Source: Candidatus Latescibacterota bacterium
GTDB lineage: Bacteria; Latescibacterota; UBA2968; UBA8231
Assembly (NCBI GenBank): GCA_020852055.1
Contig: JADZBP010000161.1
Span: forward strand, 9,493-73,492
Direction of reading: 5' to 3'
DNA: 64,000 nt
Part shown: positions 1 through 64,000 of the stretch, one piece after another
Numbering within the stretch: position 1 is the stretch's first letter
How the letters are laid out: every line of letters starts with the position of its first letter
Position numbers and translations under genes: made by a program
The notes under the pieces: generated by a model
The model's input: the letters and a program-made list of their open reading frames with translations, nothing else
What the model was told of the DNA's origin: nothing
The model's database searches: none

Positions 1-296
1 TTGAGGTTGTCGACCACGCTGGCAAAGGCTGCCGGCACCAGGCTAAAGGAGGTGCGGGCAGTTCTGCTGACTTGTTTCCCTGGCCACGGGATCAAACCAC
101 CAAGGTGCAGGGCCGTGACCAGCAGGGAGGCAGCCACCGCGCCGTAGGCCCAGCGCGGCTTGTTCCATCTGACCTGCGGCTCGGCAAGAGGGGCTAGATG
201 CTCGGGGATGGCAGCGACCAATCGCTCTCTGAGGTCAGCAGGCACCTTCCTGGGGTGCGCTGCGCGCAGGATTTTCTGCAACTGAGTAGTCTTCAC
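1..296 (-). CDS. putative anti-sigma factor, 5' part only (runs off window start)
   Basis: GTG at 296 lies six nt after GGAGG. Translation VKTTQLQKILRAAHPRKVPADLRERL...KPRWAYGAVAASLLVTALHLGG has one hydrophobic TM-like segment. It lies directly downstream of, and overlaps, the ECF sigma gene. No family-specific motif recognised. Confidence 0.5.
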   Translation of the reverse strand, partial: MKTTQLQKILRAAHPRKVPADLRERLVAAIPEHLAPLAEPQVRWNKPRWAYGAVAASLLVTALHLGGLIPWPGKQVSRTARTSFSLVPAAFASVVDNL

Positions 297-846
297 GGCC
301 AACCTCCTTGGTCTCTAATTGTTCTTTAAGCAATACGAATGCCTGATTGACCCGCGATTTCGCGGTGCCCGGCGGTATTCCCAACACCGCTGCAACCTCC
401 CGAAGACTCAACCGGGAAAAGTAGTGCAGGACAATCACTTCTCGGTACTTCCCCGGCAGTCGTTGTACCTGTTCCCAGACCTGTTGGGCCAGGTCGCTGC
501 TGGAGTAGTTCTCTTCTGCAGAGGGCGCTGGGTCCGGGAGGATTTCGAGGTCGAGGTACTCAGCCAGTTCCGGGGCTCTGCCCTGGGTGCGGAGCTGGAG
601 CAGGAATTCGTTGCGCGCAATCGCAAAGAACCAGGTCCTGAAGGAGGATTCCCCCCTGAAGGCGGACAGGGCCTGCCAGGCTTTGGCAAAGGTGTCCTGG
701 GTCAGGTCGGCGGCCTGCTCCTGGTTCTTGCTCAGGTCCAGCAGGTACCAGTACACCTGCTGGTAGTGTTTGTCGACGAGGTCGGTGCAGGCTTGGCGGT
801 CGCCGGCTCTGATCCGCCTGAGGAGCCACTTTTCGCTGAGGTCCAT
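235..846 (-). CDS. RNA polymerase ECF-type sigma-70 family factor
   Basis: 203 aa. Region 2-like DLTQDTFAKAWQALSAFRGESSFRTWFFAIARNEF and region 4.2 HTH LSLREVAAVLGIPPGTAKSRVNQA. ATG preceded by GGAGGAGG. Confidence 0.9.
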   Translation of the reverse strand: MDLSEKWLLRRIRAGDRQACTDLVDKHYQQVYWYLLDLSKNQEQAADLTQDTFAKAWQALSAFRGESSFRTWFFAIARNEFLLQLRTQGRAPELAEYLDLEILPDPAPSAEENYSSSDLAQQVWEQVQRLPGKYREVIVLHYFSRLSLREVAAVLGIPPGTAKSRVNQAFVLLKEQLETKEVGREDYSVAENPARSAPQEGAC

Positions 847-1042
847 TACACCTCCTCCAGTGAGAGGATGCGGTGGTGAAACAGGAAGGATGGAAGCAGG
901 ACGTCCACTCAGTTAGATGTGAATTCGGGTCAGGGTGTTCGGAAAAAGCTGCGCCCGGGAAAGTTGGGGTGGCGACTGTTCCACTTCCCCTAGATATTGA
1001 TCTACTACTGATCTCCTCGCCGCAAATCCCCAGCGAAAGGCG

Positions 1043-1675
1043 GTGGCTGCCGTGTATCTTTCCGAGCTCTTCTCCCCGACCCAGCGCCAGTTTCTGCACG
1101 ACCTGAAGGCCCGCGATCTGGCGGAACGGCAGGCCGGATCGACTGACCCCATGCGGATGAAGGCGTTGCGGCAAGGGGTGGCCGAGTTCCTGGGTATGAT
1201 GGTCCTGCAGACCCGCAGCCGGGTGGTCGCCGAGTTCGGCACCTCGGCCGGATACTCCACCATCCACCTGGCAGCGGCAGCCAAACGCATGGGCGGCCGG
1301 GTGTTCACGGTGGACAGGGTGCCCGAAAAGACCGCCTGGGCCTGCCGCAATCTGGAGGCCGCTGGCCTGAGCGCGGTGGTCGAACTTTTTACTTGCGACG
1401 GGGTGGAGTTTGCCGCATCCCTGCCTTCACCGCTGGATCTGGTGCTGGTGGATTACGGGATTCCCCCTTTTCTGCCGGCGCTGGATGTGGTGAAGGGCAA
1501 GTTGCGTCCGGGCGGGTTGATCTTTGTGGATGGCTGGGGTGTGGAGGAGGAGGGGCGGTGGGAGACCGATCCGGATTACCGGGCCTTCAGGGAAAACCTC
1601 GATGCCGATCCTTCGCTGGTGTGGTGGAAGATGTCGCTGGAGGGGAAGGTGCACCTGCTGGTGGTGAAGTTGTAG
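1043..1675 (+). CDS. class I SAM-dependent O-methyltransferase (family 3-like)
   Basis: 210 aa, GTG start. VAEFGTSAGYSTIHLA (SAM-binding glycine-rich loop), LDLVLVDY and RPGGLIFVD are typical of caffeoyl-CoA-type O-methyltransferases. Confidence 0.75.
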   Translation: MAAVYLSELFSPTQRQFLHDLKARDLAERQAGSTDPMRMKALRQGVAEFLGMMVLQTRSRVVAEFGTSAGYSTIHLAAAAKRMGGRVFTVDRVPEKTAWACRNLEAAGLSAVVELFTCDGVEFAASLPSPLDLVLVDYGIPPFLPALDVVKGKLRPGGLIFVDGWGVEEEGRWETDPDYRAFRENLDADPSLVWWKMSLEGKVHLLVVKL

Positions 1676-1722
1676 CTGGCTGAGAATGTCGGGTCGGGAA
1701 TGCCCCTCTTATCCCAGGACCT

Positions 1723-2862
1723 TCAGTTCTGCCGGTATATCCGCCCACCTTTGACCACCGCTACTGGAACCAGTTGTTGCCTTCCAGTGCGCGCCTGCCC
1801 CTGGGAATCCACCAGCTCGAAACTCCCTTCGCGCAGCTCGAAGACCACGGCATCGCCCCAGGCGCCCACCTTGAGGGTGCCGATCTGATCGGCCAGATGG
1901 ATGATCCGGGCCGGGGCGGCGGTCACTCTGGACAGGGCTTCGTCGAGCGACAGACCCAGGTGCAGGAACTTGCCCACCACCGAGGCCAGGTCGTAGACCG
2001 GGCCGTTGACGTTGTAGACGTGGAGATCCGAGGAGATGGTCTGGGGCAACACCCCCTGGGCCAGGGCGCCTTCGGCCACCTCCCAGCTGAAGGAGCCGGC
2101 CCCGTGGCCCACGTCGAAGATCACCCCCCGCGCCATCGCCGCCCGCACCGAATCGCGCACCTGCCCGCCCTCATCGAGGATGCCGCCCCGCATACCGTGG
2201 AAGGTGTGGGTGAGGATGTCCCCCCGGCGCAGGTGGACCAGGATCTCGTCGATGGAGTCGCACCAGGCGTCCTGCGGGTGCACCATGATGGGCAGGCCGG
2301 CCGCGTCGGCCGCTTCGCGGGCCCGGTGCAGGGGCAACAGGCCGGCGCGTTTGCTGGCGATGCTGTGTCGGGTCAGCCGCACCTTCACCCCCAGGATCAG
2401 ATCGCGGTGCTGCTCGATCATGGCGCAGGCCCGGCCCACGTCGGCGTACTCGGGCAATTCGAACTCGCCGATATGGGGGGTGAGCATGCCCTGGGAGGAG
2501 ATGTTGAGCTGGGCGAGGATGCGGGTGGCGCTGACCTCGATCACGTACTTGCGGAAGCCGGGGAAGGTGTCGGCCCCGGCCGAGCCGGCGTCGACCACGG
2601 TGGTGGCGCCTCTGGCCAGGCAGGTGGGGTCGGGTTCGATGCCCAGATGGCTGACCCCCCAGAAGACGTGTACGTGCAGGTCGATCATGCCGGGAGCAAC
2701 GATGCGGCCAGTGGCGTCGAGGGTCTGGCGGGCCTCGGCGCTGGCCAGGTTTTCACCCACGGCAGCCACGTTCCCCTCGGCAAAGGCCACGTCGCGGCGG
2801 GCGTGGATGCCCTGGGCCGGATCGACGAGGGTGCCGCCTTTGAGCAGCAGGTCGTAGTTCAT
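1723..2862 (-). CDS. amidohydrolase/deacetylase family metallohydrolase
   Basis: Start taken at MNYDLLLKGG (ATG 2862, GGAGG upstream). Metal-binding DLHVHV motif and a DVGHG motif. Dihydroorotase/deacetylase-like layout. Confidence 0.8.
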   Translation of the reverse strand: MNYDLLLKGGTLVDPAQGIHARRDVAFAEGNVAAVGENLASAEARQTLDATGRIVAPGMIDLHVHVFWGVSHLGIEPDPTCLARGATTVVDAGSAGADTFPGFRKYVIEVSATRILAQLNISSQGMLTPHIGEFELPEYADVGRACAMIEQHRDLILGVKVRLTRHSIASKRAGLLPLHRAREAADAAGLPIMVHPQDAWCDSIDEILVHLRRGDILTHTFHGMRGGILDEGGQVRDSVRAAMARGVIFDVGHGAGSFSWEVAEGALAQGVLPQTISSDLHVYNVNGPVYDLASVVGKFLHLGLSLDEALSRVTAAPARIIHLADQIGTLKVGAWGDAVVFELREGSFELVDSQGQARTGRQQLVPVAVVKGGRIYRQN

Positions 2863-2872
2863 CGGGAACCTC

Positions 2873-3619
2873 CTACCACGGCCCCACCCCACCTAGCAGC
2901 ATCTGGCGCTCGGGCGGGCCTTCCTCGCGCAGCTTCTTGACGCGAGGTCCGTCGAAGGGCTCGCGGGATTTCATCCAGGCGTTCTGGTAACACATGAAAC
3001 AACCGCGCCGGGGTGCCCAGGAGTTGTTGGCCCCGCCCCGGTGGTAGAGCCACCCGTCGAACATCACCACATCCCCTGCCTTGGCAAAGACCTGTTTCTC
3101 GTCGGGGAAGGTGGGATGGCCCAGGGGCGGGCGGAAGGGCACGCGGTGGCTGCCGGGCACGATCATGTTGGGCCCATTCTCGGGGGTCAGGTCGTCGAGG
3201 AAATAGGCGCAGTTGATCTGGCCGGGCAGGCTGCCGTACGGGGTGCCCGCAAAATCCATGGGCCAGGGCCCGTCGCGGTGCCAGTCCTGGTCGGGTTGTC
3301 CGGGGCTGGTCACCCGCGCGGTGGCGCTGTGCAGCTGGATGCAGTTGCCCAGGATGGCGCGGATGCGGGAGAGCACGGGCTGGTGGTCGATGAGGAAGGC
3401 GAAGCGGTCGTCCTGCTCGAGCAGTTGGTGGGTGAACTCGCTCTGCTGCCGGGCCACGACCTCGTCGAGGGCCTGGCGCAGCAGGGCCACTTGCGCCGGG
3501 GTGATGGCCTGTTCCACCACCAGATAACCCCAGTGGCGGAAGAACTCCACCTCGCGCTGTTGCTCGGGGTTCAGGTCGGGGTTGAGGCGGGAAGGGACTA
3601 GTTGCTGCTCGTAGGCCAT
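2873..3619 (-). CDS. phytanoyl-CoA dioxygenase (PhyH) family Fe(II)/2-oxoglutarate oxygenase
   Basis: 248 aa. WHRD...GSH...YHRG pattern (HxD...H facial triad context) typical of the PhyH family. Confidence 0.8.
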   Translation of the reverse strand: MAYEQQLVPSRLNPDLNPEQQREVEFFRHWGYLVVEQAITPAQVALLRQALDEVVARQQSEFTHQLLEQDDRFAFLIDHQPVLSRIRAILGNCIQLHSATARVTSPGQPDQDWHRDGPWPMDFAGTPYGSLPGQINCAYFLDDLTPENGPNMIVPGSHRVPFRPPLGHPTFPDEKQVFAKAGDVVMFDGWLYHRGGANNSWAPRRGCFMCYQNAWMKSREPFDGPRVKKLREEGPPERQMLLGGVGPW

Positions 3620-3629
3620 GGGCGTCCTC

Positions 3630-3929
3630 TCAATCGGGCAGCTGCAGCACGGGCTCCTCGGGGTGGGGGCGGTAGATCAGCAGGGTGTGGCCCAGGACCT
3701 GCACCAGATGCGAGCCCGTGGCCTCGGCCAGCAGCCGGCCGGCCTCGTGCCGCTCGATGGGGCAGCCCTTCTCCAGCCGGATCTTGAGCAGTTCGTGGTT
3801 GGCGTACGCCTCCTCGACGGCGCCCTTCACCGCCCTGGAGATGCCCTCTTTGCCCAGGTATACGGTGGCCTTGAGCTGGTTGGCCAGGCCGCGCAGGTAG
3901 CGCCGTTGTTTGCCGGTCAGTTGGTCCAT
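3630..3929 (-). CDS. yhbY: YhbY-like CRM-domain RNA-binding protein (ribosome assembly)
   Basis: Start at MDQLTGKQRRYLRGLANQLKATVYLGKEGIS (ATG 3929, GGAG 5 nt upstream). The GKxG and ELLKI core matches the YhbY/CRS1 family. The longer 127-aa ORF in the track is an upstream extension. Confidence 0.8.
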   Translation of the reverse strand: MDQLTGKQRRYLRGLANQLKATVYLGKEGISRAVKGAVEEAYANHELLKIRLEKGCPIERHEAGRLLAEATGSHLVQVLGHTLLIYRPHPEEPVLQLPD

Positions 3930-3952
3930 CGGTACTCCTATGTTTTTGGGAT

Positions 3953-3982
3953 AATATAGCCTCTGCGGCCGCGCGCGTCGAA
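3953..3982 (-). promoter_or_regulatory. candidate sigma-70 promoter for yhbY
   Basis: Minus strand reads TTCGAC-N18-TATATT, ending about 24 nt upstream of ATG 3929, inside a short AT-rich patch of a divergent intergenic region. Confidence 0.4.
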
Positions 3983-4011
3983 CGGGAACGGGTTTTGCAT
4001 CCCGGCAGGTC

Positions 4012-6414
4012 ATGCCTGTGCTGCCCTCCCTTCCCGGCCCCCGCCGGCCCGCTGCCTGGAGCGCCCTGGGTTTTGCCGCCGGTATCCTGCTGGCGGCGTT
4101 TGCCAGACTGCCGGTGCTGCCGCTCTTTGCCGCGGTATGTTTCCTGCTGCTGGCGGTCCTGCTGCTGCGCGCCCGCTACCCGCTGGCCGGCAATCTGCTG
4201 CTGGCGCTGCTGTTGGTCGCGCTTGGAGCTGTGCGTTTCGCCACCTGCACAGCACTGTGGCCCGCAGATCACATCCTGCGCGCTGGCGCCGAGGATCGAG
4301 AGGGGCTCTTCACTGGCATCGTGGCCGAGGAGCCGGAACGCCACCAGGGCCGCACTCGTTTCGCCTTTGACCTGGAGGAGGCGTGTATCGACAGCCTCTG
4401 CCGCCCGGTCTCGGGCCAGGTGCTGGTCACGGCCAAGGGGTTGGACCTGCACGCCGACCTGGGCGACCGCCTCACGCTTCGGGGCCAGCTGCAGCGGCCC
4501 TTGCCGGCGCGCAACCCGGGGGCCTTCGACTACCGCGCTTATCTCGAGCAGGAGTCGATCCATTTCCTGCTGGCCCTGCGCCGGCCAGAGCAGGTGGTGG
4601 CCAGCGACAAACGCCCCGGCCCCTGGCTCTTCGAGTGGGTGGTGCTGCCGGTGCGCCATGCCGTGGAGCAGAGCATCACCCGCAATCTGTCCGGTGGGCC
4701 GGCCGGTCTGCTGTTGGGGGTGCTGCTGGGGGAGAAACACGCCCTGCCCGACGAGTTGCGCCAGGACTTCCGCCTCACGGGATTGACCCATGCCCTGGTG
4801 GTCAGCGGCCTGAACGTGGCCCTGGTGGTGCTCTTCTTCCTGACCACCTTCAAACTCTGCCGTATCCCCGAGCGCCTGGCCCTGGTGCTGACCCTGGTGG
4901 TGGTGGCCCTCTTCGCCCTGGTGACCGGATTGCAGGCCCCGGTGGTGCGCGCCGGGCTGATGGCCGGGGCCCTCTTGCTGGGCCGTCTGTGGCAGCGGCC
5001 CGGCGAGGTGTACAACGGCCTGGGCCTGGCGGCCCTGATCATCCTGGGGTGGCAGCCGGCCAGCCTGCTGAGCCTCAGTTTCCAGCTCTCCTTTGTCGCC
5101 ACCCTCTCGCTGGTGGCCCTGAGCCGGCCCATCGCCGCCTTTTTCCCTGCCGCGTGGCGCACCCACCCCTGGGCGGGCGAGTGGGTCCTGATGCCCCTGT
5201 GCGCCTGCCTGGCCGCCCAGGCCGGCACGGCCCCGCTGCTCGCCTGGCACTTCAACCAGTTCTCGCCCATCTCCCTGCTCGCCAACCTGGCGGTCCTGCC
5301 CCTGCTGAACCTGGCCCTGGCCCTGGGTATGCTGGCTGGGCTCACCGGCTGGTGGCTGCCCCTGCTGGCCACGGCCTTCAACGGCAGCAATTACCTGGTG
5401 CTCAGGCTGGCCATCGGGCTGGTGGATTTCTTTGCGGGGTTGCCGTACGCCTCGGTGTGCCTGGCCCGGCCAGGAGTGGTGGCGCTGGTATGCTGGGTGC
5501 TGCTCTGCCTCTGTCTGGCTTTTGCCCAGAAGCCGGCGGCGCGAAAGATCGCCCTCTACACCGCGCTGGTGTGGGGCAATTGCGCGGTGTGGGCGCCGCT
5601 GCTGCGCACCCCGGAGTTGGAGGTTTTCTTTCTGGATGTGGGGCAGGGGGACGCGGCCCTGGTGCGGCTGCCCGACGGCCGGGCCCTGCTCATCGACGGG
5701 GGGGAACGCAGTCCGGACTTCGACCAGGGCGAGCGGGTGATCCTGCCGGTGCTGCGGCATCTGGGCATCGACCGGCTGGAGGCAGTGGTGGCCTCACACC
5801 CGCACAACGACCACATCGGCGGGCTGATCGCGGTGCTGGAAGGGGTGGAGGTGGCGCACTACCTGGACAACGGCCAGGCCTGCGATACCTGGACGGCGCG
5901 GCGGCTGCGGGAGTTGGTGCGGGAGAAGGGCATCGACTACCGCGCCCTGGCGGCCGGCGATAGTCTCGCCGGCCTGGGCGGGGTGGGGGGATTGGTCCTC
6001 CACCCGGGGCCAGGATTCGTCAGCGGCAGCGAGCAGGAGCCGGCCGGCGGTTTCAACAACGGCTCGGTGGTCCTCCGGCTCAGCTACGGGGAGGTGGATC
6101 TGCTCTTTGCCGGCGACGCCGAGGACGATGCCGAGGCCGCGCTCCTGGGCTGGGGCGAGCGCCTGCGCTGCGAGGTGCTCAAGGTGCCGCACCACGGCTC
6201 GCCCACCTCTTCGGATTCGGCCTTCGTCGTGGCGGTGCAGCCCTGGGTGGAGGTGGTGTCGGTGTGGAAGCACAACAAATTCCATCACCCATCGCCGAAG
6301 GTGATGGCGCGGTACGAAAAGCAAGGGGTGCAGGTGCGGCGCACCGATCAGCGTGGGGCGGTGGTGCTGCACACGGACGGCAAAAGCCTGGAATGGCGGA
6401 CGCTGGTGGAGTGA
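4012..6414 (+). CDS. comEC: DNA internalization-related competence protein ComEC/Rec2
   Basis: 800 aa. Multi-TM N-terminal and central competence domain, plus a C-terminal metallo-beta-lactamase fold (VASHPHNDHIGG, KVPHHGS). Confidence 0.85.
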   Translation: MPVLPSLPGPRRPAAWSALGFAAGILLAAFARLPVLPLFAAVCFLLLAVLLLRARYPLAGNLLLALLLVALGAVRFATCTALWPADHILRAGAEDREGLFTGIVAEEPERHQGRTRFAFDLEEACIDSLCRPVSGQVLVTAKGLDLHADLGDRLTLRGQLQRPLPARNPGAFDYRAYLEQESIHFLLALRRPEQVVASDKRPGPWLFEWVVLPVRHAVEQSITRNLSGGPAGLLLGVLLGEKHALPDELRQDFRLTGLTHALVVSGLNVALVVLFFLTTFKLCRIPERLALVLTLVVVALFALVTGLQAPVVRAGLMAGALLLGRLWQRPGEVYNGLGLAALIILGWQPASLLSLSFQLSFVATLSLVALSRPIAAFFPAAWRTHPWAGEWVLMPLCACLAAQAGTAPLLAWHFNQFSPISLLANLAVLPLLNLALALGMLAGLTGWWLPLLATAFNGSNYLVLRLAIGLVDFFAGLPYASVCLARPGVVALVCWVLLCLCLAFAQKPAARKIALYTALVWGNCAVWAPLLRTPELEVFFLDVGQGDAALVRLPDGRALLIDGGERSPDFDQGERVILPVLRHLGIDRLEAVVASHPHNDHIGGLIAVLEGVEVAHYLDNGQACDTWTARRLRELVREKGIDYRALAAGDSLAGLGGVGGLVLHPGPGFVSGSEQEPAGGFNNGSVVLRLSYGEVDLLFAGDAEDDAEAALLGWGERLRCEVLKVPHHGSPTSSDSAFVVAVQPWVEVVSVWKHNKFHHPSPKVMARYEKQGVQVRRTDQRGAVVLHTDGKSLEWRTLVE

Positions 6415-6424
6415 GGCCCCGGCC

Positions 6425-7105
6425 TCAGGGCAGGTGCAGCCGGCACGAATGGCTGGCCGGGTCGAAGATGCCCAGGGCCTCGTACAAACAGAAGGCAAAG
6501 GCGCGGTGGCCGCACTCGTTGGGGTGGAAGGCGTCGCTCATCCAGTAGAAATGGCTGCCGGCGCGCTGGCGCCAGAAGGCCTCGTGGTCGATGAGGGGCA
6601 ACCCCTGGTCGGCGGCCACGGCGCGGATGGCGTCCATGTACGCCGGGAAATGCGGGGTGCGGTCGGGGGCCTGGCCCGGCAGGATGGGGCAGGTGGTCTG
6701 CAGCACGGGGATGGCGCCCAGATCGCGGATCCTGCTGGCCAGTTGCCGGAGATTGCCGGCGAACTCGTCGCAGGAGATGCCCCGGCCCTCGCTGCAGTCG
6801 TTCATGCCGATCATGATCAGCACCGCGTCGGGGCGCAGCTGGCCGATGCGCCAGTCGAAGCCGGTGAGCAGATCGCGGGTGGTATGGCCGCTGATGGCGC
6901 TGTTGACCACCAGATCCATCACCCGGCCCAGTTCGAAGCGCACCCGCTCGCCGAAGAGTTCGACGTAGTCGCGCCAGCCAAAGGTGTGCAGGGCGCCGTG
7001 GGTGATGCTGTCGCCGGTGAAGACCCACTTGCGGGGCTGGTCGGACTTGAGCAGGAGCCGCACCTCGTCGAGGCGCTGGAAGAAAGCTGGCTGGGTCTGG
7101 GTCAT
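6425..7105 (-). CDS. SGNH/GDSL hydrolase family protein
   Basis: Start at MTQTQPAFF (ATG 7105). Block I FTGDSITHG, block III MIGMNDC, block V DAFHPN. Confidence 0.8.
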   Translation of the reverse strand: MTQTQPAFFQRLDEVRLLLKSDQPRKWVFTGDSITHGALHTFGWRDYVELFGERVRFELGRVMDLVVNSAISGHTTRDLLTGFDWRIGQLRPDAVLIMIGMNDCSEGRGISCDEFAGNLRQLASRIRDLGAIPVLQTTCPILPGQAPDRTPHFPAYMDAIRAVAADQGLPLIDHEAFWRQRAGSHFYWMSDAFHPNECGHRAFAFCLYEALGIFDPASHSCRLHLP

Positions 7106-7219
7106 GCGCTGCCTTTCTCGGTGACGGTGATGACGCGTCGGGGATGACTCGTTCCGGTCTTTTCCAAGGCGTACCTGTGCTCGCGTCACTGTGGCTGTAT
7201 TTTCCTGGGCCAGGTCCGC

Positions 7220-7465
7220 GGGGTGCCCACTTCGGGCGTCTCTGTAGTCCCGGATCCGCGACACCAGATAGATGGTGTCGCGCCCATCACACCCCCTCCG
7301 TCCCCGCAACGCCCCATCCGTTGGGGCGTTGCGTCCCCTCGCTCCTTAAACTACGCTTCCCCTCATCCCCTCCCTGCGATCCTTCCCCCAGCCTCTCCCC
7401 CAGAGACGTCCTTCGGGGCACTCCCTCGGCCCTGACTGAGCCTCCAGGATCTCTCCCCCGCCGCA
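7220..7465. repeat. dispersed C-rich mosaic repeat, family B, copy B3
   Basis: Shares ordered boxes with 35112-35254 and 42950-43163: GGGG.TG.CCCACTTCGG, CCCTCGCTC, CTCCCC.AGA...CCTTCGGGGC. Contains an 11-bp hairpin GCAACGCCCCA/TGGGGCGTTGC at 7306-7332. Lies in an unusually long (365 nt) intergenic gap. Confidence 0.55.
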
Positions 7466-7471
7466 GTGTGT

Positions 7472-7873
7472 TCACACCTGGTGTTTGGTGGTCTCGCTGG
7501 CGGGGTCTTCGTTGGTGATCACGTAGTAGACGAGGTCCTCGGTCTGGCTGCGGTTGCGGATGCGGTGTTGGGTGTTGGGGGGCTGGATGAAGCAGTCGCC
7601 CGGGCCGACTTCAAAAAGCTCTCCGTTGCGGCTGATCTCCCCCTGGCCGGAGACAACGATGAAGAACTCCCACCAGCGGGTATGGGAGTGGACCGGACAG
7701 GGGGCGGCGCCGGGGGGCACATGGGTGAGTTCCACATCGAAGGGATGCGGACTCTCCTTGGTGTTGCCCAGGGCCACGGAGATGTGCTGGTGGGTGCGCT
7801 CGTACTGGGCCCCTGCCCAGTTCCAGACCTGGTGCTGCTTGGGGACCTCGTCCAGGTTGATCTTCCAGGGCAT
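7472..7873 (-). CDS. cupin domain protein
   Basis: 133 aa. HSHTRWWEFFIVVSGQGE ... GDCFIQPPNTQHRIRN matches the two cupin motifs. Confidence 0.75.
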   Translation of the reverse strand: MPWKINLDEVPKQHQVWNWAGAQYERTHQHISVALGNTKESPHPFDVELTHVPPGAAPCPVHSHTRWWEFFIVVSGQGEISRNGELFEVGPGDCFIQPPNTQHRIRNRSQTEDLVYYVITNEDPASETTKHQV

Positions 7874-7892
7874 CGGGGGCGCTCCTCTCGGG

Positions 7893-7934
7893 GAAGAAAA
7901 AACCAGGCGCAGGCCGATACGCCCGCGCCTGGTT
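7893..7934 (-). terminator. rho-independent terminator after the 7952-9118 oxidoreductase gene
   Basis: Minus strand has a 10-bp stem AACCAGGCGC/GCGCCTGGTT (7901-7934) followed directly by TTTTTTTCTT. Confidence 0.7.
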
Positions 7935-7951
7935 GAAGGGTGCTCCGGGAC

Positions 7952-9118
7952 TCAGGCCTGCTTCTTTAGCTGGTCCTGGGCTTCCTGGTGTTTGAGGCCC
8001 TGGGCCCTCAACTGCTGGTACTTGTCCTGGTCGAGCCAGTCGCGGCGCAGGAACTCGCGGATATCGTAGCGGCCCGGCTTGTCGGGGGGTAGCCCGCCTT
8101 CGGCGATCATCTGCGCCAGGGGGTTGGCCTCTTCTTTGAGGGGCAGGTGGATGACGTGGTGGCGCCGCGCCGATTCGTAGAGGGCCATCATGATCTCGAC
8201 GGTGGCGAAGGCCGTGGGGCCGGCGCCCCGGTGCTGGGGACCGCCCTCGATCCAGGCGATCAGCTCGCGGACCAGGTTGCCGTTGGTCGGGCCGCCGGCC
8301 ACCCGCACTTCGCTGGCCGGCACCCGCAGCGGCACCTCCTCCCAGCCGCTGCCGCTGTGGAAGAGCCGCACTCGGTCGACGCACACATCGATGATGCCCT
8401 CGTTGCCGCGGATCTGGAAACGGCTGGCCCCGTCGCCGCTCTCGGGCTCGATGTAGAGGTCGGACTGGATGAACAATTGCAGCCCGCCCTCCAGCTGCAC
8501 CAGGGCCATACAGGCGTCCTCGATGGGGGTGGCCCGCTCGAAGCGCTCGGAGTAGCGGCTCACCGCGCCCATCACCCACTCGGCCTTGGGGTCGCCCAGC
8601 ACGAAGCGCGCCCCGTCGATGGCGTGGGTGCCACAGTTGAGCAGGCCGTTGATCACCTTGCAGTTGACCCACAGCGGCTTGCCGATGGCCCCGCCCTGCA
8701 CCAACTCGCGGCCCTTCTCCCAGCCGGGGGTGAAGCGCCGCTGGTGGCTGATGACCAGCTTGGTGCCGCTGGCCTCGGCCGCCGCGATCATGCTCTTGGC
8801 CAGGCCGGTGCTGATGGCCATGGGTTTTTCGCAGATCACCCCTTTGGCGCCGCCTTTGGCCGCGTCGATGGCCGGGGCCGGGTGGTCGGGGTGCCAGGTG
8901 CAGACGCTGACCAGATCTGGCTTGGCCTTGGCCATCATCTCGGTGACGGTGGCAAAACCCTGGGGGATGCCGTAGCGCTCCTGGTACTCGCCGCGGGCGA
9001 TGGGCAGGGGGTCGGCGCAGGCAATGACCTCGATGCCGGCGTTTTCGTACCCGCTCATGTGGGCGTGGGCGATGGAGCCGCAGCCGGCAATGGCCGCCGT
9101 GTACTTCTTCTGACTCAT
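7952..9118 (-). CDS. Gfo/Idh/MocA family oxidoreductase
   Basis: 388 aa. N-terminal Rossmann AIAGCGSIAHAH, EKPMA motif, C-terminal alpha/beta domain. Confidence 0.85.
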   Translation of the reverse strand: MSQKKYTAAIAGCGSIAHAHMSGYENAGIEVIACADPLPIARGEYQERYGIPQGFATVTEMMAKAKPDLVSVCTWHPDHPAPAIDAAKGGAKGVICEKPMAISTGLAKSMIAAAEASGTKLVISHQRRFTPGWEKGRELVQGGAIGKPLWVNCKVINGLLNCGTHAIDGARFVLGDPKAEWVMGAVSRYSERFERATPIEDACMALVQLEGGLQLFIQSDLYIEPESGDGASRFQIRGNEGIIDVCVDRVRLFHSGSGWEEVPLRVPASEVRVAGGPTNGNLVRELIAWIEGGPQHRGAGPTAFATVEIMMALYESARRHHVIHLPLKEEANPLAQMIAEGGLPPDKPGRYDIREFLRRDWLDQDKYQQLRAQGLKHQEAQDQLKKQA

Positions 9119-9131
9119 GGATCTTCTCCTC

Positions 9132-9875
9132 TCAGGCCTGGTTGCTGAAGGGGCGGTACCAGATGTTGCGGTAGCGCACCAGGTCGCCGTGATCTTGCAG
9201 TTTGAGCGGGCCGGTGGAGGGATGGGGCTCGTCGTAGTTGGACAGGCTGCGGTGGCCGGTGGGCCCCAGGGTATCCTGATGGTGATGCACCACCACGCCG
9301 TTGTGGAAGAGGGTCAGCGAAGAAGGGCTGATGAGTTTGCTGCCCTCGAAGCGCGGGGCGATGAAGACCGCGTCGTAGGTCTGCCACTGGCCCGGAGCGC
9401 GGCAGGCGTTGACCAGGGGCGGGTACTGGCCGTAGATGGAAGCGGTGATGCCGTCGGCGTAGGTGGGGTTCTGGTACCCGTCGAGCACCTGGATCTCGTA
9501 GCGGCCCAGCAAAAAGACCCCGCTGTTGCCGCGGCCCTGGCTGTCGCCCTTGACCACGCTGGGGCAGGCGAATTCGAGGTGGAGCTGGCAGTCGCCGAAG
9601 TGCTCCTTACTCTCGATGTCGCCGGTGCCGGGGACCACCTCGGCGTAACCGTGTTCGACCTTCCATTTGGCCGGGCCCTTGTCCTTGACGCTGAGCCAGC
9701 CGGACAGGTCCTTGCCGCCGAAGAGCACCACCGCGTCCGAAGGCGGGGCGCCGGCCTGGTCCTGGGTGCTGGCGGTGCCGGGGGTGATGATGCGGGGCTG
9801 GGGTCGGGTGCTGTCGTGCACCCGCCATTTGCCGCCGGGAAGGAAGGGGGTATCGTCGTAGCCGAGCTGTGCCAT
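9132..9875 (-). CDS. DUF1080 (3-keto-disaccharide hydrolase-like) domain protein
   Basis: Start at MAQLGYDD (ATG 9875, AGGAGA upstream). Has GNSGVFLLGRYEIQVLD and GPLKLQDHGDLVRYRNIW, characteristic of DUF1080 jelly-roll proteins. Confidence 0.8.
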   Translation of the reverse strand: MAQLGYDDTPFLPGGKWRVHDSTRPQPRIITPGTASTQDQAGAPPSDAVVLFGGKDLSGWLSVKDKGPAKWKVEHGYAEVVPGTGDIESKEHFGDCQLHLEFACPSVVKGDSQGRGNSGVFLLGRYEIQVLDGYQNPTYADGITASIYGQYPPLVNACRAPGQWQTYDAVFIAPRFEGSKLISPSSLTLFHNGVVVHHHQDTLGPTGHRSLSNYDEPHPSTGPLKLQDHGDLVRYRNIWYRPFSNQA

Positions 9876-9985
9876 TGCCAAGTCTCCTGTGCGTGGTGGA
9901 CACCCGTAGCTGCGCTGCTCTAAGGCGTATAATTTAAGAGATATCACCCGGCCCGGCACAAGTCTACCATCAGGAGCATATTCCC

Positions 9986-11944
9986 ATGCCTCCCGCCCAA
10001 CGCGCAGTCTGCTCCCCGGCCCAATACGCGACCCAGACCACCAACACCTGCCGCGTGCCCACCCGCAGCGGCCTGGAACTGGGCGCCACCCTCACCCGGC
10101 CCACGGCTCCAGGCCGTTTCCCGGTGCTGGTCTGGTACGACCCGTACCGCAGCGGCGCCGACGGGACCGCCAGCCCCATGGCCCTGTATTTCGCCCGGCG
10201 CGGCTATGTCTTTGCCTATCTCAACGTGCGCGGCACCGGCAACTCGCAGGGGGTGAGCCGGGACGAGTACATGGTGGAGGAGACCCAGGACGGGTACGAC
10301 GCGGTCGAATGGCTGGCCAGCCAGCCCTGGTCCAGCGGGCGGGTGGGGCAGCTGGGTTCCTCATACAGCGGTTTCAACACCCTGCAGGTGGCGGCCCTGG
10401 CCCCGCCCTCGCTCAAGGCCATCGCCCCGGCGTATTTCACCGACCGCCGCTACACCGATGACTGCCACTACAAGGGCGGCTGCCTGCGCGGCTACTACGA
10501 TATGCTCACCTACGGCCTGAGCATGGTGGCGATGAATGCCCTGCCGCCCTTCAAGGAGGCGGTGGGTGCCCAGTGGAGCGGGCTGTGGCGCCAGCGGCTT
10601 GAGGAGAGCGAACCGTATCTGCTCAAGTGGATCGAGCACCAGTTGGAGGATGAGTACTGGGCCGTGGGCTCCATCGCCGGCCACTACGACCGGATCAAGG
10701 CGGCCTCGCTGCTGATCGGCGGCTGGCACGACGGGTACCCCAACCCGCCCCTGCGGGTCTTCCGCGCCCTGCAGGCCCCCAAGAAGCTGCTCATCGGCCC
10801 CTGGTCCCATACCTACCCGGATCGCTCCCACTGCGGCCCGCGCCTCGACATCTGCTTCGAGTTGTTGCGCTGGTGGGATCACTGGCTCAAGGATCTAGAC
10901 AACGGGGTGGAGCGGGAGCCGGCGGTGCAGCTCTACGAGCAGGAGTACGAGCCACCGGTGCAGGACCGCACCCTGATCGCGGGCAGGTGGCGTATGGCCG
11001 GTGATCTGCCCACGGCGGAGGGGCAGGTCTTCCATCTGGGAGAGGGGAAGATGGAGGCGGTGCCGGCGAAAAAGACCGGGTCGGCCTCGGTGCCCTATTT
11101 GCCTGCCGCCAGCCGCAATGGGGGGATCTGGGATGCGGGGGTGCCTTTCACCCTGGCCGGGGATCAGCGCGCCGATGCGGCCCTGGCGCTCAACTTCCTC
11201 TCCGCCCCGCTCAAGAAGGACCTGTGTATCCTGGGCAATCCCACCTTCTCCTTCTGGATCAGCGCCGATGTGCCGGTGATCCCGGTGGCAGTGCGCCTGC
11301 TGGAGGTGGCCCCCGACGGCACCCAGGTGCTGGTGACCAAGGGTATACTCAACACCACCCGGCGCGAGGGTATGGACCGGGCCGTACCTCTGGAGCCGGG
11401 GGTGCCCACTCGCGTCGAGTATCACCTGGAAGCCGTGGCCTGGCGCTTCCGCAAGGGGCATCGTATCGGCTTGAGTGTCAATGGCTCCGACTTTCCCAAT
11501 GTCTGGCCCACGCCCTATCCGGGGACCTTCACCCTGCACTGGGGCGGGCCGCACGAGAGCCGTTTCACCCTGCCGGTATGGGACGGGGGGAAGAAGCCGG
11601 CCTTCGCGTTCCTACCTTCGCCTGAGCCGGCGCGGGACACGGGCACGGGTACGGCGCCCTGGCAGGTGGTCCACGAGGTGCTGGAGGATCGCTACCGGCT
11701 GGTGCTCTTTGGTGGGGATGGGGAGATGGGGGTGTCGCAGCGCGAGCCGGCCCGGGCCTGGGTGCGGGCCAAAAAGAAGCTGAGTGTGCAGTGGCCCGGC
11801 GAGGTCTACCGCAGCGAGGCCACCGGCTCCCTGACCAGCGACGCGCAGACCCTGGTGATGAACCTGTCGCTGAATGTGTACCTCAACGACAGCCTGTACT
11901 TCCAGAAGGGTTGGAGTGCGTCGGTGCCGCGGCTGTTGTTGTGA
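9986..11944 (+). CDS. CocE/NonD family hydrolase (X-Pro dipeptidyl-peptidase S15-like)
   Basis: 652 aa. GTGNSQG, GSSYSG nucleophile elbow, C-terminal beta-sandwich. AGGAG lies 9 nt before the ATG. Confidence 0.85.
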   Translation: MPPAQRAVCSPAQYATQTTNTCRVPTRSGLELGATLTRPTAPGRFPVLVWYDPYRSGADGTASPMALYFARRGYVFAYLNVRGTGNSQGVSRDEYMVEETQDGYDAVEWLASQPWSSGRVGQLGSSYSGFNTLQVAALAPPSLKAIAPAYFTDRRYTDDCHYKGGCLRGYYDMLTYGLSMVAMNALPPFKEAVGAQWSGLWRQRLEESEPYLLKWIEHQLEDEYWAVGSIAGHYDRIKAASLLIGGWHDGYPNPPLRVFRALQAPKKLLIGPWSHTYPDRSHCGPRLDICFELLRWWDHWLKDLDNGVEREPAVQLYEQEYEPPVQDRTLIAGRWRMAGDLPTAEGQVFHLGEGKMEAVPAKKTGSASVPYLPAASRNGGIWDAGVPFTLAGDQRADAALALNFLSAPLKKDLCILGNPTFSFWISADVPVIPVAVRLLEVAPDGTQVLVTKGILNTTRREGMDRAVPLEPGVPTRVEYHLEAVAWRFRKGHRIGLSVNGSDFPNVWPTPYPGTFTLHWGGPHESRFTLPVWDGGKKPAFAFLPSPEPARDTGTGTAPWQVVHEVLEDRYRLVLFGGDGEMGVSQREPARAWVRAKKKLSVQWPGEVYRSEATGSLTSDAQTLVMNLSLNVYLNDSLYFQKGWSASVPRLLL

Positions 11945-11964
11945 GCGGCGGGGGAGTCCGCCGC
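11945..11964. terminator. hairpin between convergent genes (possible bidirectional terminator)
   Basis: GCGGCGG-GGGAGT-CCGCCGC, 7-bp GC stem, no U-tract. Confidence 0.3.
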
Positions 11965-11972
11965 CCACGTTA

Positions 11973-12956
11973 CTAGATCTGAGAGTGATAGATGGCGTCG
12001 ACCAGCTCCATGGTTTTGAGGGCGTCGGCGAAGTTGGTTTCGGGCTGGCGGTTCTGCTGCACACACGCGATGAAATGGAGGTTGGTGTCGTAGGCGCCAA
12101 AGGCCCGGTGCTGTTCGCGGCTGCCGCACAGGGCAAAGGGATCGAGGGTCTGCACGGGTTCGAGCTTGTTGTCGGCAAAGACCTTGCCGCCCTCCTCCGG
12201 ATCGCCGAAGAAGGAGATGCCCGGGGCGTGCACCTCGACGCTGAAGATGCGCCGCCCGGTCATGAAGTTGTTGAGCAGCAGGCCCGTGGCCCCCGAACTG
12301 AAGCGCACCAGGGCCAGATGGATGTTCCAGTGGCCCGCGTCGAGACGGCGCGAGTCGCTGGCCACACTGATCACCTCCCCTCCGCACAGGTAGCGCAGGG
12401 TGTCCACCGCGTGGATGCCGTCGCAGGTGAGCATGTCCATCGCCCCTTTGTAGTACGGGGCGCCGCCCACCCAGTTCTTGTAGAAGGTGGCGTGGGCGGT
12501 ATGGACCGTCCCGCGCTCTTCACACAATTCCTTGCCCCGGCGGATCAGCGGGGAGAAGCGGCGCTGGAAGGTGACCCCGGTGAGCACCTTGTGTTTCACG
12601 GCCAGCAGGTCGAGCTGGCGCACCTGCTCGGCGGTGACCGCCGGCGGTTTCTCGATGAAGAGGTGGCAGCCCCGCTCGATGATGCCGGCGGCCACGTCGT
12701 AGAGGTGGTGGGGCGGCATGATGGCCCAGACCGCGTCGGGTTTTTCCTTGTCGATCATCTCGGCGTAGTTCGAGTAGCGGCCGGGGATGCCGAATTTGTC
12801 GCCGGCGGCCTGGGCCCTTTTCAGGTCCAGATCGCAGACGGCCACTACCTGGGCGGCGGCGATATCCTTTAGGGCGGGGTAGTGGACGGCCTGCGCCCGA
12901 CCACCAGCGCCGAGGATCGCCACCTTTACCTTTTTGCCAGCTTTTTTCTTGGCCAT
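11973..12956 (-). CDS. Gfo/Idh/MocA family oxidoreductase
   Basis: Start at MAKKKAGKKVKVAILGAGGRAQ (ATG 12956). EKPPA motif. The track's 464-aa ORF is an upstream extension across the neighbouring gene. Confidence 0.85.
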   Translation of the reverse strand: MAKKKAGKKVKVAILGAGGRAQAVHYPALKDIAAAQVVAVCDLDLKRAQAAGDKFGIPGRYSNYAEMIDKEKPDAVWAIMPPHHLYDVAAGIIERGCHLFIEKPPAVTAEQVRQLDLLAVKHKVLTGVTFQRRFSPLIRRGKELCEERGTVHTAHATFYKNWVGGAPYYKGAMDMLTCDGIHAVDTLRYLCGGEVISVASDSRRLDAGHWNIHLALVRFSSGATGLLLNNFMTGRRIFSVEVHAPGISFFGDPEEGGKVFADNKLEPVQTLDPFALCGSREQHRAFGAYDTNLHFIACVQQNRQPETNFADALKTMELVDAIYHSQI

Positions 12957-12976
12957 ACTCTTCTCCTCCTGGGCAG

Positions 12977-13402
12977 CTATTTGGCTTCCATGCCGCTGTC
13001 CCCTCCGAACTGGGGCAGGGCATCGTGGATGGGGTGCCAATCGGCGCGGTCGTCCACGTACACGTGGGCCGCGGGTTGGCGGTCGATGGGGCCTTTGAGG
13101 CTGGCCAGCGCCACATGCACCTCGCCAGGCCAGCGGGGGCCTTCGTAGAAGAGGGGACTGCCGCACTGGCCGCAGAAGCTGCGGGTGGCGCCGCTCTCGG
13201 TCAGGTAGGTGCGCAACAGGTCGGCGCCGGCCAGCAGGCGCAGTTGGATTTTGTTGAATCCGGCCCAGGTGACAAAGGCCGCTCCGTGGGCACGCCGACA
13301 GTTGGGGCAGTGGCAATGGGCGCAGAAGCGGCTGGGCAGGGAAAGTGCAAACCGCACGCCTCCGCACAGGCAGGCCCCTTCGACCTCGGGGGGATCGGCC
13401 AT
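12977..13402 (-). CDS. GFA family (glutathione-dependent formaldehyde-activating/CENP-V-like) zinc protein
   Basis: 141 aa. CLCGGVRF ... CHCPNCRRAHGA ... CGQCGSPL cysteine pattern of the GFA fold. Confidence 0.8.
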   Translation of the reverse strand: MADPPEVEGACLCGGVRFALSLPSRFCAHCHCPNCRRAHGAAFVTWAGFNKIQLRLLAGADLLRTYLTESGATRSFCGQCGSPLFYEGPRWPGEVHVALASLKGPIDRQPAAHVYVDDRADWHPIHDALPQFGGDSGMEAK

Positions 13403-13412
13403 CTTCCTACTC

Positions 13413-14549
13413 CTATTCGGGGTGGCGTACCTTCCAGGGCCACACCCGTCGGGTGGGGGTGCGCGGTTGGGCTGGGTCCCAGGCCTGCAGGTGCCGGTAC
13501 GCGGCCAGCAGGTTTGCGGGCGGCACCTCCACCCCGGTCACGTTGCTGGTGAAGAGGAACATGCCTCTGCCCCCGTCGGTGAAGTCGAGGAAATAGTCCA
13601 CCTCCTCGCGCACCTCGTCGGGGGTGCCGAAAGGCAGGGTGCGCGACACACTCAGGCTGGTGAAGTAGAGCAACTCCTCGCCCTTTGGGCTGCGCAGCCT
13701 TTTGAACTCGTAAGGGTCCACCCCCACCTCGAACTGAAACCCCTGCAGGCCGCTGAAACCCAGGCCGAGGAAGTCCCCGATCAACGGGCGCACATCCCCG
13801 TCGCAGTGGTGGATCAGGCGAACCCCGGCCTCCACCAGCGGCGCGATGATCATCGCCACGGTAGGCAGATAGTACCGCCGCAGCATGCCCGGATCGACCA
13901 TGGGGCCCTGGTTGTTGCACAGGTCCTCGCCGCAGAACATCAGCGGCACCAGGTCGTAGTCGCGGTAGAGCCGCACCAGGATCTCGGCCCGTTTGCGCGA
14001 GTGCACACTCTTGGCCCACCACAACTTGCCCACCGCCTCGGGGTACAGGGCGCAGGCCGAGAGGAAGGCCACGTACCCGAACTCGGTGTAGAGCGGGAAG
14101 TGGCCGCCGATCTCCCAGAAGTTGGGGATGGGCACGATGCCTTCCCAGTGTTTGAAGGCCCCCTCGAAGAAGTCGCGGTAGCGCTGCTCTTCGGCAGCCG
14201 CGTCGAAACTCCTGAGGATCTCTGCCTCGCTGTCGGGCAGGGACTGGGCTTTGCGCAAGAGATCCTCGGGCTCGACCTGCGCAAAGCGGCTCTCCAGCAC
14301 GTACCCGGTGCGCACCTGCTCCAGCTCGCGGGGAATCACCGGCTGGATCAGGCCATCCACTCCCAGGTTCAGGTTGGCCTTGATGACCCCGGCCAGGGGA
14401 TCGGCCAGGTACTGGTTGGTGCTGAGGCCGGCCAGCTGCGCCAGGTTGCGCACCCCGCCAATCCAGCCGCCCAGACTGGGGATACGATCCACCTCCTGGC
14501 CTTTGATCTGGCGGCGGAGGCGTTCCTTGCGGGTGAGTGATACCGCCAT
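13413..14549 (-). CDS. uroporphyrinogen decarboxylase (URO-D)-like / methyltransferase-like TIM-barrel family protein
   Basis: Start at MAVSLTRKERL (ATG 14549). Overall resemblance to the URO-D/MtaA-like family. The specific function is not inferable. Confidence 0.6.
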   Translation of the reverse strand: MAVSLTRKERLRRQIKGQEVDRIPSLGGWIGGVRNLAQLAGLSTNQYLADPLAGVIKANLNLGVDGLIQPVIPRELEQVRTGYVLESRFAQVEPEDLLRKAQSLPDSEAEILRSFDAAAEEQRYRDFFEGAFKHWEGIVPIPNFWEIGGHFPLYTEFGYVAFLSACALYPEAVGKLWWAKSVHSRKRAEILVRLYRDYDLVPLMFCGEDLCNNQGPMVDPGMLRRYYLPTVAMIIAPLVEAGVRLIHHCDGDVRPLIGDFLGLGFSGLQGFQFEVGVDPYEFKRLRSPKGEELLYFTSLSVSRTLPFGTPDEVREEVDYFLDFTDGGRGMFLFTSNVTGVEVPPANLLAAYRHLQAWDPAQPRTPTRRVWPWKVRHPE

Positions 14550-14571
14550 GATGGTCTCTCGGGAAAGAGGA

Positions 14572-15687
14572 TCAGTGCTCCGGGGTGCCCTCGCGTTTTT
14601 TGAACCAGCCGCGCCGGCGCAACTCCTCAATGGGAGAGGGGCCGGTGGGGAGGGGGAAGTGCACCGGTCTATTGCCCTCGAGCTGAGATTGATAGATGGC
14701 CATCACCAGTTCCAGGGAGCGCCGGCCCACCTCGCCGTCGCTGCGCAGGGTGCCTTTGCCCGCCAGCGCGTCGAGCAACTCCTGCAGGGCCAGCACATAG
14801 GTGGAGGCCGGGGCCGGGCGTTCCAGCGCGCGCGGTTTGAGCGAACTCCACTGGAAGCCGCTCTCCGGCTCGTACACGTCCTGCTCGGCCTGGAAGAGCT
14901 GCACCTGCTCGCCGACGAAGCGCAGCAGCCCGGTGCTGCCGCGCAGCTCGAAGGCGTGGTCGGTGTATGCGGTCAGCTCGGCGCTGTGCAGGGCAGCGGT
15001 AACCCCGCTTTTGAATCTGAGGAAGGCAGCGCTGAAATCCTCCACCGCCCAGGGCCGCCGCCGTTGCTCGGCCAGGCCGCAGAGCCAGTCCACCGGGCCG
15101 GCGTACATATCCATCAGGTCGAAGTAGTGGGTGAAGTCGTGCAGCAGGGAGCCCTCGTGTTCGCTGCGCCACCAGGGGGCGGGTTTGCCCCCATCGATGA
15201 AGCCGTACACATGCACCAGTTCGCCGATGGCCCCCTCGCGCAGCAGGCGCAGGCCCAGTTCCCATTCGGGGTTCCAGCGGCGGTTGTGGTTGATCTGTAA
15301 GAGTACCCCGCGCTGCCGGCAGGCCCGAATCATGCGGTCGCATTCCGCCAGGGAGAGGGCCATGGGTTTTTCGCAGATGATGGCCCGGGTGGCGGGGGCC
15401 TGGGCGCAGGCTTCGACCATCTCGCAGTGTAATTCGGGATGGGTGGCGACGATGCAGATCTCGGGCTGCACCTCGGCGAGCATCTGGTGGTAGTCGTGGT
15501 ACAGGGCGCTCACCCCGAAGCGTTTGCCAAAGGCCTCGAGTTTTTCGCGGCCCCGGTTGACGCCGGCGACGAGCTGGCAGGCGGGATGGGCGTGGGCGGC
15601 TTCGGCGTGGTTGTCGGGCAAATCGCCAAAGTTGAACTGGTAGCCGACACGGCCGGTGCCGATGAGGGCGACGCGGTATTTATCCAC
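14572..15687 (-). CDS. Gfo/Idh/MocA family oxidoreductase
   Basis: Start chosen at GTG 15687 (GAGGAG 6 nt upstream), giving VDKYRVALIGTGRVG. The track start at 15705 is a TTG. EKPMA motif present. Confidence 0.85.
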   Translation of the reverse strand: MDKYRVALIGTGRVGYQFNFGDLPDNHAEAAHAHPACQLVAGVNRGREKLEAFGKRFGVSALYHDYHQMLAEVQPEICIVATHPELHCEMVEACAQAPATRAIICEKPMALSLAECDRMIRACRQRGVLLQINHNRRWNPEWELGLRLLREGAIGELVHVYGFIDGGKPAPWWRSEHEGSLLHDFTHYFDLMDMYAGPVDWLCGLAEQRRRPWAVEDFSAAFLRFKSGVTAALHSAELTAYTDHAFELRGSTGLLRFVGEQVQLFQAEQDVYEPESGFQWSSLKPRALERPAPASTYVLALQELLDALAGKGTLRSDGEVGRRSLELVMAIYQSQLEGNRPVHFPLPTGPSPIEELRRRGWFKKREGTPEH

Positions 15688-15765
15688 AATTTGCTCCTCG
15701 AACAAGGTGTATAACCTCGCCAGGCTGGCGGCTGGCGCGGCTGGAGCCGGCAGCCCGGTTTTCGG

Positions 15766-16587
15766 CTACTGCGGCAAGGCGCCGATGGTACGCAGCACCG
15801 CCCGCCCGACGGCCTCGCGTTTGGGCGCATCGGCGCTGCCCTTGGGCATATCGATGTTGAGGGCAAAAAACACCGCCCCTTCGCGCCACTCGACCCAGCC
15901 CACCCACCAGCCCAGGCCCTGGCCCTCCACCTCGCCCCAGCCGGTCTTGGCGCGCAGGATCCAGTCGCGATCCGCCCCCACGATCATCAGGTCTTTGACC
16001 AGCCGTTGGTGTGCCTCCTGAAAGGGCAGGTCGTTGCGGTAGAGGCGCCGCAGAAAATCCACCTGCTCGTGCGCCGAGATCCGCAACCCGCCATCCAGCC
16101 AGAAACGATCCACCCCTCCCGAAGGCTCGGCGTTGCCGTAGCCGATATGCTGCAGATAACCCCGCTCGCGCTCCTCGCCCAGCTGCCGGGCGAAAAGCTG
16201 GTACACCCACACCACCGACTTTCGCATCGAGGAGCGCAGGTCCTGGTCCTGGTTCCAGGCCTCGATATTCCGCCGCGTACCGTCCCAGGGAAAGACCTCG
16301 AATTCATCGCGCACGATGCCCGCATCGAGGGCAAAGAGCAGATGGGGAACCTTGAAGGTCGATGCCGGGGTGAAACGCGTTTGGGCCCGCGCCTCGTTGC
16401 TGACCCAATGCGACTGCGTGCGCTCATCGAGCACAACCACCGTTCCGCTTACCCCGGCATCGGCGAGGACCCCCGCCCAGTCCGCACGTTCCTGCCACTG
16501 CTCATCCGCCCCGGAGAGGGCGGGGAACGAGAGGGCAAACAGGATGAAAACCCACGATCTCAGGGACACACCAACAGGGTTCTCCAT
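15766..16587 (-). CDS. class D (OXA-type) beta-lactamase homologue with signal peptide
   Basis: All class D boxes are present in order: STFK, SVV (RKSVVWVYQ), YGN, FWL, KTG followed by WWVGWVE. The N-terminus MENPVGVSLRSWVFILFALSFPALSG looks like a signal peptide. Start at ATG 16587 avoids overlap with the upstream gene. Confidence 0.85.
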   Translation of the reverse strand: MENPVGVSLRSWVFILFALSFPALSGADEQWQERADWAGVLADAGVSGTVVVLDERTQSHWVSNEARAQTRFTPASTFKVPHLLFALDAGIVRDEFEVFPWDGTRRNIEAWNQDQDLRSSMRKSVVWVYQLFARQLGEERERGYLQHIGYGNAEPSGGVDRFWLDGGLRISAHEQVDFLRRLYRNDLPFQEAHQRLVKDLMIVGADRDWILRAKTGWGEVEGQGLGWWVGWVEWREGAVFFALNIDMPKGSADAPKREAVGRAVLRTIGALPQ

Positions 16588-16603
16588 GGAGGTTCCTGCG
16601 CGA

Positions 16604-17422
16604 TCACCGTTTGGTGAGATCATCACCCAGGTCGGTGGTATCCATCACGCCTTTTTCCTTACACACGGCCACCAGGAAGAACTCCAGTTCGTCCTGGGTG
16701 TGGTTGTACAGGCCGTGCGACCCGCCCAGGCGGTTGGGGATGGCGTCGCCGGAAAAGACCTCGGCGGTCTCGCCGTCCACTGTCATGCGGGCGCTGCCCT
16801 TCATGATCACGTAACACTCCTCCATGCCCTGGTGGCTGTGGTATCCCACCGAGGCTCCGGGCGGCACCAGGATATGGGAGAGGAAGGCCAGGCTGGTGCG
16901 GAAATCCTGCGGGCCCCAGATCTGGCGCCGGCCCACCTCGCCCTTGCCCTGGTGCAGGCGGGTGTATTCGAGCAGCTTGCGGTCGAAGCGGCCGATGGGC
17001 AGTCGGTCGGTGGATTCGAGGGGGGCGCCGACCCGGGTGTCGCCGAAATCGGTGGCGTCGGAGGGGCAGCCGGGCAGGGTGACGTTGAAGTTGAACCAGC
17101 GGGTCTCTTTCTGGGTATGGTTGTAGATGGCGTGGGATTCGCCGCAGCGCAAAGGCACCGCTGCGCCGCCCTCCACCTGGGTGGTGCGGCCGTTGTGGGT
17201 GAACTGCGAGGCATTGTCGATGGTGACGAAGATCTCCTCGCAGCGGTCGTGGCGGTGGTGGCCGATACCGCCGCCGGGCAGCAGATATGCGGAGTGCACG
17301 AACCACCACTCGGTCTGGAAGTCCTTCCGCTCAAAGAGGCTCTTGAAGAGGACGGGGCCGGCCCCGCCGTGGGCTTTGTCGATCTCCTGCATCTCTTCCC
17401 TGCGGGCATGGGCGATACGCAT
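16604..17422 (-). CDS. bicupin protein
   Basis: Start at MRIAHARREE (ATG 17422). Two cupin modules (GGIGHHRHDRCEEIFVT... and ASVGYHSHQGMEECYVIMKG...). Confidence 0.75.
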   Translation of the reverse strand: MRIAHARREEMQEIDKAHGGAGPVLFKSLFERKDFQTEWWFVHSAYLLPGGGIGHHRHDRCEEIFVTIDNASQFTHNGRTTQVEGGAAVPLRCGESHAIYNHTQKETRWFNFNVTLPGCPSDATDFGDTRVGAPLESTDRLPIGRFDRKLLEYTRLHQGKGEVGRRQIWGPQDFRTSLAFLSHILVPPGASVGYHSHQGMEECYVIMKGSARMTVDGETAEVFSGDAIPNRLGGSHGLYNHTQDELEFFLVAVCKEKGVMDTTDLGDDLTKR

Positions 17423-17432
17423 GATCAAGTCC

Positions 17433-17795
17433 TCACTTTCCCAGGTAGGCGGTGCAGTCGATCTCGACCAGGATGCCTTTGTAGAGGTCTCCGGCTCCGA
17501 TGAGCCGGCGGGTGGGCATCCGGCCTTTGAAGTAGCGCATGTAGGCCCGGTTGAAACCGTCGCGGTCTTCCATGTTGAGCAGGAAGACATTGGTGCGCAC
17601 CACGTCGTCGAAACTGGCACCCTCCTTGGCCAGGGCCCTGGCGATGGCGTCCATGGTGAAGGCGGTCTGCGCCTCGATGTCGGCGCCGACCACCTCGAGG
17701 TCGTCACCTACCGGGCCGAAGCCGGAGAGGAAGAGGATGTCGCCGGCGCGGCGGGCCATGCTGTAGAAGGGTTCGGGGCTGGGTTGTTCGGCCAT
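17433..17795 (-). CDS. RidA/YjgF family protein (reactive intermediate deaminase-like)
   Basis: 120 aa. Family-typical VVRTNVFL and C-terminal LVEIDC. AAGGAAA RBS. Confidence 0.8.
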   Translation of the reverse strand: MAEQPSPEPFYSMARRAGDILFLSGFGPVGDDLEVVGADIEAQTAFTMDAIARALAKEGASFDDVVRTNVFLLNMEDRDGFNRAYMRYFKGRMPTRRLIGAGDLYKGILVEIDCTAYLGK

Positions 17796-17807
17796 GGGTT
17801 TCCTTTT

Positions 17808-18878
17808 CTAGTCCGCAAAAAGTGCGGGGTCGGGGGGTTTGAGGGGGAAGCGGGGCACCACTCCTTTGTTGACGATATTCTCGGGTGGGGGCAGATGGCC
17901 GCTGAGCACACTCACCAGATTCCGGACCCCGGTGCGGGTGCAATCCTGCGAGGCCTGCACCGAGAGGCCGGAAACGTGCGGGGTGAGGAGGACGTTGTCG
18001 AGTTCGACCAGCGGATGGCAGGGGGGCGGTGGGTTATCCACAAAGATCTCGATGCCCTCGAAGGTGTCGATGCCGGCCCCGGCCAGATGGCCGCTCCTCA
18101 GGGCTTCGACCAGGGCGTCTTCGTCCACCAGCGCGCCGCGCGAGGTGTTGATCAGGATCGCGCCGGGTTTCATCTTGCGCAGGGCCGCCGCGTCGATGAG
18201 GTGGCGGGTCTCGGGGGTGAGGGGCAGCTGCAGGGAGACGAAGTCGGAGCGGCGCAACAGGGTGTCGAGGTCCACCATCTCCACCCCCAGTTGCTCGGCC
18301 TGCTGGCGGCCGGCGTTCATGTTGCGGCGGGTGGCCAGCACCCGCAGGCCAAAGGCCTGGGCGCGGCGGGCGACCTCGGGACCGGTAGCCCCGAAGCCGA
18401 CGATGCCCAGGGTCAGTCCGGCGAGGCGGGGCAGGGCCAGGGATTCGTCGCGGGCCCTGCCAAAGGCGCCGGCCTTCAGGTATCGTCCCATCTGCGGCAG
18501 CTTGCGCGCCAGGCCCAGCAGCATGGCCAGGATGTGGTCGGCCATCTCGGCGACGCAGAAGAAGGGGGCGTTGGTGACGAGGATGCCCTTCTTGGTCGCC
18601 AGGTCCACGGCGATCTTGTCCGTCCCGTTGCCCAGGCGCGAGATGAGCCGGCATTTTTCGAGGCGCTCGACCATCTCGGCCTTGAGCGGGGCGGAGATGA
18701 TGAAGAGGGCGTCGCAGTCCCGGAGGTGAGGGAGCTGTTCTTCGGGGGTGTTGGCCTCGACGCGCAGCGGGCTCAGGTCATATTGCCGGTGCAGGCCCTC
18801 CTCAAAGGGAGAGATGGGCATGAGAGTGGCGTTGAGGCGAACGACCTTGAAGTGCTGGAGATGATGCCACCTGCTCAT
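17808..18878 (-). CDS. D-isomer-specific 2-hydroxyacid dehydrogenase family protein
   Basis: Start at [12 protein letters not shown] (ATG 18878). NAD site [22 protein letters not shown], and catalytic-histidine context TPHVSG. Confidence 0.85.
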
Positions 18879-18906
18879 TGACGATAACCACCAAAGGTGA
18901 AGCGCC

Positions 18907-19058
18907 GGGGCACAACCCCTTCGCTCATGACGTTCAATCCTTCGGATTGACGGTCTTCGACACTCGCCGGCCATCCCTGGCCGGCTCCGAGGTCTATCCT
19001 CCGGGGCGCAGTCCTGCGCCCCTTGGAGGACCGAAACCCGCTCAGGGGCAGTCGCCCC
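18907..19058 (-). repeat. structured intergenic element, family A, copy A1 (possible cis-regulatory RNA or REP-like element)
   Basis: Shares a conserved core with 41499-41616 in the same orientation. Two hairpins are retained through compensatory substitutions. Ends 28 nt upstream of ATG 18878. Confidence 0.6.
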
Positions 19059-19081
19059 GTCGTCTCTTCTGTTAGAAAACG

Positions 19082-19900
19082 CTATTTCCCATGCTGATCG
19101 CGGCGAGGCAGGATGGGGGCGGAGCGCAGTTCGCGGATCAGTTCGATGAGGCCCTCGATGCCGGCCTCCAGGAATTTCTCGCCCTTCTCCTTGGTCGCCT
19201 TGGTCGCGTCGCCCATCACCCCGCTGGCGGTCACCGAACTCCAGTAGGGCACCAGGCGGGCGGCCGAGCCCTGCGGGTGGGTGCCGGCCAAGAGGTCGGT
19301 CTTGAAGCTGGGCGGCATGGGGGAGCGCTCGTCCACCGCCTTGCTCATGTCCACCAGGTCGGGGCGCAGGGCCAGGTACAGGGAGGTCTCGAATTCGCCC
19401 CCGTGGGAGGTGCCGCCGTAGTCGGACTCGCGGATGGCCTTGCCCACCTCCTTGACCCGGCGCAGGTCCCAGTGATTGACCGAGGCGCAGTAGACCTGGC
19501 CCTGGTACTCGAGCACGGTGAGGCGGGCAGCCAGGTCCAGGGGCGAGGCGTTGCTGCCGTGGCCGTTGACCACCAGGATGCGCTTGAAGCCGTGGTGGGC
19601 CAGGCTGCAGCACACATCCTTGACGTAGCGGATGAAGGTATCCCAGGTGATGGTCAGGGTGCCGTGGAAATCCATGTGGTGCGGGCTGTAGCCGTGTAAC
19701 ACCGGGGGGATGAGGGTGGCCTCGCCGGGGATACGCGCCACGGCCCGCTCGCAGATTTCGGTGCAGAGCACCACATCCACGTCGATGGGCAGATGCGGGC
19801 CGTGGTCTTCGTAGATGGCCACCGGCAGCACGGCGACCCGGCCTTGGTCGGCGGCTTCCTTGCACTCGTACCAGATCATCTCGGCATCGCGGTATTTCAT
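19082..19900 (-). CDS. creatininase family amidohydrolase
   Basis: Start at [10 protein letters not shown] (ATG 19900, GGAGG upstream). Has [15 protein letters not shown] and HGGEFETS, typical of creatininase/MftE-like metal amidases. Confidence 0.8.
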
Positions 19901-19935
19901 GGCATCCTCCGGGGGAAAGGTGCAGCTAACATAAC

Positions 19936-20757
19936 TCAGCGACCGTCTGCCAGAAAGCGGTCCACCGCCCGGTCGAGACTGAGGGGGGCATCCTGGTTCC
20001 AGCGGTGATAGGCGCGCAGGAAGGGCACAATCAGATGGGTGGCGGAGATCAGTTCGCGGAAGAAGAGCCGGCCCATGGGCCCGGTGGCCTCCAGGTAGCC
20101 GCTCTCCTCGAAACGGCGCAGGTTGGCCTCCTGGTCGTAGGGCACCGACTGGTGGGCGACGTGCCAGCCCGAGAGGCGCCGCTCGGCAATCAGATACTGG
20201 GCGGTGGCATTGCCGTCGAGGGCCAGGCCCACGGACCCGGCGGTGGCGATCAATCCGCCGGCCCACTGCCGCAGGGAGGGGAGATGGTTGTGGCCGCGGG
20301 TGATCAGCGCGGCCTCCTCCCCGGCGAACATGGGGGCCAGCTGCTCTTCGGGGGTGTAGGGATAGATGCTGTCGTGGTCGTTGCGGGCCGAGGCGTGGAC
20401 CAGCAGCAGGTCGGGAGCCTGGGGCAGGCGCAGGGTCAGCGGCAGTTGGCCCATCTCCTGCAACTGGGCGGGGGCGAACTCGGCCAGGGCCCATTGCACC
20501 GGGGCGAACTGCGGGGTGCGCCACAGCGCCGGGGCCTGGGGATCGTGGAAATGGAAGAGATAGCGCTCGTGGTTGCCCCGCAGGATGGGGCAGCCCAGGC
20601 TCTGGGCGCGCTGCCAGCAGGCCGCCGAATCGGGCGAGCCGACCACGATATCCCCGGCGATCACCAGCTGATCCACCCGCTCTTGCGCGGCGTGCTCCAG
20701 GGCGGCCTCGAAGGCCGGCAGGTTGCCGTGGATATCGGAGAGGAAGGCGAGGCGCAT
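19936..20757 (-). CDS. metallophosphoesterase (calcineurin-like)
   Basis: MRLAFLSDIHGN, GDIVVG, GNHE motifs. The start could alternatively be GTG 20769. Confidence 0.8.
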   Translation of the reverse strand: MRLAFLSDIHGNLPAFEAALEHAAQERVDQLVIAGDIVVGSPDSAACWQRAQSLGCPILRGNHERYLFHFHDPQAPALWRTPQFAPVQWALAEFAPAQLQEMGQLPLTLRLPQAPDLLLVHASARNDHDSIYPYTPEEQLAPMFAGEEAALITRGHNHLPSLRQWAGGLIATAGSVGLALDGNATAQYLIAERRLSGWHVAHQSVPYDQEANLRRFEESGYLEATGPMGRLFFRELISATHLIVPFLRAYHRWNQDAPLSLDRAVDRFLADGR

Positions 20758-20761
20758 GGAT

Positions 20762-20791
20762 TTGACCACCGGTGTCGTTCAGCGGTAGAAT
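20762..20791 (+). promoter_or_regulatory. candidate sigma-70 promoter for the ABC importer operon
   Basis: TTGACC-N18-TAGAAT, about 29 nt upstream of ATG 20820, in a divergent intergenic region. Confidence 0.5.
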
Positions 20792-20819
20792 AGTAAGCCC
20801 TCGCCCAGGAGCCGTCCAG

Positions 20820-23354
20820 ATGCCGCGTCGCCCGGTGTTGCTGCTTATTGCTGTCCTCTGCATGGAGGCAGGCCCCACCCTGGCCACTCAGGAGTTGATC
20901 GCCTGGGGGGCGTGGCGCAACCGCGGGCTGGAGGCGGCCTTCCGCCAGTTCGAGTTGGAGCACCCCGAGTGGGAGCTGACCACCTCGGCGGCCAGCAGCG
21001 GGCGCATGGACCCGCAGAAGCTGATGTGCGGCATCGCCGGGGGCAGCCCGCCCGACCTGCTGATCCAGGACCGTTTCTCCGTGGGCGAATGGGCGGTGCG
21101 CGACGCCTTTGTGCCCCTGGACGAGTGGATCAACCAGAGCCTGGAGCAGGAGGCCTGGGCGCAGCAGACCCGCCAGCGTTTGGCAGACCCTCCCGCAGCC
21201 CTCATCCCCCTCAGACAACTGATCGCCGCCCTGGAGCCATTGGGCGCCAGCCGGCAGTTGGATCTGGCCCGCGAACTGGAGGAGGGCCTGGCACAGGGCG
21301 GCGACCCTGGCCTGGGTGACAAGGCCGCCCTGCTCGAGGAGTTGTGCCAGGGCATCCACCCCGACCGTTTCTTCCGCACCTGCTGGGAGGAGGCCAGCTT
21401 CGGGGCCGGGGAGCAGCGCCGGGTCTACGCGGTGCCCAACAGCACCGACGACCGGGTGCTCTATTACAACGAAGACCTGCTGGAGCGGGCCGGCCTGGTG
21501 GACGCGCAGGGCCGGGCCAAAGCGCCGGCCGACTGGGACGAACTCAAACGCTGGGCTGTGGCCCTCACCGAGTTCGACGAAACCGGCGGCATGACCCGCC
21601 TGGGGTTCGCCCCCAATTACGGCAACAGCTGGCTCTACATCTACGGCTGGCTCAACGGCGGCGAGTTCATGAGCGAGGACGGCCGCACCTGCACCCTCGA
21701 CGACCCGCGCATCGCCGAGGCCCTGGCCTATATGGTGGAGGTGTACGACGCCCTGGGCGGCATCGAGAAGGTGGACGCCTTCCAGAGCTCCTTCCAGGGC
21801 GGCGAGTTCGATCCCTTCCTCACCGGCAAGGTGGCGATGAAGATCGACGGCAACGGCTTCATCAACTCCATCGTCCAGTACGCCCCGCAGCTGCGCTTCG
21901 AGGTGGTGGCCCCGCCGGCGCCCAAAGGCAAGACCTCCATCACCTGGTCGGGCGGTTTTTCCTGGGCCATCCCGGTGGGCGCCAAAAACCCGCGCATCGC
22001 CTTTGAGCTGATTCGCTACCTGATGACCGACCGGGCCTGGAAGCTGCAGAACCAGGTCGAGGCCCGGTACGCGGCCAGCCGGGGCCGGCTCTTTGTGCCC
22101 AACATGGCGCCCCTGCCGCACGTCAACCAGTTCACCTACGACCTGCTCTTGCGCGACAACCCCGAGCTGACCGAAAGGGTCAAGCGCAATTTCCTGCTCT
22201 GTGCCGACCTGATGTCGGTCTCGCGTTTCCGGCCCGTCACCCCGGTGGGGCAGCTGCTGTGGGACGAGCACCGCCGTGCGTACGAAAAGGCGGTGCGCCA
22301 CACCTACTCGCCGCAGGAAGCCCTGGAGCGGGGCCGGCAGCGGGTGCAGGAGCAGTTGGATCTGGTCTATTCGGGCAAGGTGTACCCCCTGCTCGACTGG
22401 CATTACCCGCTGGCCGGGGTGGTGCTGCTGCTCCTGGGTGGCCTGGGCTGGTGCCTGTGGCAGTGGCAGCGGCGCGGGCGGCCCTCGCTCTACGGCTACC
22501 TCTTCGCCGCCCCCTGGCTCACCGGCCTAACCTTGTTAACTGCCGGCCCCATCCTGGTCTCCATCCTCTACAGTTTTTGCCGCTACGATGTGTTGCACCC
22601 GCCCCGGTTCGTGGGCCTGGACAACTACCGCCGGCTCTTCTTCGAGGACCCGCTCTTCTGGAAATCCCTGGCCAATACCGGCTTCATGATGCTGGGCATC
22701 CCGGTGGGTATGAGCGCCGGCCTGGGCATCGCCCTGCTGCTCAACGCCAAGGTGCGGGGCATGCAGGTCTACCGCACCATCTTCTACCTGCCGGCCATCG
22801 TGCCGATGGTGGCCAGTTCCATCCTGTGGATCTGGGTGCTCAACCCGGAGGTGGGCCTGATCAATGCCTTCCTCAAGCTGCTGGGCTGGGCCGACCCGCC
22901 CAACTGGCTGCAGAGTTCGGACTGGTTTCTCGGATCGAAGATGGCCATCATCCTCATGGGATTGTGGAGCGCCGGCTCGGGAATGATCGTCTGGCTAGCC
23001 GGCCTAAAGGGTATCCCCGAGCATCTCTACGAGGCGGCGTCCCTCGACGGGGCCGGCCCGGTGGGCCGCTTCTTCCACGTCACCCTGCCCATGCTCTCGC
23101 CCTACATCTTCTTCAATTTGATCATGGGCATCATCGGCACCATGCAGATCTTCACCCAGGCCTATATCATGACCGAGGGCGGCCCGGATGACTCGACGAT
23201 GTTCTACGCCTACTACCTGTTCAACAGCGCCTTCCGTTATTTCGAGATGGGTTATGCCTCGGCCCTGGCCTGGATCCTCTTCGTGGTGATCCTGGCCCTC
23301 ACCCTGGTGCAGACCAAGCTGGCGCCCCGCTGGGTGCACTACGAGGCCGAATGA
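20820..23354 (+). CDS. fused extracellular solute-binding protein / ABC permease (CUT1 sugar type, MalF-like)
   Basis: One uninterrupted frame. It has an N-terminal signal/anchor, an SBP family-1-like domain of about 500 aa, a linker TM (AGVVLLLLGGLGWCLWQW), then a MalF-like permease with the EAA loop (YEAASLDGAGPVGRFFHVTLP). AGGAG lies 8 nt before ATG 20820. Confidence 0.8.
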   Translation: MPRRPVLLLIAVLCMEAGPTLATQELIAWGAWRNRGLEAAFRQFELEHPEWELTTSAASSGRMDPQKLMCGIAGGSPPDLLIQDRFSVGEWAVRDAFVPLDEWINQSLEQEAWAQQTRQRLADPPAALIPLRQLIAALEPLGASRQLDLARELEEGLAQGGDPGLGDKAALLEELCQGIHPDRFFRTCWEEASFGAGEQRRVYAVPNSTDDRVLYYNEDLLERAGLVDAQGRAKAPADWDELKRWAVALTEFDETGGMTRLGFAPNYGNSWLYIYGWLNGGEFMSEDGRTCTLDDPRIAEALAYMVEVYDALGGIEKVDAFQSSFQGGEFDPFLTGKVAMKIDGNGFINSIVQYAPQLRFEVVAPPAPKGKTSITWSGGFSWAIPVGAKNPRIAFELIRYLMTDRAWKLQNQVEARYAASRGRLFVPNMAPLPHVNQFTYDLLLRDNPELTERVKRNFLLCADLMSVSRFRPVTPVGQLLWDEHRRAYEKAVRHTYSPQEALERGRQRVQEQLDLVYSGKVYPLLDWHYPLAGVVLLLLGGLGWCLWQWQRRGRPSLYGYLFAAPWLTGLTLLTAGPILVSILYSFCRYDVLHPPRFVGLDNYRRLFFEDPLFWKSLANTGFMMLGIPVGMSAGLGIALLLNAKVRGMQVYRTIFYLPAIVPMVASSILWIWVLNPEVGLINAFLKLLGWADPPNWLQSSDWFLGSKMAIILMGLWSAGSGMIVWLAGLKGIPEHLYEAASLDGAGPVGRFFHVTLPMLSPYIFFNLIMGIIGTMQIFTQAYIMTEGGPDDSTMFYAYYLFNSAFRYFEMGYASALAWILFVVILALTLVQTKLAPRWVHYEAE

Positions 23355-25006
23355 AGGCCCTCGTCCCTGCCCGCCTGGCTATCCACGCCGCCCTGGTCCT
23401 GGGCTGCCTGCTCTTCTCCTTCCCCTTCGTATGGCTCTTGAGCACCAGCTTCAAGTACGACGAGGAGATCTTCGTGTACCCGCCCAAGTGGGTGCCCGCC
23501 GCTCCGGGGGTGCGTACCCATTCCCCCTATGTGCACAGCGAGGAGCAGTTGCCCGCCGAGATCGGGCAGCGCTGGGTGCAGGTGCGGGGGGAACTGGAGC
23601 CGGTGCTGTGGGAGCGGGGCCGGGAACTGCTGGGGGAGGAGCGGCTGGAGGGACTGGATCCGGCGCAGGTGCGGCCGGTGCTGGCTGAGGCGCTTTTTGC
23701 CGCTGCCGGCCGCCGGGTGGCGCGGCAGGACTGGCAACTCGAGGGCGCGGCCTTCGCCAGCGCACTGCTGGATCGGCTCGACGGGCCTATCGCCCTGGCG
23801 GCCTGGGAAGGCATTTATCGCGGGGTGGCCCTGCGCCTGCCCACGGTGCGCGACACCGATCTGGAGGACCGGCCCGTGGGGCAGACTGCGGCGCTGGCTG
23901 CCTGGCAGCCGGTGTCGGGCCAGGTGCAGCTGCGACCCGCGCCGGCCGAGCGGTCCCTGCGCCTGGAATACGACCTGAGCGGCGGGGTTCCGGTGATGCT
24001 CGAAGGGGTGTTTCCCCTGCCGGTTCCCGAGGAGCGTTTCCTCAGCCTGACCCTGCCCATGCGCCAGGACCGCTCCTGGCACCGGCTGGAGGTGCAGCTG
24101 GAGCTGGGCGGCAAACGCTACGGGCTGCGCGACGAGCTGTACCTGGGCCAGCGCCGCTGGCAGGAGCTGACCTTCAAGCTGGAGGAGCAGGATGCCCGCG
24201 ACGAGCGGGAGCTGGGGGTCTGGCCCCTGGTGCTGGCTGCCGACCAGCAGGGAGTCTTCGACCAGCCCGGGCAGGTGCGCCTGCGCCTGGGCATCGAGCC
24301 GGCCAGCGCGATGCAGGCCCTGTGGCGCAAGTACACCTCAAGCTATCGGCAGGCGTACCTGGCCACGCCCCTGCGCTGGAATTACGTGTTCAACAGCGCG
24401 TATCTGGTGGTCCTCGGCATTGCCGGGCAGCTGCTGAGCTGCTCGCTGGTGGCCTATGCCTTTGCGCGGCTGCGCTGGCCCGGGCGGGAGGCGCTCTTCG
24501 GGGTGCTGCTGGCCACCATGATGCTGCCGGGCCAGGTGACGATGATCCCGGTTTTCCTCATCTTCAAGAACCTCGGCTGGTACAACACCCTCAAAACCCT
24601 GTGGGTGCCTTCGTTCTTCGGTTCGGCCTTTTTCATCTTCATGCTGCGGCAGTTCATGCGGGCCATCCCCAATGACCTGGAGGACGCGGCGCGTATCGAC
24701 GGCTGCGGCCCCTTCGGCATCTACTGGCGCATCATCCTGCCCCTGATCAAGCCGGCCCTGGCGGCGGTGGCCATCTTCACCTTCATGGGCACCTGGAACG
24801 ACTTCATGGGCCCGCTGATCTACCTCAACGACCAGCGGCTCTACCCGCTGGCCCTGGGCCTCTTCGACTTCCGCAGCCAGCACGGCGGCGAGTTCGGCAT
24901 GCTGATGGCCGCCTCCACCCTGATGACCCTGCCGGTGATCGGGGTCTTCTTCCTGGCGCAGAAATACTTCATCCAGGGGGTGACCTTGACGGGTATGAAG
25001 GGATGA
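23351..25006 (+). CDS. ABC permease (MalG-like) with a roughly 280-aa extracytoplasmic insertion after TM1
   Basis: ATGA overlap with the upstream gene. TM1 and STSFK, then a long non-membrane segment, then a canonical MalG-type core with the EAA loop (LEDAARIDGCGPFGIYWRIILP). Confidence 0.8.
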   Translation: MKALVPARLAIHAALVLGCLLFSFPFVWLLSTSFKYDEEIFVYPPKWVPAAPGVRTHSPYVHSEEQLPAEIGQRWVQVRGELEPVLWERGRELLGEERLEGLDPAQVRPVLAEALFAAAGRRVARQDWQLEGAAFASALLDRLDGPIALAAWEGIYRGVALRLPTVRDTDLEDRPVGQTAALAAWQPVSGQVQLRPAPAERSLRLEYDLSGGVPVMLEGVFPLPVPEERFLSLTLPMRQDRSWHRLEVQLELGGKRYGLRDELYLGQRRWQELTFKLEEQDARDERELGVWPLVLAADQQGVFDQPGQVRLRLGIEPASAMQALWRKYTSSYRQAYLATPLRWNYVFNSAYLVVLGIAGQLLSCSLVAYAFARLRWPGREALFGVLLATMMLPGQVTMIPVFLIFKNLGWYNTLKTLWVPSFFGSAFFIFMLRQFMRAIPNDLEDAARIDGCGPFGIYWRIILPLIKPALAAVAIFTFMGTWNDFMGPLIYLNDQRLYPLALGLFDFRSQHGGEFGMLMAASTLMTLPVIGVFFLAQKYFIQGVTLTGMKG

Positions 25007-25097
25007 AGGCCGACACGTCGGATTCCGGCGCCGGGGGGAGATTGCGGTTCATGGTTCCTGCTTGGAGGGGTCTAGCTCCTGGAGTACCTTTTTGAGT

Positions 25098-25313
25098 ATG
25101 AATCCCAAACAACACCCGAATCATCGACTCTATGTTGAGGTCCTGCGCAGGATGACGCCTGAACAAAGGCTGCTAAAGGCGTTTGAACTCTCCGCTTTTT
25201 CAAAGCAGCTTTTTGCCCACGGGTTGAGAAAGAAACACCCCGATGTTTCGGTGGCCGAGTTCACGCAAGTTTTCAAAGAACGTCTGGATAAATGTCACAA
25301 CAGGAATTACTGA
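25098..25313 (+). CDS. small hypothetical protein, partner of the downstream nucleotidyltransferase (possible antitoxin)
   Basis: 71 aa from ATG 25098 (the track start at 25062 is a TTG). Overlaps the next gene by 22 nt. Lower GC than the flanks. Ends KCHNRNY. No recognised domain. Confidence 0.5.
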   Translation: MNPKQHPNHRLYVEVLRRMTPEQRLLKAFELSAFSKQLFAHGLRKKHPDVSVAEFTQVFKERLDKCHNRNY

Positions 25314-25858
25314 GCAAGGTCATCGAAACGCTAGATCAGAGCGGTATCGATCATATGATCACCGGGTCTGTGGCTTCGAGCTTACAGGGAGAGCCTAGAT
25401 CGACCCATGACGTCGATGTTGTAATTGCGATTCAGGAGGCCGACATCGAACACCTGATGAGGGTATTTCTGCCTCCTAGGTACTACCTGGATGCAGAAGC
25501 TATACGAGAGGCGATCTCCCATAGGTCGATGTTCAACCTGATAGATGTAGTCGAGGGAGACAAGGTCGACTTTTGGCTCTTGACCAATCAGCCATTCGAC
25601 CAGTCGCGGTTTGCGCGCAAGTATGTGGAAGAGGTGATGGGGATGAGACTGAAGGTATCCAGTCCCGAGGATACGATACTCGCCAAACTGCTATGGGCGG
25701 TGAAGTCGGGAGGGAGCGAGAAGCAGTTCACTGATGCCTTGCGTGTCTTTGAAGTTCAGCACGACACCTTGGACTTGAATTACCTGAATGAGTGGGCAGT
25801 TGCTCTGGCTGTTGAGGAAATATGGAACCGCTTACAGGATGAGGCCGAGATCGTCTAG
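25292..25858 (+). CDS. nucleotidyltransferase-fold protein (AbiEii-like, candidate toxin)
   Basis: 188 aa. Pol-beta NTase signature ITGSVASSLQGEPRSTHDVDVVI (GS...DxD). The C-terminal PEDTILAKLLW helix resembles AbiEii-type proteins. Confidence 0.6.
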   Translation: MSQQELLSKVIETLDQSGIDHMITGSVASSLQGEPRSTHDVDVVIAIQEADIEHLMRVFLPPRYYLDAEAIREAISHRSMFNLIDVVEGDKVDFWLLTNQPFDQSRFARKYVEEVMGMRLKVSSPEDTILAKLLWAVKSGGSEKQFTDALRVFEVQHDTLDLNYLNEWAVALAVEEIWNRLQDEAEIV

Positions 25859-25939
25859 CGCCTCTAACCACGCGCCACTCTGTCGGATCAGATACCGCAA
25901 CCTACCCCACAAAGGCAGGGGCCATGGCCTTGGCGACCG

Positions 25940-26494
25940 ATGAACACCACGACCATGCCCATCGCTGATGAAGTGGTCGCCGCCACCCGCCTATGGATCG
26001 AGCGGGCGGTGATCGGGCTCAACCTCTGCCCCTTTGCCAAGGCGGTCTACGTCCGGGAGCAGATCCGTTATGTGGTGAGCCCGGCCCAGGACCCCGGGGC
26101 CCTGCTGGACGAGTTGAAGCAGGAGCTGCGTTTCCTGGCCGCTGCCGAGCCCGAGGCGGTGGACACCACCCTGCTCATCCACCCGCAGGTGCTCACCGAT
26201 TTCCGCGCCTATAACGACTTCCTCTCCCTGGCCGACGAGGCCCTGGCCGAACTCGAGTTGGAAGGCGTGCTGCAGCTCGCCAGTTTCCATCCCGCCTACC
26301 AGTTCGCCGACACGACCCCGGACGACATCACCAACTACACCAACCGCTCCCCCTATCCCATGCTGCACCTGCTGCGCGAGGCGAGCATCGACCGGGCGGT
26401 GGCCGCCTTTCCCGAGGCCGAGGCGATCTACCTGAAGAACATGGAGACCCTGCGCCGGCTCGGGGTGGCAGGGTGGCAGGGGCTGGGGCTGTAG
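25940..26494 (+). CDS. DUF1415 domain protein
   Basis: 184 aa. IGLNLCPFA, FHPAYQF and NRSPYPMLHLLRE are characteristic of DUF1415. Confidence 0.75.
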   Translation: MNTTTMPIADEVVAATRLWIERAVIGLNLCPFAKAVYVREQIRYVVSPAQDPGALLDELKQELRFLAAAEPEAVDTTLLIHPQVLTDFRAYNDFLSLADEALAELELEGVLQLASFHPAYQFADTTPDDITNYTNRSPYPMLHLLREASIDRAVAAFPEAEAIYLKNMETLRRLGVAGWQGLGL

Positions 26495-26571
26495 CAACAG
26501 GGATTTTGCATGGAAGGGAGCACCCAGCCAAGTACCTTAGCGACAGGGATTGCGCCCAAGTGGAGGGGTAT

Positions 26572-26784
26572 ATGCAGTACGCTGTCGTGATCGAGAAGGC
26601 CGAGGGCAACTATTCGGCGTACGTTCCAGATCTTCCCGGCTGTGTGGCGACAGGAAATAGCCGCAAGGAGGTGGAGATGCAAATTCGCGAAGCCATCGAG
26701 TTTCACCTTGAGGGTCTTCGGGAGGATGGGGCTTCCATACCCCAACCATCGAGCCAGGTGGACTACGTAGAGGTTGCGGCATAA
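26572..26784 (+). CDS. hicB: HicB-like antitoxin (UPF0150 fold), no intact hicA partner
   Basis: MQYAVVIEKAEGNYSAYVPDLPGCVATGNSRKEVEMQIREAIEFHLEGL is the classic HicB N-terminal domain. ATG 26572 follows GGAGGGG. Confidence 0.8.
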   Translation: MQYAVVIEKAEGNYSAYVPDLPGCVATGNSRKEVEMQIREAIEFHLEGLREDGASIPQPSSQVDYVEVAA

Positions 26785-26796
26785 CCGGCCTGAACC

Positions 26797-27660
26797 ATGA
26801 ACAAGAAAGACCTCAGCGAACGGGATATCTGCACCAAGTATATTACGCCTAGTATCACTGCGGCGGGTTGGGATATCCATACCCAAATCCGCGAAGAGGT
26901 GGGTTTCACCGATGGCCGGATTCAAGTCCGGGGGAAAGTCTATGTCCGTGGAAAACAGAAGCGGGCGGACTACATCCTCTACTACAAGCCCAATATCCCC
27001 ATCGCTATCATCGAGGCCAAAGACAACAACCACGCGGTAGGTGCTGGTATCCAACAGGCCCTTGGTTACGCCCGAACCCTGGATATCCCTTTTGTCTTCA
27101 GCAGCAACGCGATGCCTTCCTGTTCCATGACCAGACGGTAAAATCTGGAGCGATGGAGGCCGAACTTACACTCGCCGACTTCCCTTCTCCCAACCAACTC
27201 TGGCAGAGATATAGGGCCTTCAAAGGCCTGGCCGACGAGGTCGAACCCGTTGTTGTACAGGATTACTTTTCCGACAGTTCGAATCGCGCACCTCGCTACT
27301 ACCAGCAGATTGCGGTCAATCGCGCTGCGGAGGCGACTGCGCGAAACGAGGGCAACAACCGCCATCTACTCGTCATGGCGACCGGAACCGGAAAGACCTA
27401 CGTCGCTTTCCAGATCATCTATCGCTTGTGGAAAAGTGGGCTGAAGAAGCGCATCCTCTTTCTGGCGGACCGCACCGCACTGATCGACCAGACGGTTCGC
27501 GGTGACTTCCGCCACTTCAAAGAGGCGATGACCGTCATCAAACACAAGCAGATCGACACCGCCTACAATATCTATCTTGCCCTTTACCAGGGACTCTCAG
27601 ATAACCACCACGACGATGCCTACCGGCAGTTCAGCCCGGAGTTTTTTGATCTGGCTCCAG
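26797..27660 (+). pseudogene. hsdR: type I restriction enzyme R subunit (hsdR), frameshifted and 3'-truncated
   Basis: N-terminal nuclease domain (ADYILY...IIEAKD) and helicase motif I (MATGTGKT). A one-nt loss near 27109 (expected FSSNGDAFLFHD) shifts the frame. Homology stops at FSPEFFDL, just before the expected DExH box. Confidence 0.75.
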
Positions 27661-27697
27661 GTTTTCTCGAAGCCTGTATCAAGGCCAGTCGCGGTAA

Positions 27698-28609
27698 CAC
27701 CAACCGCAAGCGCGTCGAGGAAGAATTCTTCCTGAATTATCAGGTAATCTCCCGCCGCTCAAAGAACAGCGTCAGCTCATCAAGAAGATCGATAAGGGCC
27801 GGTCGAGTATCGGGATTGCTCAGCTAGAGATCACCCGCCAGAAATCCATCCTCATCAAACTCAAACAAGCCATCCTGCAGGAGGCGATTCAGGGCAAGCT
27901 GACCGCCGACTGGCGCACCGCCCACCCGGACGTGGAACCCGCGAGCCGGCTCCTCCAGCGCATTCAAGCAGAAAAAGCCCGGCTCATCGCCGCGAAGAAG
28001 CTCCGTTCCGAAAAACCGCTGCCCAAGATCAATGCTGATGAAACTCCGTTCGAGATTCCGAAGGGGTGGGAGTGGTGTCAGCTAGCCGGTATAATGATTT
28101 GTCGCGATGGGGAAAGGGTTCCGATAAGTAAGGCCGACCGCGAGCGTCGAGGCAAAATCTATCCTTACTATGGCGCTTCTGGAGTGATCGACAAAATCGA
28201 CGGCTTCACTCACGATGGCCGCTTTTTGTTGGTGGGAGAAGATGGCTCCAATCTTCGCCTTCGATCTACGCCTGTGGCATTCGAGGCTGACGGAAAGATC
28301 TGGGATAATAACCACGCGCATGTTTTGGAATTTGTTGATCCAGCGTTGCAGAATTTCGTTGCTCATCGGATAAACGGAATGGACATATCCTCTTTCGTGA
28401 AGGGCGGTTTCCAACCCAAGCTCAGCCAGGAAAATCTTAACCGCATACCCGTCCCCCTTCCACCCCTCGCCGAACAAGCCGCCATCGTGGAACGGGTGGA
28501 GGCGCTGATGGCGACCTGCCGGGCGCTGGAAACGGAGATCGAACAGGCACGCACCCACGCTGCGCATCTGCTCCAGGCGGTGCTCAAAGAAGCCTTCTCG
28601 CCGGCCTGA
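27698..28609 (+). pseudogene. hsdS: type I restriction specificity subunit (hsdS) fragment: central conserved region plus one target-recognition domain
   Basis: LPPLKEQRQLIKKI, a coiled linker, a TRD, then IPVPLPPLAEQAAIVERVEALM. It has no proper start and abuts the hsdR fragment directly. No hsdM lies between them. Confidence 0.7.
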
Positions 28610-28826
28610 GGGGGAACCGCTTCTTCGCTGCGCTGAAAAAAAGCGCTGGTGGACTGGCTGGAACCCAAGCCGCCGGCATACCGCGCCGCCGGGATACCGG
28701 AGTTGTAGGTCCCGGCTCCGTGGAAGGTCCGTTTGGATGGGTCTATTTTATGGAGTATCTTATCGAATCACCTCGGGGAAAGCCGGTACTCGAGGGTACT
28801 GAAAGTTTTTTCTTTGGAGGGTGAAG

Positions 28827-29021
28827 ATGCACCTCAGCCTGGAACTAAACGACCAGGAATCCCAGAGACTCCAAATTCAGGCGGCAGAGCTTGGGGTGAC
28901 TCCTGAACAATTGGCGCGTCGGGTTCTCGCTGACCTGCTCGCCGAACCCGAGGAACAGTTCAGGGCTGTTGTAGAACGGGTTATCGGGGAAAACCGCGAG
29001 TTGTATAAGCGGCTCGGCTAG
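28827..29021 (+). CDS. putative antitoxin of the Doc module (Phd-like role)
   Basis: 64 aa from ATG 28827 (GGAGG 6 nt upstream). Its TAG stop overlaps the GTG start of doc (TAGTG). Confidence 0.6.
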   Translation: MHLSLELNDQESQRLQIQAAELGVTPEQLARRVLADLLAEPEEQFRAVVERVIGENRELYKRLG

Positions 29022-29407
29022 TGCGGTTCCTAAGACTCAACGAAATCTTCTACCTCCATCGCCGCATTATCGAGGAGACCGGAGGCGCTACGGGTTTGAG
29101 AGACGCAGGCGCCCTGGATTCCGCTTTGGCTCAGCCGCGGATGACTTTTGGCGGAGCAGACCTCTACCCTGGCTTGGCTCATAAGGCTGCCGCACTGTGT
29201 TTCTCGCTCGTTCAGAACCACCCCTTTGTGGATGGCAATAAGCGTGTAGGACATGCCGCAATGGTCGCGTTTTTGGAACTGAACGGCCATAGGTTTGAGG
29301 CGGGTATCGACGAGCAGGAGCACATGATTCTCGGTGTGGCTGCGAGCGCCATTGGCCGCGAGGAGTTCGTTCTTTGGGTGAGCGCTCACATTGTGGAGAA
29401 GAAGTAG
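29021..29407 (+). CDS. doc: death-on-curing (Doc) family toxin, Fic domain
   Basis: 128 aa. Fic/Doc motif HPFVDGNKRVG. Confidence 0.85.
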   Translation: MRFLRLNEIFYLHRRIIEETGGATGLRDAGALDSALAQPRMTFGGADLYPGLAHKAAALCFSLVQNHPFVDGNKRVGHAAMVAFLELNGHRFEAGIDEQEHMILGVAASAIGREEFVLWVSAHIVEKK

Positions 29408-29530
29408 AACTTCACCAGCGATACTCAAAGAAGTCTTCGTCCCCGCCTGAGCAATCCCCCCTCACCCGTACCCCTCCCGAATCAACGCCCTGATTAGTCA
29501 AAGGCGTAGGCCGGCCAGCGCCTTCCCGTC

Positions 29531-31501
29531 TCACTCCTTCAGCGACAGGGTGATGGCCCCGCGCATCTTGAGGATGTACTTGGGCCGGTCCAGCGGCGAG
29601 ATGCCCTTGTAGGGGCGGGAGATCCCGGTGCCGGGTGGGCACAACTCGTAGCGGTCGAATCGCTGCGAGAGCTGGGCCTTGCCCCCGGTGAGGGAACCGA
29701 GGCGCACCGCGTAGTCCATGGAGGTGGCGAGGGGGAATGAGCCTTTCAGATGGAATTGGGTCTGGCTCAGTTCGGCCGGCGCAAAAGTGCCGCGCAGGTG
29801 CACGAGGTCGGCGCAGATCTTGCCCAGGAATTCCTTGGGAGCCGCGATCTGGAAGGCGAGGATGGGTTCGAGCAGCAGGGTGTCGGCTGCGGCGAGTCCG
29901 TTCATCAGGGCCATGTTGGTGGCGATGATGAAGTCGCCGGGGCGGCTGTGCAGGACGTGGTCGCTGCCTTCCACCAGGGTAATCTTGAGATCCGTCACCT
30001 CCCAGCCGCGGATGCCCTGCTTGAGGGCGTCGGGGATGGCCGCCGCGATCTCGTGCTGGTACTTCTGCTTGATGTCGTTGGTAGCTACGGTGGAAGAGTA
30101 GCTGATGCCGCTGCCGCGCGGGCCGGGCTCAAGCAGAAATCTGACGATGGCCCAGCAGGGTTTGGGCATGGTGTAGGCGTCGGCGCCCCAGGCCGCTTTG
30201 GCCGGGGTCTCCTTGTAGACCACGGTCGGGGCGCTGAAGCGGGCCTGCAGGCCGAAACGGTCCGCCAGGATCTCGGTGAGGATCTCCGTCTGGATTACCC
30301 CCATGATCTTGACATGCAACTCGCGCTCCTCGGGCACCCAGCGGAAGCTGAGATGCGGGTCCTCGCTGGCCAACTGCTGCAGGGCCTCGGCCAGGCGGGT
30401 GTGGTCGGCCTCGTCCTGGGGCAATACCTGGACGGAGAGCAGGGGTTCGCTCAGGGTGTAGTTGCCCGGCACCGGTCCGGGGTCGCCGAGGATATCGCCG
30501 ATCTGCACCTGGGGCATGCCGCAGAGGAAACCGATCTCCCCGGCCCGCAAGAGGCCGGTGTCCTCGTAGCGGTGCAGGGAGACCTTCTTGATCTGGGTGA
30601 TCTTCTCGCTGCGGCCGGCGGTGGTGTTCTCGACCAGGTCGCGGGTTTTCAGGCTGCCGGTGTAGAGGCGCACCCCGGCGACGCGCCCCAGCTTGGGGTC
30701 GTGGTCCAGGCGGAAGACCACCGCGGAAACCGGGGCCTCGTCGTCGGTGGGCGCGTCGGGCAGGTAGGAGACCACGGCGTCGAGCAATTCCCGCACCCCG
30801 GTCTGGGTCTTGGCCGCGCCGCACAACACCGGAAAGAGGGAGCGGTGGGCCGTGGCAGCGGTCAGGGCGCGTTGCACCGCTTCGGGGGTCAGGGGTTTTT
30901 CGTCGAGATACAGCCCCAGCAATTCCTCGTCGGTGGCGGCCACCTTTTCGTATAACTCGCGCTGCAGCTCCGCGCTCAGTGGGGCGATACCTGCCTCGGG
31001 GAAACCCTCGTTCTCGGGCTGGTTGAGCAGGACCATCTCGGGGGAGAGGGTGCGCCGCAACTGGGTGAGCACTGCGGCCGTATCGGCGCCCATGCGGTCG
31101 ATCTTGTTGATGAAGAGCAGCACCGGAATCCGCCGGGCGGCCAGGGCATTCCAGAGGGGTTCGGTCTGCGCCTGCAGGCCCTCCACTGCCGAGAGCACCA
31201 GCACCGCCCCATCCAATACCCGCAGGGCGCGTTCCACCTCCGAAGAAAAATCCACGTGGCCGGGGGTATCGATCAGGTTGATCTGCACCCCCTGCCAGGC
31301 AAAGGAAAGGGTGGAAGCGCGCACCGAGATGCCGCGTTTGCGCTCCACCTCCAACCCGTCCGAGAGGCTGGTGCCTTTATCGACGCTGCCCAGGGAACGC
31401 AGGCTGCCGCTGAGGAAGAGCAGGTCTTCGGTGAGGGTGGTCTTGCCGGCATCCACGTGGGCCAGGATGCCCAGGTTGCGGATGCGGCGGGACTCGGCCA
31501 C
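29531..31501 (-). CDS. TetM/TetO-family translation-factor GTPase (ribosomal protection protein-like)
   Basis: GTG 31501 shares one nt with the upstream stop (TAGTG). G1 AHVDAGKTT, TetM-specific LGSVDKGT, G3 DTPGH, G4 NKID. About 656 aa with an EF-G-like domain order and a TetM-like C-terminal end. Confidence 0.8.
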   Translation of the reverse strand: MAESRRIRNLGILAHVDAGKTTLTEDLLFLSGSLRSLGSVDKGTSLSDGLEVERKRGISVRASTLSFAWQGVQINLIDTPGHVDFSSEVERALRVLDGAVLVLSAVEGLQAQTEPLWNALAARRIPVLLFINKIDRMGADTAAVLTQLRRTLSPEMVLLNQPENEGFPEAGIAPLSAELQRELYEKVAATDEELLGLYLDEKPLTPEAVQRALTAATAHRSLFPVLCGAAKTQTGVRELLDAVVSYLPDAPTDDEAPVSAVVFRLDHDPKLGRVAGVRLYTGSLKTRDLVENTTAGRSEKITQIKKVSLHRYEDTGLLRAGEIGFLCGMPQVQIGDILGDPGPVPGNYTLSEPLLSVQVLPQDEADHTRLAEALQQLASEDPHLSFRWVPEERELHVKIMGVIQTEILTEILADRFGLQARFSAPTVVYKETPAKAAWGADAYTMPKPCWAIVRFLLEPGPRGSGISYSSTVATNDIKQKYQHEIAAAIPDALKQGIRGWEVTDLKITLVEGSDHVLHSRPGDFIIATNMALMNGLAAADTLLLEPILAFQIAAPKEFLGKICADLVHLRGTFAPAELSQTQFHLKGSFPLATSMDYAVRLGSLTGGKAQLSQRFDRYELCPPGTGISRPYKGISPLDRPKYILKMRGAITLSLKE

Positions 31502-33330
31502 TAGATCGCCACGCCCTTGAACTGGCTGGTGTACAACTGATGGTAGAAACCGCGCTGGTCGAGCAGTTGCTGGTGGGTGCCCTGCTCGACGAGCTGGCCG
31601 TTGTGGACCACCACCACCAAGTCGGCGTCGCGGATGGTGCTCAGGCGGTGGGCGATGACAAAGGCGGTGCGCCCCTGCATCAGCCGCAGCAGCGAGGCCT
31701 GGATGCGCAGCTCGGTGCGGGTATCGACGCTGCTGGTGGCCTCGTCGAGGATGAGGATGGCCGGGTCGGCGAGGATGGCGCGGGCAATGGCCAGCAACTG
31801 GCGCTGCCCCTGGCTGAGGTTGCCGGCCCGCTCCGAGAGCAGGGTCTGATAGCCTTCGGGCAATTGATGGATGAAGTGGTCGGCGTCGGCCATACGGGCG
31901 GCCTCGATCACCTCGGCGTCGGTGGCGTCGAGCCGGCCGTAGCGGATATTGTCCATCACCGAGGCGGAGAAGAGGTAGGTGTCTTGCAGCACGAGGCCCA
32001 GGCGGCGGCGCAGCTCGGGTTTGGGGAACTGCCGCAGGTCGGTCCCGTCGATGGTGATCCGGCCGCTCTCGATCTCGTAGAAACGGGTCAACAGGTTGAC
32101 GATGGTGGTTTTGCCAGCCCCGGTGGGCCCCACCAGGGCGATGGTCTGGCCTGGCCTGGCTTCGAGGGTCATGTCCTTGATGATGGGGGTACCGGGCACG
32201 TAGCTGAAGCGCACCTGCTCGAAACAGACCTGCCCCCTGGTTTTGGCCGGCGCGGCAGCCACAGGCGCCTCGTCCACCTCCGAAGGGGTGTCGAGGATCT
32301 CGAAGACCCGCTCCCCTCCGGCCAGGGCCGCCTGTATCGAGTTGTACATGTTGGCGAGCTGGCGCAGCGGGTTGATGAAGTTGCGGCCATAACTGATGAA
32401 GGTGACGATGGTGCCCACCGTGACCAGGCCCTTGAGCGCCAGCCAACCGCCCAGGCCGGCGATGGCGATGACAAAGAGGTTGCCCAGCTGGTTGGTCAGC
32501 GGCATCAGCAACAGGGCGTAGGAGTTGGCGTAGATGGCAGCACGGCAGACTTGTTCGTTGTGCCGGCGGAATTCGGCGGCGGCCCAATCGCCGCGGCGGA
32601 AGGCCTTGACCACCCGCTGGCCGCTGATGGCTTCCTCCACCACCGCGTTGAGTTGGCCCAGGTCTTTCTGCAACTCGCGGAAGCCCTTGCGGGTGTAGCG
32701 GGCGACGAAGTTGGTGAACCAGAACATGATCGGCACCACGATCACCGAGGCCAGGGCCAGCCAGAAGTTGAGCACGAACATCGCCACCAGAATGCCCCCC
32801 AGGGAGAGCACGCTGGCCAGCAGGGCCACCACGTTCTGGGAGATGGCGGTATTGAGGGCCTCGACGTCGTTGGTCAGGCGGCTCATCAGCTCGCCGGCGG
32901 GGTGGTTGTCGTAGAAGCGCAGTTCGAGGGTTTGCAGGTGGCCAAAGAGGTCGGCGCGCACCTTCTTGAGCGCCCGCTGCGAGACGGCGGCCATCAGCCG
33001 GCCCGAGGCGACATCGGCCAGGCTGCCCAGCAGGAAGACGGCCAGCATCCAGCCGGAGATCAGGGCTAGCCCCTCGGTGTCGCGGGTGGCGATGTATTCG
33101 TCGAAGGCCCGGCCCATCAGGTACGGCCCCGCCAGGCCCAGGCCGGTGGAGATAAAGACCAGGCAGACAACGATGGCCAGCAGCACCCGGTGCTGGCCTA
33201 GGTAGGGGATGAGGCGGGCCAGGGTGCGGCGCGGGTCGCGCGCCTTCTCGATCTTGCCCGGCATGCCCGGCGGGCCGCGGCGCACGGCGGGCGGGCTGTC
33301 GCTGGAGGCGCTGCGCTCGTGCTGGGTCAT
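31501..33330 (-). CDS. ABC exporter half-transporter (TMD-NBD), canonical Walker B, degenerate signature
   Basis: Start at MTQHERSAS (ATG 33330). Walker A GPTGAGKTT, signature LSQGQRQ (not LSGGQ), Walker B ILILDEATS. Confidence 0.9.
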   Translation of the reverse strand: MTQHERSASSDSPPAVRRGPPGMPGKIEKARDPRRTLARLIPYLGQHRVLLAIVVCLVFISTGLGLAGPYLMGRAFDEYIATRDTEGLALISGWMLAVFLLGSLADVASGRLMAAVSQRALKKVRADLFGHLQTLELRFYDNHPAGELMSRLTNDVEALNTAISQNVVALLASVLSLGGILVAMFVLNFWLALASVIVVPIMFWFTNFVARYTRKGFRELQKDLGQLNAVVEEAISGQRVVKAFRRGDWAAAEFRRHNEQVCRAAIYANSYALLLMPLTNQLGNLFVIAIAGLGGWLALKGLVTVGTIVTFISYGRNFINPLRQLANMYNSIQAALAGGERVFEILDTPSEVDEAPVAAAPAKTRGQVCFEQVRFSYVPGTPIIKDMTLEARPGQTIALVGPTGAGKTTIVNLLTRFYEIESGRITIDGTDLRQFPKPELRRRLGLVLQDTYLFSASVMDNIRYGRLDATDAEVIEAARMADADHFIHQLPEGYQTLLSERAGNLSQGQRQLLAIARAILADPAILILDEATSSVDTRTELRIQASLLRLMQGRTAFVIAHRLSTIRDADLVVVVHNGQLVEQGTHQQLLDQRGFYHQLYTSQFKGVAI

Positions 33331-33334
33331 CGCC

Positions 33335-35080
33335 TCAGCCTCCGTTGGGGCCGGGGCCCAGTTGGGAGGCGTAGATCTCCTGGTAGATGGGGCTGGATTG
33401 CAGCAGTTCTCGGTGGGTCCCCTCGGCGGCGAGGCGGCCTTTGTCGATGACCACAATCTTGTCGGCCTTGAGCACGGTGCTGATGCGCTGGGCCACCACG
33501 AAGCAGGTGCGGCCTTCCATCCAGGCCTCCAGCGCCTCCTGGATCTTGGTTTCGGTCTCCACGTCCACCGCGCTGGTGCTGTCGTCGAGGATGAGGATGG
33601 CCGGGCGGGTGAGCAGGGCGCGGGCAATGGCCAGGCGCTGCTTCTGCCCGCCCGAGAGGTTGACGCCGCGTTCCTCGACCCGGGTGTCGTACCCCTGGGG
33701 CAATTCGAGCACAAAGTCGTGGGCCTGGGCGGCCCGGGCGGCAGCCACCACCTCCTCGTCGCCGGCGGTGGGCCGGCCGTAGCGGATATTGTCGCGCACC
33801 GTGCCCGAGAAGAGCACCGTCTCCTGCGGCACCACGCCGATGTGGTCCAAGAGCGAATCCTGCTGGATCTGGCGCAGGTCCTGCCCGTCAATGAGGATGC
33901 GGCCGGCAGTGGGGTCGTAGAAGCGCGGGATCAGATTGACCAAGGTGCTCTTGCCTGCCCCGGTGGCGCCCAGGATGGCCACGGTCTGCCCCGGCTCGGC
34001 GACCAGGTCGATGTCCTCCAGCACGATGGTCTCGTTCGAGTCGTGGTAGTGGAAGCCGACCTTTTCGAAGACCACCCGCGGCCGGGCCGAGGCGGGCAGA
34101 GGCGGGGCTCCGGGCGCATCCTGCACCTGGGGCACGGTGTCGAGCACCTCGTTGAGGCGCTCGGCCGAGACGATGCCGGCGGCCCAGACATTGGCCAGCA
34201 TGGTCATGATCATCAGCGGCCCGATGGCGGTTTGGAGATAATTGACGAAGGCCACGATCTGGCCGATGGTCACCTCGCCGTGCATCGCCTGCACCCCGCC
34301 GGCCCAGATGACCACCACGATGCCCACGTTGATACAGGCGCTGAGGGCCGGCCCCATGGTGGAGAGGAACTCCACGACCCGGATATTGCGCTCGGTGAAA
34401 TCCTCGTTGGCTGATTCGAAACGCGCGGCTTCGTGGTCGGCGCGCACGAAGGCTTTGACCACCCGCACCCCGGAGATGTTCTCCTGCAGGATGGTGTTGA
34501 GCCGGTCGAGTTTCTGCTGCATGGTCAGAAAGAGGGGCCGCATCCGGGTGATGAAGTAGACGATGATGCCCGAGGTGAGCAGCAGCAGGGGCACCACCAC
34601 CAGGGCCAGATGGCGGTCGGTGATGAACATCAGCGCGATGCTGCCGACCATCAGCAGGGTGGCGCGGGTGCCGATGCGCAGGGAGACCTGCACCACCCTG
34701 AGCATCGCCCCCGAGTCGCTGGAGAGGCGCACCATCAGCTGGCCGGTCTTGAGCCGGTCGAGATTGCCGTAGGAGAAGGATTGAACCTTGAGGAAGAGGG
34801 CCTCGCGCAGGTCGCGGGCCACCCCCTCGCCCACCTGCACCGAGAAGTTGTTGTTGCCGATGGCGAAGAGGGTGCTGGCCACCGAGATGGCCAGCATCAA
34901 CAGGAAGGTGTGCCAGACCTCCTCCATGTCACCGGCCAGGATGCCCTGGTCGATGATGTGCTGCACCAGGCGGGGGATGGCCAGGTCGAGGACCACGACG
35001 ATGACCAGCAGCACCAGCGAGAGCACACTCTTCTGCCAGTAGGGTTTGACGAAGGGCAGCAGTTTGAGGACGTGTCGCAT
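33335..35080 (-). CDS. ABC exporter half-transporter (TMD-NBD), degenerate catalytic site
   Basis: Start at MRHVLKLLPFVKPYW (ATG 35080). Walker A GATGAGKST, signature LSGGQKQ, Walker B ILILDDSTS (Asp replaces the catalytic Glu). Confidence 0.9.
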   Translation of the reverse strand: MRHVLKLLPFVKPYWQKSVLSLVLLVIVVVLDLAIPRLVQHIIDQGILAGDMEEVWHTFLLMLAISVASTLFAIGNNNFSVQVGEGVARDLREALFLKVQSFSYGNLDRLKTGQLMVRLSSDSGAMLRVVQVSLRIGTRATLLMVGSIALMFITDRHLALVVVPLLLLTSGIIVYFITRMRPLFLTMQQKLDRLNTILQENISGVRVVKAFVRADHEAARFESANEDFTERNIRVVEFLSTMGPALSACINVGIVVVIWAGGVQAMHGEVTIGQIVAFVNYLQTAIGPLMIMTMLANVWAAGIVSAERLNEVLDTVPQVQDAPGAPPLPASARPRVVFEKVGFHYHDSNETIVLEDIDLVAEPGQTVAILGATGAGKSTLVNLIPRFYDPTAGRILIDGQDLRQIQQDSLLDHIGVVPQETVLFSGTVRDNIRYGRPTAGDEEVVAAARAAQAHDFVLELPQGYDTRVEERGVNLSGGQKQRLAIARALLTRPAILILDDSTSAVDVETETKIQEALEAWMEGRTCFVVAQRISTVLKADKIVVIDKGRLAAEGTHRELLQSSPIYQEIYASQLGPGPNGG

Positions 35081-35111
35081 CAGAGGGGGTCCACCGGGTT
35101 TTCGTTGCGAC

Positions 35112-35254
35112 GGGGAGCGACCCGCTCCGGCCTTTCCCAAGGCGCGTCCTGCCCCCTCGCTCGCACAGCTCCGCTACTCCACCACCCCACCACGCGGACT
35201 TCCCTTCCCGACCACTCCCCAGGGAAAGTCCTGCGGGGTCATCTCCCCGCCGCT
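35112..35254. repeat. dispersed C-rich mosaic repeat, family B, copy B1
   Basis: Aligns box-for-box with 42950-43097 and 7220-7435. Ends exactly at ATG 35255. Confidence 0.55.
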
Positions 35255-36133
35255 ATGGGTACGCAATCCATATTTGACGCGCCGGTGGCACCACAGCAAT
35301 TTAAGGAAATGCCAACCTTTGAACATGCTGTCGCCAAAATCGCCTATCATGGCCAGGGCGCCGGGCCGCCGGTGCTCTTCATTCAGGGGGTGGGGGTGCC
35401 CGGTGGTGGCTGGGGCCCGCAACTGGAGGGCCTGGCCGATCGCTTCCACTGCGTTGCCTTCGATCACCGCGGCCTGGGCGGGAGCAGTCCGGTGGAGGGC
35501 CGGCTGCACCTCGCCGACCTGGTGGGGGACACCCTGGCCCTGATGGACGAACTGGGCTGGGACGACGCGCATCTGGTGGGCCACAGCATGGGCGGGGTCA
35601 TCGCCCACCAGTTGGCCCTCGACGCCCGCAGCCGGGTCCGCAGCCTCTCGCTCCTGTGTACCTTTGCCCGCGGCAAGGACGCGGCGCGTCTGAGCCCCTG
35701 GATCGCCTGGGTGGGCCTGCGCACCCGCGTGGGTTCGCGCGCCATGCGCCGGCGGGCTTTCCTCGAAATGATTTTGCCTGCCGCAGTGCGCCGGGGTGCC
35801 AATCTGGAGGCCCTGGCCACCCACTACGGCACCTTCTTCGGGCGCGACCTGGCCGAGCAGCCGCCGGTGGTGATGAAGCAGTTGCAGGCCCTGGCCGCCC
35901 ACGACCAGCGGGCCCGCTTGCCCGAGCTGGGGGGGCTGCCTACCCTGGTGGTCAGCGGCGCCGAGGACCGGCTGGCCCTGCCGGCGTACGGCTGGGCCCT
36001 GGCCGGAGCCATCCGCGGGGCGCGGTACTATCAGTTCGCCGACGCGGCCCACGGCCTGCCCCTCGCCCAACCTGAACAGGTCAACACGTTGCTGGCCGAA
36101 CACCTGGCCGCTGCCGAAGCCGGCCGCTCCTGA
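35255..36133 (+). CDS. alpha/beta hydrolase fold protein
   Basis: PPVLFIQG, nucleophile elbow GHSMGG, C-terminal AAHG. An alternative start at ATG 35309 (MPTFEH) is possible because 35255 abuts the repeat and lacks an RBS. Confidence 0.8.
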   Translation: MGTQSIFDAPVAPQQFKEMPTFEHAVAKIAYHGQGAGPPVLFIQGVGVPGGGWGPQLEGLADRFHCVAFDHRGLGGSSPVEGRLHLADLVGDTLALMDELGWDDAHLVGHSMGGVIAHQLALDARSRVRSLSLLCTFARGKDAARLSPWIAWVGLRTRVGSRAMRRRAFLEMILPAAVRRGANLEALATHYGTFFGRDLAEQPPVVMKQLQALAAHDQRARLPELGGLPTLVVSGAEDRLALPAYGWALAGAIRGARYYQFADAAHGLPLAQPEQVNTLLAEHLAAAEAGRS

Positions 36134-36135
36134 CC

Positions 36136-37134
36136 ATGGATGCCACCACTTTAGACCGCTGGGCCGCCCCGTACCGCGGCTGGCACTACTGGCCCGAGTA
36201 TGTGATCTCCAGCCAGCCGGCCATCCCCGGACATGAAGAATTCCACAGCACCGATGTGCCCTGTGTGTACCAGCTGCCCGGCCAGCCGGATAGTTGGTAC
36301 ATGAGTTTCATCGCCTTCGATGGCAAGGGGTACAACAGTTTCGTGGCCCGCAGTCAGGACCTGCTCCACTGGGAGTACCTGGGCCTGGCCATGGGGTACG
36401 GGCCAGAGGGGGCGTTCGACTATGGCGGCTGTGTGGTGGGGGCGTACCTGTATGAAAGCTACGAGATCCGCGCCCCGCGCCGGCTGAAGCAACACCAGGA
36501 GTGTTTCTGGACCCTGTACGGCTGTTACCCACGCCAGGGCGGGTACGAGCTGCGGCCCGGGTACGAGGGGGTGGCCGCCAGCACCGACGGGCTGCGCTGG
36601 CAGCGGGCCCGCGACACCTACATCCTCTCGGTGCACGACCCCGACTGCGGCGCCTGGGAGCAGAGCTGTATCTATCAGCCCTGGCTGCTGGAGCACGAGG
36701 GGGGCTACTACAATTTCTACAACGCGGCCCAGGAAGGAACCGAACAAACCGGCCTGGCCCTCTCGGCGGATCTCCTGCACTGGCAGCGCCATGCCGGCAA
36801 CCCGGTGCTGCGGGTGCGGCCCGGCGGGTACGACGCAGTCTTCGCCTCGGACCCCAAGGTCTTCCGCGACGGCGACCACTGGACCATGTTCTACTTTGGC
36901 GTGGGCCGCGAGGGGGCACACATCATGATCGCCTTCTCGCAGGATCTGGTGCACTGGGCCGCCCACCCCGAGCCCCTGTACGCGGCCGGCGGGCATCCTG
37001 GCGGTCTGGACCGGCAGTACGCCCACAAGATCTCCCTGGTGTACCGCCCGGAGAACGACACCTTCTATCTGTATTACTGTGCCTGCGGCCCTCAGGGCCG
37101 GGGCATCGGCCTGATCAGCAGCCGTCCCCTCTGA
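36136..37134 (+). CDS. glycoside hydrolase-like five-bladed beta-propeller protein (GH43/GH130-like; family uncertain)
   Basis: 332 aa. Repeated W/Y-rich blade pattern (SFVARSQDLLHWEY, AASTDGLRWQR, ALSADLLHWQR, AFSQDLVHWAA). Assigned by general resemblance only. Confidence 0.55.
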   Translation: MDATTLDRWAAPYRGWHYWPEYVISSQPAIPGHEEFHSTDVPCVYQLPGQPDSWYMSFIAFDGKGYNSFVARSQDLLHWEYLGLAMGYGPEGAFDYGGCVVGAYLYESYEIRAPRRLKQHQECFWTLYGCYPRQGGYELRPGYEGVAASTDGLRWQRARDTYILSVHDPDCGAWEQSCIYQPWLLEHEGGYYNFYNAAQEGTEQTGLALSADLLHWQRHAGNPVLRVRPGGYDAVFASDPKVFRDGDHWTMFYFGVGREGAHIMIAFSQDLVHWAAHPEPLYAAGGHPGGLDRQYAHKISLVYRPENDTFYLYYCACGPQGRGIGLISSRPL

Positions 37135-37163
37135 AAGCGCTTTTCTTCGCGAGACGGAGAACC

Positions 37164-38060
37164 ATGCACAAGCGAGATAAATACACCGTGGGCTTGGTGC
37201 AGATGGGCATGGGCCCGGACCTGGCCGCCAACCGCGAAAAGGCCGTGGCCCTGGCCGATCGGGCCGCGGCACAGGGCGCCCGCGTTCTCTGCCTGCCCGA
37301 ACTCTTCGCCAGCCAGTACTTCTGCCAGCGCGAGGCCGCCGAACTCTTCGACCTGGCCGAATCCATCCCCGGCCCTTCCACCGAGGCCCTGGCCCGCGTC
37401 GCCCGCTCGCGCCGGGTGTGGATCATCGCGCCGCTCTTCGAGCGCCGGGCTCCGGGCCTGTACCACAACAGCGCGGTGCTGCTCGACGCCGAAGGGCAGG
37501 TGGCCGGCCTGTACCGCAAGATGCACATCCCCGACGACCCGGCCTATTACGAGAAGTACTATTTCACGCCGGGGGACCTGGGCTTCCGGGCCTTCGATAC
37601 CCCGATGGGGCGGGTGGGGGTGCTGATCTGCTGGGACCAGTGGTACCCGGAAGGGGCGCGGCTTACCGCGCTGCGGGGAGCGGAGATCCTTTTCTATCCC
37701 ACCGCTATCGGCTGGCACCCGCACGAGAAGCAGGTGTACGGTCCCTCGCAGCACGACGCCTGGCGCACCATCCAGCGCAGCCACGCCATCGCCAACGGGG
37801 TGTACGTGGCGGCCATCAACCGCATCGGCCACGAGCAGCCGGTGCCAGGGACAGCCGGCATTGAGTTCTGGGGCCAGAGTTTCCTCGCCGATCCCTTTGG
37901 CCAGGTACTGGCCGAGGGCAGCACGGATCGCGAGGAGGTGCTGCTGGCCGAGGTGGACCCTTCCCGCAGCGAGGAGGTGCGCCGCAACTGGCCCTTCCTG
38001 CGCGACCGCCGCATCGACGCGTACGCCGGCCTGGACCGGCGCTTCCTCGACGAGCCATGA
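37164..38060 (+). CDS. aguB: N-carbamoylputrescine amidase (carbon-nitrogen hydrolase family)
   Basis: 298 aa. CLPELF (Glu), YRKMHIP (Lys), ICWDQWYPE (Cys) catalytic triad context. Immediately precedes aguA with an ATGA overlap. Confidence 0.85.
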   Translation: MHKRDKYTVGLVQMGMGPDLAANREKAVALADRAAAQGARVLCLPELFASQYFCQREAAELFDLAESIPGPSTEALARVARSRRVWIIAPLFERRAPGLYHNSAVLLDAEGQVAGLYRKMHIPDDPAYYEKYYFTPGDLGFRAFDTPMGRVGVLICWDQWYPEGARLTALRGAEILFYPTAIGWHPHEKQVYGPSQHDAWRTIQRSHAIANGVYVAAINRIGHEQPVPGTAGIEFWGQSFLADPFGQVLAEGSTDREEVLLAEVDPSRSEEVRRNWPFLRDRRIDAYAGLDRRFLDEP

Positions 38061-39118
38061 GCACGCCGCGCGAATTGGGATTCGCCATGCCCGCCGAATG
38101 GGCGCCGCATCGGGCCACCTGGTTGGGCTGGCCGCACAACCGGGGGGACTGGCCCGGCAAGATCGCGCCCATCCCCTGGGTGTACGGCGAGATCGTGCGA
38201 AAACTCGCGCCCGGCGAACAGGTCTGCATCCTGGTCAACTCGCCAGCGCATCAGGCCCAGGCCAGCCGGGTGCTCAGGCGCGTGGGCGTGGATCTGGAGG
38301 CGGTCGAGTTTTATCAGTTCCCCACCAACCGGGGCTGGACCCGCGACTTTGGCCCCTTCTTCGTGCGCCGCCAGCAGCCCCGATCCGAGGTGGCCATCGC
38401 CCGCTTCCACTTCAATGCCTGGGCCAAGTACCCTGACTGGGAGTTGGATTGCCAGATCCCGCAGTTCGCCGCAGCCGCGCGCGGGCTGCAGCTCTTCGAG
38501 GCCCGACGCGAGGGGCAGTTGGTGGTGCTGGAGGGGGGGAGTATCGACGTGAACGGCGAGGGCTTGCTGCTTACCACCGAGGAGTGCCTGCTCGACCCTG
38601 AGGTGCAGGTGCGCAATCCGCACCTGGGCCGTGCGGAGATGGAGGTGGTGCTGCGCGAGTACCTGGGGGCCGAGCAGGTGGTGTGGCTGGGGCGGGGTAT
38701 CGCCGGGGACGACACCCACGGGCATGTCGACGATCTGTGCCGCTTTGTGAATGCCCGGACGGTGGTGCTGGCCCACGAGCCAGACGGGGGCGATGCCAAC
38801 CACCGCCCGCTCGAAGAGAACCGCGAACGGCTGGAGGGGCTGCGCCTGCGCGACGGCTCGCGCCTGGAGGTGGTGCGCCTGCCCATGCCCGCGCCGCTCT
38901 ACCTGGATGGACAGCGGCTGCCGGCCAGCTACGCCAATTTCTACATCGGCAACGCCGCGGTGCTGGTGCCCACCTTCAACAATGCCCAGGACCGCCAGGC
39001 GCTGGGCATCCTCGCTGAACTCTTCCCCGACCGCCCGGTGGTGGGCATACACGCCGTGGACCTGGTCTGGGGCCTGGGTACCCTCCATTGCCTGACCCAG
39101 CAGGAGCCGGCGGTCTAG
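38057..39118 (+). CDS. aguA: agmatine deiminase
   Basis: 353 aa. MPAEWAPH, WTRDFGP, GGSIDVNGEG, THGHVDD, and C-terminal GTLHCLTQQ with the catalytic Cys. Confidence 0.9.
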   Translation: MSTPRELGFAMPAEWAPHRATWLGWPHNRGDWPGKIAPIPWVYGEIVRKLAPGEQVCILVNSPAHQAQASRVLRRVGVDLEAVEFYQFPTNRGWTRDFGPFFVRRQQPRSEVAIARFHFNAWAKYPDWELDCQIPQFAAAARGLQLFEARREGQLVVLEGGSIDVNGEGLLLTTEECLLDPEVQVRNPHLGRAEMEVVLREYLGAEQVVWLGRGIAGDDTHGHVDDLCRFVNARTVVLAHEPDGGDANHRPLEENRERLEGLRLRDGSRLEVVRLPMPAPLYLDGQRLPASYANFYIGNAAVLVPTFNNAQDRQALGILAELFPDRPVVGIHAVDLVWGLGTLHCLTQQEPAV

Positions 39119-39119
39119 C

Positions 39120-40451
39120 CTACTCCTTCAGCGGGTGGGTGATCTTCACCACGATCGGGTTCTTCCACTCCCACATGTTGTAGATGCGGTGGGCACTCAT
39201 CACCGACAGGTGCAGGCCTTTTTCGTCCTGGTGCCAGCGCGGGGTCGGGTCGAGGCTGGGGCGGTACTCGAGGATCTTGCCGGCGTGGCCGAGTACCTGC
39301 ACCTGGGTCTGCTCGCTGGCCCGCACGCTTTTCAGGGTGAAGTTGAGGCGGCGGCCGTAGGTGCGGTTGGGGTCCTTGGTGCCGGCGGCGTCCTCGGCCG
39401 CGGCCCAGTCGATATTGGTGACCATGGCGTATACCGCGTCTTCGTTTTTGGCGCAGGTGAACCACACGTCGCCCTCATGGGTCACATGCCGGGGACGCAC
39501 CTGGTAGATGGCTTCGCGATTGACGAAGAGCCACAGGCCCATCTCGTTGATACGGCCGCTTTGTTCAGGAGCCAGCTCGCCGTCGGGGCGCGGGCCGACG
39601 TTCAACAACAGATTGCCGCCCTTGGCGCGGGTTTCGATCAACATCTGGATCAGGGTCTGCCCGGACTTGTAGTTCTCGTTGGTGGGTTTGAATTGCCACT
39701 GGGTGCCCATGGTGAAACAGCTCTCCCAGGGGCCGGCCAGGGGCGCGTCGGGCAGGGTCTGTTCCGGGGTGGCGATGGCCCCGCGGGTGACAACGATCTC
39801 GGGCTGCAGCTGCCAGGCCAGTTCTTTGAGACCCTCGGGCTGGCCGTCGAGGAAGAGCATGTCGATGGGCCCGTACCCGGTCAGCAGCTCGCGCAACTGG
39901 GCCAGGTTGGTCTGCATGAGCCGGGGGTTGTTGAGTGGATCGGCCTCGGGGGTGCCGCGGTTGATGGGGATGCCCTGCTGCCAGAGCACGTGGAAATCGT
40001 CGGGGGAAAAGTAGATGCCGATACCGATGCCCTGCTTGCGGAAGGCGTCGAAGAGCAGGCGGGTCAGGTCGTGCGGGTAGGGCGTATGCATGATGCCGAA
40101 GTCGGTGGTCCGGGTCTCGAACATACAGAACCCGCTGTGGTGTTTGGTGGTGAACACCACGTACTGGACCCCGGCCAGCCGCGCCTGGCGGGCCCACTCG
40201 TCGGGGTCGTACTTGTGGGGATAAAAGGTGCGCGGCAGTTCGGTGAAAAAGCGCTCGGCGTAATCGGGCGAGGCACCCACCAGGGAATGGCTGATCACCA
40301 TGCCCAGTTGGGAGTCGAGGCTCCAGTGGATGAAGAGGCCCAGGCCCAGATCCTGGAACCATTCGAGGCGTTCGGGTTTGTTGCCCGAGGTCTGGCTGGC
40401 CCGGGTGGCTTCCAGATCCTGCTCGCCGCCGTCCTGCGGGGTCTTAGTCAT
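39120..40451 (-). CDS. alpha-L-fucosidase (GH29)
   Basis: 443 aa. FGLFIHWS, KHHSGFCMF, YFSPDD and LLLNVGP are typical GH29 blocks. Confidence 0.85.
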   Translation of the reverse strand: MTKTPQDGGEQDLEATRASQTSGNKPERLEWFQDLGLGLFIHWSLDSQLGMVISHSLVGASPDYAERFFTELPRTFYPHKYDPDEWARQARLAGVQYVVFTTKHHSGFCMFETRTTDFGIMHTPYPHDLTRLLFDAFRKQGIGIGIYFSPDDFHVLWQQGIPINRGTPEADPLNNPRLMQTNLAQLRELLTGYGPIDMLFLDGQPEGLKELAWQLQPEIVVTRGAIATPEQTLPDAPLAGPWESCFTMGTQWQFKPTNENYKSGQTLIQMLIETRAKGGNLLLNVGPRPDGELAPEQSGRINEMGLWLFVNREAIYQVRPRHVTHEGDVWFTCAKNEDAVYAMVTNIDWAAAEDAAGTKDPNRTYGRRLNFTLKSVRASEQTQVQVLGHAGKILEYRPSLDPTPRWHQDEKGLHLSVMSAHRIYNMWEWKNPIVVKITHPLKE

Positions 40452-40485
40452 AACCGTACTCCTTGAGGGTGTCTTCGTCGAAGCC
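40448..40485. repeat. left copy of a 38-bp direct repeat bracketing the mazEF cassette
   Basis: TCATAACCGTACTCCTTGAGGGTGTCTTCGTCGAAGCC matches 41109-41146 at 36 of 38 positions. On the minus strand it encodes a relic ...GFDEDTLKEYGYD* and contains the fucosidase ATG. Confidence 0.8.
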
Positions 40486-40520
40486 GGTGGGGGTGAAAAG
40501 TCCTGCCCAAGGGCAAGGGG

Positions 40521-40853
40521 TCAACCAAGCTCCAACCACAGTTTCAGTGAGATATCGACCTGTCCGGCATCAGCAGGAGCTAGCCGGCCGACAGACTTGA
40601 TGACCAGCGAGGAGTGTACCGTGTAGAGCCCGCGTTTTACGGCGGTGGGGACATTGAGCCCCGCCCCTCGCCAGTCCGCGAGCACGAATTCACCGGTCAG
40701 TAGCGAGTCCGTGCGGCTGGTAAGGGGGAGGATGAAGAGGTCCTGCGATTCGAGGGAAGCACTGACGATGGTGGCAGGGCGGACTTTGGTGCTGGAGAGA
40801 TCTGAAAAAGGATAACGTACCAGGACCAGGTCATTCTTTGAGTAGCTGGGCAT
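40521..40853 (-). CDS. mazF: PemK/MazF family toxin
   Basis: 110 aa. VLVRYPFSDLSSTKVRPATIV N-terminal signature of the MazF/PemK fold. Confidence 0.8.
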   Translation of the reverse strand: MPSYSKNDLVLVRYPFSDLSSTKVRPATIVSASLESQDLFILPLTSRTDSLLTGEFVLADWRGAGLNVPTAVKRGLYTVHSSLVIKSVGRLAPADAGQVDISLKLWLELG

Positions 40854-41034
40854 AAATCTCGTCTTCCGGGTTATCCCAGACCGTGGCCAATGAGGCCTGG
40901 CTGGCTTGGGTCCAGAAAGAGGAATCCTCGTCAGTGGTCAGGGTGACCAATACCTTGCTCCCTTCCGGGAGGTCCAGGTGCTCCAGCAGCTCGATCTTCC
41001 CTTCGTGAACCACGGCCCAAACGGTGTTAAACAT
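40831..41034 (-). CDS. DUF104/AF2212-like antitoxin
   Basis: 67 aa. VVHEGKIELLEHLDLPEGSKVLVTL is the typical DUF104 beta-hairpin. Overlaps mazF by 23 nt. Confidence 0.65.
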   Translation of the reverse strand: MFNTVWAVVHEGKIELLEHLDLPEGSKVLVTLTTDEDSSFWTQASQASLATVWDNPEDEIYAQLLKE

Positions 41035-41104
41035 CGATCACGCTCCTGCGCTAGGTGCCTCAAATATACCTCATCGGAAGGACATCTCAAAAGCACCGTG
41101 GGGG

Positions 41105-41473
41105 TCACTCATAGCCGTACTCCTTGAGGGTGTCTTCGTTGAAGCCCATGAAGTGGGCGATTTCGTGGACCAGGGTGATTTCGATCTCCTCCACCAACTC
41201 TTCCAGGTCGGGGAAGTCTTCCTCCAGGGGGCATTGGTAGAGGGTAATCATCGCCGGCATTTCGCCGCTGTCGTCGAGCCGGCGTTCGGGCAGGGGGGTG
41301 CCGCTGAAGAGTCCGTAGAGCAACTCGTCGGGATCGCCGGTGATCTCCTCGACGACCTCGGGGTCGGGCCAGTCCTCGATGACGATGGCCACGTTCTGCA
41401 TGGCCTGCTGGAAGGGCTGGGGGATCTTCGCCAGGGCGCGCTGGACCAGCTTTTCGAAACGGTGGCGATTCAT
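41105..41473 (-). CDS. zinc metallopeptidase-like protein (DUF1025/zincin family)
   Basis: Start at MNRHRFEKLV (ATG 41473). HEIAH (HExxH) motif. Acidic protein of about 122 aa. The track's 274-aa ORF runs on through repeat A2. Confidence 0.7.
   Translation of the reverse strand: MNRHRFEKLVQRALAKIPQPFQQAMQNVAIVIEDWPDPEVVEEITGDPDELLYGLFSGTPLPERRLDDSGEMPAMITLYQCPLEEDFPDLEELVEEIEITLVHEIAHFMGFNEDTLKEYGYE
41109..41146. repeat. right copy of the 38-bp direct repeat (functional 3' end of the metallopeptidase gene)
   Basis: TCATAGCCGTACTCCTTGAGGGTGTCTTCGTTGAAGCC. On the minus strand it encodes ...GFNEDTLKEYGYE*. Confidence 0.8.
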
Positions 41474-41498
41474 CGGTGGTTCCTCAACAGTGGGCATC

Positions 41499-41616
41499 GA
41501 GGAATAGCCCCTTCGCTCATTCTCGCGCCCCATCCCTGGGGCGCTCCGAGGTCTGTCCTCCAGGGCGCAGTCCTGCGCCCTTTGGAGGACCGAAATCCGC
41601 TCCGGGGCTACTCCTC
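41499..41616 (-). repeat. structured intergenic element, family A, copy A2
   Basis: 13-bp closing helix GAGGAGUAGCCCC/GGGGCUAUUCCUC on the minus-strand RNA, enclosing the two conserved hairpins. Ends 25 nt upstream of ATG 41473. Confidence 0.6.
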
Positions 41617-41676
41617 GCCGCTTGGCTCGGGCTCTAGCCGGCAGGCCGAGTAATGAAACAGTGTCATATCCAATGG

Positions 41677-44600
41677 TCAAAACAACGAAAGCTGCTCGGC
41701 CTCGGCGCGGCGGGGCGGTTCGATGGTTTCTTTTACCAGCAGCGCGGCGGGCAACTCGCGCACGAAGGAGGAGAGGGCGGATTCGAGTCGCTGCCCGTAC
41801 TGTTGCCGGCTGCGGGCGGCCACCAACACCAACTCCTCGCGCGCCCTGGTGAGGCCCACGTAGCAGAGCCGGCGCTCTTCTTCCAGGGTTGCTCCGTTCA
41901 GTGGCAGCAATCCCTCTTCCATCCCGCACAGAAAAACCACCTCGAATTCGAGCCCTCTGGCCGCGTGCAGGGTGAGGAGGCGCACCGCCTCCACGTTGGT
42001 GCTGCGGCGCTCGTAGTCGGCACCAACGCCCAGGGCTACCGTGGCTAGCAATTCTTCCAGTGAGTTCGCCTGCTCGGCCAGTTGGGTTAGGCGCGATAGG
42101 TCCTCATCCTGCCCGTACTCCTGCTGATAGCGGCGCACCAGAGCGGCCGGGGTTTCCTGTTCGGCGAGGCGGCGGTACTCTGCGGCGGCGGCGCACAGGG
42201 TCCGGGCTTCGGGCAGGGTCTCGGCCGCCACCGGGCGGGTCAGTTTCCGGGCCAGCTCGTTTATGGCTTGAGGGCCGGGGTTGAAGGCAGGCAGTTCGAG
42301 GGCCTGGAGCAGGCGCAGGGGTTCCTCGGGTTGGAGCACAAAGCGCAGAAAGGCCAGGGCCTGGCGCACGGGCGGGGCAGCGAGGAAACTCTTCTCCCCC
42401 AGCAGGTGGTAGGGCAGGCCGGCGTGCAGGAAACACTCCTCCAGCATCTGGGCCTGGGCGTGGGTGCGGAAGAGCACGCCGAAGTCGGCGAGGCTGTGCG
42501 CCTTTTTGCTGCGCCCGCTCTGGCGGTCGGACTGCACCATGTCGGCCCCGCCCACCATCCGGCTGATCTCCTGGACCACGGCGATACCCTCGGCCTTTTC
42601 GCCCGGCACCGAGAGCAGACGCAGTTGCGCTCCGCCCTGGCGGGCCGGCCGCAGATGCAGGGGCTGGCGGCCGGGGTTGTGGGTGATGAGGGCAGCGGCG
42701 GCCTGCACGATGGGGGCGGCACAGCGGTAGTTGACTTCGAGATGCACGAGGTGGGCGGCGGGATAATCGGCGAGCAACCGGGCAAAACAGGAGGCATCGG
42801 CGCCGCGGAAACCGTAGATGGCCTGGTCCGGGTCGCCGATGACAAAGAGGCCCTCGCCGCTGCCGGCCAGGGAACGGACGATCTGGTACTGGACCAGGTT
42901 GAGGTCCTGGAACTCGTCGACCAGCACCTGGGTGAAGCCGAGTGACGGTCGCGCCAGGGGATGGCCCACTTCGGTTTTTCTCCAGGCGCGCCCTTCTCCC
43001 TCGCTCGCTATCGCTCCGCTACCCGGCCCCCAACCACGCGGGCTTCCCAGCCCCGCCACTCCCCGAGAAAAACCTTCGGGGCCATTCCCCTGCCGCTCGA
43101 GCAAACCCTCGGGGTCACCTCCCCGCCCCTCGATCATATCCTCAGAGTCATCTCCCGGCCGCTCGTTACGACCGGAGAAATCTTCGTCGCTGGTTTCCAG
43201 CAGATCGAGAAAATCCAGCAGGATCTGGTCGTAGTCCCAGACCTCGTAGCGAGCGAGTTGCTCCTGGTACGCGGCGTAGACTTGTCCCAGTTTTTCATCT
43301 GCCAGTTCTTCTGGTTTCTGGCCATGGGCCTTGGCCTGCATGATGCCCTCGTGTGCGGAGGCCAGGGACAAGCTGACCCCGCTCTCGGCCAGGGCGCGGG
43401 AGAGCAACTGGCGGCTCTCCCATTCGTCGAGCACGGGTTTGAGCGGCAGGCCCAGGTCGGCCATCAGTTGCAGGGCCACCTGATGGAAGGTGCCCACGTG
43501 TAACTCGGCCAGGGCGGCGCCATCGCCGAGCAGGGTTTCGAGGCGCTGGCGCAGTTCAGCGGCGGCCCGTCGGGTGAAGGTGAGGGCCAGGATCTGGCCG
43601 GGCGCAACGCCGCGCTGGCCGATGAGATGGGCGATGCGCTGGGTGAGGGTGCGGGTCTTGCCCGAGCCGGGGCCGGCCACGACCACCACCGGCCTGCCTT
43701 CCATCTCCACGGCCTGCTGTTGGGCCGGATCGAGGTCAGGGGCCACAACCGCAGCGGGCTCCGGGGTATTGGGCGAGGGAGCCTGCGCCGCCACGGTCGG
43801 TGCCTGGGGCGCGGGCGTCGAGGCCGGCAGGGCAAAGAGCAGCTTCTGCCCTTTGAGTTGTTGGCGCTCCTCGTCGGTGAAGAGCTGGATGACCCCGTAC
43901 TCGCCGTCGTACCCGGCGGCGATCTGCACCTGGCCGGTGCGCATGCGCCGCACCCCCTCGGCCACCAGATGCTCACCGGTGGCGGCAATCGCTTCGGGGG
44001 TGGCGTGGCGCAGGATGTACAACTCGGGACCCAGGCTGGCCAGCAGGTGTTGGTACACCGCCTGCACCCTCTTGCTGGCGGGGCCGCTGCCCAGGGCCGA
44101 GCCGATCACCTCGGGCAGGGGGATGAGGTACTCGCAGGGGCGTTTGGGCCCCTCGCCCTCGGGCCGGTCGGCCAGGAGTTCGACCCGGTGCAACACCCCC
44201 ACGGTCAGTTGCTGGCCACAGACCGGGCAGCGGCCCCCGGCGGCCAGGGTCTGCGCGGGTCTCCAGCGCACCTGGCAGTTGCGGTGGCCGTCGCAGTGGT
44301 ACTTGCCCTCCTCGGGGTAGAACTCCAGGGTGCCGGTGAACTGCGCCGGGTCGCGGCTCCTGAGGGCCGCCAACATGGCCGAATAAGAGAGGTCGGTGTC
44401 AAAGCAGGTGCCCTCGCGGGCCAGCTTCTGGGGGGAATGGGCATCGGAATTGGAGACCAGGGCAAAGCGGTCCAGCTCGGCGATGCGGCTGTTCATCGGC
44501 GGGTCGGAGGAGAGGCCGGTCTCCACCGCCGGGATATGGGGCAGGAGGTCCTCGTAACACTCCTCCAGGCTGTCGAAACCCGAGGCCGAACCCAGGGCGG

Positions 44601-45111
44601 CGAAGTGCGGGGTCCAGATATGGGCCGGGATGAAGAGCACCTCGGGGCAGACCTCCAGGCAGATCTCCAACAGATCCCGACTGTCCAGCCCCAGGATGGG
44701 CCGTCCGTCCGACTTGAGATTGCCGATGGCCCCCAGCCGCCGGTTGAGGGCCTCCACCTCGGCAAAGCCAGGCATGACGACCACGTTGTGCACCTTGCGG
44801 GTGCGGCCGTTTTTCTTATAGATGGAGCTGATCTCCACGCTGAGGACGAAACGCACCTCGGCCAGGCACGAGGGCGGCAACTGGGCTTCGACGGGGATGC
44901 GCCAGGTGTCCTTGAGGCGGTAGAGGCCCTCTTCGGCCGGCTCCAGTTGCTCCTGCAACTCGGCCAGCCAGGCCGGGTGGGTGAAGTCGCCGGTGCCCAC
45001 CACGGTGATGCCCTTGAGGGCCGACCAGCGGTGCAGGTTCTCGGGGTTCAGGTCGCGACTGGTGGCCCGGGCGTAGCGGGAGTGGAGATGGATGTCGGCG
45101 ACGAAGCGCAT
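41677..45111 (-). CDS. fusion protein: EndoQ-like PHP-domain nuclease (N-terminal) plus UvrD/PcrA-type SF1 helicase (C-terminal)
   Basis: N-terminal part has DIHLHSRYARATS, NSDAHS and a zinc ribbon CDGHRNC...CPVCG, as in the endonuclease Q/TIGR00375 family. C-terminal part has AGPGSGKT, LTFTRRAA, VDEFQD, GDPDQAIYGFRGA, and LTLHAARGLEFEVVFL. Confidence 0.8.
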   Translation of the reverse strand: MRFVADIHLHSRYARATSRDLNPENLHRWSALKGITVVGTGDFTHPAWLAELQEQLEPAEEGLYRLKDTWRIPVEAQLPPSCLAEVRFVLSVEISSIYKKNGRTRKVHNVVVMPGFAEVEALNRRLGAIGNLKSDGRPILGLDSRDLLEICLEVCPEVLFIPAHIWTPHFAALGSASGFDSLEECYEDLLPHIPAVETGLSSDPPMNSRIAELDRFALVSNSDAHSPQKLAREGTCFDTDLSYSAMLAALRSRDPAQFTGTLEFYPEEGKYHCDGHRNCQVRWRPAQTLAAGGRCPVCGQQLTVGVLHRVELLADRPEGEGPKRPCEYLIPLPEVIGSALGSGPASKRVQAVYQHLLASLGPELYILRHATPEAIAATGEHLVAEGVRRMRTGQVQIAAGYDGEYGVIQLFTDEERQQLKGQKLLFALPASTPAPQAPTVAAQAPSPNTPEPAAVVAPDLDPAQQQAVEMEGRPVVVVAGPGSGKTRTLTQRIAHLIGQRGVAPGQILALTFTRRAAAELRQRLETLLGDGAALAELHVGTFHQVALQLMADLGLPLKPVLDEWESRQLLSRALAESGVSLSLASAHEGIMQAKAHGQKPEELADEKLGQVYAAYQEQLARYEVWDYDQILLDFLDLLETSDEDFSGRNERPGDDSEDMIEGRGGDPEGLLERQGNGPEGFSRGVAGLGSPRGWGPGSGAIASEGEGRAWRKTEVGHPLARPSLGFTQVLVDEFQDLNLVQYQIVRSLAGSGEGLFVIGDPDQAIYGFRGADASCFARLLADYPAAHLVHLEVNYRCAAPIVQAAAALITHNPGRQPLHLRPARQGGAQLRLLSVPGEKAEGIAVVQEISRMVGGADMVQSDRQSGRSKKAHSLADFGVLFRTHAQAQMLEECFLHAGLPYHLLGEKSFLAAPPVRQALAFLRFVLQPEEPLRLLQALELPAFNPGPQAINELARKLTRPVAAETLPEARTLCAAAAEYRRLAEQETPAALVRRYQQEYGQDEDLSRLTQLAEQANSLEELLATVALGVGADYERRSTNVEAVRLLTLHAARGLEFEVVFLCGMEEGLLPLNGATLEEERRLCYVGLTRAREELVLVAARSRQQYGQRLESALSSFVRELPAALLVKETIEPPRRAEAEQLSLF
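42950..43196. repeat. family B repeat copy B2 plus three tandem 33-34-nt units, read in frame inside the helicase gene
   Basis: 42957-43097 aligns with B1 and B3. Units at 43064-43097, 43098-43130 and 43131-43163 share CGA.(C)AAA.CCTCGGGG.CA.CTCCCC.GCCGCT. Translated on the minus strand they give 11-aa repeats (ERPGDDSEDMI / EGRGGDPEGLL / ERQGNGPEGFS). Confidence 0.7.
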
Positions 45112-45176
45112 GATTTCTCCTGAGTGGGACGGGGAGATATATTAGCTGGAGAACAGTCTCGGAGAAAGCCATCGCC

Positions 45177-47858
45177 ATGTCAAAAGTCTGGATGACCAGC
45201 GGGTTCGAGGGCTTCAGCCAGGGAACCCCGGGCAACGCCGGCCACAATCTCTATGTCTCCCGGCAGGGCATCCTGCAGCGCATCCACCAGTACGACCTGG
45301 ATGGCGACGGGTACCTGGATCTGGTCTTCTGCAACAGCCAGGACCACTGGGAGAAGGCGCCGGCCTATGTGTACCGCCACCTGGCCGGCGCGGTGGAGCG
45401 CCTCGAACTGCCCGCCGACGGGGCGCAGACCGGGGTGGTGGCCGATCTGGACGGGGACGGGTACCCGGATCTGGTGCTGGGCATGGAGCATGACGGCATC
45501 CGCGCCGACCTCAATACCCGCATCTACTACGGCTCCCCCGAGGGATTCGGCGAAAAGCGCCAGCAGCGCCTGCCCGTGCCCCGGTGCAGCGGGGTGGCGG
45601 CCGGTGACTTCGACGGGGATGGGAGGGTGGATCTGGCCTTTCTCAGCCAGGGCTGGCTGCGGCTCTTTGCTCAGAGCCGCCTGGGCTTTGAGCCCAAGCA
45701 GTACCGCGACCTCGAAATCTGCGGGGAACAACTGGCTGCTGCGGATCTCGATGGGGACGGTTGTGCCGAGTTGGTAGTGCGCGAGAAGGGCGGCGAGGTG
45801 AAGGTGTACTGGGGCGGCCCCGGCGGCCTGGACCCCAATCGCTGCACCCTGGTGCCAGTGGCGGTGGACCCTCCTGCAGCCCAGGAAGTGGGACGCGCTC
45901 CCGAGTACGTGCCTCCGGCCGGGGCCCTGGTGCAGGTGCTCTATCTGCTCGGGGTGCCGCATCTCTTCGTCGCCCGTGTCCGGCAGGTGTTGCTGGTGCC
46001 AGTGCAGCAAGGGCGGCACTGGGGACAACCCCTGGTGCTGGAATGCCCCGACGCCTTGAGCGCGGCGGCTGCCGATCTGGACGGGGATGGGTACGAGGAG
46101 GTGGTGTTGGCCTGCCGGCAGGCGGGGCCCGAACAACACTCGTGGATCTACTGGGGCGGGCCGCAGGGCTTCGATGAAGAGCGCCGCCAGGCCCTGCCCA
46201 GCAAGGGGGCCTGCGACGTGGCCATCGGGGATGTGGACGGGGATGGACAATTGGAGATTGCCCGGTGCCAGGGCGCCGGCGAGGAATCCTTCAGCACCGA
46301 ATCCCTGGTATACCGGGCCACGGGTGAATGCCTGGCCCGGCTGCCCAGTGAGGATGCGCGTCGGATCTTCGTTGTCCCTGTCGGTCCGGAAACGCCGGCC
46401 CAGGTGGTGCTGGTCAACCACTACAGCCGCGATGCCCTGGGTAATATCCCGGTTTCGGTCTTTCCTGGCGGCGCCGAGGGTTTTGATCCGGAGCGCCCGC
46501 GGCAGTTGCCTGGCTGGGGTGCGGTGGAGGCCCTGTGCTGCGACGTGGACGACGACGGGCGGGTGGAATTGGTGCTGGCCAATGCCTCGGAGAACGCCAT
46601 CCGCCGCGATCCGGGGTCCTATATCTGGAAGCCGCGCCATCGGGGCCCGTACCCGCAGCCCGACTGGGTGTTGCCCACCACCCGGGCGCACGGGGTCTGT
46701 TGTGCCGACCTGAACCGCGACGGGTACCTCGATCTGGTCTTCTGCGGGTTCAACAATCCCGAGTTGCTGATCTTCTACGGGCGGGAGGGGGGTTTCGATC
46801 TGGAGCACCCGGTGCGCCTCCGCCTCGAATACGAGGGGGTGGTTTACCCGGAGCCGCGCTGGATCTACCTGGCCGACCTCAACCAGGATGGCTGGCTGGA
46901 CCTGGTGGTCCCCCAGATCGCCGCCGAGCGCAGCTTCGTCCTGTGGGGCGGCCCCAAGGGGTTCAGCATGGCGCGCTGCCAGGCCCTCTCGGTCTTCCAC
47001 GCCGCCTGCGCCCGCGCCGCCGACCTCGACGGGGACGGCTGGCCCGAACTGATCCTGGGTGGCCACATCCCTTCGGATCAGGGGCCGCACGATTCTTTCA
47101 TCTATATCTACTGGAATGGCCCGCAGGGTTTGAGCGAGAGCCGGCGCACCCTGTTGCCCGCGGCCGGGGTGAATGCCCTGAGTGTGGCCGACTTCGACGG
47201 GGACGGCCACCTCGATCTCTTTGCCTGCTCCTACCACGACGGCCGCCAGCGCGACATCCCCTCGTATCTCTACTGGAACCGGCCGGGGCGGGGGTTCTCG
47301 GAGAACGACTTCACCCGCCTGCACACCCATTCGGCTTCCGGGTGTGTGGCCTGGGATTTCGACGGGGATGGCCGGGTGGACCTGGCGGTGGCCAATCACA
47401 AGGTGGAGGGGGACCACCGCGGCTACTCGGAGGTGTGGTGGAACAGCGCCGAAGGGTTCTCCGAAGACCGCACCACCCGGTTGCCGACTTCGGGTCCGCA
47501 CGGCATGTGTGCGGTGGAGCCGGGCAACCTGCTCGACCGCGGCCCCGAGGAGTATTATGTTTCCGCGCCTTTCAAGCTGTCGCCCGGCCATCACCTGAGC
47601 GAGGTATCGTGGGACGCTCAGGTGCCGCCCCAGAGCTGGGTGGGCCTGCAACTGCGCTGCGCCGCCACCCGCGCCGGCCTGGACCAGGCGCCCTGGCAGG
47701 GACCCGATGGGCAGGGGAGTTGGTGGAGGAACTACCAGCAGGTCCGCGGCATGAAGGGTAAGTGGGTGCAGTACCGCCTGGCCCTGGGGGCGCGCCAGTG
47801 CGGGGCCAGCCCCCGGGTGCGCGAGGTGGCCATCTTCTACGACGAGATCGGAGTCTGA
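45177..47858 (+). CDS. FG-GAP/VCBS repeat protein (integrin-alpha-like beta-propellers)
   Basis: 893 aa with at least 10 D-x-D/N-G-D-G calcium-loop repeats (DLDGDGYLDLVF, DLDGDGYPDLVL, DFDGDGRVDLAF ...). No obvious signal peptide. Confidence 0.8.
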   Translation: MSKVWMTSGFEGFSQGTPGNAGHNLYVSRQGILQRIHQYDLDGDGYLDLVFCNSQDHWEKAPAYVYRHLAGAVERLELPADGAQTGVVADLDGDGYPDLVLGMEHDGIRADLNTRIYYGSPEGFGEKRQQRLPVPRCSGVAAGDFDGDGRVDLAFLSQGWLRLFAQSRLGFEPKQYRDLEICGEQLAAADLDGDGCAELVVREKGGEVKVYWGGPGGLDPNRCTLVPVAVDPPAAQEVGRAPEYVPPAGALVQVLYLLGVPHLFVARVRQVLLVPVQQGRHWGQPLVLECPDALSAAAADLDGDGYEEVVLACRQAGPEQHSWIYWGGPQGFDEERRQALPSKGACDVAIGDVDGDGQLEIARCQGAGEESFSTESLVYRATGECLARLPSEDARRIFVVPVGPETPAQVVLVNHYSRDALGNIPVSVFPGGAEGFDPERPRQLPGWGAVEALCCDVDDDGRVELVLANASENAIRRDPGSYIWKPRHRGPYPQPDWVLPTTRAHGVCCADLNRDGYLDLVFCGFNNPELLIFYGREGGFDLEHPVRLRLEYEGVVYPEPRWIYLADLNQDGWLDLVVPQIAAERSFVLWGGPKGFSMARCQALSVFHAACARAADLDGDGWPELILGGHIPSDQGPHDSFIYIYWNGPQGLSESRRTLLPAAGVNALSVADFDGDGHLDLFACSYHDGRQRDIPSYLYWNRPGRGFSENDFTRLHTHSASGCVAWDFDGDGRVDLAVANHKVEGDHRGYSEVWWNSAEGFSEDRTTRLPTSGPHGMCAVEPGNLLDRGPEEYYVSAPFKLSPGHHLSEVSWDAQVPPQSWVGLQLRCAATRAGLDQAPWQGPDGQGSWWRNYQQVRGMKGKWVQYRLALGARQCGASPRVREVAIFYDEIGV

Positions 47859-47862
47859 AACC

Positions 47863-48918
47863 ATGGCGATCAAAAAGTACCGGGCCTGCCTGATCGGCTG
47901 CGGCCGCATGGGGGCCACCATCGACGACGAGGTGCAGCGCAATCCCAGCAGTGTACACTGGTTACCGTACTCCCATGCAGCGGCCCTGCGCGCCCAGGAG
48001 AAGGCGGAGTTTGTCGGGGTGGCCGACGTGGTGGCCGAGAAGGTGGAGACCATCCGCCGCCGCTACGAGGTGGCGCGGGGGTACACCGATTACCGGCAGA
48101 TGCTGGAAAAGGAAAAGCCGGAGCTGGTCTGTATCGCCACCCGGCCCGCCACCCATGCCGAACTGGTGGTTGCCGCTGCCGAGAGCGGGGTGAAGGGCAT
48201 CTACTGCGAAAAACCCCTGTGTTGCTCCATGGCCGAGGCCGACGCCATGATGGCGGCCTGCCAGCGCCACGGGGTCTTGTTCAACTACGGCACCCAGCGG
48301 CGCTACATGCAGCCCTACCTCCAGATGCGCGCCCTGATCCAGGCCGGCGAGTTGGGCCAGGTGCAGGCGGTGATCTCCTATTGCGGGGTGGGTGCGGCCC
48401 TGTGGAGCCAGACCCACACCGCCGATATGCTGCTCTTTCTGGCCGGCGACGGGCCGGCGGAGTACGTGCAGGGCATCGCCCTGGTCGAGCCTGCGGACTT
48501 TGAGGACAACCGGGTGACCGGTGATCCGGGCATCCCGCTGGGATACGCCCGTTTTGCCAGCGGGGTGCACGGGTACTTCACCGCGGCCACGGGCTACGAG
48601 TTCGAGGTGAGCGGCACCCGCGGCAAGCTGCGCACCTGCGACGACGGATCGGGGGTGTGGTGGCGGCGCAGCCGGGGCGGCGGCCTGCTGGAAAAGGTGG
48701 CGTTCCCGGCCCAGCCGGCCCGCAGCGGCACGGCCGCCGGTCTGCGCGACCTGATCGATGCCATGGACACGGGCCGGCAGACCCAGGGATCCTTGCCGCT
48801 GGCCGTGCGCAGCCAGGAACTGGTCTTTGGCCTGGTCGAGTCGGAACGATTGCAGGGGGCCAGAGTGCCCCTGCCCCTGCAGAACCGCGAGTTGTACGTG
48901 GGGCGCGAAGGGTGGTAA
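47863..48918 (+). CDS. Gfo/Idh/MocA family oxidoreductase
   Basis: 351 aa. CLIGCGRMG Rossmann start, CEKPLC motif. Starts 4 nt after the FG-GAP gene stop. Confidence 0.85.
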   Translation: MAIKKYRACLIGCGRMGATIDDEVQRNPSSVHWLPYSHAAALRAQEKAEFVGVADVVAEKVETIRRRYEVARGYTDYRQMLEKEKPELVCIATRPATHAELVVAAAESGVKGIYCEKPLCCSMAEADAMMAACQRHGVLFNYGTQRRYMQPYLQMRALIQAGELGQVQAVISYCGVGAALWSQTHTADMLLFLAGDGPAEYVQGIALVEPADFEDNRVTGDPGIPLGYARFASGVHGYFTAATGYEFEVSGTRGKLRTCDDGSGVWWRRSRGGGLLEKVAFPAQPARSGTAAGLRDLIDAMDTGRQTQGSLPLAVRSQELVFGLVESERLQGARVPLPLQNRELYVGREGW

Positions 48919-48949
48919 AATCGACCTGTTGGTCAGAGAAAGGGAACCA

Positions 48950-51292
48950 ATGAAGAGCCGATCCTTTGAGCAGGAATGGACCGCCAAGGTAAAAAAGGTG
49001 CGGGCCTCCAACTTTTGGCAGCAGGTCTCCAAACCCTCGGCAGCGCGCATCGAGCGGGCGGCGGAAAAGCCGCGCCGGGACGAGGTGGCAGTGGATGAAG
49101 CGTGGAGTCTGGGGGTCCAGGGCGAGATCAGCACCAACGGGCCGGCACAGCGCGGTCTGGCGGACCTGCGCCGTTTCCTGAGCCAGCAGCTGGGCCTCAA
49201 GCTCAAGACCCAGGCCGGCGTCAAACAGTTGGTCCTGGCCCTCAGTCCCAAGGGCAAAGGCACCCCGGACCGCTGGGACAAGCATTTCGAATTGCAGGTG
49301 GAGCCCGAGTGCATCGTGGTGCGCGCTGCCTCGGAGAATGCCCTCTTGCGGGCCAGCCTCTGGCTCTCCAACTACTGGAGCCTGCGCCGCAACCCGTATC
49401 TGAAGAAGGGCCGGCGCCGGGTGAAACCCTCCGTGGCCCTGCACCTGGGCGCCGATTTATGGGGCGGCTTCTCCACCACCCAGGCCTGGATTCACGGGCG
49501 CGAGCGCGACGACAATTTTCTCGAACTGGCGCGTATGGGCCTCGACGCCTTTCCGCTCATGGCCCTTTTCGAGGACTATGTGGAGGTGGACCCGGCCGGC
49601 CCCTGGGGGGCGCTCTACAACCCGGAGGCTAAGGCCAATCGCCAGCGCCTGGCCCGTCTGGCCCGGCAGGCCGCCCGCTGCGGGGTGTTCCCCTTCCTGA
49701 TGGCCTACAACCCCAAACTCGCCCTCGATCATCCGCTCTTCAAGAGCCGGCCGAAAGCGCGCGGCGCCGTGCAGAGCGGCGGCCGTTTCCGCACCCTGTG
49801 CGCCAGCGATCCGGCCACCCGGCGTTTCATCGCCGAGTCGTGGGGCTCGCTCTTTGCCGAAATCCCCGAGCTGGGTGGCCTCATCGCCATCACCGGGGGC
49901 GAGGGGTTCTATCACTGCTTCATGCGCAGCCGTGGGGCGGCCGATTGCCCGCGCTGCAGCCAGCGGCCCGGTTCCGAGGCGGTGGCCGAACTGGTCAACG
50001 CGGTGGCCGGGGCCATCCGCAAGGAGCAACCCCAGGCCCGGCTCCTGACCTGGCCGTACTCGGCCAACCACTGGTCCGGCGACCGCGACCAGGTGGCGTA
50101 CATCGGTGGGCTCGATCCCGAAAACGTGATCTTCCAGACCGAGGTGGACAAAGATTCGGTGGACTGGCGCGAGGCCGGGTACGCCAAGAATGTCTGGGAT
50201 TATTCGATCAGCCGGGTCACGCCCAGCGAGCGCATCCTGCACCAGCGCCAGCTCTGCCGCCAGCGCGGCCTGCCCTTCAGCGTCAAGCTGGAGGTCAACA
50301 CCTCCATCGAATGCCTCAATGTGCCGTACCTGCCGGTGCTGGAGAATCAGCGGCGGATCTGGGAGAACGCCCGCCGGCTGCAGACCCAGTCCATCCACTC
50401 GCGCTGGCTCTTCGACGGCTCCTGCAAGAGCCCCTCCGAGGAACTGGGCTTCTGGACCATCTGGGGCCAGGGCACCGAGTTTGCCGACCTCAAGCAGACC
50501 ATGGCGGCCATCGCCCGCCGCGACTTTGGCGAAAAGGCCGCTCCCCACGTGTTGCGGGCCTGGGCCAAATGCTCGGAGGGTATGCGCCATCATCCCCAGC
50601 TCGACTACTACGTGGGCACCTACTTCGTCGGCGCCGGCCAGCCCCTGGTGTTGCGGCCCGAGGCGCTCGCCGAACTCGACCCGGCCTTCTTCGGGGTCTT
50701 CTACTGGTTGTGGGAGGACAGTGCTACCGACGACGACACCTCTTTGGTGGAGAAGAAGCCGCTTTTCTTCAGCAAACCCGGTTTCACCGCCCTGGCGCGG
50801 CGCGGCCCCCGGCGCGGCCAGGACGTGGCCCTCTCCGAGTTGCAGGAGCTGGCGCGGCTGTGGGAGGAGGGCATGGCGGAGATGGCCGTGGCGCGGCCCC
50901 TGGTGCCGGCCTCGTGCAGGAAACGCTTCACCCAGGAGTACAACCTGGTCCAGCACCTGGCCCATACCTGGCGCAGCGGGGCGCGGGTGGAGGAGTTCCT
51001 GCGCCTGCGCGACACCATCCGGCAGTTCAGCGGGCAGTTGTGGGTGCGCAGCGGCCATGTCCGCGAGAACCTGCGCGACCATCAACAGATGGTGGCGCTG
51101 GCCCGCGCCGAATTGCAGACCGCCAAACAGGACCTCAAGCTGATCCAGGGCGTGGATTTCCTCGACCTGGGCCTTCGCCTGGACATGGGGGTGGCCTCGA
51201 CGGTGCAGATCCTAGAGGCCAAGGTGCGTCAGGTGGAGAAGCTACTGGCCGAGGAATTGCCGGCCTGGCGGGAGGAGTTGCTGAAGTGGTGA
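48950..51292 (+). CDS. large hypothetical protein, possibly glycoside hydrolase-like (function unknown)
   Basis: About 780 aa from ATG 48950 (the track start at 48758 overlaps the previous gene). Coding-type codon bias throughout. An N-terminal segment faintly resembles GH20b/GH67N-type domains. A CPRC motif is present. No catalytic motif recognised. Confidence 0.6.
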   Translation: MKSRSFEQEWTAKVKKVRASNFWQQVSKPSAARIERAAEKPRRDEVAVDEAWSLGVQGEISTNGPAQRGLADLRRFLSQQLGLKLKTQAGVKQLVLALSPKGKGTPDRWDKHFELQVEPECIVVRAASENALLRASLWLSNYWSLRRNPYLKKGRRRVKPSVALHLGADLWGGFSTTQAWIHGRERDDNFLELARMGLDAFPLMALFEDYVEVDPAGPWGALYNPEAKANRQRLARLARQAARCGVFPFLMAYNPKLALDHPLFKSRPKARGAVQSGGRFRTLCASDPATRRFIAESWGSLFAEIPELGGLIAITGGEGFYHCFMRSRGAADCPRCSQRPGSEAVAELVNAVAGAIRKEQPQARLLTWPYSANHWSGDRDQVAYIGGLDPENVIFQTEVDKDSVDWREAGYAKNVWDYSISRVTPSERILHQRQLCRQRGLPFSVKLEVNTSIECLNVPYLPVLENQRRIWENARRLQTQSIHSRWLFDGSCKSPSEELGFWTIWGQGTEFADLKQTMAAIARRDFGEKAAPHVLRAWAKCSEGMRHHPQLDYYVGTYFVGAGQPLVLRPEALAELDPAFFGVFYWLWEDSATDDDTSLVEKKPLFFSKPGFTALARRGPRRGQDVALSELQELARLWEEGMAEMAVARPLVPASCRKRFTQEYNLVQHLAHTWRSGARVEEFLRLRDTIRQFSGQLWVRSGHVRENLRDHQQMVALARAELQTAKQDLKLIQGVDFLDLGLRLDMGVASTVQILEAKVRQVEKLLAEELPAWREELLKW

Positions 51293-51324
51293 GGTAGCGA
51301 ATCCTCTGCGGGGTGCTCTCCAGA

Positions 51325-51657
51325 TCAAGCGGTCACAATCTGGACGATCTTGGTGACCACTTCCTGGAGTTTTGCCTCGGTCACGACACCAGCGCGGTAC
51401 AGGATGATGTTTGAATCGGCGGTAAAGAGGCGATTGGGGCGTATGTTGCTCGTCTGCCTGAGTCCACCGCTGGCGAATCCGCTGTCCAGAAGAGGGATGG
51501 CATAGGTGTCACTGGTCGCCTGGCTGGTGATCTGGCAAAGGAAGACATCGTCGCCGGTGAGTGCGGCGACGACGAGTGCCGGTCTTTTCTTTGCGGCACT
51601 CAGGTCTGAGAAAGGGAACGGTGTGACTACTACATCGCCCTTCACAAATGCGCCCAT
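51325..51657 (-). CDS. mazF: PemK/MazF family toxin
   Basis: 110 aa. VVVTPFPFSDLSAAKKRPALVV signature. Confidence 0.8.
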   Translation of the reverse strand: MGAFVKGDVVVTPFPFSDLSAAKKRPALVVAALTGDDVFLCQITSQATSDTYAIPLLDSGFASGGLRQTSNIRPNRLFTADSNIILYRAGVVTEAKLQEVVTKIVQIVTA

Positions 51658-51866
51658 GCGGCATCCTCTTCAGGTCGATCCCAATCGCGTCGGAGGACTG
51701 CTTCGGAGGCCAGCATGGTCTCCCGAGCATCAGGGGTGGTCATTGCTAACAATGACGTTTGGTCACGATCCAATAGATAGGAGATAAAATCGTAGACAAC
51801 GGTCAGTTTTTCGGGCGGCAACTGCTGCAATCGAGCATCGATTTGGCCAATGGTAACGGATGGCAT
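51642..51866 (-). CDS. putative antitoxin (DUF2281-like) of the second MazF
   Basis: 74 aa. GGAGGAG RBS. Overlaps mazF by 16 nt. LPPEKLTVVYDFISYLL resembles DUF2281-type antitoxins. Confidence 0.6.
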   Translation of the reverse strand: MPSVTIGQIDARLQQLPPEKLTVVYDFISYLLDRDQTSLLAMTTPDARETMLASEAVLRRDWDRPEEDAAWAHL

Positions 51867-52046
51867 CGGGACTCCTCCAGCGCTGAGAAGGGCGCAATAA
51901 TCGGATGCTACCTGCTCAAATATAGAGAGGATAGGATACAGGACAAATGAGCACGGGGAGGGATACCATGGCCAGCAGCTCTTAGGGCTTCGTGCTGTCC
52001 TTTGCGGCGGGATCAGTGCTATCCTCGCTGAGCCCGCCCGCCTACC

Positions 52047-52547
52047 TCAATCCTGCGGGCTCATATACCGCTCTATATTGGCGATGAACTCCGGCATGGA
52101 GGAACACAGATAGTCCACCACCCAGGCGATGTAGTCGCGGCGGCCCTGCGGGTTGCGCTCGAAGTCGGGCACCGCCTCCCAGGTGTCGAGCAGGGCCTCC
52201 TCGCGGTCGAAGCAGACCTGGTTGAAGAGCAGCAGCCGGCGGCCGAAGTGCTGCTCCACGTATGCGCGGTGGTCCAGGCCCATGGCCACCGGCAGGTGGG
52301 CGGCGGCGAGCAACTCGGCCGTCAGTTTGCGCTGGCGGTGGCCGTCGGCGAGGATGCCCCGCTGCAGCAGGCGCTCCCGCACCTCGGGGGCCATGGCCTG
52401 GGGGAGAGCCTCGATGCCGGCGGAGGCCACCACATAACGCGGGTCGGGTCCCAGCGCCGCCTTGAGGGCGTACTCGGCGGTCATGCTCCGAAAGATATTG
52501 CCGGTGCAGACGAAGAGGATGGTTTTGGGGGTAGCGGAATCGTTCAT
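52047..52547 (-). CDS. low-molecular-weight protein-tyrosine phosphatase / ArsC-like phosphatase
   Basis: 166 aa. P-loop CTGNIFRS (CX5R-S). Confidence 0.85.
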   Translation of the reverse strand: MNDSATPKTILFVCTGNIFRSMTAEYALKAALGPDPRYVVASAGIEALPQAMAPEVRERLLQRGILADGHRQRKLTAELLAAAHLPVAMGLDHRAYVEQHFGRRLLLFNQVCFDREEALLDTWEAVPDFERNPQGRRDYIAWVVDYLCSSMPEFIANIERYMSPQD

Positions 52548-52610
52548 GAGGCGAAAGATGGATTACTCCGGGCCGGCCGGCAAGGCCGGGCCATACCAGC
52601 GAGGACGCGG

Positions 52611-53234
52611 ATGAAGAAGGTTTACGTGATCGGCGACAGCATCTCCATCCAGTACGGCCCCTATCTGCAACAGGCCCTGCGCGGGGTCATGGAATACGGG
52701 CGCAAGGAGGGGGAAGAGGAGGCCTTGCTCAACCTCGATCAGCCCCAGGGGGCCAATGGCGGCGATTCCTCGATGGTGCTGGATTTTTTGCGGGCCAAGG
52801 CGCGGACCGGCGGCATCGCCGCCGATGTCCTCCTGCTCAACTGCGGCCTGCACGATCTGCGGACCACCCCGGCCACCGGCGAAAAACAGGTACCGCTGCC
52901 GCGCTACCGCGAGAATCTCGCGGCGATCATCAACCTGGTGGCCCAACTGGAACCCTCCCTGGTCTGGATGCGCACCACTCCCTGCGACGAGCGGGTGCAC
53001 AACAGCCGCCCGGAGATCGCCTTCCACCGCTTTGCCGCCGACGGCGCCGCGTACAACCAGGCTGCCGATGAGGTCATGAGGGCTCACGGCGTGCCCATCC
53101 TCGATCTCTACACCTTCACTGTCAACCTGGGCGAGGACCTCTACTGCGACCACGTGCATTTCCACGAAGCCATCCGCGCCCAGCAGGCTGCTTTCCTGGC
53201 CGGCTGGCTGGCGGCGTGGTCGGGCCGGCCCTAA
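52611..53234 (+). CDS. SGNH/GDSL hydrolase family protein
   Basis: Start at MKKVYVIGDSIS (ATG 52611). Blocks GDS, NCGLHD, DHVHF. Confidence 0.8.
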   Translation: MKKVYVIGDSISIQYGPYLQQALRGVMEYGRKEGEEEALLNLDQPQGANGGDSSMVLDFLRAKARTGGIAADVLLLNCGLHDLRTTPATGEKQVPLPRYRENLAAIINLVAQLEPSLVWMRTTPCDERVHNSRPEIAFHRFAADGAAYNQAADEVMRAHGVPILDLYTFTVNLGEDLYCDHVHFHEAIRAQQAAFLAGWLAAWSGRP

Positions 53235-53262
53235 CCCCGAACCGAGGGAAGACCTGCTGACG

Positions 53263-53985
53263 ATGAACGACACCAACGAACTGGGCCAGCCCGTGGGATT
53301 CGCCCTGCCCGACTGGGAGCCCCCGTCGCGCCCGCTGCGCTGCGCTCTCGAAGGGCGCTACTGCCGGCTGGAGCCGCTCAACGCGGTGCAACACGCCGAG
53401 GCCCTCTTTGCCGCCAACGCCCTCGACGATGAGGGCCGGAACTGGACCTATCTGCCCTACGGCCCCTTTGCCGACCTGGAAGACTATCGCGCCTGGGTGG
53501 ATCAGGTCAGCGGCGGGGAGGACCCGCTTTTCTTCGCCATCGTCGAGCAGGCCACGGGATTGGCCGCCGGGGTGGCCAGCTATCTGCGCATCGCCCCGGA
53601 GAGCGGCTCCATCGAGGTGGGGCATATCAACTACTCGCCCCTGCTGCAGCGCACCCGCGCCGCCACCGAGGCGATGTGCCTGATGATGGAACAGGCCTTC
53701 GCGCTGGGATACCGGCGCTACGAGTGGAAGTGCAACGCCCTCAATATCCCCTCCCGCGAGGCGGCCCAGCGCCTGGGTTTCTCCTACGAAGGGCTCTTCC
53801 GCCAGGCCACGGTGGTCCGGGGCCGCAACCGCGACACCGCCTGGTACTCGGTCATCGACGCGGAATGGCCGGCTCTGGAGGCGGCCTTCGGGCAGTGGCT
53901 GGACCCCGCCAATTTTGACGCTCAGGGCCAGCAGCGCCGCTCGCTTTCTTCCCTGACCGCCCCGCTGCTGGTGCAGCGCGGATGA
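53263..53985 (+). CDS. GNAT family N-acetyltransferase (RimJ/RimL-like)
   Basis: 240 aa. IEVGHINYSP...RTRAATEAMCLMMEQAF...RYEWKCNALNIPSREAAQRLGF is the usual GNAT core. Confidence 0.8.
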   Translation: MNDTNELGQPVGFALPDWEPPSRPLRCALEGRYCRLEPLNAVQHAEALFAANALDDEGRNWTYLPYGPFADLEDYRAWVDQVSGGEDPLFFAIVEQATGLAAGVASYLRIAPESGSIEVGHINYSPLLQRTRAATEAMCLMMEQAFALGYRRYEWKCNALNIPSREAAQRLGFSYEGLFRQATVVRGRNRDTAWYSVIDAEWPALEAAFGQWLDPANFDAQGQQRRSLSSLTAPLLVQRG

Positions 53986-54722
53986 GCCTGCCCAGCGACC
54001 AGGGATGGGCCGCGCCCTTCGACCATCCCTTCTATCCGCCCCTGCCGGCACACTACCGCGAGGTGCGCTTTCAGTATGTCTTCTTTCAGGCCGACCCCGC
54101 CGGGGTGGCGCGCCTGCTGCCCGAACCGCTGGAGCCCTCCCCGGACGGGCAGTGCGTGGCCATCGGTATCGAGGTGCCTTTCTGCACCAGTTATGGCAGC
54201 TTCAGGGAGGCGGTGGTCGAGCAGAAGTGCCGCTTCCGCGGCCGGGAGGGCTGGTACTGCTCACACGTGTGGCACGACGGCCCGGCCGGCATCGCCGCCG
54301 GCCGCGAGATCTACGGCACCCCCAAGATCTTCGCCGCCCTCGAGGTGGGATTTTCCGGCCGAACGATGTTCACCCGCGCGGCCATGGGAGAGATGCCGGT
54401 GATCACCCTCAGCTCGACCATGGAAGAACCAGTGGCCCCGGAGGTGATGCCCGGCCTCTCTCCTTCGTGGCGCCTCAAACTCATTCCGCGCGCCGACCGG
54501 CCCGGTCCGGCGCTCAAGCAGTTGATCGACACGGCCCCGGCAGTGGAAAACTTCCGGGCCCACGCCTGTTTTCGCGGGCGCGGGGTAGTGAAGCTGGAAG
54601 CCTCACCCCTGTGCGATGTGACCTGCCTGCAGCCGGTGGCCTACGGCGATGCCTTTTATCTGGAAGCGAGTTTCTCCGAGGCTTTTGCGCGTATCGAACA
54701 CGACTATCTGGCCGGGGAATAG
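53982..54722 (+). CDS. acetoacetate decarboxylase (ADC) family protein
   Basis: 246 aa. ATGA overlap with the upstream gene. ADC-fold hallmarks (...GREIYGTPKIFA...). The family is broad and the substrate is unknown. Confidence 0.7.
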   Translation: MSLPSDQGWAAPFDHPFYPPLPAHYREVRFQYVFFQADPAGVARLLPEPLEPSPDGQCVAIGIEVPFCTSYGSFREAVVEQKCRFRGREGWYCSHVWHDGPAGIAAGREIYGTPKIFAALEVGFSGRTMFTRAAMGEMPVITLSSTMEEPVAPEVMPGLSPSWRLKLIPRADRPGPALKQLIDTAPAVENFRAHACFRGRGVVKLEASPLCDVTCLQPVAYGDAFYLEASFSEAFARIEHDYLAGE

Positions 54723-54768
54723 GCGCCGACCCAAAAACCCATAGCAGGCTTCTGGATCGGCGCTGAAC

Positions 54769-55398
54769 TCACGCCGACCTTGGAGCCAGGCCGGGCACCA
54801 CTCGCGACTTGAACACGGCGTTGAGCATGCGCCGCCGGTACCCCCCGCCCAGGGAGTTATGCAGGGTGTGCAGGTTGAAGATGATCGCGTCCCCCGGTTT
54901 GTTGTCGAAAGAGGCGCAGGGCACCTCGTAGTTGCTGATGCCCCACAGGGCCTGTGGGTCGAGGTTGCCCTCCCAACCCTGCAGGTGGGAGGCGGGGACC
55001 ACCCGCAGGGCGCCGGTCTGCGGGGTCAGGGGGTCCAGGTACATGGCGAATTTGGCCCGCCGGAAATCCTTGAACACCCCGTCGGGGTGCCACATCCCGT
55101 CGCCGGTGTACAACTCCCCCGCACTGCCCAGGTACTCGTAGCCCTCCCCCAGCACCGCGTTCAGCACCCCCACCAACCGCCCATCGGTCAACAGCGTGCC
55201 CAGGCGTTCGCTCGCTTCCAGAGGCGAATGACAGCCGGTGCGTTTGGTGCCGTCGTGGGTACTGCCCTGCTCTTGGAGCAGGCGTTCAAATTCCTGGGAG
55301 ATCCAGCCCACCTCTGCGGCGAAGAAGCCCGGGAGCCAGACGAAGCCGAAATCGTCGAAGTAGCGCCGCCAGTGCTGCTGCTGCGGGGTCAATTCCAT
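54769..55398 (-). CDS. phytanoyl-CoA dioxygenase (PhyH) family protein
   Basis: 209 aa. WHPDG ... ALRVVPASH ... HNS pattern. Confidence 0.7.
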   Translation of the reverse strand: MELTPQQQHWRRYFDDFGFVWLPGFFAAEVGWISQEFERLLQEQGSTHDGTKRTGCHSPLEASERLGTLLTDGRLVGVLNAVLGEGYEYLGSAGELYTGDGMWHPDGVFKDFRRAKFAMYLDPLTPQTGALRVVPASHLQGWEGNLDPQALWGISNYEVPCASFDNKPGDAIIFNLHTLHNSLGGGYRRRMLNAVFKSRVVPGLAPRSA

Positions 55399-55399
55399 T

Positions 55400-56458
55400 T
55401 CAGATGATCTCCCGATCGTTGCGCCCCGGCAGGGCCGGGAAAGGCGCGTGTGGTAAGGTCTGGTACCAGTAGACCACGGCGGCGATGTCGTCCTGCAGGG
55501 GCAGATACCGGCCCTCCGAACGCCAGCCGATGGCCTGCATGGTCACCCGCAGCTCCTGTTTGAAGAAGACCGGGTCGCAGACGTGGAAGCGGTACAGGGT
55601 CATGCGCGCCCCCACCTCCCCCGATTTCTTGATCACCTGCTTGTAGCCCAGATAGGGCGCCGAGAAATCGTCGCCAAAACCCCAGGCTCCGCCGAAATAA
55701 TCCTCGGTGCCGGTGCCGCAGATGGTGGGGAACTTCCCGTCCCCGTCGAGGAACATCTTGATCTCCCCCTCGCCCCACCAGCCGGCGTTGTTCTGCTGCC
55801 AGGCCATGAAGGTGCCCACGTACTGGCCCTGCCCTTTGATGCCGTCCACCATCACGTAGTCGGTGCCGTACTGCAGGGGGTTGGTGCGGCGCCACTGGGC
55901 GTGGAAGTAGAGGGCGTCGGGGTCCACCTCTTCGAGGGTGTAGTTGATGGTGTAGAAGAAATGGGGCAGATCGACCGGCGAGTCGTTCTCCACGGTGATG
56001 CGCGCGTGTTGGCGGAAGGGCATGGGGAAGTAGCAGTTCATGCCGCCGCTGGGATTGACGTTGATGGGTTGGGCCACGATGGCCTGGCGGGTGTTCCACG
56101 AGTTGCAGAAGAAATCGCCCACCGGCGCCTCCACCGAGGGGGTGGTGTCGCCGTCCCAGTACACCCGCACGATCACGTGGCGGTACCAGCGCGGGTCGAG
56201 GGTGATCCAGATATGGCGGATCACGCCGGGACCTTCGTTGTCCATGATTGCCACCGTCTTGCCAGCCGGCAATTCCAGGCAGGGAGAGACCTTCCAGGTC
56301 TGGCCCAGCTCGCGGGCGGCGTTGGCGCAGCCCTGGTGCAGGGTGGTCTCGGCGGTGGCCATGCCGCCTTTGCCCTTCTCGCCGCGGAAGTTTTCGGCCG
56401 AAAGGGAGCGCGATTCGGCGCGCCGCTTTTTATAGATGTTGGATAGGTCGATTTCCAT
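55400..56458 (-). CDS. DUF2961 / GH172 family protein
   Basis: Start at MEIDLSNIYKK (ATG 56458). Has NCYFPMPF, YFHAQW and GTGTEDYFGGAWGF, characteristic of DUF2961. Confidence 0.8.
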   Translation of the reverse strand: MEIDLSNIYKKRRAESRSLSAENFRGEKGKGGMATAETTLHQGCANAARELGQTWKVSPCLELPAGKTVAIMDNEGPGVIRHIWITLDPRWYRHVIVRVYWDGDTTPSVEAPVGDFFCNSWNTRQAIVAQPINVNPSGGMNCYFPMPFRQHARITVENDSPVDLPHFFYTINYTLEEVDPDALYFHAQWRRTNPLQYGTDYVMVDGIKGQGQYVGTFMAWQQNNAGWWGEGEIKMFLDGDGKFPTICGTGTEDYFGGAWGFGDDFSAPYLGYKQVIKKSGEVGARMTLYRFHVCDPVFFKQELRVTMQAIGWRSEGRYLPLQDDIAAVVYWYQTLPHAPFPALPGRNDREII

Positions 56459-56531
56459 CTCGTCATCTCCTTTTCCCGGCCCCGTGCCGGGCGGGGGTCT
56501 CCGGGCAAGATATCCCCTGCCGGCGACCGGG

Positions 56532-57497
56532 TCAACCGCTCCGGGCGGCAACCGGCTCGGCGGCCAGGACCGGGGCCTTGGCCTTGGGCCGCAGCAGCGA
56601 GAGGACGATGGAACCGCCGATCAGGAGCACCACCACACCCAGCGAAACCCCGATGGGAATCTTGTAGAGATCGACCAGCAGCATCTTGGCGCCGACGAAG
56701 GCCAGTACCAGAGCCAGGCCGGTCTTCAGGTGGTGGAATTTTTCCACTACTCCAGACAGGACGAAAAAGAGCGAGCGCAGCCCGAGGATGGCGAAGATGT
56801 TGGAGGTGAAGACGATGAAGGGGTCCTTGGTGACGGCGAAGATGGCCGGGATCGAGTCGATGGCAAAGACCAGGTCGGTGCCCTCCACCAGCACCAGCAC
56901 CAGCAGCAGCGGGGTGGCCAGCCAGCGGCCGCCCTCGCGGACCAGGAACTGGCTGCCCCGGTAGTCGTCCACCGCCGGCACGTAGCGCTTGAAGAGGCGG
57001 TAGAGCGGATTGCGCTCCGGGTGCATCTCGGCGTTCTGGTGCATGAGCAGGCGGATACCGGTCACGACCAGCAGCCCGCCGAAGATATAGATCACCCAGT
57101 GGAACTCCTGGAGCAGGGCCGAACCCAGGGCGATGAAGATCGCCCGCATGACCAGCGCCCCCAGCACGCCCCAGAAGAGCACCCGGTGCTGCAGGGCGGG
57201 GGGCACCGAGAAGTAGGCGAAGAGCACCAGGAAGACGAAGATATTGTCCACCGAGAGAGCCATCTCGATGAGATAGCCGGTGGCGAACTCCAGGGCCTTC
57301 TCGGCGCCGTACCAGTGATAGATGCCGGCGTTGAAGAGCCCGGCCAGCCCGACGCAGACCAGGCTCCAATTGAGGGCTTCCCTGAAGCTGACCACGTGGG
57401 CATTGCGGTGGAAGACCCCCAGGTCGAGGGCCAGCATGCCCAGCACAAAGGCGGTGAAGCCGATCCATACCCAGGGAGAGACACTCAGTACTTCCAT
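56532..57497 (-). CDS. TerC family integral membrane protein
   Basis: ATG 57497 (the track start at 57500 is a TTG), AGGAAG RBS. Has YLIEMALSVDNIFVF and AIDSIPAIFAVT, the two TerC signature repeats. Confidence 0.85.
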   Translation of the reverse strand: MEVLSVSPWVWIGFTAFVLGMLALDLGVFHRNAHVVSFREALNWSLVCVGLAGLFNAGIYHWYGAEKALEFATGYLIEMALSVDNIFVFLVLFAYFSVPPALQHRVLFWGVLGALVMRAIFIALGSALLQEFHWVIYIFGGLLVVTGIRLLMHQNAEMHPERNPLYRLFKRYVPAVDDYRGSQFLVREGGRWLATPLLLVLVLVEGTDLVFAIDSIPAIFAVTKDPFIVFTSNIFAILGLRSLFFVLSGVVEKFHHLKTGLALVLAFVGAKMLLVDLYKIPIGVSLGVVVLLIGGSIVLSLLRPKAKAPVLAAEPVAARSG

Positions 57498-57529
57498 CAA
57501 CTTCCTTTCAGCGGGATAGGGCGTAGGGT

Positions 57530-57555
57530 GCGCCTGGCCACGGGAGGCCAGGCGC
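57530..57555 (-). terminator. GC hairpin downstream of the HPF-like gene (possible terminator)
   Basis: 10-bp stem GCGCCTGGCC/GGCCAGGCGC with a 6-nt loop and no U-tract. Confidence 0.3.
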
Positions 57556-57630
57556 TACGGGGGTCAGGCGGCGAAAAGGCTGGCGCTGGCCGGGGCCACA
57601 GCGGCGGGCATCACCTGGTTCATCATGGTT

Positions 57631-57972
57631 TCAGGCCTCATGGTGAATGGGGATGGGGATTCTCTGCGCGTCGCGCTGGCGCGAAAGCTGGCGGGCAAGG
57701 GCCCGTCCCACCCGTTCGGCGGCGCGGCTGATGGCGGCGTACAGGTAGCTCTGGGTATCCTCGACGATGAGCCGGCCGCCGGATACCAGGCTCACCTCCA
57801 CCCGGCAGCACTGGTCCACTCCGCCGCGCGGGCCGTTGAGGTCGGAGAGCTGGACCTTGACGGTGTTGACCTGCCGGCTGAAGCGGCCCAGGGCGAAACG
57901 CAGCCGCTTCTCGACGTGGTGGCGCAGGTTGGCCCCCACGCGGTGTTGGTTGGCACGCACTTCCATTTTCAT
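57631..57972 (-). CDS. HPF/RaiA (S30EA) family ribosome-associated protein, short form
   Basis: Start at MKMEVRANQ (ATG 57972). Has RHHVEKRLRFALGRFSRQVNTVKVQL and LYAAISRAAERV, typical of the family. Confidence 0.7.
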   Translation of the reverse strand: MKMEVRANQHRVGANLRHHVEKRLRFALGRFSRQVNTVKVQLSDLNGPRGGVDQCCRVEVSLVSGGRLIVEDTQSYLYAAISRAAERVGRALARQLSRQRDAQRIPIPIHHEA

Positions 57973-58016
57973 GGCAAAGGCTCCTGCTGGGGGTTGGATA
58001 ACCAACTACGCCAAAG

Positions 58017-58045
58017 AATATACCCGCGATCGGATGGCTTGAAAA
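58017..58045 (-). promoter_or_regulatory. candidate sigma-70 promoter of the HPF-like gene
   Basis: Minus strand reads TTTTCA-N17-TATATT, inside the most AT-rich stretch of the window. Confidence 0.4.
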
Positions 58046-58110
58046 ATAGATCATTCCGCATTTGTTCATCGTAAAAATAGATGTATAAATCACAGGTCGA
58101 CACGGCAGTC

Positions 58111-58138
58111 CGGCGGTGCCGAAACGGCACTTCCGCCG
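58111..58138 (-). terminator. hairpin downstream of potD (possible terminator)
   Basis: GTGCCG-AAA-CGGCAC extended by CGGCG/CGCCG with a 3-nt bulge. No U-tract. Confidence 0.3.
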
Positions 58139-58195
58139 AGGCCTGGTTGGCGGGTCGGTTGGTGAAGTCAGGGGCGGTTCAGGGGAGAGGCTGAC

Positions 58196-59248
58196 TCAGC
58201 GGCTTTTGACTTCGGTCCACACTTCGTCGTACAGGCGCACCTGTTCGCCCACCTCGCGCTGGTACTCGAGGTGCGAGAGCACCTCCGGGGCAGGGTAGAG
58301 CACCGGGTTCTCCAGATCCTCCTTGGGCAGGAGGGCGCGGGCGGCCTGGTTCGGGCTGGCATAGCGGGTGAAACGCGAGAGCTGCGCCCCCACCTGGGCG
58401 TCGAGCAGGTAGTTGATGAACTGGTGCGCCGCCTCCGGGTTGGGCGCCTGGGCCGGGATCACCATCACGTCGGCCCAGACGATGGAGCCCTCGCTGGGTA
58501 CCACATAGGCCAGTTCGCCCCTGAGATCTTCCTCGATGGCCCGCAGCGCATCCCCGCTCCAAACGACAGCCAGGTCGGCCAGGCCCGCAGCGACCTTGTT
58601 CTTGCCGCCCACACCCCCCTCACAACCCCGCGACCTGGCGTTCCTCTTGGCCTCCAGCACCAGCTGGCCGGCCCGACGCAGCTGCTCCGGATCGGTGCTG
58701 TTGGCCGAGTGCCCCAGAAAGATCAGGGCTGCCCCCAACTGGTCGCGCATCTCGTCGATGAGCACGAAGCTCCCCCGCACCCGGGCCGGGTCGAAGAGCA
58801 GCCCCCACGAGGGATCGAGATCGGGGAGTTTGGTTTTGTTGTAAAGCAGGCCGACGGTGCCCCACTGATAGGCCAGGCTGTAGCGGTTGCCCGGGTCGTA
58901 GGCTGGATCTATGAAGAGGGCGTCGAGGTTATTGCGATTGGGGATACGGCCCTGGTCGAGGGCCTGGACCAGCTTCAGTTGCACCAGGGTGGGCACCAGC
59001 ATGTTGGAGACCACTGCCAGATCGTACTGACGGTGGCCGCCGGCGTGCTGGAGCTTGGCCAGCATCTCCTCCGAGGACTCGTATACCGAGACATTGACCT
59101 TCACCCCGGTCTTGGCCGCGAAGTCGGCGGGGATCTGGGGATCGATATACTCGGACCACATGTACAGATTCAGTTTGCGGGGTGGGGCGGGTGCCTCTTT
59201 CGGGCCGCAGCCGGCCAGGAGGAGGAGCAGCAGGGGGAGGAGGCGCAT
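58196..59248 (-). CDS. potD: spermidine/putrescine ABC transporter substrate-binding lipoprotein
   Basis: 350 aa. Lipobox LLLLAGC. PotD/PotF-like (LNLYMWSEYI, YQWGTVGLLYN). Last gene of a potABCD-ordered operon. Confidence 0.85.
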   Translation of the reverse strand: MRLLPLLLLLLAGCGPKEAPAPPRKLNLYMWSEYIDPQIPADFAAKTGVKVNVSVYESSEEMLAKLQHAGGHRQYDLAVVSNMLVPTLVQLKLVQALDQGRIPNRNNLDALFIDPAYDPGNRYSLAYQWGTVGLLYNKTKLPDLDPSWGLLFDPARVRGSFVLIDEMRDQLGAALIFLGHSANSTDPEQLRRAGQLVLEAKRNARSRGCEGGVGGKNKVAAGLADLAVVWSGDALRAIEEDLRGELAYVVPSEGSIVWADVMVIPAQAPNPEAAHQFINYLLDAQVGAQLSRFTRYASPNQAARALLPKEDLENPVLYPAPEVLSHLEYQREVGEQVRLYDEVWTEVKSR

Positions 59249-59249
59249 C

Positions 59250-60038
59250 TCAGGTCTCTTTCCACGCCAGGCGCTGCAGCCCCAGGACCAGGGCGGCGCT
59301 GGCGAAGAGGATCAGGGTGGAGAGGGCGTGCAGCTCGGGGCTGAGGCCGCGGCGCAGGGAGGCGTAGATGTAGATGGCCAGGGTGTCGGAGTGGGGGCCG
59401 GCGGTGAAGAAGCTGATGGCGAAGTCGTCGAGGGAGAGGGTGAAGGCCAGCAGCGCCCCGGCGGCGATACCCGGCCAGAGCAGGGGCAGGGTGACGCGCC
59501 AGAAGAGCTGCCCCGAACTGGCGTACAGGTCGCGGGCCGCCTCGCTGAGGGTGGGCCCGATGAGGGCTAGCCGGCTGCGCACCACCAGGGCCACGAAGGA
59601 GAGCTGAAAGGTGACGTGGCCGATGACCATGGTGGGCAGGCCCAGTTCGAAGCCGGCCCACAGGGCGCGCACCAGGGCAAAGGCCACCACCAGCGCGGCG
59701 GCAAAAACCAGATCCGGGGTCACCACCGGCAGGTCCACCACGGCTTCGAGCAGGCGGCGGGTGCGCCGGGTCCAGGGGTACCGCTCCAGGGCCAGGGCCA
59801 GCAGGGTGCCCAGGATGGTGGAGAGGGTGGTGGAGAGCAGGGCCAGGACCAGGGTGTTGCGCGCCGCCTGCAAGATCGCCTCGTGGTGAAAGAGGCGGGC
59901 GTACCAGTCGAGGGTGAAACCCTGCCAGACCAGGCCGATGCGGGCGGCGTTGACCGAGTAGATGGCCACGGCCAGCAGGGGCAGATAGAGCAGGGCCAGG
60001 GCCAGGGCCACGGTGGCGACCAGCAGCGGAGCCCTCAC
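59250..60038 (-). CDS. potC: spermidine/putrescine ABC transporter permease
   Basis: GTG start overlapping the potB stop (GTGA). 6-TM permease with the EAA loop (SEAARDLYASSGQLFWRVTLP). Confidence 0.85.
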   Translation of the reverse strand: MRAPLLVATVALALALLYLPLLAVAIYSVNAARIGLVWQGFTLDWYARLFHHEAILQAARNTLVLALLSTTLSTILGTLLALALERYPWTRRTRRLLEAVVDLPVVTPDLVFAAALVVAFALVRALWAGFELGLPTMVIGHVTFQLSFVALVVRSRLALIGPTLSEAARDLYASSGQLFWRVTLPLLWPGIAAGALLAFTLSLDDFAISFFTAGPHSDTLAIYIYASLRRGLSPELHALSTLILFASAALVLGLQRLAWKET

Positions 60039-60889
60039 AGCAGTTCCATCCCTTTGTTATGGCGGCGGTAGAAGTACAGACCGCCAAGGGTGAGCAGGAT
60101 GAGCACCAGGCTGAGGGCGGCGCCAAAGGGATAGTCGCGGCTGGCGCTGAACTGCTGCTGGATCACATTGCCCACCAGCATGAAGGAGGCCCCGCCCAGG
60201 CGGTCGGCGATGGCGAAGATGCCCAGGGCCGGCACGAAGGTGAGCACCACGGCGGCGCTCAGGCCCGGCAGGGTCTGCGGCACGATCACCTGCAGAAAGA
60301 CCCGCCGGTCCGAGGCGTACAGATCGCGGGCGGCCTCCACCTGCGACCAGTTGAGACGCTCCACGTTGGTGTACAGGGGCAGGACCGCAAAGGGCAGCGA
60401 ATAGGAGATCATGCCCAGATATACCCCCAGGGCGCCGGGATAGAGGGCCTCCCCTGGCGCGATCAGCCCCAGGAGTGCGGCCAGGCGCGCCAGGGGCAAC
60501 TGGGGCGAGAGCAGCAGCTCCCAGGCATAGGTGCGGATGATCAGGTTGGTGCACAGGGGGATGGCGATCAGGGCCAGGGCCAGGGCGCGGCGGCGTGATC
60601 CCAGGCCGGCCATGAAGAAGGCCAGCGGGTAGGCCAGGCCCACCGAAAAGAAGGTCACCACCGTCGCCAGCCAGAGACTGCGGGCCAGGATGTAGAAGTA
60701 GGCCGGGGACCAGCCCAGGGCGCCAAAGCCGGCGAGCCGGCGGAAGTTTTCTCCGGTGAAATTCCAGATCACCTGGCCGTACGGGTCGCGGCCGGCAAAG
60801 GCCATGGCGCCCACCAGCAGCGAGGGCAGTACCAGGAAGAGCAGCAGCCAGAGCAGGCCGCCTCCGGCGCAGGACCAGGCCTCGCGCAT
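60035..60889 (-). CDS. potB: spermidine/putrescine ABC transporter permease (start uncertain: 60889 or 61105)
   Basis: Permease core with the EAA loop (VEAARDLYASDRRVFLQVIVP). The conservative start is MREAWSC (ATG 60889). The frame stays open up to ATG 61105, which overlaps the potA stop, but that extension is encoded by the element with inverted ends. Confidence 0.8.
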   Translation of the reverse strand: MREAWSCAGGGLLWLLLFLVLPSLLVGAMAFAGRDPYGQVIWNFTGENFRRLAGFGALGWSPAYFYILARSLWLATVVTFFSVGLAYPLAFFMAGLGSRRRALALALIAIPLCTNLIIRTYAWELLLSPQLPLARLAALLGLIAPGEALYPGALGVYLGMISYSLPFAVLPLYTNVERLNWSQVEAARDLYASDRRVFLQVIVPQTLPGLSAAVVLTFVPALGIFAIADRLGGASFMLVGNVIQQQFSASRDYPFGAALSLVLILLTLGGLYFYRRHNKGMELL

Positions 60890-60928
60890 CAGCCGGCGGC
60901 GGGTGGTCAGCCGGCCCTGCCACACTAT

Positions 60929-61092
60929 GAGCCTATACGGAAGTACCAATTTGGGCTGCGCCCGGCTGCGAGCGCCGTGGTCGGCGTTGCCCTCAGTCGG
61001 CAGATCTTCCTTCAGAGATATGCCTCCTTCGGGCGCCTTACCCACGGTGCTCTCGCTCGGGCTCGCCGACAAAGCGAACTTCCGTATAGGCT
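60929..61092. mobile_element. 164-nt MITE-like element with perfect 16-bp terminal inverted repeats
   Basis: GAGCCTATACGGAAGT at 60929-60944 and its exact reverse complement ACTTCCGTATAGGCTC at 61077-61092. The interior carries family-B-like boxes (CTCCTTCGGGCGCC, CTCTCGCTCGGGCTCGCC). Confidence 0.5.
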
Positions 61093-61097
61093 CTTGC

Positions 61098-62207
61098 TCA
61101 GCCATGTAATGCTTCGAGATGTTCGGGGGGCAGGTACAGCCACAGGGTGTGGCCCCGCTGCAACAGGGCCGAGGGAGCGGTACGCAGGCGCAGGGTACCG
61201 GGTTCCACCACCACCTCGCAGTGGTCGCCCCGGTAGACCCAGTCGCTGACCGTGGCTGCCAGGCCGTTGATCGCGGGGGCTTCGGGGCAGACCGCGATGC
61301 GTTCGGGCCGGATGGAGAGGGTGCCGGCCTGCCAGGGCGGGGGCTGCCGCAGGGTGAGGGGGCCCAGCGAGGTCTCGACCACGTGGTCGTGGCCGTTGCG
61401 CCGGGCCTCGATCAGGTTGGCGCTGCCCAGGAACTGGGCGACGAAACGGGTGCGCGGTTGTTCGTAGACCTCGGCGGGGGTGCCGCTCTGGGCGATGCGG
61501 CCCTCCTCCATCACAAAGATGCGGTCGGCCACACTCATCGCTTCGGCCTGGTCGTGGGTGACCAGCACGAAGGTGGTGCCCAGGCGCTGCTGCAACTGGC
61601 GCAGCTCCAGCTGCATCTCGGCGCGCAGGCGGGCGTCGAGGGCCGAGAGCGGCTCGTCGAGCAAGAGCAGCAAGGGCTCGTTGACCAGGGCGCGGGCCAG
61701 GGCCACGCGCTGGCGCTGCCCGCCCGAGAGCTGGTGGGGCAGGCGGCCGGCCTGTTCCTCGAGGTGCACCAGCGCCAGGCCGCGGGCGACCTTGTCCTTC
61801 AGTTGGCCGTCTGGCAGGCCGCGGGCCCGCAGGCCAAAGGCGATGTTCTCGTAGACCGTGAGGTGGGGGAAGAGGGCATAGCTCTGGAAAACAGTGTTGA
61901 TGGGCCGGCGGTGCGCCGGCAGACTGTGCAGGGGGCGCCCCCCCAGCAGGACCTGGCCCTCGTCGGGCGATTCGAGGCCGGCCAGGATACGCAGCAAGGT
62001 CGTCTTGCCGCAACCCGAGGGCCCCAGCAGGGCGGCGAACTCGCCGCGCTGGACCTCGAGGCTGATCCGCTCCAGGGCCTGCACCGGGCCGAAGGATTTG
62101 CTCAGGCCCTCGACGGCGAGAAAAGGGCCGGCTCCCGAGGCCGCTGTCGCGCGCCATTCCTCCAGCGGATCGGTGTCCGCGCCTTTCAGGCCGAGCCAGC
62201 CGAGCAT
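61098..62207 (-). CDS. potA: spermidine/putrescine ABC transporter ATP-binding protein
   Basis: Start at MLGWLGLKG (ATG 62207). Walker A GPSGCGKTT, signature LSGGQRQR, Walker B LLLLDEPLS, and a C-terminal TOBE-like domain. Confidence 0.85.
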   Translation of the reverse strand: MLGWLGLKGADTDPLEEWRATAASGAGPFLAVEGLSKSFGPVQALERISLEVQRGEFAALLGPSGCGKTTLLRILAGLESPDEGQVLLGGRPLHSLPAHRRPINTVFQSYALFPHLTVYENIAFGLRARGLPDGQLKDKVARGLALVHLEEQAGRLPHQLSGGQRQRVALARALVNEPLLLLLDEPLSALDARLRAEMQLELRQLQQRLGTTFVLVTHDQAEAMSVADRIFVMEEGRIAQSGTPAEVYEQPRTRFVAQFLGSANLIEARRNGHDHVVETSLGPLTLRQPPPWQAGTLSIRPERIAVCPEAPAINGLAATVSDWVYRGDHCEVVVEPGTLRLRTAPSALLQRGHTLWLYLPPEHLEALHG

Positions 62208-62336
62208 GCCTGTTCCCGCGGTGTGTCTGCCATTGCCCCGGAGTCCTTTGATGGCGTGATTGTATCTCAATATATAGCCGCCGCAGGCCTTTGGAAATGA
62301 CCCGGCCCTGGCATTCCGCCCCCAGGAGAAGAAGCA

Positions 62337-64000
62337 GTGGCTCAGCCCTCTACCTTCCAGTTGCAGAACACCATCCTGCACGTCGAAGTGGATGCCACCC
62401 GGCTCCTGGTGCGCCGCTATCGCCACCTGCCTTCGGGCCAGCAGTTCGGTGGCGCCGGCGAGGCAGGCGTCCTGTGCCTCAACGGGCAGCCCGTCCCGTG
62501 GGCAGGATGGGAGATCGAGGCGGCCTGTACCGGCAACACGGTCAGCTACCGGATGCGGCTGAAGGGCGGCGAGCTGGCGGTGCGCTGGGAACTGGTGCTC
62601 GAGGAAAACGCGCTGGCCTTCCGCCTCGCGGCGGTACACGACCCGGAAGGGGAATTCATCCGCCTCGACTGGCAGGAACTGCCCTTGCTGGTCTGCGCCG
62701 ACCCGGCCTACAACTGCTGGCGCATGTTCACCAGCGCGCCCGACCCGCAGGCGGGACACAAGATGTGGGCCATGGATCAGCTGGGCCGGCCCGCGCCCGC
62801 GCCCCGGCCCCAGCCGGTGATCTACGGGGCGCTGTGGAACGGGGCGGTGTGCGCCTTCGCCGACAGCAACTATCCGCTCTTCCCTCTGACCCACCAGCAG
62901 CGGGAAGACGGCTCGTACACCATTGGCCTCAATACCTACCAGTACCGGGTGCGGCAGCAGACCCTGCCCCTGCTCGAAGCCCGGGTGGTGTTCCTGGGCG
63001 ACCTCAACGGCGACGGCCGGGCCGACCTGAGCGACTACCGCCTGTGGGTGAACCGCGCCCGGCCCCAGGGCGACCCGCTCTACGCCGATGCCATCGTCTA
63101 CAAGATCTTCATGCACTACGGCCCGCTGGGTACAGCTACGGATCTGGCCCAGGCCGAAGAGATCATCGGCGCGATCAACCGGGTCACCGACGGATTGCCG
63201 CAGGTGATCTATCTGGTGGGCCAGCAGGAAGGGGGCCACGACGGGGCCTATCCCACCCTGGAGGGCTTCAATCCCCATATTGGCACGCCGGAACAACTGC
63301 GTGCCCTGTCGCAGGCCTGTCCCCGCGCATACAACGCCCTACTCAGCTACCACGCCAATATCGACGACGCGTACCCGCACAGCCGGGACTGGGACGAGGC
63401 CTATATTGTGGCCGGCCAGGGCGGCGACCACCTGGTGATCCCCGGCTCGGTGTGCCACACCCGCGACGCGGAGACCGGGGCGGTCTTCCGCCGGCTGCAG
63501 CGCTTCATGGACTGTTTTCCGCTGGCCCGCACCCTGCACTTCGACAATCTGCGGCTCACCAATACCCTCAACCGGCCTGGCTGGGAGGAGATCGGGGTGT
63601 TGGAGGAGCTGGTCTGCGGGGTGATGCCGGTGGTGGACTGGTTGCGCCAGCGCGGCATCACCGTGACCACCGAGGGGTACAACGGCCTGCCCATCGACCC
63701 CGCCCTGATCGTCAGCGGTTTCTGGCACCACGACCCGCCCGATCGCATGCGACAGATCCTGCACCGGCGTATCTACGGCGGCGGCCGCGGCGACCACCTG
63801 GGCCGGGCCACCACCGCCGACTACGGCCTGTGCAACGCCATCCACATCGATATCACCTACAAACGCATGCCGCCCGAGGACCTGCCCGAGACCGTGCGGC
63901 GCGAGCATTTCAGCTGGCTGCCCACCGCCACCATGACCTGGTGCCTGGAGTCGCAGTGGCCACAGATCGTCGACTGCATCTACCTGGGGGTGCTGCTGCA
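62337..64000 (+). CDS. putative glycoside hydrolase, GH101-like (endo-alpha-N-acetylgalactosaminidase family), 3'-incomplete
   Basis: Not in the ORF track because it runs off the window end. GTG 62337 lies 8 nt after AGGAG, and the frame stays open with coding-type codon bias to 64000. Blocks such as VIYLVGQQEGGHDGAYP, SYHANIDDAYP and ITVTTEGYNG recall GH101-type barrels. The family call is tentative. Confidence 0.5.
   Translation, partial: MAQPSTFQLQNTILHVEVDATRLLVRRYRHLPSGQQFGGAGEAGVLCLNGQPVPWAGWEIEAACTGNTVSYRMRLKGGELAVRWELVLEENALAFRLAAVHDPEGEFIRLDWQELPLLVCADPAYNCWRMFTSAPDPQAGHKMWAMDQLGRPAPAPRPQPVIYGALWNGAVCAFADSNYPLFPLTHQQREDGSYTIGLNTYQYRVRQQTLPLLEARVVFLGDLNGDGRADLSDYRLWVNRARPQGDPLYADAIVYKIFMHYGPLGTATDLAQAEEIIGAINRVTDGLPQVIYLVGQQEGGHDGAYPTLEGFNPHIGTPEQLRALSQACPRAYNALLSYHANIDDAYPHSRDWDEAYIVAGQGGDHLVIPGSVCHTRDAETGAVFRRLQRFMDCFPLARTLHFDNLRLTNTLNRPGWEEIGVLEELVCGVMPVVDWLRQRGITVTTEGYNGLPIDPALIVSGFWHHDPPDRMRQILHRRIYGGGRGDHLGRATTADYGLCNAIHIDITYKRMPPEDLPETVRREHFSWLPTATMTWCLESQWPQIVDCIYLGVLL

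Follow-up and report, generated by a model that had tools for sequence, protein, structure and literature searches.

When a folded element lies directly ahead of a gene and its stems vary by paired substitutions, does it serve that gene, or did it reach its place in some other way? The question is raised by two intergenic segments of the 64-kb window analysed here, by which we mean the whole stretch of DNA taken from a Latescibacterota contig. An earlier note on the window, made from its sequence alone, had described these segments as a two-copy structured element and had asked whether the first of them belongs to the 5'UTR of the gene that follows it. The two structures are indeed where they had been placed: copy A1 occupies positions 18899-19065 and copy A2 positions 41491-41623, both with the minus strand as RNA sense and with a common core of ~95 nt, and a repeat search of the window aligns them over an ungapped 87-nt block at 87% identity (repeat family D9). 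Each unit exceeds the extent noted earlier, with a closing stem of 18-20 bp lying outside the core that had been recognized. All neighbouring genes are located on the minus strand, a Creatininase gene followed by a 2-Hacid_dh gene (17808-18878) at A1 and a PHP/UvrD helicase gene followed by a Zincin_1 gene (41108-41473) at A2, and the cores first reported stop 25-28 nt ahead of the downstream ATG (18878 and 41473, respectively), so that the co-directional arrangement described before is confirmed. The core motifs occur at two places only in the 64 kb, namely A1 and A2, at an expectation of 0.06-0.08. Likewise, a covariance-model scan of every window position finds A1 and A2 only, the next sense-strand match reaching 14.9 bits; under covariance model R1, A2 scores 148.9 bits and A1 about 89.9-103 bits. 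In a comparison with shuffled sequences, the minus strand of the two regions yields fold z-scores of -5.4 and -4.1.

The element, which we designate family A, measures 133-167 nt at a G+C content of 0.65-0.75 and corresponds to a three-way junction with two hairpins, enclosed by a stem of 18-20 bp that is formed by the terminal arms. In A1 (167 nt, minus strand, made up of the closing stem, the core with its three-way junction and an additional nested hairpin) the 5' arm AGACGACGGGGCGACUGCCCC at 19045-19065 shares homology with its counterpart in every copy of family A and of the sister family B described below, and pairs with the 3' arm GGGGUUGUGCCCCGGCGCUUC at 18899-18919, one G.U pair included. 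Junction strand J1/2, UGAGCGGGUUUC (19033-19044), has its GAGCGG and UUUC invariant in eight of nine copies and accommodates a nested hairpin in L133. It leads into hairpin A, GGUCCUCC-AA-GGGGCGC[AGGACU]GCGCCCC-GGAGGAU (18996-19032), whose closing G.U pair is possible on the minus strand only. Junction strand J2/3, AGACCUCGGA (18986-18995), carries a CCUCGGA that is invariant in 9/9 copies and is preceded by an AGA that differs in L132, and connects to hairpin B, GCCGGCC[AGGGAU]GGCCGGC (18966-18985). Junction strand J3/1 finally holds a private 34-nt insert (18929-18962) with a fourth stem GACCGUCAAUCC-GAA-GGAUUGAACGUC, which is absent from every other copy and has no second match in any collected locus, as well as the conserved block AUGAGCGAA (18920-18928) with an invariant AUGAGC. 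A2 (133 nt, minus strand, between the helicase and Zincin_1 genes) has its 5' arm at 41604-41623, which forms 18 bp with the 3' arm at 41491-41511, including two G.U pairs and one mismatch; the A1/A2 comparison places its hairpin A at 41555-41591 and its hairpin B, GCGCCCC[AGGGAU]GGGGCGC, at 41525-41544, all on the minus strand. The paired differences that had drawn attention to the two copies hold up in this alignment. Hairpin 1 of the earlier note, our hairpin B, reads GCCGGCCA-TCCC-TGGCCGGC in A1 and GCGCCCCA-TCCC-TGGGGCGC in A2, i.e. three pairs are swapped around the same loop, and the swapped pairs of A2 recur in L005; its hairpin 2, our hairpin A, differs by one double change from G:C to A:T (A:U in the RNA); and the extra hairpin of A1, CAATCC-TTC-GGATTG, is the one that lies inside the 34-nt insert.

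Family A is not confined to the window. Seven additional copies were recovered from Latescibacterota MAGs and lake metagenomes, with unrelated genes as neighbours. Carriers of the element include GCA_016187725.1, GCA_005801785.1, the Baikal-deep-G198 MAG (SICG01), the MaH-09apr19-249 MAG (CAMAVQ01) and the 120-kb contig Ga0194128_10000161. One pattern scan of a species-representative genome collection, in which only two MAGs were matched, gave three copies: L001 and L003, both in the Latescibacterota MAG Baikal-deep-G198, and L002, on a contig labelled Gemmatimonas phototrophica. The latter is syntenic with L001 and encodes nearly identical proteins, which indicates that this contig stems from a close relative of the Baikal-deep-G198 MAG. 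A pattern scan of metagenomes contributed L005 and L007 as new copies, along with two chance matches, and the contigs of helicase homologues named Candidatus Latescibacteria provided orthologues of A2, namely L132, L133 and L128-L131, the last of which are identical to L005.

Across the nine distinct copies, the arm consensus is GCGGCGGGGAGUGAGCCCC on the 5' side and GGGGCYGCUCCCCGNCGC on the 3' side, the junction strands read, in order, UGAGCGGAUUUC, AGACCUCGGA and GAGAAUGAGCGAA, and the hairpins are GGUCCUCC-AA-GGGGCGC[AGGAYU]GCGCCCC-GGAGGAC (A) and GCCGGCC[AGGGAU]GGCCGGC (B). Both apical loops, AGGGAU and AGGAYU, bear a GGA and are invariant in 9/9 copies. Hairpin B is conserved throughout together with the loops, and the junction strands are conserved in nearly all copies, the exceptions being L132, with small changes, and L133 and L007, with their nested hairpins. 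Drift among the copies is seen in the closing stem, where it is compensated, and the 17-bp hairpin-A stem of L132 consists mostly of other sequence while its loop AGGAUU is kept. The claim that paired substitutions preserve the fold, formerly drawn from two copies, is thus placed on a broader footing: in the nine-copy alignment, which was fitted to the covariance model and therefore leans to the model structure, with A1, L007 and L133 partly misaligned near their insertions, 95.3% of cells are paired compared with ~41% when the partners are slid. Moreover, 24 of 49 pairs have changed on both sides, and none of 500 shuffles attains the observed values.

How the copies came to their places is revealed by orthologous sites that lack them. 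A1 was inserted recently, in this genome only, between the creatininase-family and 2-hydroxyacid dehydrogenase genes. Four related lineages (L137/L138, L139-L142, L144), whose 2-Hacid_dh proteins are 85-89% identical to that of the window, lack it at this site; there, the flanking genes are 1 nt apart or overlap, and the junction, where read, is creatininase TGA-T-ATG dehydrogenase. The window carries at this site a 203-nt insert composed of 20 nt, the element and 23 nt. The more distant L143 (78%) has a 51-nt spacer which holds a 29-nt remnant of the 3' end of the element in reverse orientation. At the A2 site, the element is present in four lineages (window, L005, L132, L133) and absent from three, in which the gap between the helicase and Zincin_1 genes amounts to 1 nt (L136), 9 nt (L134) and 2 nt (L135). 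In L001 and L002, the same convergent gene pair encloses the whole unit, arms included, in opposite orientations, and in L002 a family-B copy adjoins the family-A copy. Among the observations that would speak against it, the earlier note had named many copies at random positions and orientations, with substitutions that disrupt pairing; copies in varied positions and orientations are what we find, disrupted pairing is not. A comparison of filled with empty sites at A1 and A2 discloses no target-site duplication at any filled site, and no conserved target motif emerges beyond a preference for A before GCGGCG. The unique flanks of A1 and A2 have no match elsewhere among the collected loci, and those of A1 (20 and 23 nt) are absent from the empty site, which we count, as we do the lack of a target duplication, against a mobile element. 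We also considered an insertion of cores into pre-existing empty hairpins and rejected it: the window contains no arm-only palindromes, and the arms are homologous among copies and not derived from the target.

The arms are shared with a second repeat. Family B (~150 nt) combines family-A terminal arms with a different core and was traced via weak full-length matches of R1. Two of its copies are found in the window, both on the minus strand: B1 (35104-35255, repeat D17), itself a weak full-length R1 match, lies between divergent ABC-transporter and hydrolase genes, and B2 (42948-43098) is inserted in frame within the PHP/UvrD helicase gene, where it is translated as LERQGNGPEGFSRGVAG...GHPLARP directly ahead of helicase motif II (VDEFQD). 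The B2 insertion is present in the helicase homologues P0002-P0006 and absent from P0007, P0009, P0010, P0012 and P0041, which are about 60-86% identical overall to the window protein. As L136 has the helicase insertion without A2 and L133 has A2 without the helicase insertion, A2 and B2 must have been gained or lost independently of each other. With ~ten further copies in related loci, family B amounts to about a dozen copies in 236 kb, and within these contig fragments (about 236 kb) the arm motifs are found at A and B copies only. Family A is represented twice in the 64-kb window, and 88 kb of related loci contain no copy apart from those at the A2 site; such a seemingly low copy number again counts against a mobile element. 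A location within a coding gene was not observed for family A and is a habit of its sister family B. Two mini-hairpins, C (CGCAACGCCCCATACGTTGGGGCGTTGCG) and D (AGCCGGGCGGGCCGCGAGTGCCCGCAGCGGCT), are in turn nested within B and A copies, D being inserted right after AUGAGC in L007 and L133.

Both families fold preferentially on one and the same strand. When the copies are folded singly, the sense (minus) strand is the more stable one in 9/9 copies of family A, by 2.9-19.7 kcal/mol, and in 8/8 copies of family B, hence in 17/17 overall. The minimum free energy folds of family A contain 26 G.U pairs on the sense and 6 on the antisense strand; family B is more asymmetric still (64 versus 8). In the nine-copy alignment of family A, G.U outnumbers A.C by 19 to 5. 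The higher stability of the sense strand and the excess of G.U imply that selection for pairing acts on a single-stranded molecule with the polarity of the minus strand. This molecule is either RNA or single-stranded DNA, and the data fit both.

On the basis of these observations, we consider it likely that A1 and A2 represent a small (~133 nt), non-coding and non-autonomous palindromic mobile element of an uncultured Latescibacterota clade, with bcr1, the Rickettsia palindromic elements and REP sequences as its closest counterparts. The dispersed repeat, the insertion polymorphism, the arms common to both families, the nesting of hairpins, the in-frame sister copy and the strand-specific fold are all directly observed. 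Searches against known families returned nothing that would assign the element elsewhere. Rfam yields no match at gathering thresholds across the whole window, in agreement with the earlier remark that the motif was not recognized as a known riboswitch or RNA family, and permissive E-value searches of A1 and A2 produce only sub-threshold matches at chance level, the best near-miss being RsmW (RF02809), whose gathering score of 52 compares with 26.1 bits for A1 and 12.8 bits for A2. Hammerhead and HDV-like cores were tried by eye and do not fit, and the known self-cleaving ribozyme families are absent from the Rfam output. A coding signal is likewise lacking, as the consensus translated in multiple frames has no protein match in a set of 5.8 billion sequences. 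Plasmid and phage records show no similarity to family A, and viral records contain no match to a strict pattern, a looser one giving 120 irrelevant loci (L008-L127). Neither an autonomous partner element nor a transposase was seen in the genome fragments at hand (~236 kb), a further point against mobility, and our literature search found no paper on repeats of such kind in Latescibacterota.

The reading implied by the earlier note, a riboswitch, attenuator or comparable cis-regulatory leader dedicated to the genes at 17808-18878 and 41108-41473, draws on the sense orientation of A1 and A2 25-28 nt upstream of a start codon and on a three-way junction with conserved junction nucleotides and covarying stems. 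These properties are outweighed by the genomic context. The two downstream genes, 2-Hacid_dh and Zincin_1, are unrelated, the A1-site genes of L137, L139 and L144 lie 1 nt apart or overlap and do without any leader, and the copies L001, L002 and L003 sit between convergent genes and thus have no downstream gene at all. Empty sites, unrelated neighbours and copies between convergent genes together contradict a dedicated riboswitch or leader. Furthermore, there is no Rfam match, no intrinsic terminator at A1 or A2 and no conserved expression platform. A coupled upstream reading frame that starts from the conserved AUGAGCGAAGGGG and ends in a UGA overlapping the downstream AUG was also evaluated; it holds in A1, A2 and L005, is broken in L132 by a length difference of 1 nt, and is inapplicable to the copies between convergent genes. 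Faced with seven more copies and with empty A1 and A2 sites, we therefore abandon the idea that the element exists in two copies only and belongs to the genes downstream of them, and give a dedicated leader next to no credence, which removes a false riboswitch or leader candidate from the annotation. It is also very improbable that the copies represent independent multicopy genes for a trans-acting sRNA, each with its own promoter and terminator. Such genes would account for a compact, very stable unit of ~133 nt with a closing stem as in many sRNAs, for the few occurrences per genome and for the GGA-rich loops, which recall sponge RNAs of the Rsm type. Yet a scan for sigma-70-type sites detects no promoter-like signal at A1 or A2, an intrinsic terminator is not found there either, and no U-tract succeeds the closing stem. 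Moreover, the copies fill intergenic gaps of 1-10 nt and therefore leave no room for a promoter, and the sister family B even resides within a coding sequence.

A more demanding alternative is posed by the conservation of the core. Between the window and L005, the 96-nt core at the A2 site differs at 3 positions only (97% identical), whereas third codon positions in the flanks are 64% (3' end of the helicase gene) and 77% (Zincin_1) identical and the spacer outside the element is unalignable. This disparity points to purifying selection or to frequent conversion by other copies of the element; if A2 were purely selfish and decaying, its preservation would require gene conversion to be a frequent event. 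In addition, the core of family A is better conserved than its arms, the reverse of what is seen in a classical MITE and a further point against a mobile element. One might consequently propose that the family-A core is a domesticated functional RNA, kept by host selection as a protein-binding or processing element of the mRNA, with mobility being no more than its mode of arrival: either a platform of the CsrA/Rsm type, given the GGA in two loops, or a structure that engages RNase III or blocks exonucleases and thereby sets the ratio of the cistrons. The A2-site core, with its 3 differences in 96 nt against 64-77% identity at flanking third positions, agrees with this proposal, and so does the invariance of the loops in 9/9 copies despite the replaced hairpin-A stem of L132 and the three swapped pairs of hairpin B. 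Hairpin B, CCAGGGAUGG, fits the CsrA/RsmE site of the literature, CANGGANG, and RsmW is the best Rfam near-miss (26.1 bits). Every operon-internal copy of family A is in sense orientation, and the G.U pairs are indicative of a fold at the RNA level. However, the RsmW score is far under 52 and drops to 12.8 bits for A2, the genes around the copies have no function in common, only one genome possesses A1 while its relatives manage without, no csrA gene is seen in ~236 kb of contig fragments, and sister family B tolerates translation within the helicase gene. L132 is a mosaic with arms like those of L005, a hairpin B of the majority type and a replaced hairpin-A stem; this composition favours conversion or recombination and agrees with gene conversion, not with selection. 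The constancy of both loops is left unexplained by conversion. On balance, we deem a domesticated RNA unlikely, albeit with a real chance of being correct, and retain the mobile palindromic element as our preferred explanation.

Within the known repertoire of bacterial repeats, the nearest analogue of family A, judged by likeness, is bcr1 of the Bacillus cereus group (Group A bcr), a non-coding repeat of ~155 bp in AT-rich Firmicutes that is transcribed with its neighbours and flanked by 5-bp direct repeats, is not conserved in its distribution between related strains, and keeps a multi-stem structure at the RNA level by compensatory changes (PMC3184786). Family A is similar in size, non-coding, polymorphic in distribution and equally maintains its fold by compensatory changes. 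It differs from bcr1 in that A1 and A2 lack 5-bp direct repeats, in its G+C-rich composition and its occurrence in Latescibacterota, in the absence of sequence similarity, and in its architecture, a three-way junction in a long closing stem with invariant GGA loops. Rickettsia palindromic elements (RPE; 100-150 bp) have no known transposase and occur both between genes and in frame within them (PMC10969869), and B2 in the helicase gene resembles them in this respect; the resemblance concerns family B and not family A, and phylum and base composition are different, as are the strand-specific fold of family A and its core, which is better conserved than its ends. The REP/BIME/REPIN group (and SMAG) comprises G+C-rich palindromes without target duplications that are often found between convergent genes or in operons and whose transcripts can stabilize or destabilize the upstream mRNA (PMC3184786). 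Family A shares the G+C-richness, the lack of target duplication and the positions in operons and between convergent genes. However, REP units measure 21-65 nt, occur in hundreds of copies and are associated with RAYT genes, whereas family A comprises 133-167 nt with a complex junction and apparently few copies.

Correia/NEMIS and ERIC elements are MITEs: short, not autonomous and bounded by terminal inverted repeats, they give rise to stable stem-loop transcripts that may undergo RNase III cleavage or change mRNA decay (PMC10969869). As in MITEs, family A is non-coding and shorter than 500 bp, ends in terminal inverted repeats (arms of 18-20 nt) and shows presence/absence polymorphism. Since it lacks target-site duplication and is not AT-rich (G+C 0.65-0.75), we do not classify it as a strict MITE; in addition, its termini are less conserved than its interior and it has no known partner insertion sequence. 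With RsmW and the Csr/Rsm sponge RNAs (RF02809, clan CL00106), family A has in common the GGA in several hairpin loops, but its score is sub-threshold, no sigma-70-type promoter or intrinsic terminator of its own was found, and its dispersal is that of a repeat with insertion polymorphism.

How such a mobile element would propagate can be outlined from these features. Family A would spread without target-site duplication and would pass through, or be selected in, a single strand of fixed polarity (the minus strand of the window), be it RNA or single-stranded DNA. The folded structure itself may be what the mobilizing or copying machinery recognizes; this requirement for recognition, combined with gene conversion between copies, would explain both the compensatory substitutions and a core conservation above that of synonymous sites. 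Judging from their sense orientation within operons, A1 and A2 are presumably co-transcribed in sense, and the insertion would interpose a highly stable junction where translation of the two cistrons had been coupled before. For its translation, the downstream gene would now depend on a Shine-Dalgarno sequence of its own within the 20-23 nt past the element. Effects on mRNA stability or processing would be a by-product, as with REP and Correia elements. A bolder version, which we regard as rather doubtful, holds that family A is a new strand-specific mobile RNA or ssDNA element whose junction and two GGA loops form a candidate module for sequence-specific protein binding. The binding partner could be its own mobilizing enzyme or a global regulator of the CsrA type, its insertions could rewire the post-transcriptional control of operons, and its arms could act as a scaffold for interchangeable cores (A, B and the nested C and D).

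Several of the properties of family A are rarely found combined: the lack of target duplication, insertion into a 1-nt gap between coupled genes, selection for pairing on one strand, stronger conservation inside than at the termini, and shared termini around different cores. This rare combination points to a mechanism of mobilization or copying based on RNA or single-stranded DNA. Should a protein turn out to bind the GGA loops, family A would constitute a natural case in which transposition has spread a regulatory RNA module. For the annotation of this uncultured phylum, no fewer than two repeat families absent from the catalogues, A and B, are to be taken into account together with their nested mini-hairpins; these repeats split operon junctions, give rise to spurious reading frames and can occupy real genes. 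Of the nested units, mini-hairpin C also occurs free-standing in the window, at positions 7305-7333.

One copy of family B, the ~150-nt sister repeat that shares its terminal arms with the ~133-nt palindromic family A and differs from it in the core, lies on the minus strand at 42948-43098, where it is carried in frame within the PHP/UvrD helicase gene (ORF 41677-45111) and is positioned immediately ahead of motif II. The helicase homologues P0007, P0009, P0010, P0012 and P0041 do not have this insert. Upstream of it, the helicase protein of the window also contains an additional partial duplication of 22 residues (ERPGDDSEDMIEGRGGDPEGLL). A second family-B copy (35104-35255, minus strand) is located between two divergently transcribed genes, an ABC-transporter gene on the minus strand (~33335-35080) and an alpha/beta-hydrolase gene on the plus strand. 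Its arms are identical in kind to those of family A, and its numerous G·U pairs are found on the minus-sense strand only.

Smaller palindromes recur within these repeats. A perfect mini-hairpin of 29 nt, CGCAACGCCCCAT(A/C)CGTTGGGGCGTTGCG, is found both nested in family-B copies and as a stand-alone element: it occurs in the window at 7305-7333 and in the related loci L132 (12013-12041 and 14246-14271), L133 (9338-9366), L137 (14992-15018 and 19974-20002) and L139 (16110-16138). The family-A copies of L007 and L133 each contain a nested mini-hairpin of another kind, 32 nt long (AGCCGGGCGGGCCGCGAGTGCCCGCAGCGGCT), which immediately follows GAGC or GAAGC in both.

In the window, the creatininase/dehydrogenase junction is occupied by family-A copy A1. 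In a more distant relative, the corresponding spacer (L143, 996-1046) contains 29 nt left over from the 3' end of family A (AATGAGCGAAGGGATCGCTCCTCGACGCC). This remnant is in reverse orientation, and the same junction therefore seems to have been hit independently in L143 and in the window.

Next to the Zincin_1 gene, a module of two genes and ~660 nt (minus-strand ORFs 40521-40853 and 40831-41034) is bracketed by a 47-nt direct repeat (40439-40485 versus 41100-41146, 87% identical), which corresponds to the duplicated 3' end of Zincin_1. One ORF gives a weak PemK/MazF-like toxin match of 20.4 bits, which is under the Pfam cutoff; the match of the other ORF (67 aa) is AF2212-like and also weak. 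Zincin_1 directly overlaps the fucosidase gene in L133, and the module of the window therefore looks like an inserted toxin–antitoxin-like cassette with a duplicated junction.

The 40-nt coding repeat that occurs at least eight times at 45293-47228, CGACCTGGA(T/C)GG(C/G)GACGGGTACC..GATCTGGT, is an ordinary FG-GAP/VCBS-type repeat of a large secreted protein. Among the compared contigs, L002 (CAMAVQ010000074.1) is titled Gemmatimonas phototrophica; its whole locus is syntenic with the Latescibacterota Baikal-deep-G198 contig L001, the proteins of the two are near-identical in sequence, and L002 is probably mis-binned or mislabelled.

Follow-up and report, generated by a model that had tools for sequence, protein, structure and literature searches.

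What is the structured segment that separates a helicase gene from a metallopeptidase gene on a contig of Candidatus Latescibacterota? The window analysed here (the whole stretch of DNA, 64,000 nucleotides) carries this segment, named copy A2, in the spacer upstream of a Zincin_1 gene. An earlier note, made from the sequence alone, had left three readings side by side: a cis-regulatory leader, a processing or stability element, and a structured REP. The evidence favours the last of these and leaves the leader unsupported. A2 belongs to a many-copy repeat family that was previously uncatalogued and is probably a copy of a mobile structured repeat of the REPIN/MITE kind, interspersed and non-autonomous.

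A branched fold in the helicase-to-Zincin_1 spacer

Copy A2 is read on the minus strand from 41616 to 41499; it starts with GAGGAGUAGCCCC and ends with GGGGCUAUUCCUC. Its parts and the flanking genes are as follows.

41677..45111, minus strand: UvrD-type helicase gene (1144 aa), upstream of A2, with its stop 55 nt before the element
41604..41621, minus strand: 5' arm of the closing helix P1 (GAGGAGUAGCCCC at 41616-41604, outer GCGGC at 41621-41617), from RNAfold and covariation
41594..41603, minus strand: junction J1/2, GGAGCGGAUU, near-invariant as (N)GAGCGGAUU, from invariant columns in two alignments
41550..41593, minus strand: P2 with a GGA-bearing loop, UC.GUCCUCCA..GGGCGCA-GGAC-UGCGCCC UGGAGGAC.GA, of which helices 4-8 covary
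41521..41549, minus strand: P3 module, UC-GGA-GCGCCCCA-GGGA-UGGGGCGC-GA-GA, from RNAfold and covariation
41512..41520, minus strand: junction J3/1, AUGAGCGAA, near-invariant
41494..41511, minus strand: 3' arm of P1 (GGGGCUAUUCCUC at 41511-41499, then outer GAUGC), from RNAfold and covariation
41105..41473, minus strand: Zincin_1 metallopeptidase gene (122 aa; PF06262, E 1.4e-26), downstream of A2

The closing helix that had been drawn over 13 positions, with one G-U around two hairpins, is reproduced by RNAfold: all 13 positions pair, G6-U included, and the helix runs about 4 pairs further than first noted, to 41621/41494. Within it, the long hairpin combines GUCCUCC/GGAGGAC with GGGCGCA/UGCGCCC. 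The second hairpin, GCGCCCCA-GGGA-UGGGGCGC, is the 8-bp stem of P3; an A-U pair closes its GGGA tetraloop, and a tandem G.A may form at the foot of the stem. The GC of J1/2 pairs with the GC of J3/1, and its GG with a CC located 3' of P2 (helices 2 and 3).

The minus strand of A2 has a minimum free energy (MFE) of -76.6 kcal/mol (z = -7.6), a stability reached by none of 200 dinucleotide shuffles. The plus strand, in which the A-C forms a 1x1 loop, is nearly as stable at -70.2 kcal/mol (z -6.7). The 3' end of A2 lies 25 nt before ATG 41473, with the ribosome-binding site (RBS) GAGGAA at 41485-41480 just outside the element, as originally described, and the gene is a Zincin_1 metallopeptidase by its PF06262 match. 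The exact protein sequence of the Zincin_1 product is not on record, and the C-terminal part of the helicase is 87% identical to that of a Latescibacterota MAG.

A large family across several phylum labels

Two scans that required the window's own P2 recovered only 4 true copies among about 48 chance matches. The element looked rare in them because the pattern demanded this P2, which a 24-base pattern centred on P3 corrected: it matches 45 loci of GTDB species genomes and 75 contigs from metagenomes, and these yield 101 distinct copies. A covariance model built from 7 copies gives 106 matches at E<1e-6, with GC contents from 0.43 to 0.74, and no match in 807 kb of unrelated control loci. Copies of this A family come from MAGs labelled Latescibacterota, Handelsmanbacteria, Gemmatimonadetes, Nitrospirota and Planctomycetota, as well as from lake, groundwater and marine metagenomes; none was found in viral contigs or plasmids. 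Rfam 15 gave no match over the whole window at the gathering threshold and only chance-level matches at E<=10 on A2 and on a locus with seven copies (L162). A full-text literature search found no account of this element.

Elements are about 110-190 nt long. P1 has some 17-29 bp (median about 23 pairs), and its sequence differs between subfamilies, even in one genome, yet stays paired. The junction strands (N)GAGCGGAUU, CCUCGGAG and CGAGAAUGAGCGAA are near-invariant. The core as a whole is conserved in genomes of 43% to 74% GC, with an NGGA loop (GNRA-type GGGA in most copies), a possible tandem G.A and an optional hairpin. The latter, P4, sits just upstream of J3/1 in about a dozen copies besides A1, the second member of the family in the window.

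~18903-19062, minus strand: copy A1, same family as A2, with a P4 insert (covariance model score 140.5 bits)

A1 is flanked on one side by a Creatininase-family gene (stop 19082) and on the other by a 2-hydroxyacid dehydrogenase gene (ATG 18878), and its extra hairpin of about 34 nt is placed 5' of AUGAGCG. Its MFE is -93.6 kcal/mol (z -6.3). The closing pairing of A1 had been called equivalent to that of A2 but weaker; with about 16 pairs (CGACGGGGCGACUGCCCC / GGGGUUGUGCCCCGGCG) it is longer than noted.

Covariation identifies the folded strand

In the three-way junction, 94.8% of cells pair across the family. Shuffles give 65.9%, none of the 500 being as high as the real alignment, and pairing falls to 38-49% with slid partners. 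Both sides have changed in 43 of the 48 pairs. All 17 modelled pairs of P1 covary; in the P3 stem (helix 10), 6 of 8 pairs have changed on both sides, and A1 and A2 differ there by 3 compensatory pairs. P2 covaries freely and is shortened or absent in several copies. This level of family covariation establishes the three-way-junction fold as real.

G-U outnumbers A-C by 121 to 66 overall and by 78 to 21 in P1, where collapsing cells of the same local context leaves 77:21 (binomial p = 1e-8). Because of this excess in P1, the element-sense strand is the folded strand, that is, the minus strand for A2, as had been proposed; the counts show that the fold is under selection on this strand. The stronger wording, that the closing helix works only as minus-strand RNA, goes too far for A2 alone, considering the stability of its plus strand; the choice of strand becomes solid only across the family.

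Genomic context and the leader reading

Could A2 be a gene-specific leader of the Zincin_1 gene, whether a riboswitch, a thermosensor or a switch sequestering the Shine-Dalgarno (SD) sequence? Its sense orientation and short distance to the ATG speak for such a role. The order of helicase stop, element and Zincin_1 ATG is common to the window and loci L049 and L191, and in about half of the copies a start codon on the same strand follows at a distance of 13-66 nt. At L050, where the helicase is 51% identical, synteny is different and there is no element.

The family as a whole speaks against it, however. Downstream genes are mutually unrelated: 34 distinct proteins were counted, with functions as diverse as sulfatases, ABC transporters, a kinase, oxidoreductases and others, and more than 100 copies adjoin unrelated genes. 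Sense and antisense copies among co-directional genes stand at 22:13 under one gene-calling heuristic and 11:14 under another, both being crude ORF/GC3 heuristics, so that orientation is near random. Convergent and divergent settings are common, and many copies are antisense or face the stop of a convergent gene. Within 8 kb, the Nitrospirota-labelled locus L162 accommodates seven copies, distributed over both strands and occupying most of its intergenic spacers. The description of the structured RNA as gene-sense applies to A1 and A2 and is no property of the family. Comparison of orthologous genes cuts both ways: close relatives retain the element, yet many unrelated sites are occupied as well.

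The pairing GUCCUCC/GGAGGAC, which the earlier note had described as an anti-SD-like and SD-like pair, is part of P2 and is not conserved. It is replaced by CCUCUGG/CCAGAGG in the L049 ortholog, where the whole P2 stem differs, and P2 is free to vary or deleted elsewhere. The real RBS of the Zincin_1 gene lies outside the element and shows no stable sequestration, as it is paired in part of the MFE structure only and unpaired in the centroid fold. A2 is unlikely to act as a switch on this ribosome-binding site. Altogether, the distribution of the family largely refutes the leader, which we hold to be very improbable, and shows that the element is indifferent to the identity of its flanking genes and largely to their direction.

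Signs of mobility and recombination, and a sister family

Comparison of syntenic loci shows that the element behaves as mobile or recombining DNA. In the pair L151 and L187, a filled site faces an empty one, the difference being a 211-nt insert with a direct repeat CTGC (4 nt); it is the only such pair found, and the unit has an unpaired 5' extension of about 21 nt. The CTGC repeat could be due to chance or to deletion microhomology. At another syntenic site of the same two loci, one has an A element and the other a B element in its place. Between L002 and L013, the whole unit is inverted within flanks that are 94-95% identical. The orthologous copy in L049 carries a P2 like that of other copies of its own genome (L136, L156) and unlike that of the window or L191, a pattern that shows concerted evolution, with homogenisation among copies within a genome. 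Finally, four L162 copies and L135, from the same MAG, have identical P1 and P2 stems and therefore indicate a recent burst.

Counting against the mobile reading, no link of the family to a transposase, RAYT or reverse transcriptase emerged, and A2 is stably inherited at one site in three genomes. No obvious target-site duplication is seen in the L162 subfamily, in spite of its recent amplification, and none of about 110 copies is split by an ORF-sized insert that could represent a parent element. Since the P1 arms are unconserved between subfamilies, it is unlikely that a classical transposase recognising terminal inverted repeats is involved.

The sister family, B, is represented twice in the window.

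35104..35257, minus strand: copy B1, with arms GCGGCGGGGAGAUGACCCC / GGGUCGCUCCCCGUCGC
42950..43120, minus strand: copy B2, in frame within the helicase gene (about aa 664-720)

B2 has P1 arms of the same kind as the A family, and the Pfam domains of the helicase are split or stretched across it. An in-frame B copy of this kind is present in the helicase gene of two genomes.

In summary, one strand of the A element folds into a three-way junction made of the closing helix P1, a variable P2 with its GGA-bearing loop, an 8-bp P3 hairpin capped by A-NGGA-U, and an optional P4, with near-invariant junctions. The unit probably spreads or is exchanged in the way of a REPIN, MITE or ERIC-type element, in which case the propagation machinery, or a host factor, would read the conserved single-stranded fold, either in a transcript or in a single-stranded DNA intermediate.

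Transcription and termination

The core from several copies is present in metatranscriptome contigs of three out of four runs, and one RNA contig leads from the middle of an element into the downstream ORF at mRNA-like depth; this RNA evidence concerns a marine copy and unstranded contigs only. Sequencing runs matching the window itself were DNA metagenomes only, sharing at most 17% of words, with no RNA run among them. A/T-rich TANNNT boxes are somewhat more frequent directly upstream of P1, where 53 were counted, than in a downstream control region with 30; the bin closest to P1 has 12 and its control none. Only a minority of copies have such boxes, and searches at A1 and A2 gave no sigma-70-type site. 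From these sequence counts, a promoter belonging to the element is a weak lead. A2 is probably co-transcribed within the spacer between the helicase and Zincin_1 genes, and its stem would most likely serve there as a processing or stability block, for instance by being cut by RNase III or by blocking exonucleases.

A stem of such stability might also be an intrinsic or bidirectional terminator, or else a chance GC-rich palindrome. Many copies abut stop codons (median 22-36 nt, several within 0-12 nt) and some lie between convergent genes. Neither A1 nor A2 has a U-tract or terminator-like site, though; marine copies continue with CCGUCCAC instead of U-runs, and an asymmetric, branched, conserved core is superfluous for termination. 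We give very little credit to this pair of readings, of which the chance palindrome is excluded by the shuffles and covariation.

Comparison with known repeats

REP/REPIN sequences share with the A family a short, non-coding, extragenic and high-copy nature, two inverted arms that form a long hairpin, compensatory changes in the arms, coexisting subfamilies in a genome and persistence at orthologous sites (PMC3116915). The inverted doublet, high copy number and extragenic location by which such sequences are recognised are all found in the A family. REPINs are simple hairpins of two short REPs, of lineage-specific sequence and associated with RAYT (Bertels & Rainey 2011, PMC3116915). Here, in contrast, a branched core of about 95 nt lies between the arms, and its junction sequence hardly varies from one genome to another, however different these are. 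A conserved GTAG-type 5' motif is also missing: by reading, GTAG occurs in A2 and L049 but is unconserved.

Among MITEs that are transcribed into mRNAs, Correia/NEMIS elements of Neisseria and enterobacterial ERIC/IRU elements resemble the family in length (about 100-150 nt) and in their intergenic location in either orientation, and their long terminal inverted repeats are comparable to the P1 arms. They are co-transcribed, as our family probably is, and the hairpin may be an RNase III or stability determinant. Variable orientation at one locus is a further common point, and presence/absence polymorphism, here from the single filled/empty pair with its short direct repeat, a possible one. Unlike in MITEs, the terminal repeats of our family are hypervariable between subfamilies, with no fixed sequence for a transposase to bind and no known parent IS, and it is the interior that is conserved and shows RNA-style covariation.

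Rickettsia palindromic elements (RPEs), palindromes some 100-150 nt in length, can occupy protein-coding genes without breaking the frame. Family B, the only one seen in a coding region, is like them in its in-frame location inside the UvrD-type helicase, but taxa and sequences differ from those of RPEs. To our knowledge, the way in which RPEs are mobilised has itself not been described.

Integron attC sites were rejected: by reading, the base of P1 is GCGGCG/CGNCGC or GAGG/CCGUC, against RYYYAAC/GTTRRRY in attC core sites, and copies are dispersed among large housekeeping-type genes, where attC sites form tandem arrays behind cassette ORFs. Hammerhead and twister-type ribozymes, domain 5 of group II introns and Y RNA were likewise set aside, as the junctions misfit by eye and the Rfam models are silent. 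The same holds for 5S rRNA, in spite of its similar size, three-way topology and GCGAGA..GAA-like 3' strand.

Possible functions of the conserved core

The constancy of the core and its RNA-like features exceed those of known REP and MITE families, which speaks for a role of the RNA as such and against a reading by mobility only. It is conceivable, though rather unlikely, that the core is a new functional RNA class, be it a self-processing ribozyme or a platform that binds a global regulator of the CsrA type with high affinity, seeded across several uncultured phyla by a mobile carrier. Such a core would have been captured by a mobile palindromic carrier, or be one itself, and so have brought one post-transcriptional module into hundreds of intergenic spacers, as a bacterial "SINE with a job".

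One version, in which mobility is secondary, is a protein-binding RNA module, trans-acting or embedded in mRNA, that recruits or titrates a CsrA-like global regulator. GGA stands in the hairpin loop of P3 and usually in that of P2, some 35-40 nt apart, as in the dual-site targets of CsrA/RsmA and the sponge units of CsrB/Rsm. CsrA sites have GGA in a hairpin loop and allow two sites 10-63 nt apart, a range that includes the spacing found in the element (PMC7652899). In all copies the P3 loop reads C-CA-NGGA-UG-G, with an invariant GGA; N is G in most copies and U, C or A in Nitrospirota-labelled ones. The loop agrees with CARGGAUG, the central part of the SELEX consensus RUACARGGAUGU. However, the element has C in place of the first A of ACA, and its stem has 8 bp where SELEX ligands favour at most 4 bp. 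P2 loops are mostly CAGGAYNG. The sole Rfam near-matches belong to the CsrB/Rsm clan (RsmW with 12.8 bits for A2; CsrB with 15.1 bits, E 0.71, for an L162 copy), but such scores of 13-15 bits compare with gathering thresholds of 52-71.

CsrB/RsmZ-type RNAs and the TwoAYGGAY motif (RF01731; clan CL00106) similarly present A(N)GGA(U) hairpin loops. They differ from the present family, which has only 2-3 GGA sites, set in a conserved three-way junction with a long closing helix, is interspersed and mobile-like where they are single sRNA genes, and stays below the Rfam thresholds. Conservation of the core far above the needs of mobility alone and the presence of the element in RNA assemblies fit a CsrA-like partner. 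The invariant junction and long P1, on the other hand, would be left unexplained, and antisense copies would be silent unless they had their own promoter, for which evidence is weak. In addition, tblastn over about 1.9 Mb of fetched loci detected no csrA at element-bearing loci, the single match being an element-free Gemmatimonadales locus. We treat the resemblance of the loops to CsrA-binding GGA hairpins as a lead and not a result, and judge this version unlikely.

The hammerhead and twister families of ribozymes are multi-copy and associated with mobile behaviour. By analogy, the element could be a new self-processing or enzyme-processed RNA, a ribozyme or RNase site that punctuates operons: its junction would be the active or recognition core, with P1 bringing the flanks together. 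Near-invariant junction nucleotides among freely covarying stems, an architecture of variable stem lengths with an optional hairpin as in small ribozymes or riboswitches, and a P1 duplex of 17-29 bp that would suit RNase III are all consistent with this. However, no similarity to an Rfam ribozyme appears at E<=10, one RNA contig crosses the 3' half into a gene, and orientation is random relative to transcription. We find such a processed RNA quite improbable, and retain the mobile structured repeat as the best explanation.

REP, ERIC, Correia and RPE repeats are as a rule simple hairpins, each confined to its lineage, and how they are mobilised and what they do is still debated. The present family is set apart from them by covariation of riboswitch or ribozyme quality, by a branched core that is almost unchanged from 43% to 74% GC, and by the conjunction of DNA-level signs of mobility with a cassette-like exchange with its sister family. 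If a mobilising enzyme reads the core, the family would offer a tractable model of structure-guided single-strand transposition in phyla without cultured members. If the core is instead a protein-binding or catalytic RNA, it would constitute a new class of RNA, already represented by more than 100 examples.

There is also a practical side to the shared core. L002 and L013, whose flanks are 95% identical, bear different phylum names, so at least one of the two MAG phylum labels is wrong. Copies with mismatched 5' and 3' halves are seen in metagenome assemblies; the shared core therefore seems to cause chimeric joins, and contigs that carry it are binned under conflicting phylum labels.

Copies A1 and A2 in the window

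Family A is a structured interspersed intergenic repeat. The fold lies on the minus strand for both window copies, A1 and A2, which occur here together with copies of a sister family, B:

41616-41499, minus strand: A2, GAGGAGUAGCCCC-GGAGCGGAUU-(P2)-CCUCGGA-(P3)-GAGAAUGAGCGAA-GGGGCUAUUCCUC
41677-45111, minus strand: ORF of a UvrD-type helicase on one flank of A2, stop at 41677
ATG at 41473: Zincin_1 metallopeptidase on the other flank of A2, RBS GAGGAA at 41485-41480
~18903-19062, minus strand: A1, between a Creatininase-family gene and a 2-hydroxyacid dehydrogenase gene
35104-35257 and 42950-43120, minus strand: family B copies
Loci from other assemblies: family B copies at L002 2668-2817 and 4379-4517; L013 742-896, 2470-2619 and 4181-4333; L151 3873-4070

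RNAfold reproduces on the A2 minus strand what the earlier note had drawn, a 13-bp closing helix (P1) with one G-U around two hairpins, the long P2 with GUCCUCC/GGAGGAC and a second one, P3. The minimum free energy is -76.6 kcal/mol (z = -7.6), and 0 of 200 shuffles fold equally well. The plus strand comes near this value (-70.2 kcal/mol, z -6.7), its A-C forming a small internal loop; the relevant strand is therefore undecidable from this single copy. A1, credited earlier with an equivalent but weaker closing pairing, does have that pairing, but the helix is longer than described (~16 pairs); it carries one additional hairpin. In the second hairpin three consecutive pairs are altered on both sides, GCGCCCC/GGGGCGC in A1 versus GCCGGCC/GGCCGGC in A2. 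At neither copy do predictions show a sigma-70-type promoter or an intrinsic terminator.

Family size and spread

Family A appears uncatalogued. Rfam 15 gave no match at gathering thresholds and chance-level matches only at E<=10, and a full-text literature search for the element, together with CsrA/REPIN background, found no description of it. Our first scans of GTDB species genomes demanded the window's own P2 sequence and returned four true copies amid chance matches. The closest relative of the window in a helicase-based scan is a Latescibacterota groundwater MAG (L049; 87% amino-acid identity), where the element occupies the same site, from helicase stop to Zincin_1 start, with the same junctions and a wholly different P2 stem. 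A later pattern, built around P3 and the conserved sequence on either side of it, yielded 101 distinct copies from 45 loci in GTDB species genomes and 75 metagenome contigs. As labelled by the depositors, the loci found in genomes belong to several Latescibacterota MAGs, one "Handelsmanbacteria" MAG, "Gemmatimonadetes" marine MAGs, three "Nitrospirota" MAGs and one "Planctomycetota" MAG; one Tara Oceans MAG is a further host. L002 (SICG01000017, "Latescibacterota") and L013 (CAMAVQ010000074, "Gemmatimonas phototrophica" MAG) share orthologous genes in flanking DNA 94-95% identical, so at least one of these two labels is wrong.

A covariance model built from seven copies gave 106 matches at E<1e-6, over a GC range of 0.43 to 0.74, those in the window being A1 and A2 only. 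It found none in 807 kb of unrelated control loci, and the viral contigs and plasmids searched held no copies. In three loci (L189, L238 and L209) the 5' and 3' halves are mismatched, each resembling a different copy; these may be chimeric assemblies formed through the shared repeat core.

Anatomy, covariation and strand

Read in element sense, the consensus runs from the P1 5' arm through (N)GAGCGG-AUU, P2, CC-UC-GGA and P3 to GA-GA, an optional hairpin P4, AUGA-GCG-AA and the P1 3' arm. Heuristic delimitation puts the median P1 at 23 pairs and the median element length at 143 nt (range 88-200). P2 spans 2 to 64 nt across the family, with a loop that is mostly CAGGAYNG, and the P4 insert ~31-74 nt. 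P3 is an 8-bp stem with consensus loop GGGA and an A-U closing pair; the loop reads C-CA-NGGA-UG-G in all copies, its GGA invariant and its N free. The P1, P2 and P3 stems vary freely in raw sequences, and the junction strands hardly at all.

Among 86 distinct copies, in an alignment fitted to the covariance model and hence biased toward the structure, standard pairs fill 94.8% of cells, and 43 of 48 pairs show changes on both sides. Column shuffles give 65.9% (observed value reached in 0 of 500) and sliding the 3' partner 38-49%. Judged by this effect size and by the stem variation in the raw sequences, there is little doubt about the predicted three-way-junction pairing.

The earlier inference that the gene-sense (minus) strand is the structured one, which A2 alone could not settle, is borne out in element sense across the family by an excess of G-U over A-C (121:66 overall, 78:21 in P1, and in P1 still 77:21 once shared local contexts are collapsed, p = 1e-8), which identifies the element-sense strand as the folded one. 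The excess fits RNA and single-stranded DNA alike and does not distinguish them, G-T being the mildest mismatch in DNA too.

Marine copies (e.g. L139, L163, L166, L142) have conserved boxes outside the variable part of P1, ..CC(G)GAGG or ..CCGAAGG on the 5' side and ..CCGUCCAC or CCGUAA on the 3' side, whose sequences would imply a conserved bulged or non-canonical helix base. Often an A/T-rich TANNNT-like box stands 5-20 nt upstream, and this region may be a promoter or protein-binding end.

Dynamics at the DNA level

One MAG indicates a recent burst: four copies at locus L162 and one at L135, each at a site of its own, agree fully in their P1 and P2 stems; the remaining L162 copies carry other stems. 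A filled and an empty site are seen in two syntenic loci whose flanks are 84-94% identical: L151 has an element-bearing insert of 211 nt with the direct repeat CTGC at its bounds, and L187 is uninterrupted there. Taken in element sense, this insert carries ~21 unpaired nt as a 5' extension, and its 3' boundary coincides with that of the P1 3' arm. At a second syntenic site L187 has an A element and L151 a family B member. Between the 94-95%-identical flanks of L002 and L013, the entire element stands in opposite orientation in the two, together with its outer arms, and L013 has a B copy next to it. Three copies of the groundwater MAG, the A2 ortholog among them, have one P2 type in common, which is homogenisation among copies; A2 and its other ortholog, L191, share a different type. 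P2-less variants also exist, by internal deletion, and no copy with an ORF-sized insert was found.

Family B (~150-170 nt) has closing arms of A's type in this lineage, GCGGCGGGGAG.UGA.CCCC / GGG.CGCUCCCCG.CGC, around a different interior, and folded as a single copy it stands out less (z -2.5). One B copy, free of stop codons, is set in frame into the UvrD-type helicase gene, both in the window and in the groundwater MAG (L049 3850-3990), directly before motif II (VLVDEFQD), adding ~55-70 residues; in the window it stretches a Pfam AAA_19 match of 134 profile positions over 306 residues. The more distant homologue L050 seems to lack it. Such placement in a coding gene resembles the Rickettsia palindromic elements. 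Burst, filled and empty site, swap, inversion, homogenisation, shared arms with coding insertion, and deletions together characterise an interspersed repeat that moves or recombines.

Gene context

The earlier note had entertained a cis-regulatory leader and pointed to a stem that pairs an SD-like with an anti-SD-like sequence. P2 takes several interchangeable sequences, of which that stem is one, and another stands in its place in the groundwater ortholog; the Zincin_1 RBS lies outside the A2 fold, as had been noted, and is predicted to have no stable pairing. Genes directly downstream of sense-oriented copies encode 34 distinct proteins of unrelated function. Between co-directional genes the sense:antisense ratio is 11:14 or 22:13, depending on which of two crude gene-calling heuristics is used; at many copies the neighbour is a convergent gene with its stop codon toward the element, and the nearest start codon is similarly spaced on either side. 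In AT-rich L162, whose ORFs are unambiguous, seven copies (four plus, three minus) occupy most intergenic spacers of an 8-kb stretch. Unrelated downstream genes, both orientations and an RBS outside the fold rule against a gene-specific leader of Zincin_1. Among the readings offered earlier, a structured REP comes nearest to the evidence.

Possible roles of the element and its core

REP, ERIC and Correia elements are described as uncoupling the stabilities of adjoining cistrons. A2 occupies an intercistronic spacer, with 8 nt separating it from the RBS that follows, and includes a duplex of 17 bp or more. A structure of -77 kcal/mol would be expected to act here as an exonuclease barrier or a double-strand-specific RNase site, which by analogy would uncouple the stability of the helicase and Zincin_1 cistrons. 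Such a mechanical role is the safest inference at this locus.

A lead from sequence comparison is that the GGA loops may be CsrA-type binding sites. The CsrA SELEX consensus is RUACARGGAUGU, with GGA in a hairpin loop, and dual-site dimer binding permits sites 10-63 nt apart (PMC7652899). The P3 loop CA-NGGA-UG corresponds to the core of this consensus, P2 offers a second AGGA within that distance, and the only Rfam near-matches, far below threshold, are in the CsrB/Rsm clan. CsrA binding would account neither for the invariant junction nor for the long P1. The modelled architecture, branched, GNRA-capped and with putative tandem G.A pairs, looks like that of a functional RNA; a catalytic or protein-platform core is therefore conceivable, and that the core represents a new functional RNA class is a minority reading with a real chance of being right.

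RNA evidence comes from the marine copy L149, in unstranded metatranscriptome assemblies in which DNA carry-over is possible. Its core is present in contigs of three of four runs, joined to several different flanks, and one contig extends from mid-element into the downstream ABC-transporter ORF. Depths resemble those of neighbouring mRNA, and these contigs give no sign of an abundant discrete small RNA, which fits passive co-transcription.

Other repeats in the window

The 3' end of the Zincin_1 gene (..EDTLKEYGY*) is present twice, as a 47-nt direct repeat of 87% identity (40439-40485 and 41100-41146). The ~660-nt insert between the two copies codes for a MazF/PemK-like protein, with a small ORF upstream of it (ORFs 40521-40853 and 40831-41034, minus strand); from its sequence the insert looks like a toxin-antitoxin cassette placed at the junction of two overlapping genes. 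At 45290-47390, D-x-D-G-D-G-type motifs (FG-GAP/VCBS-like) are encoded by at least eight imperfect direct repeats, which form part of the coding sequence of a large ORF and have no relation to family A. A 274-nt direct repeat of 72% identity (31732-32005 versus 33572-33845, spacing 1840 nt; also 61654-61730) would fit paralogous ABC-type ATPase genes better than a repeat element.
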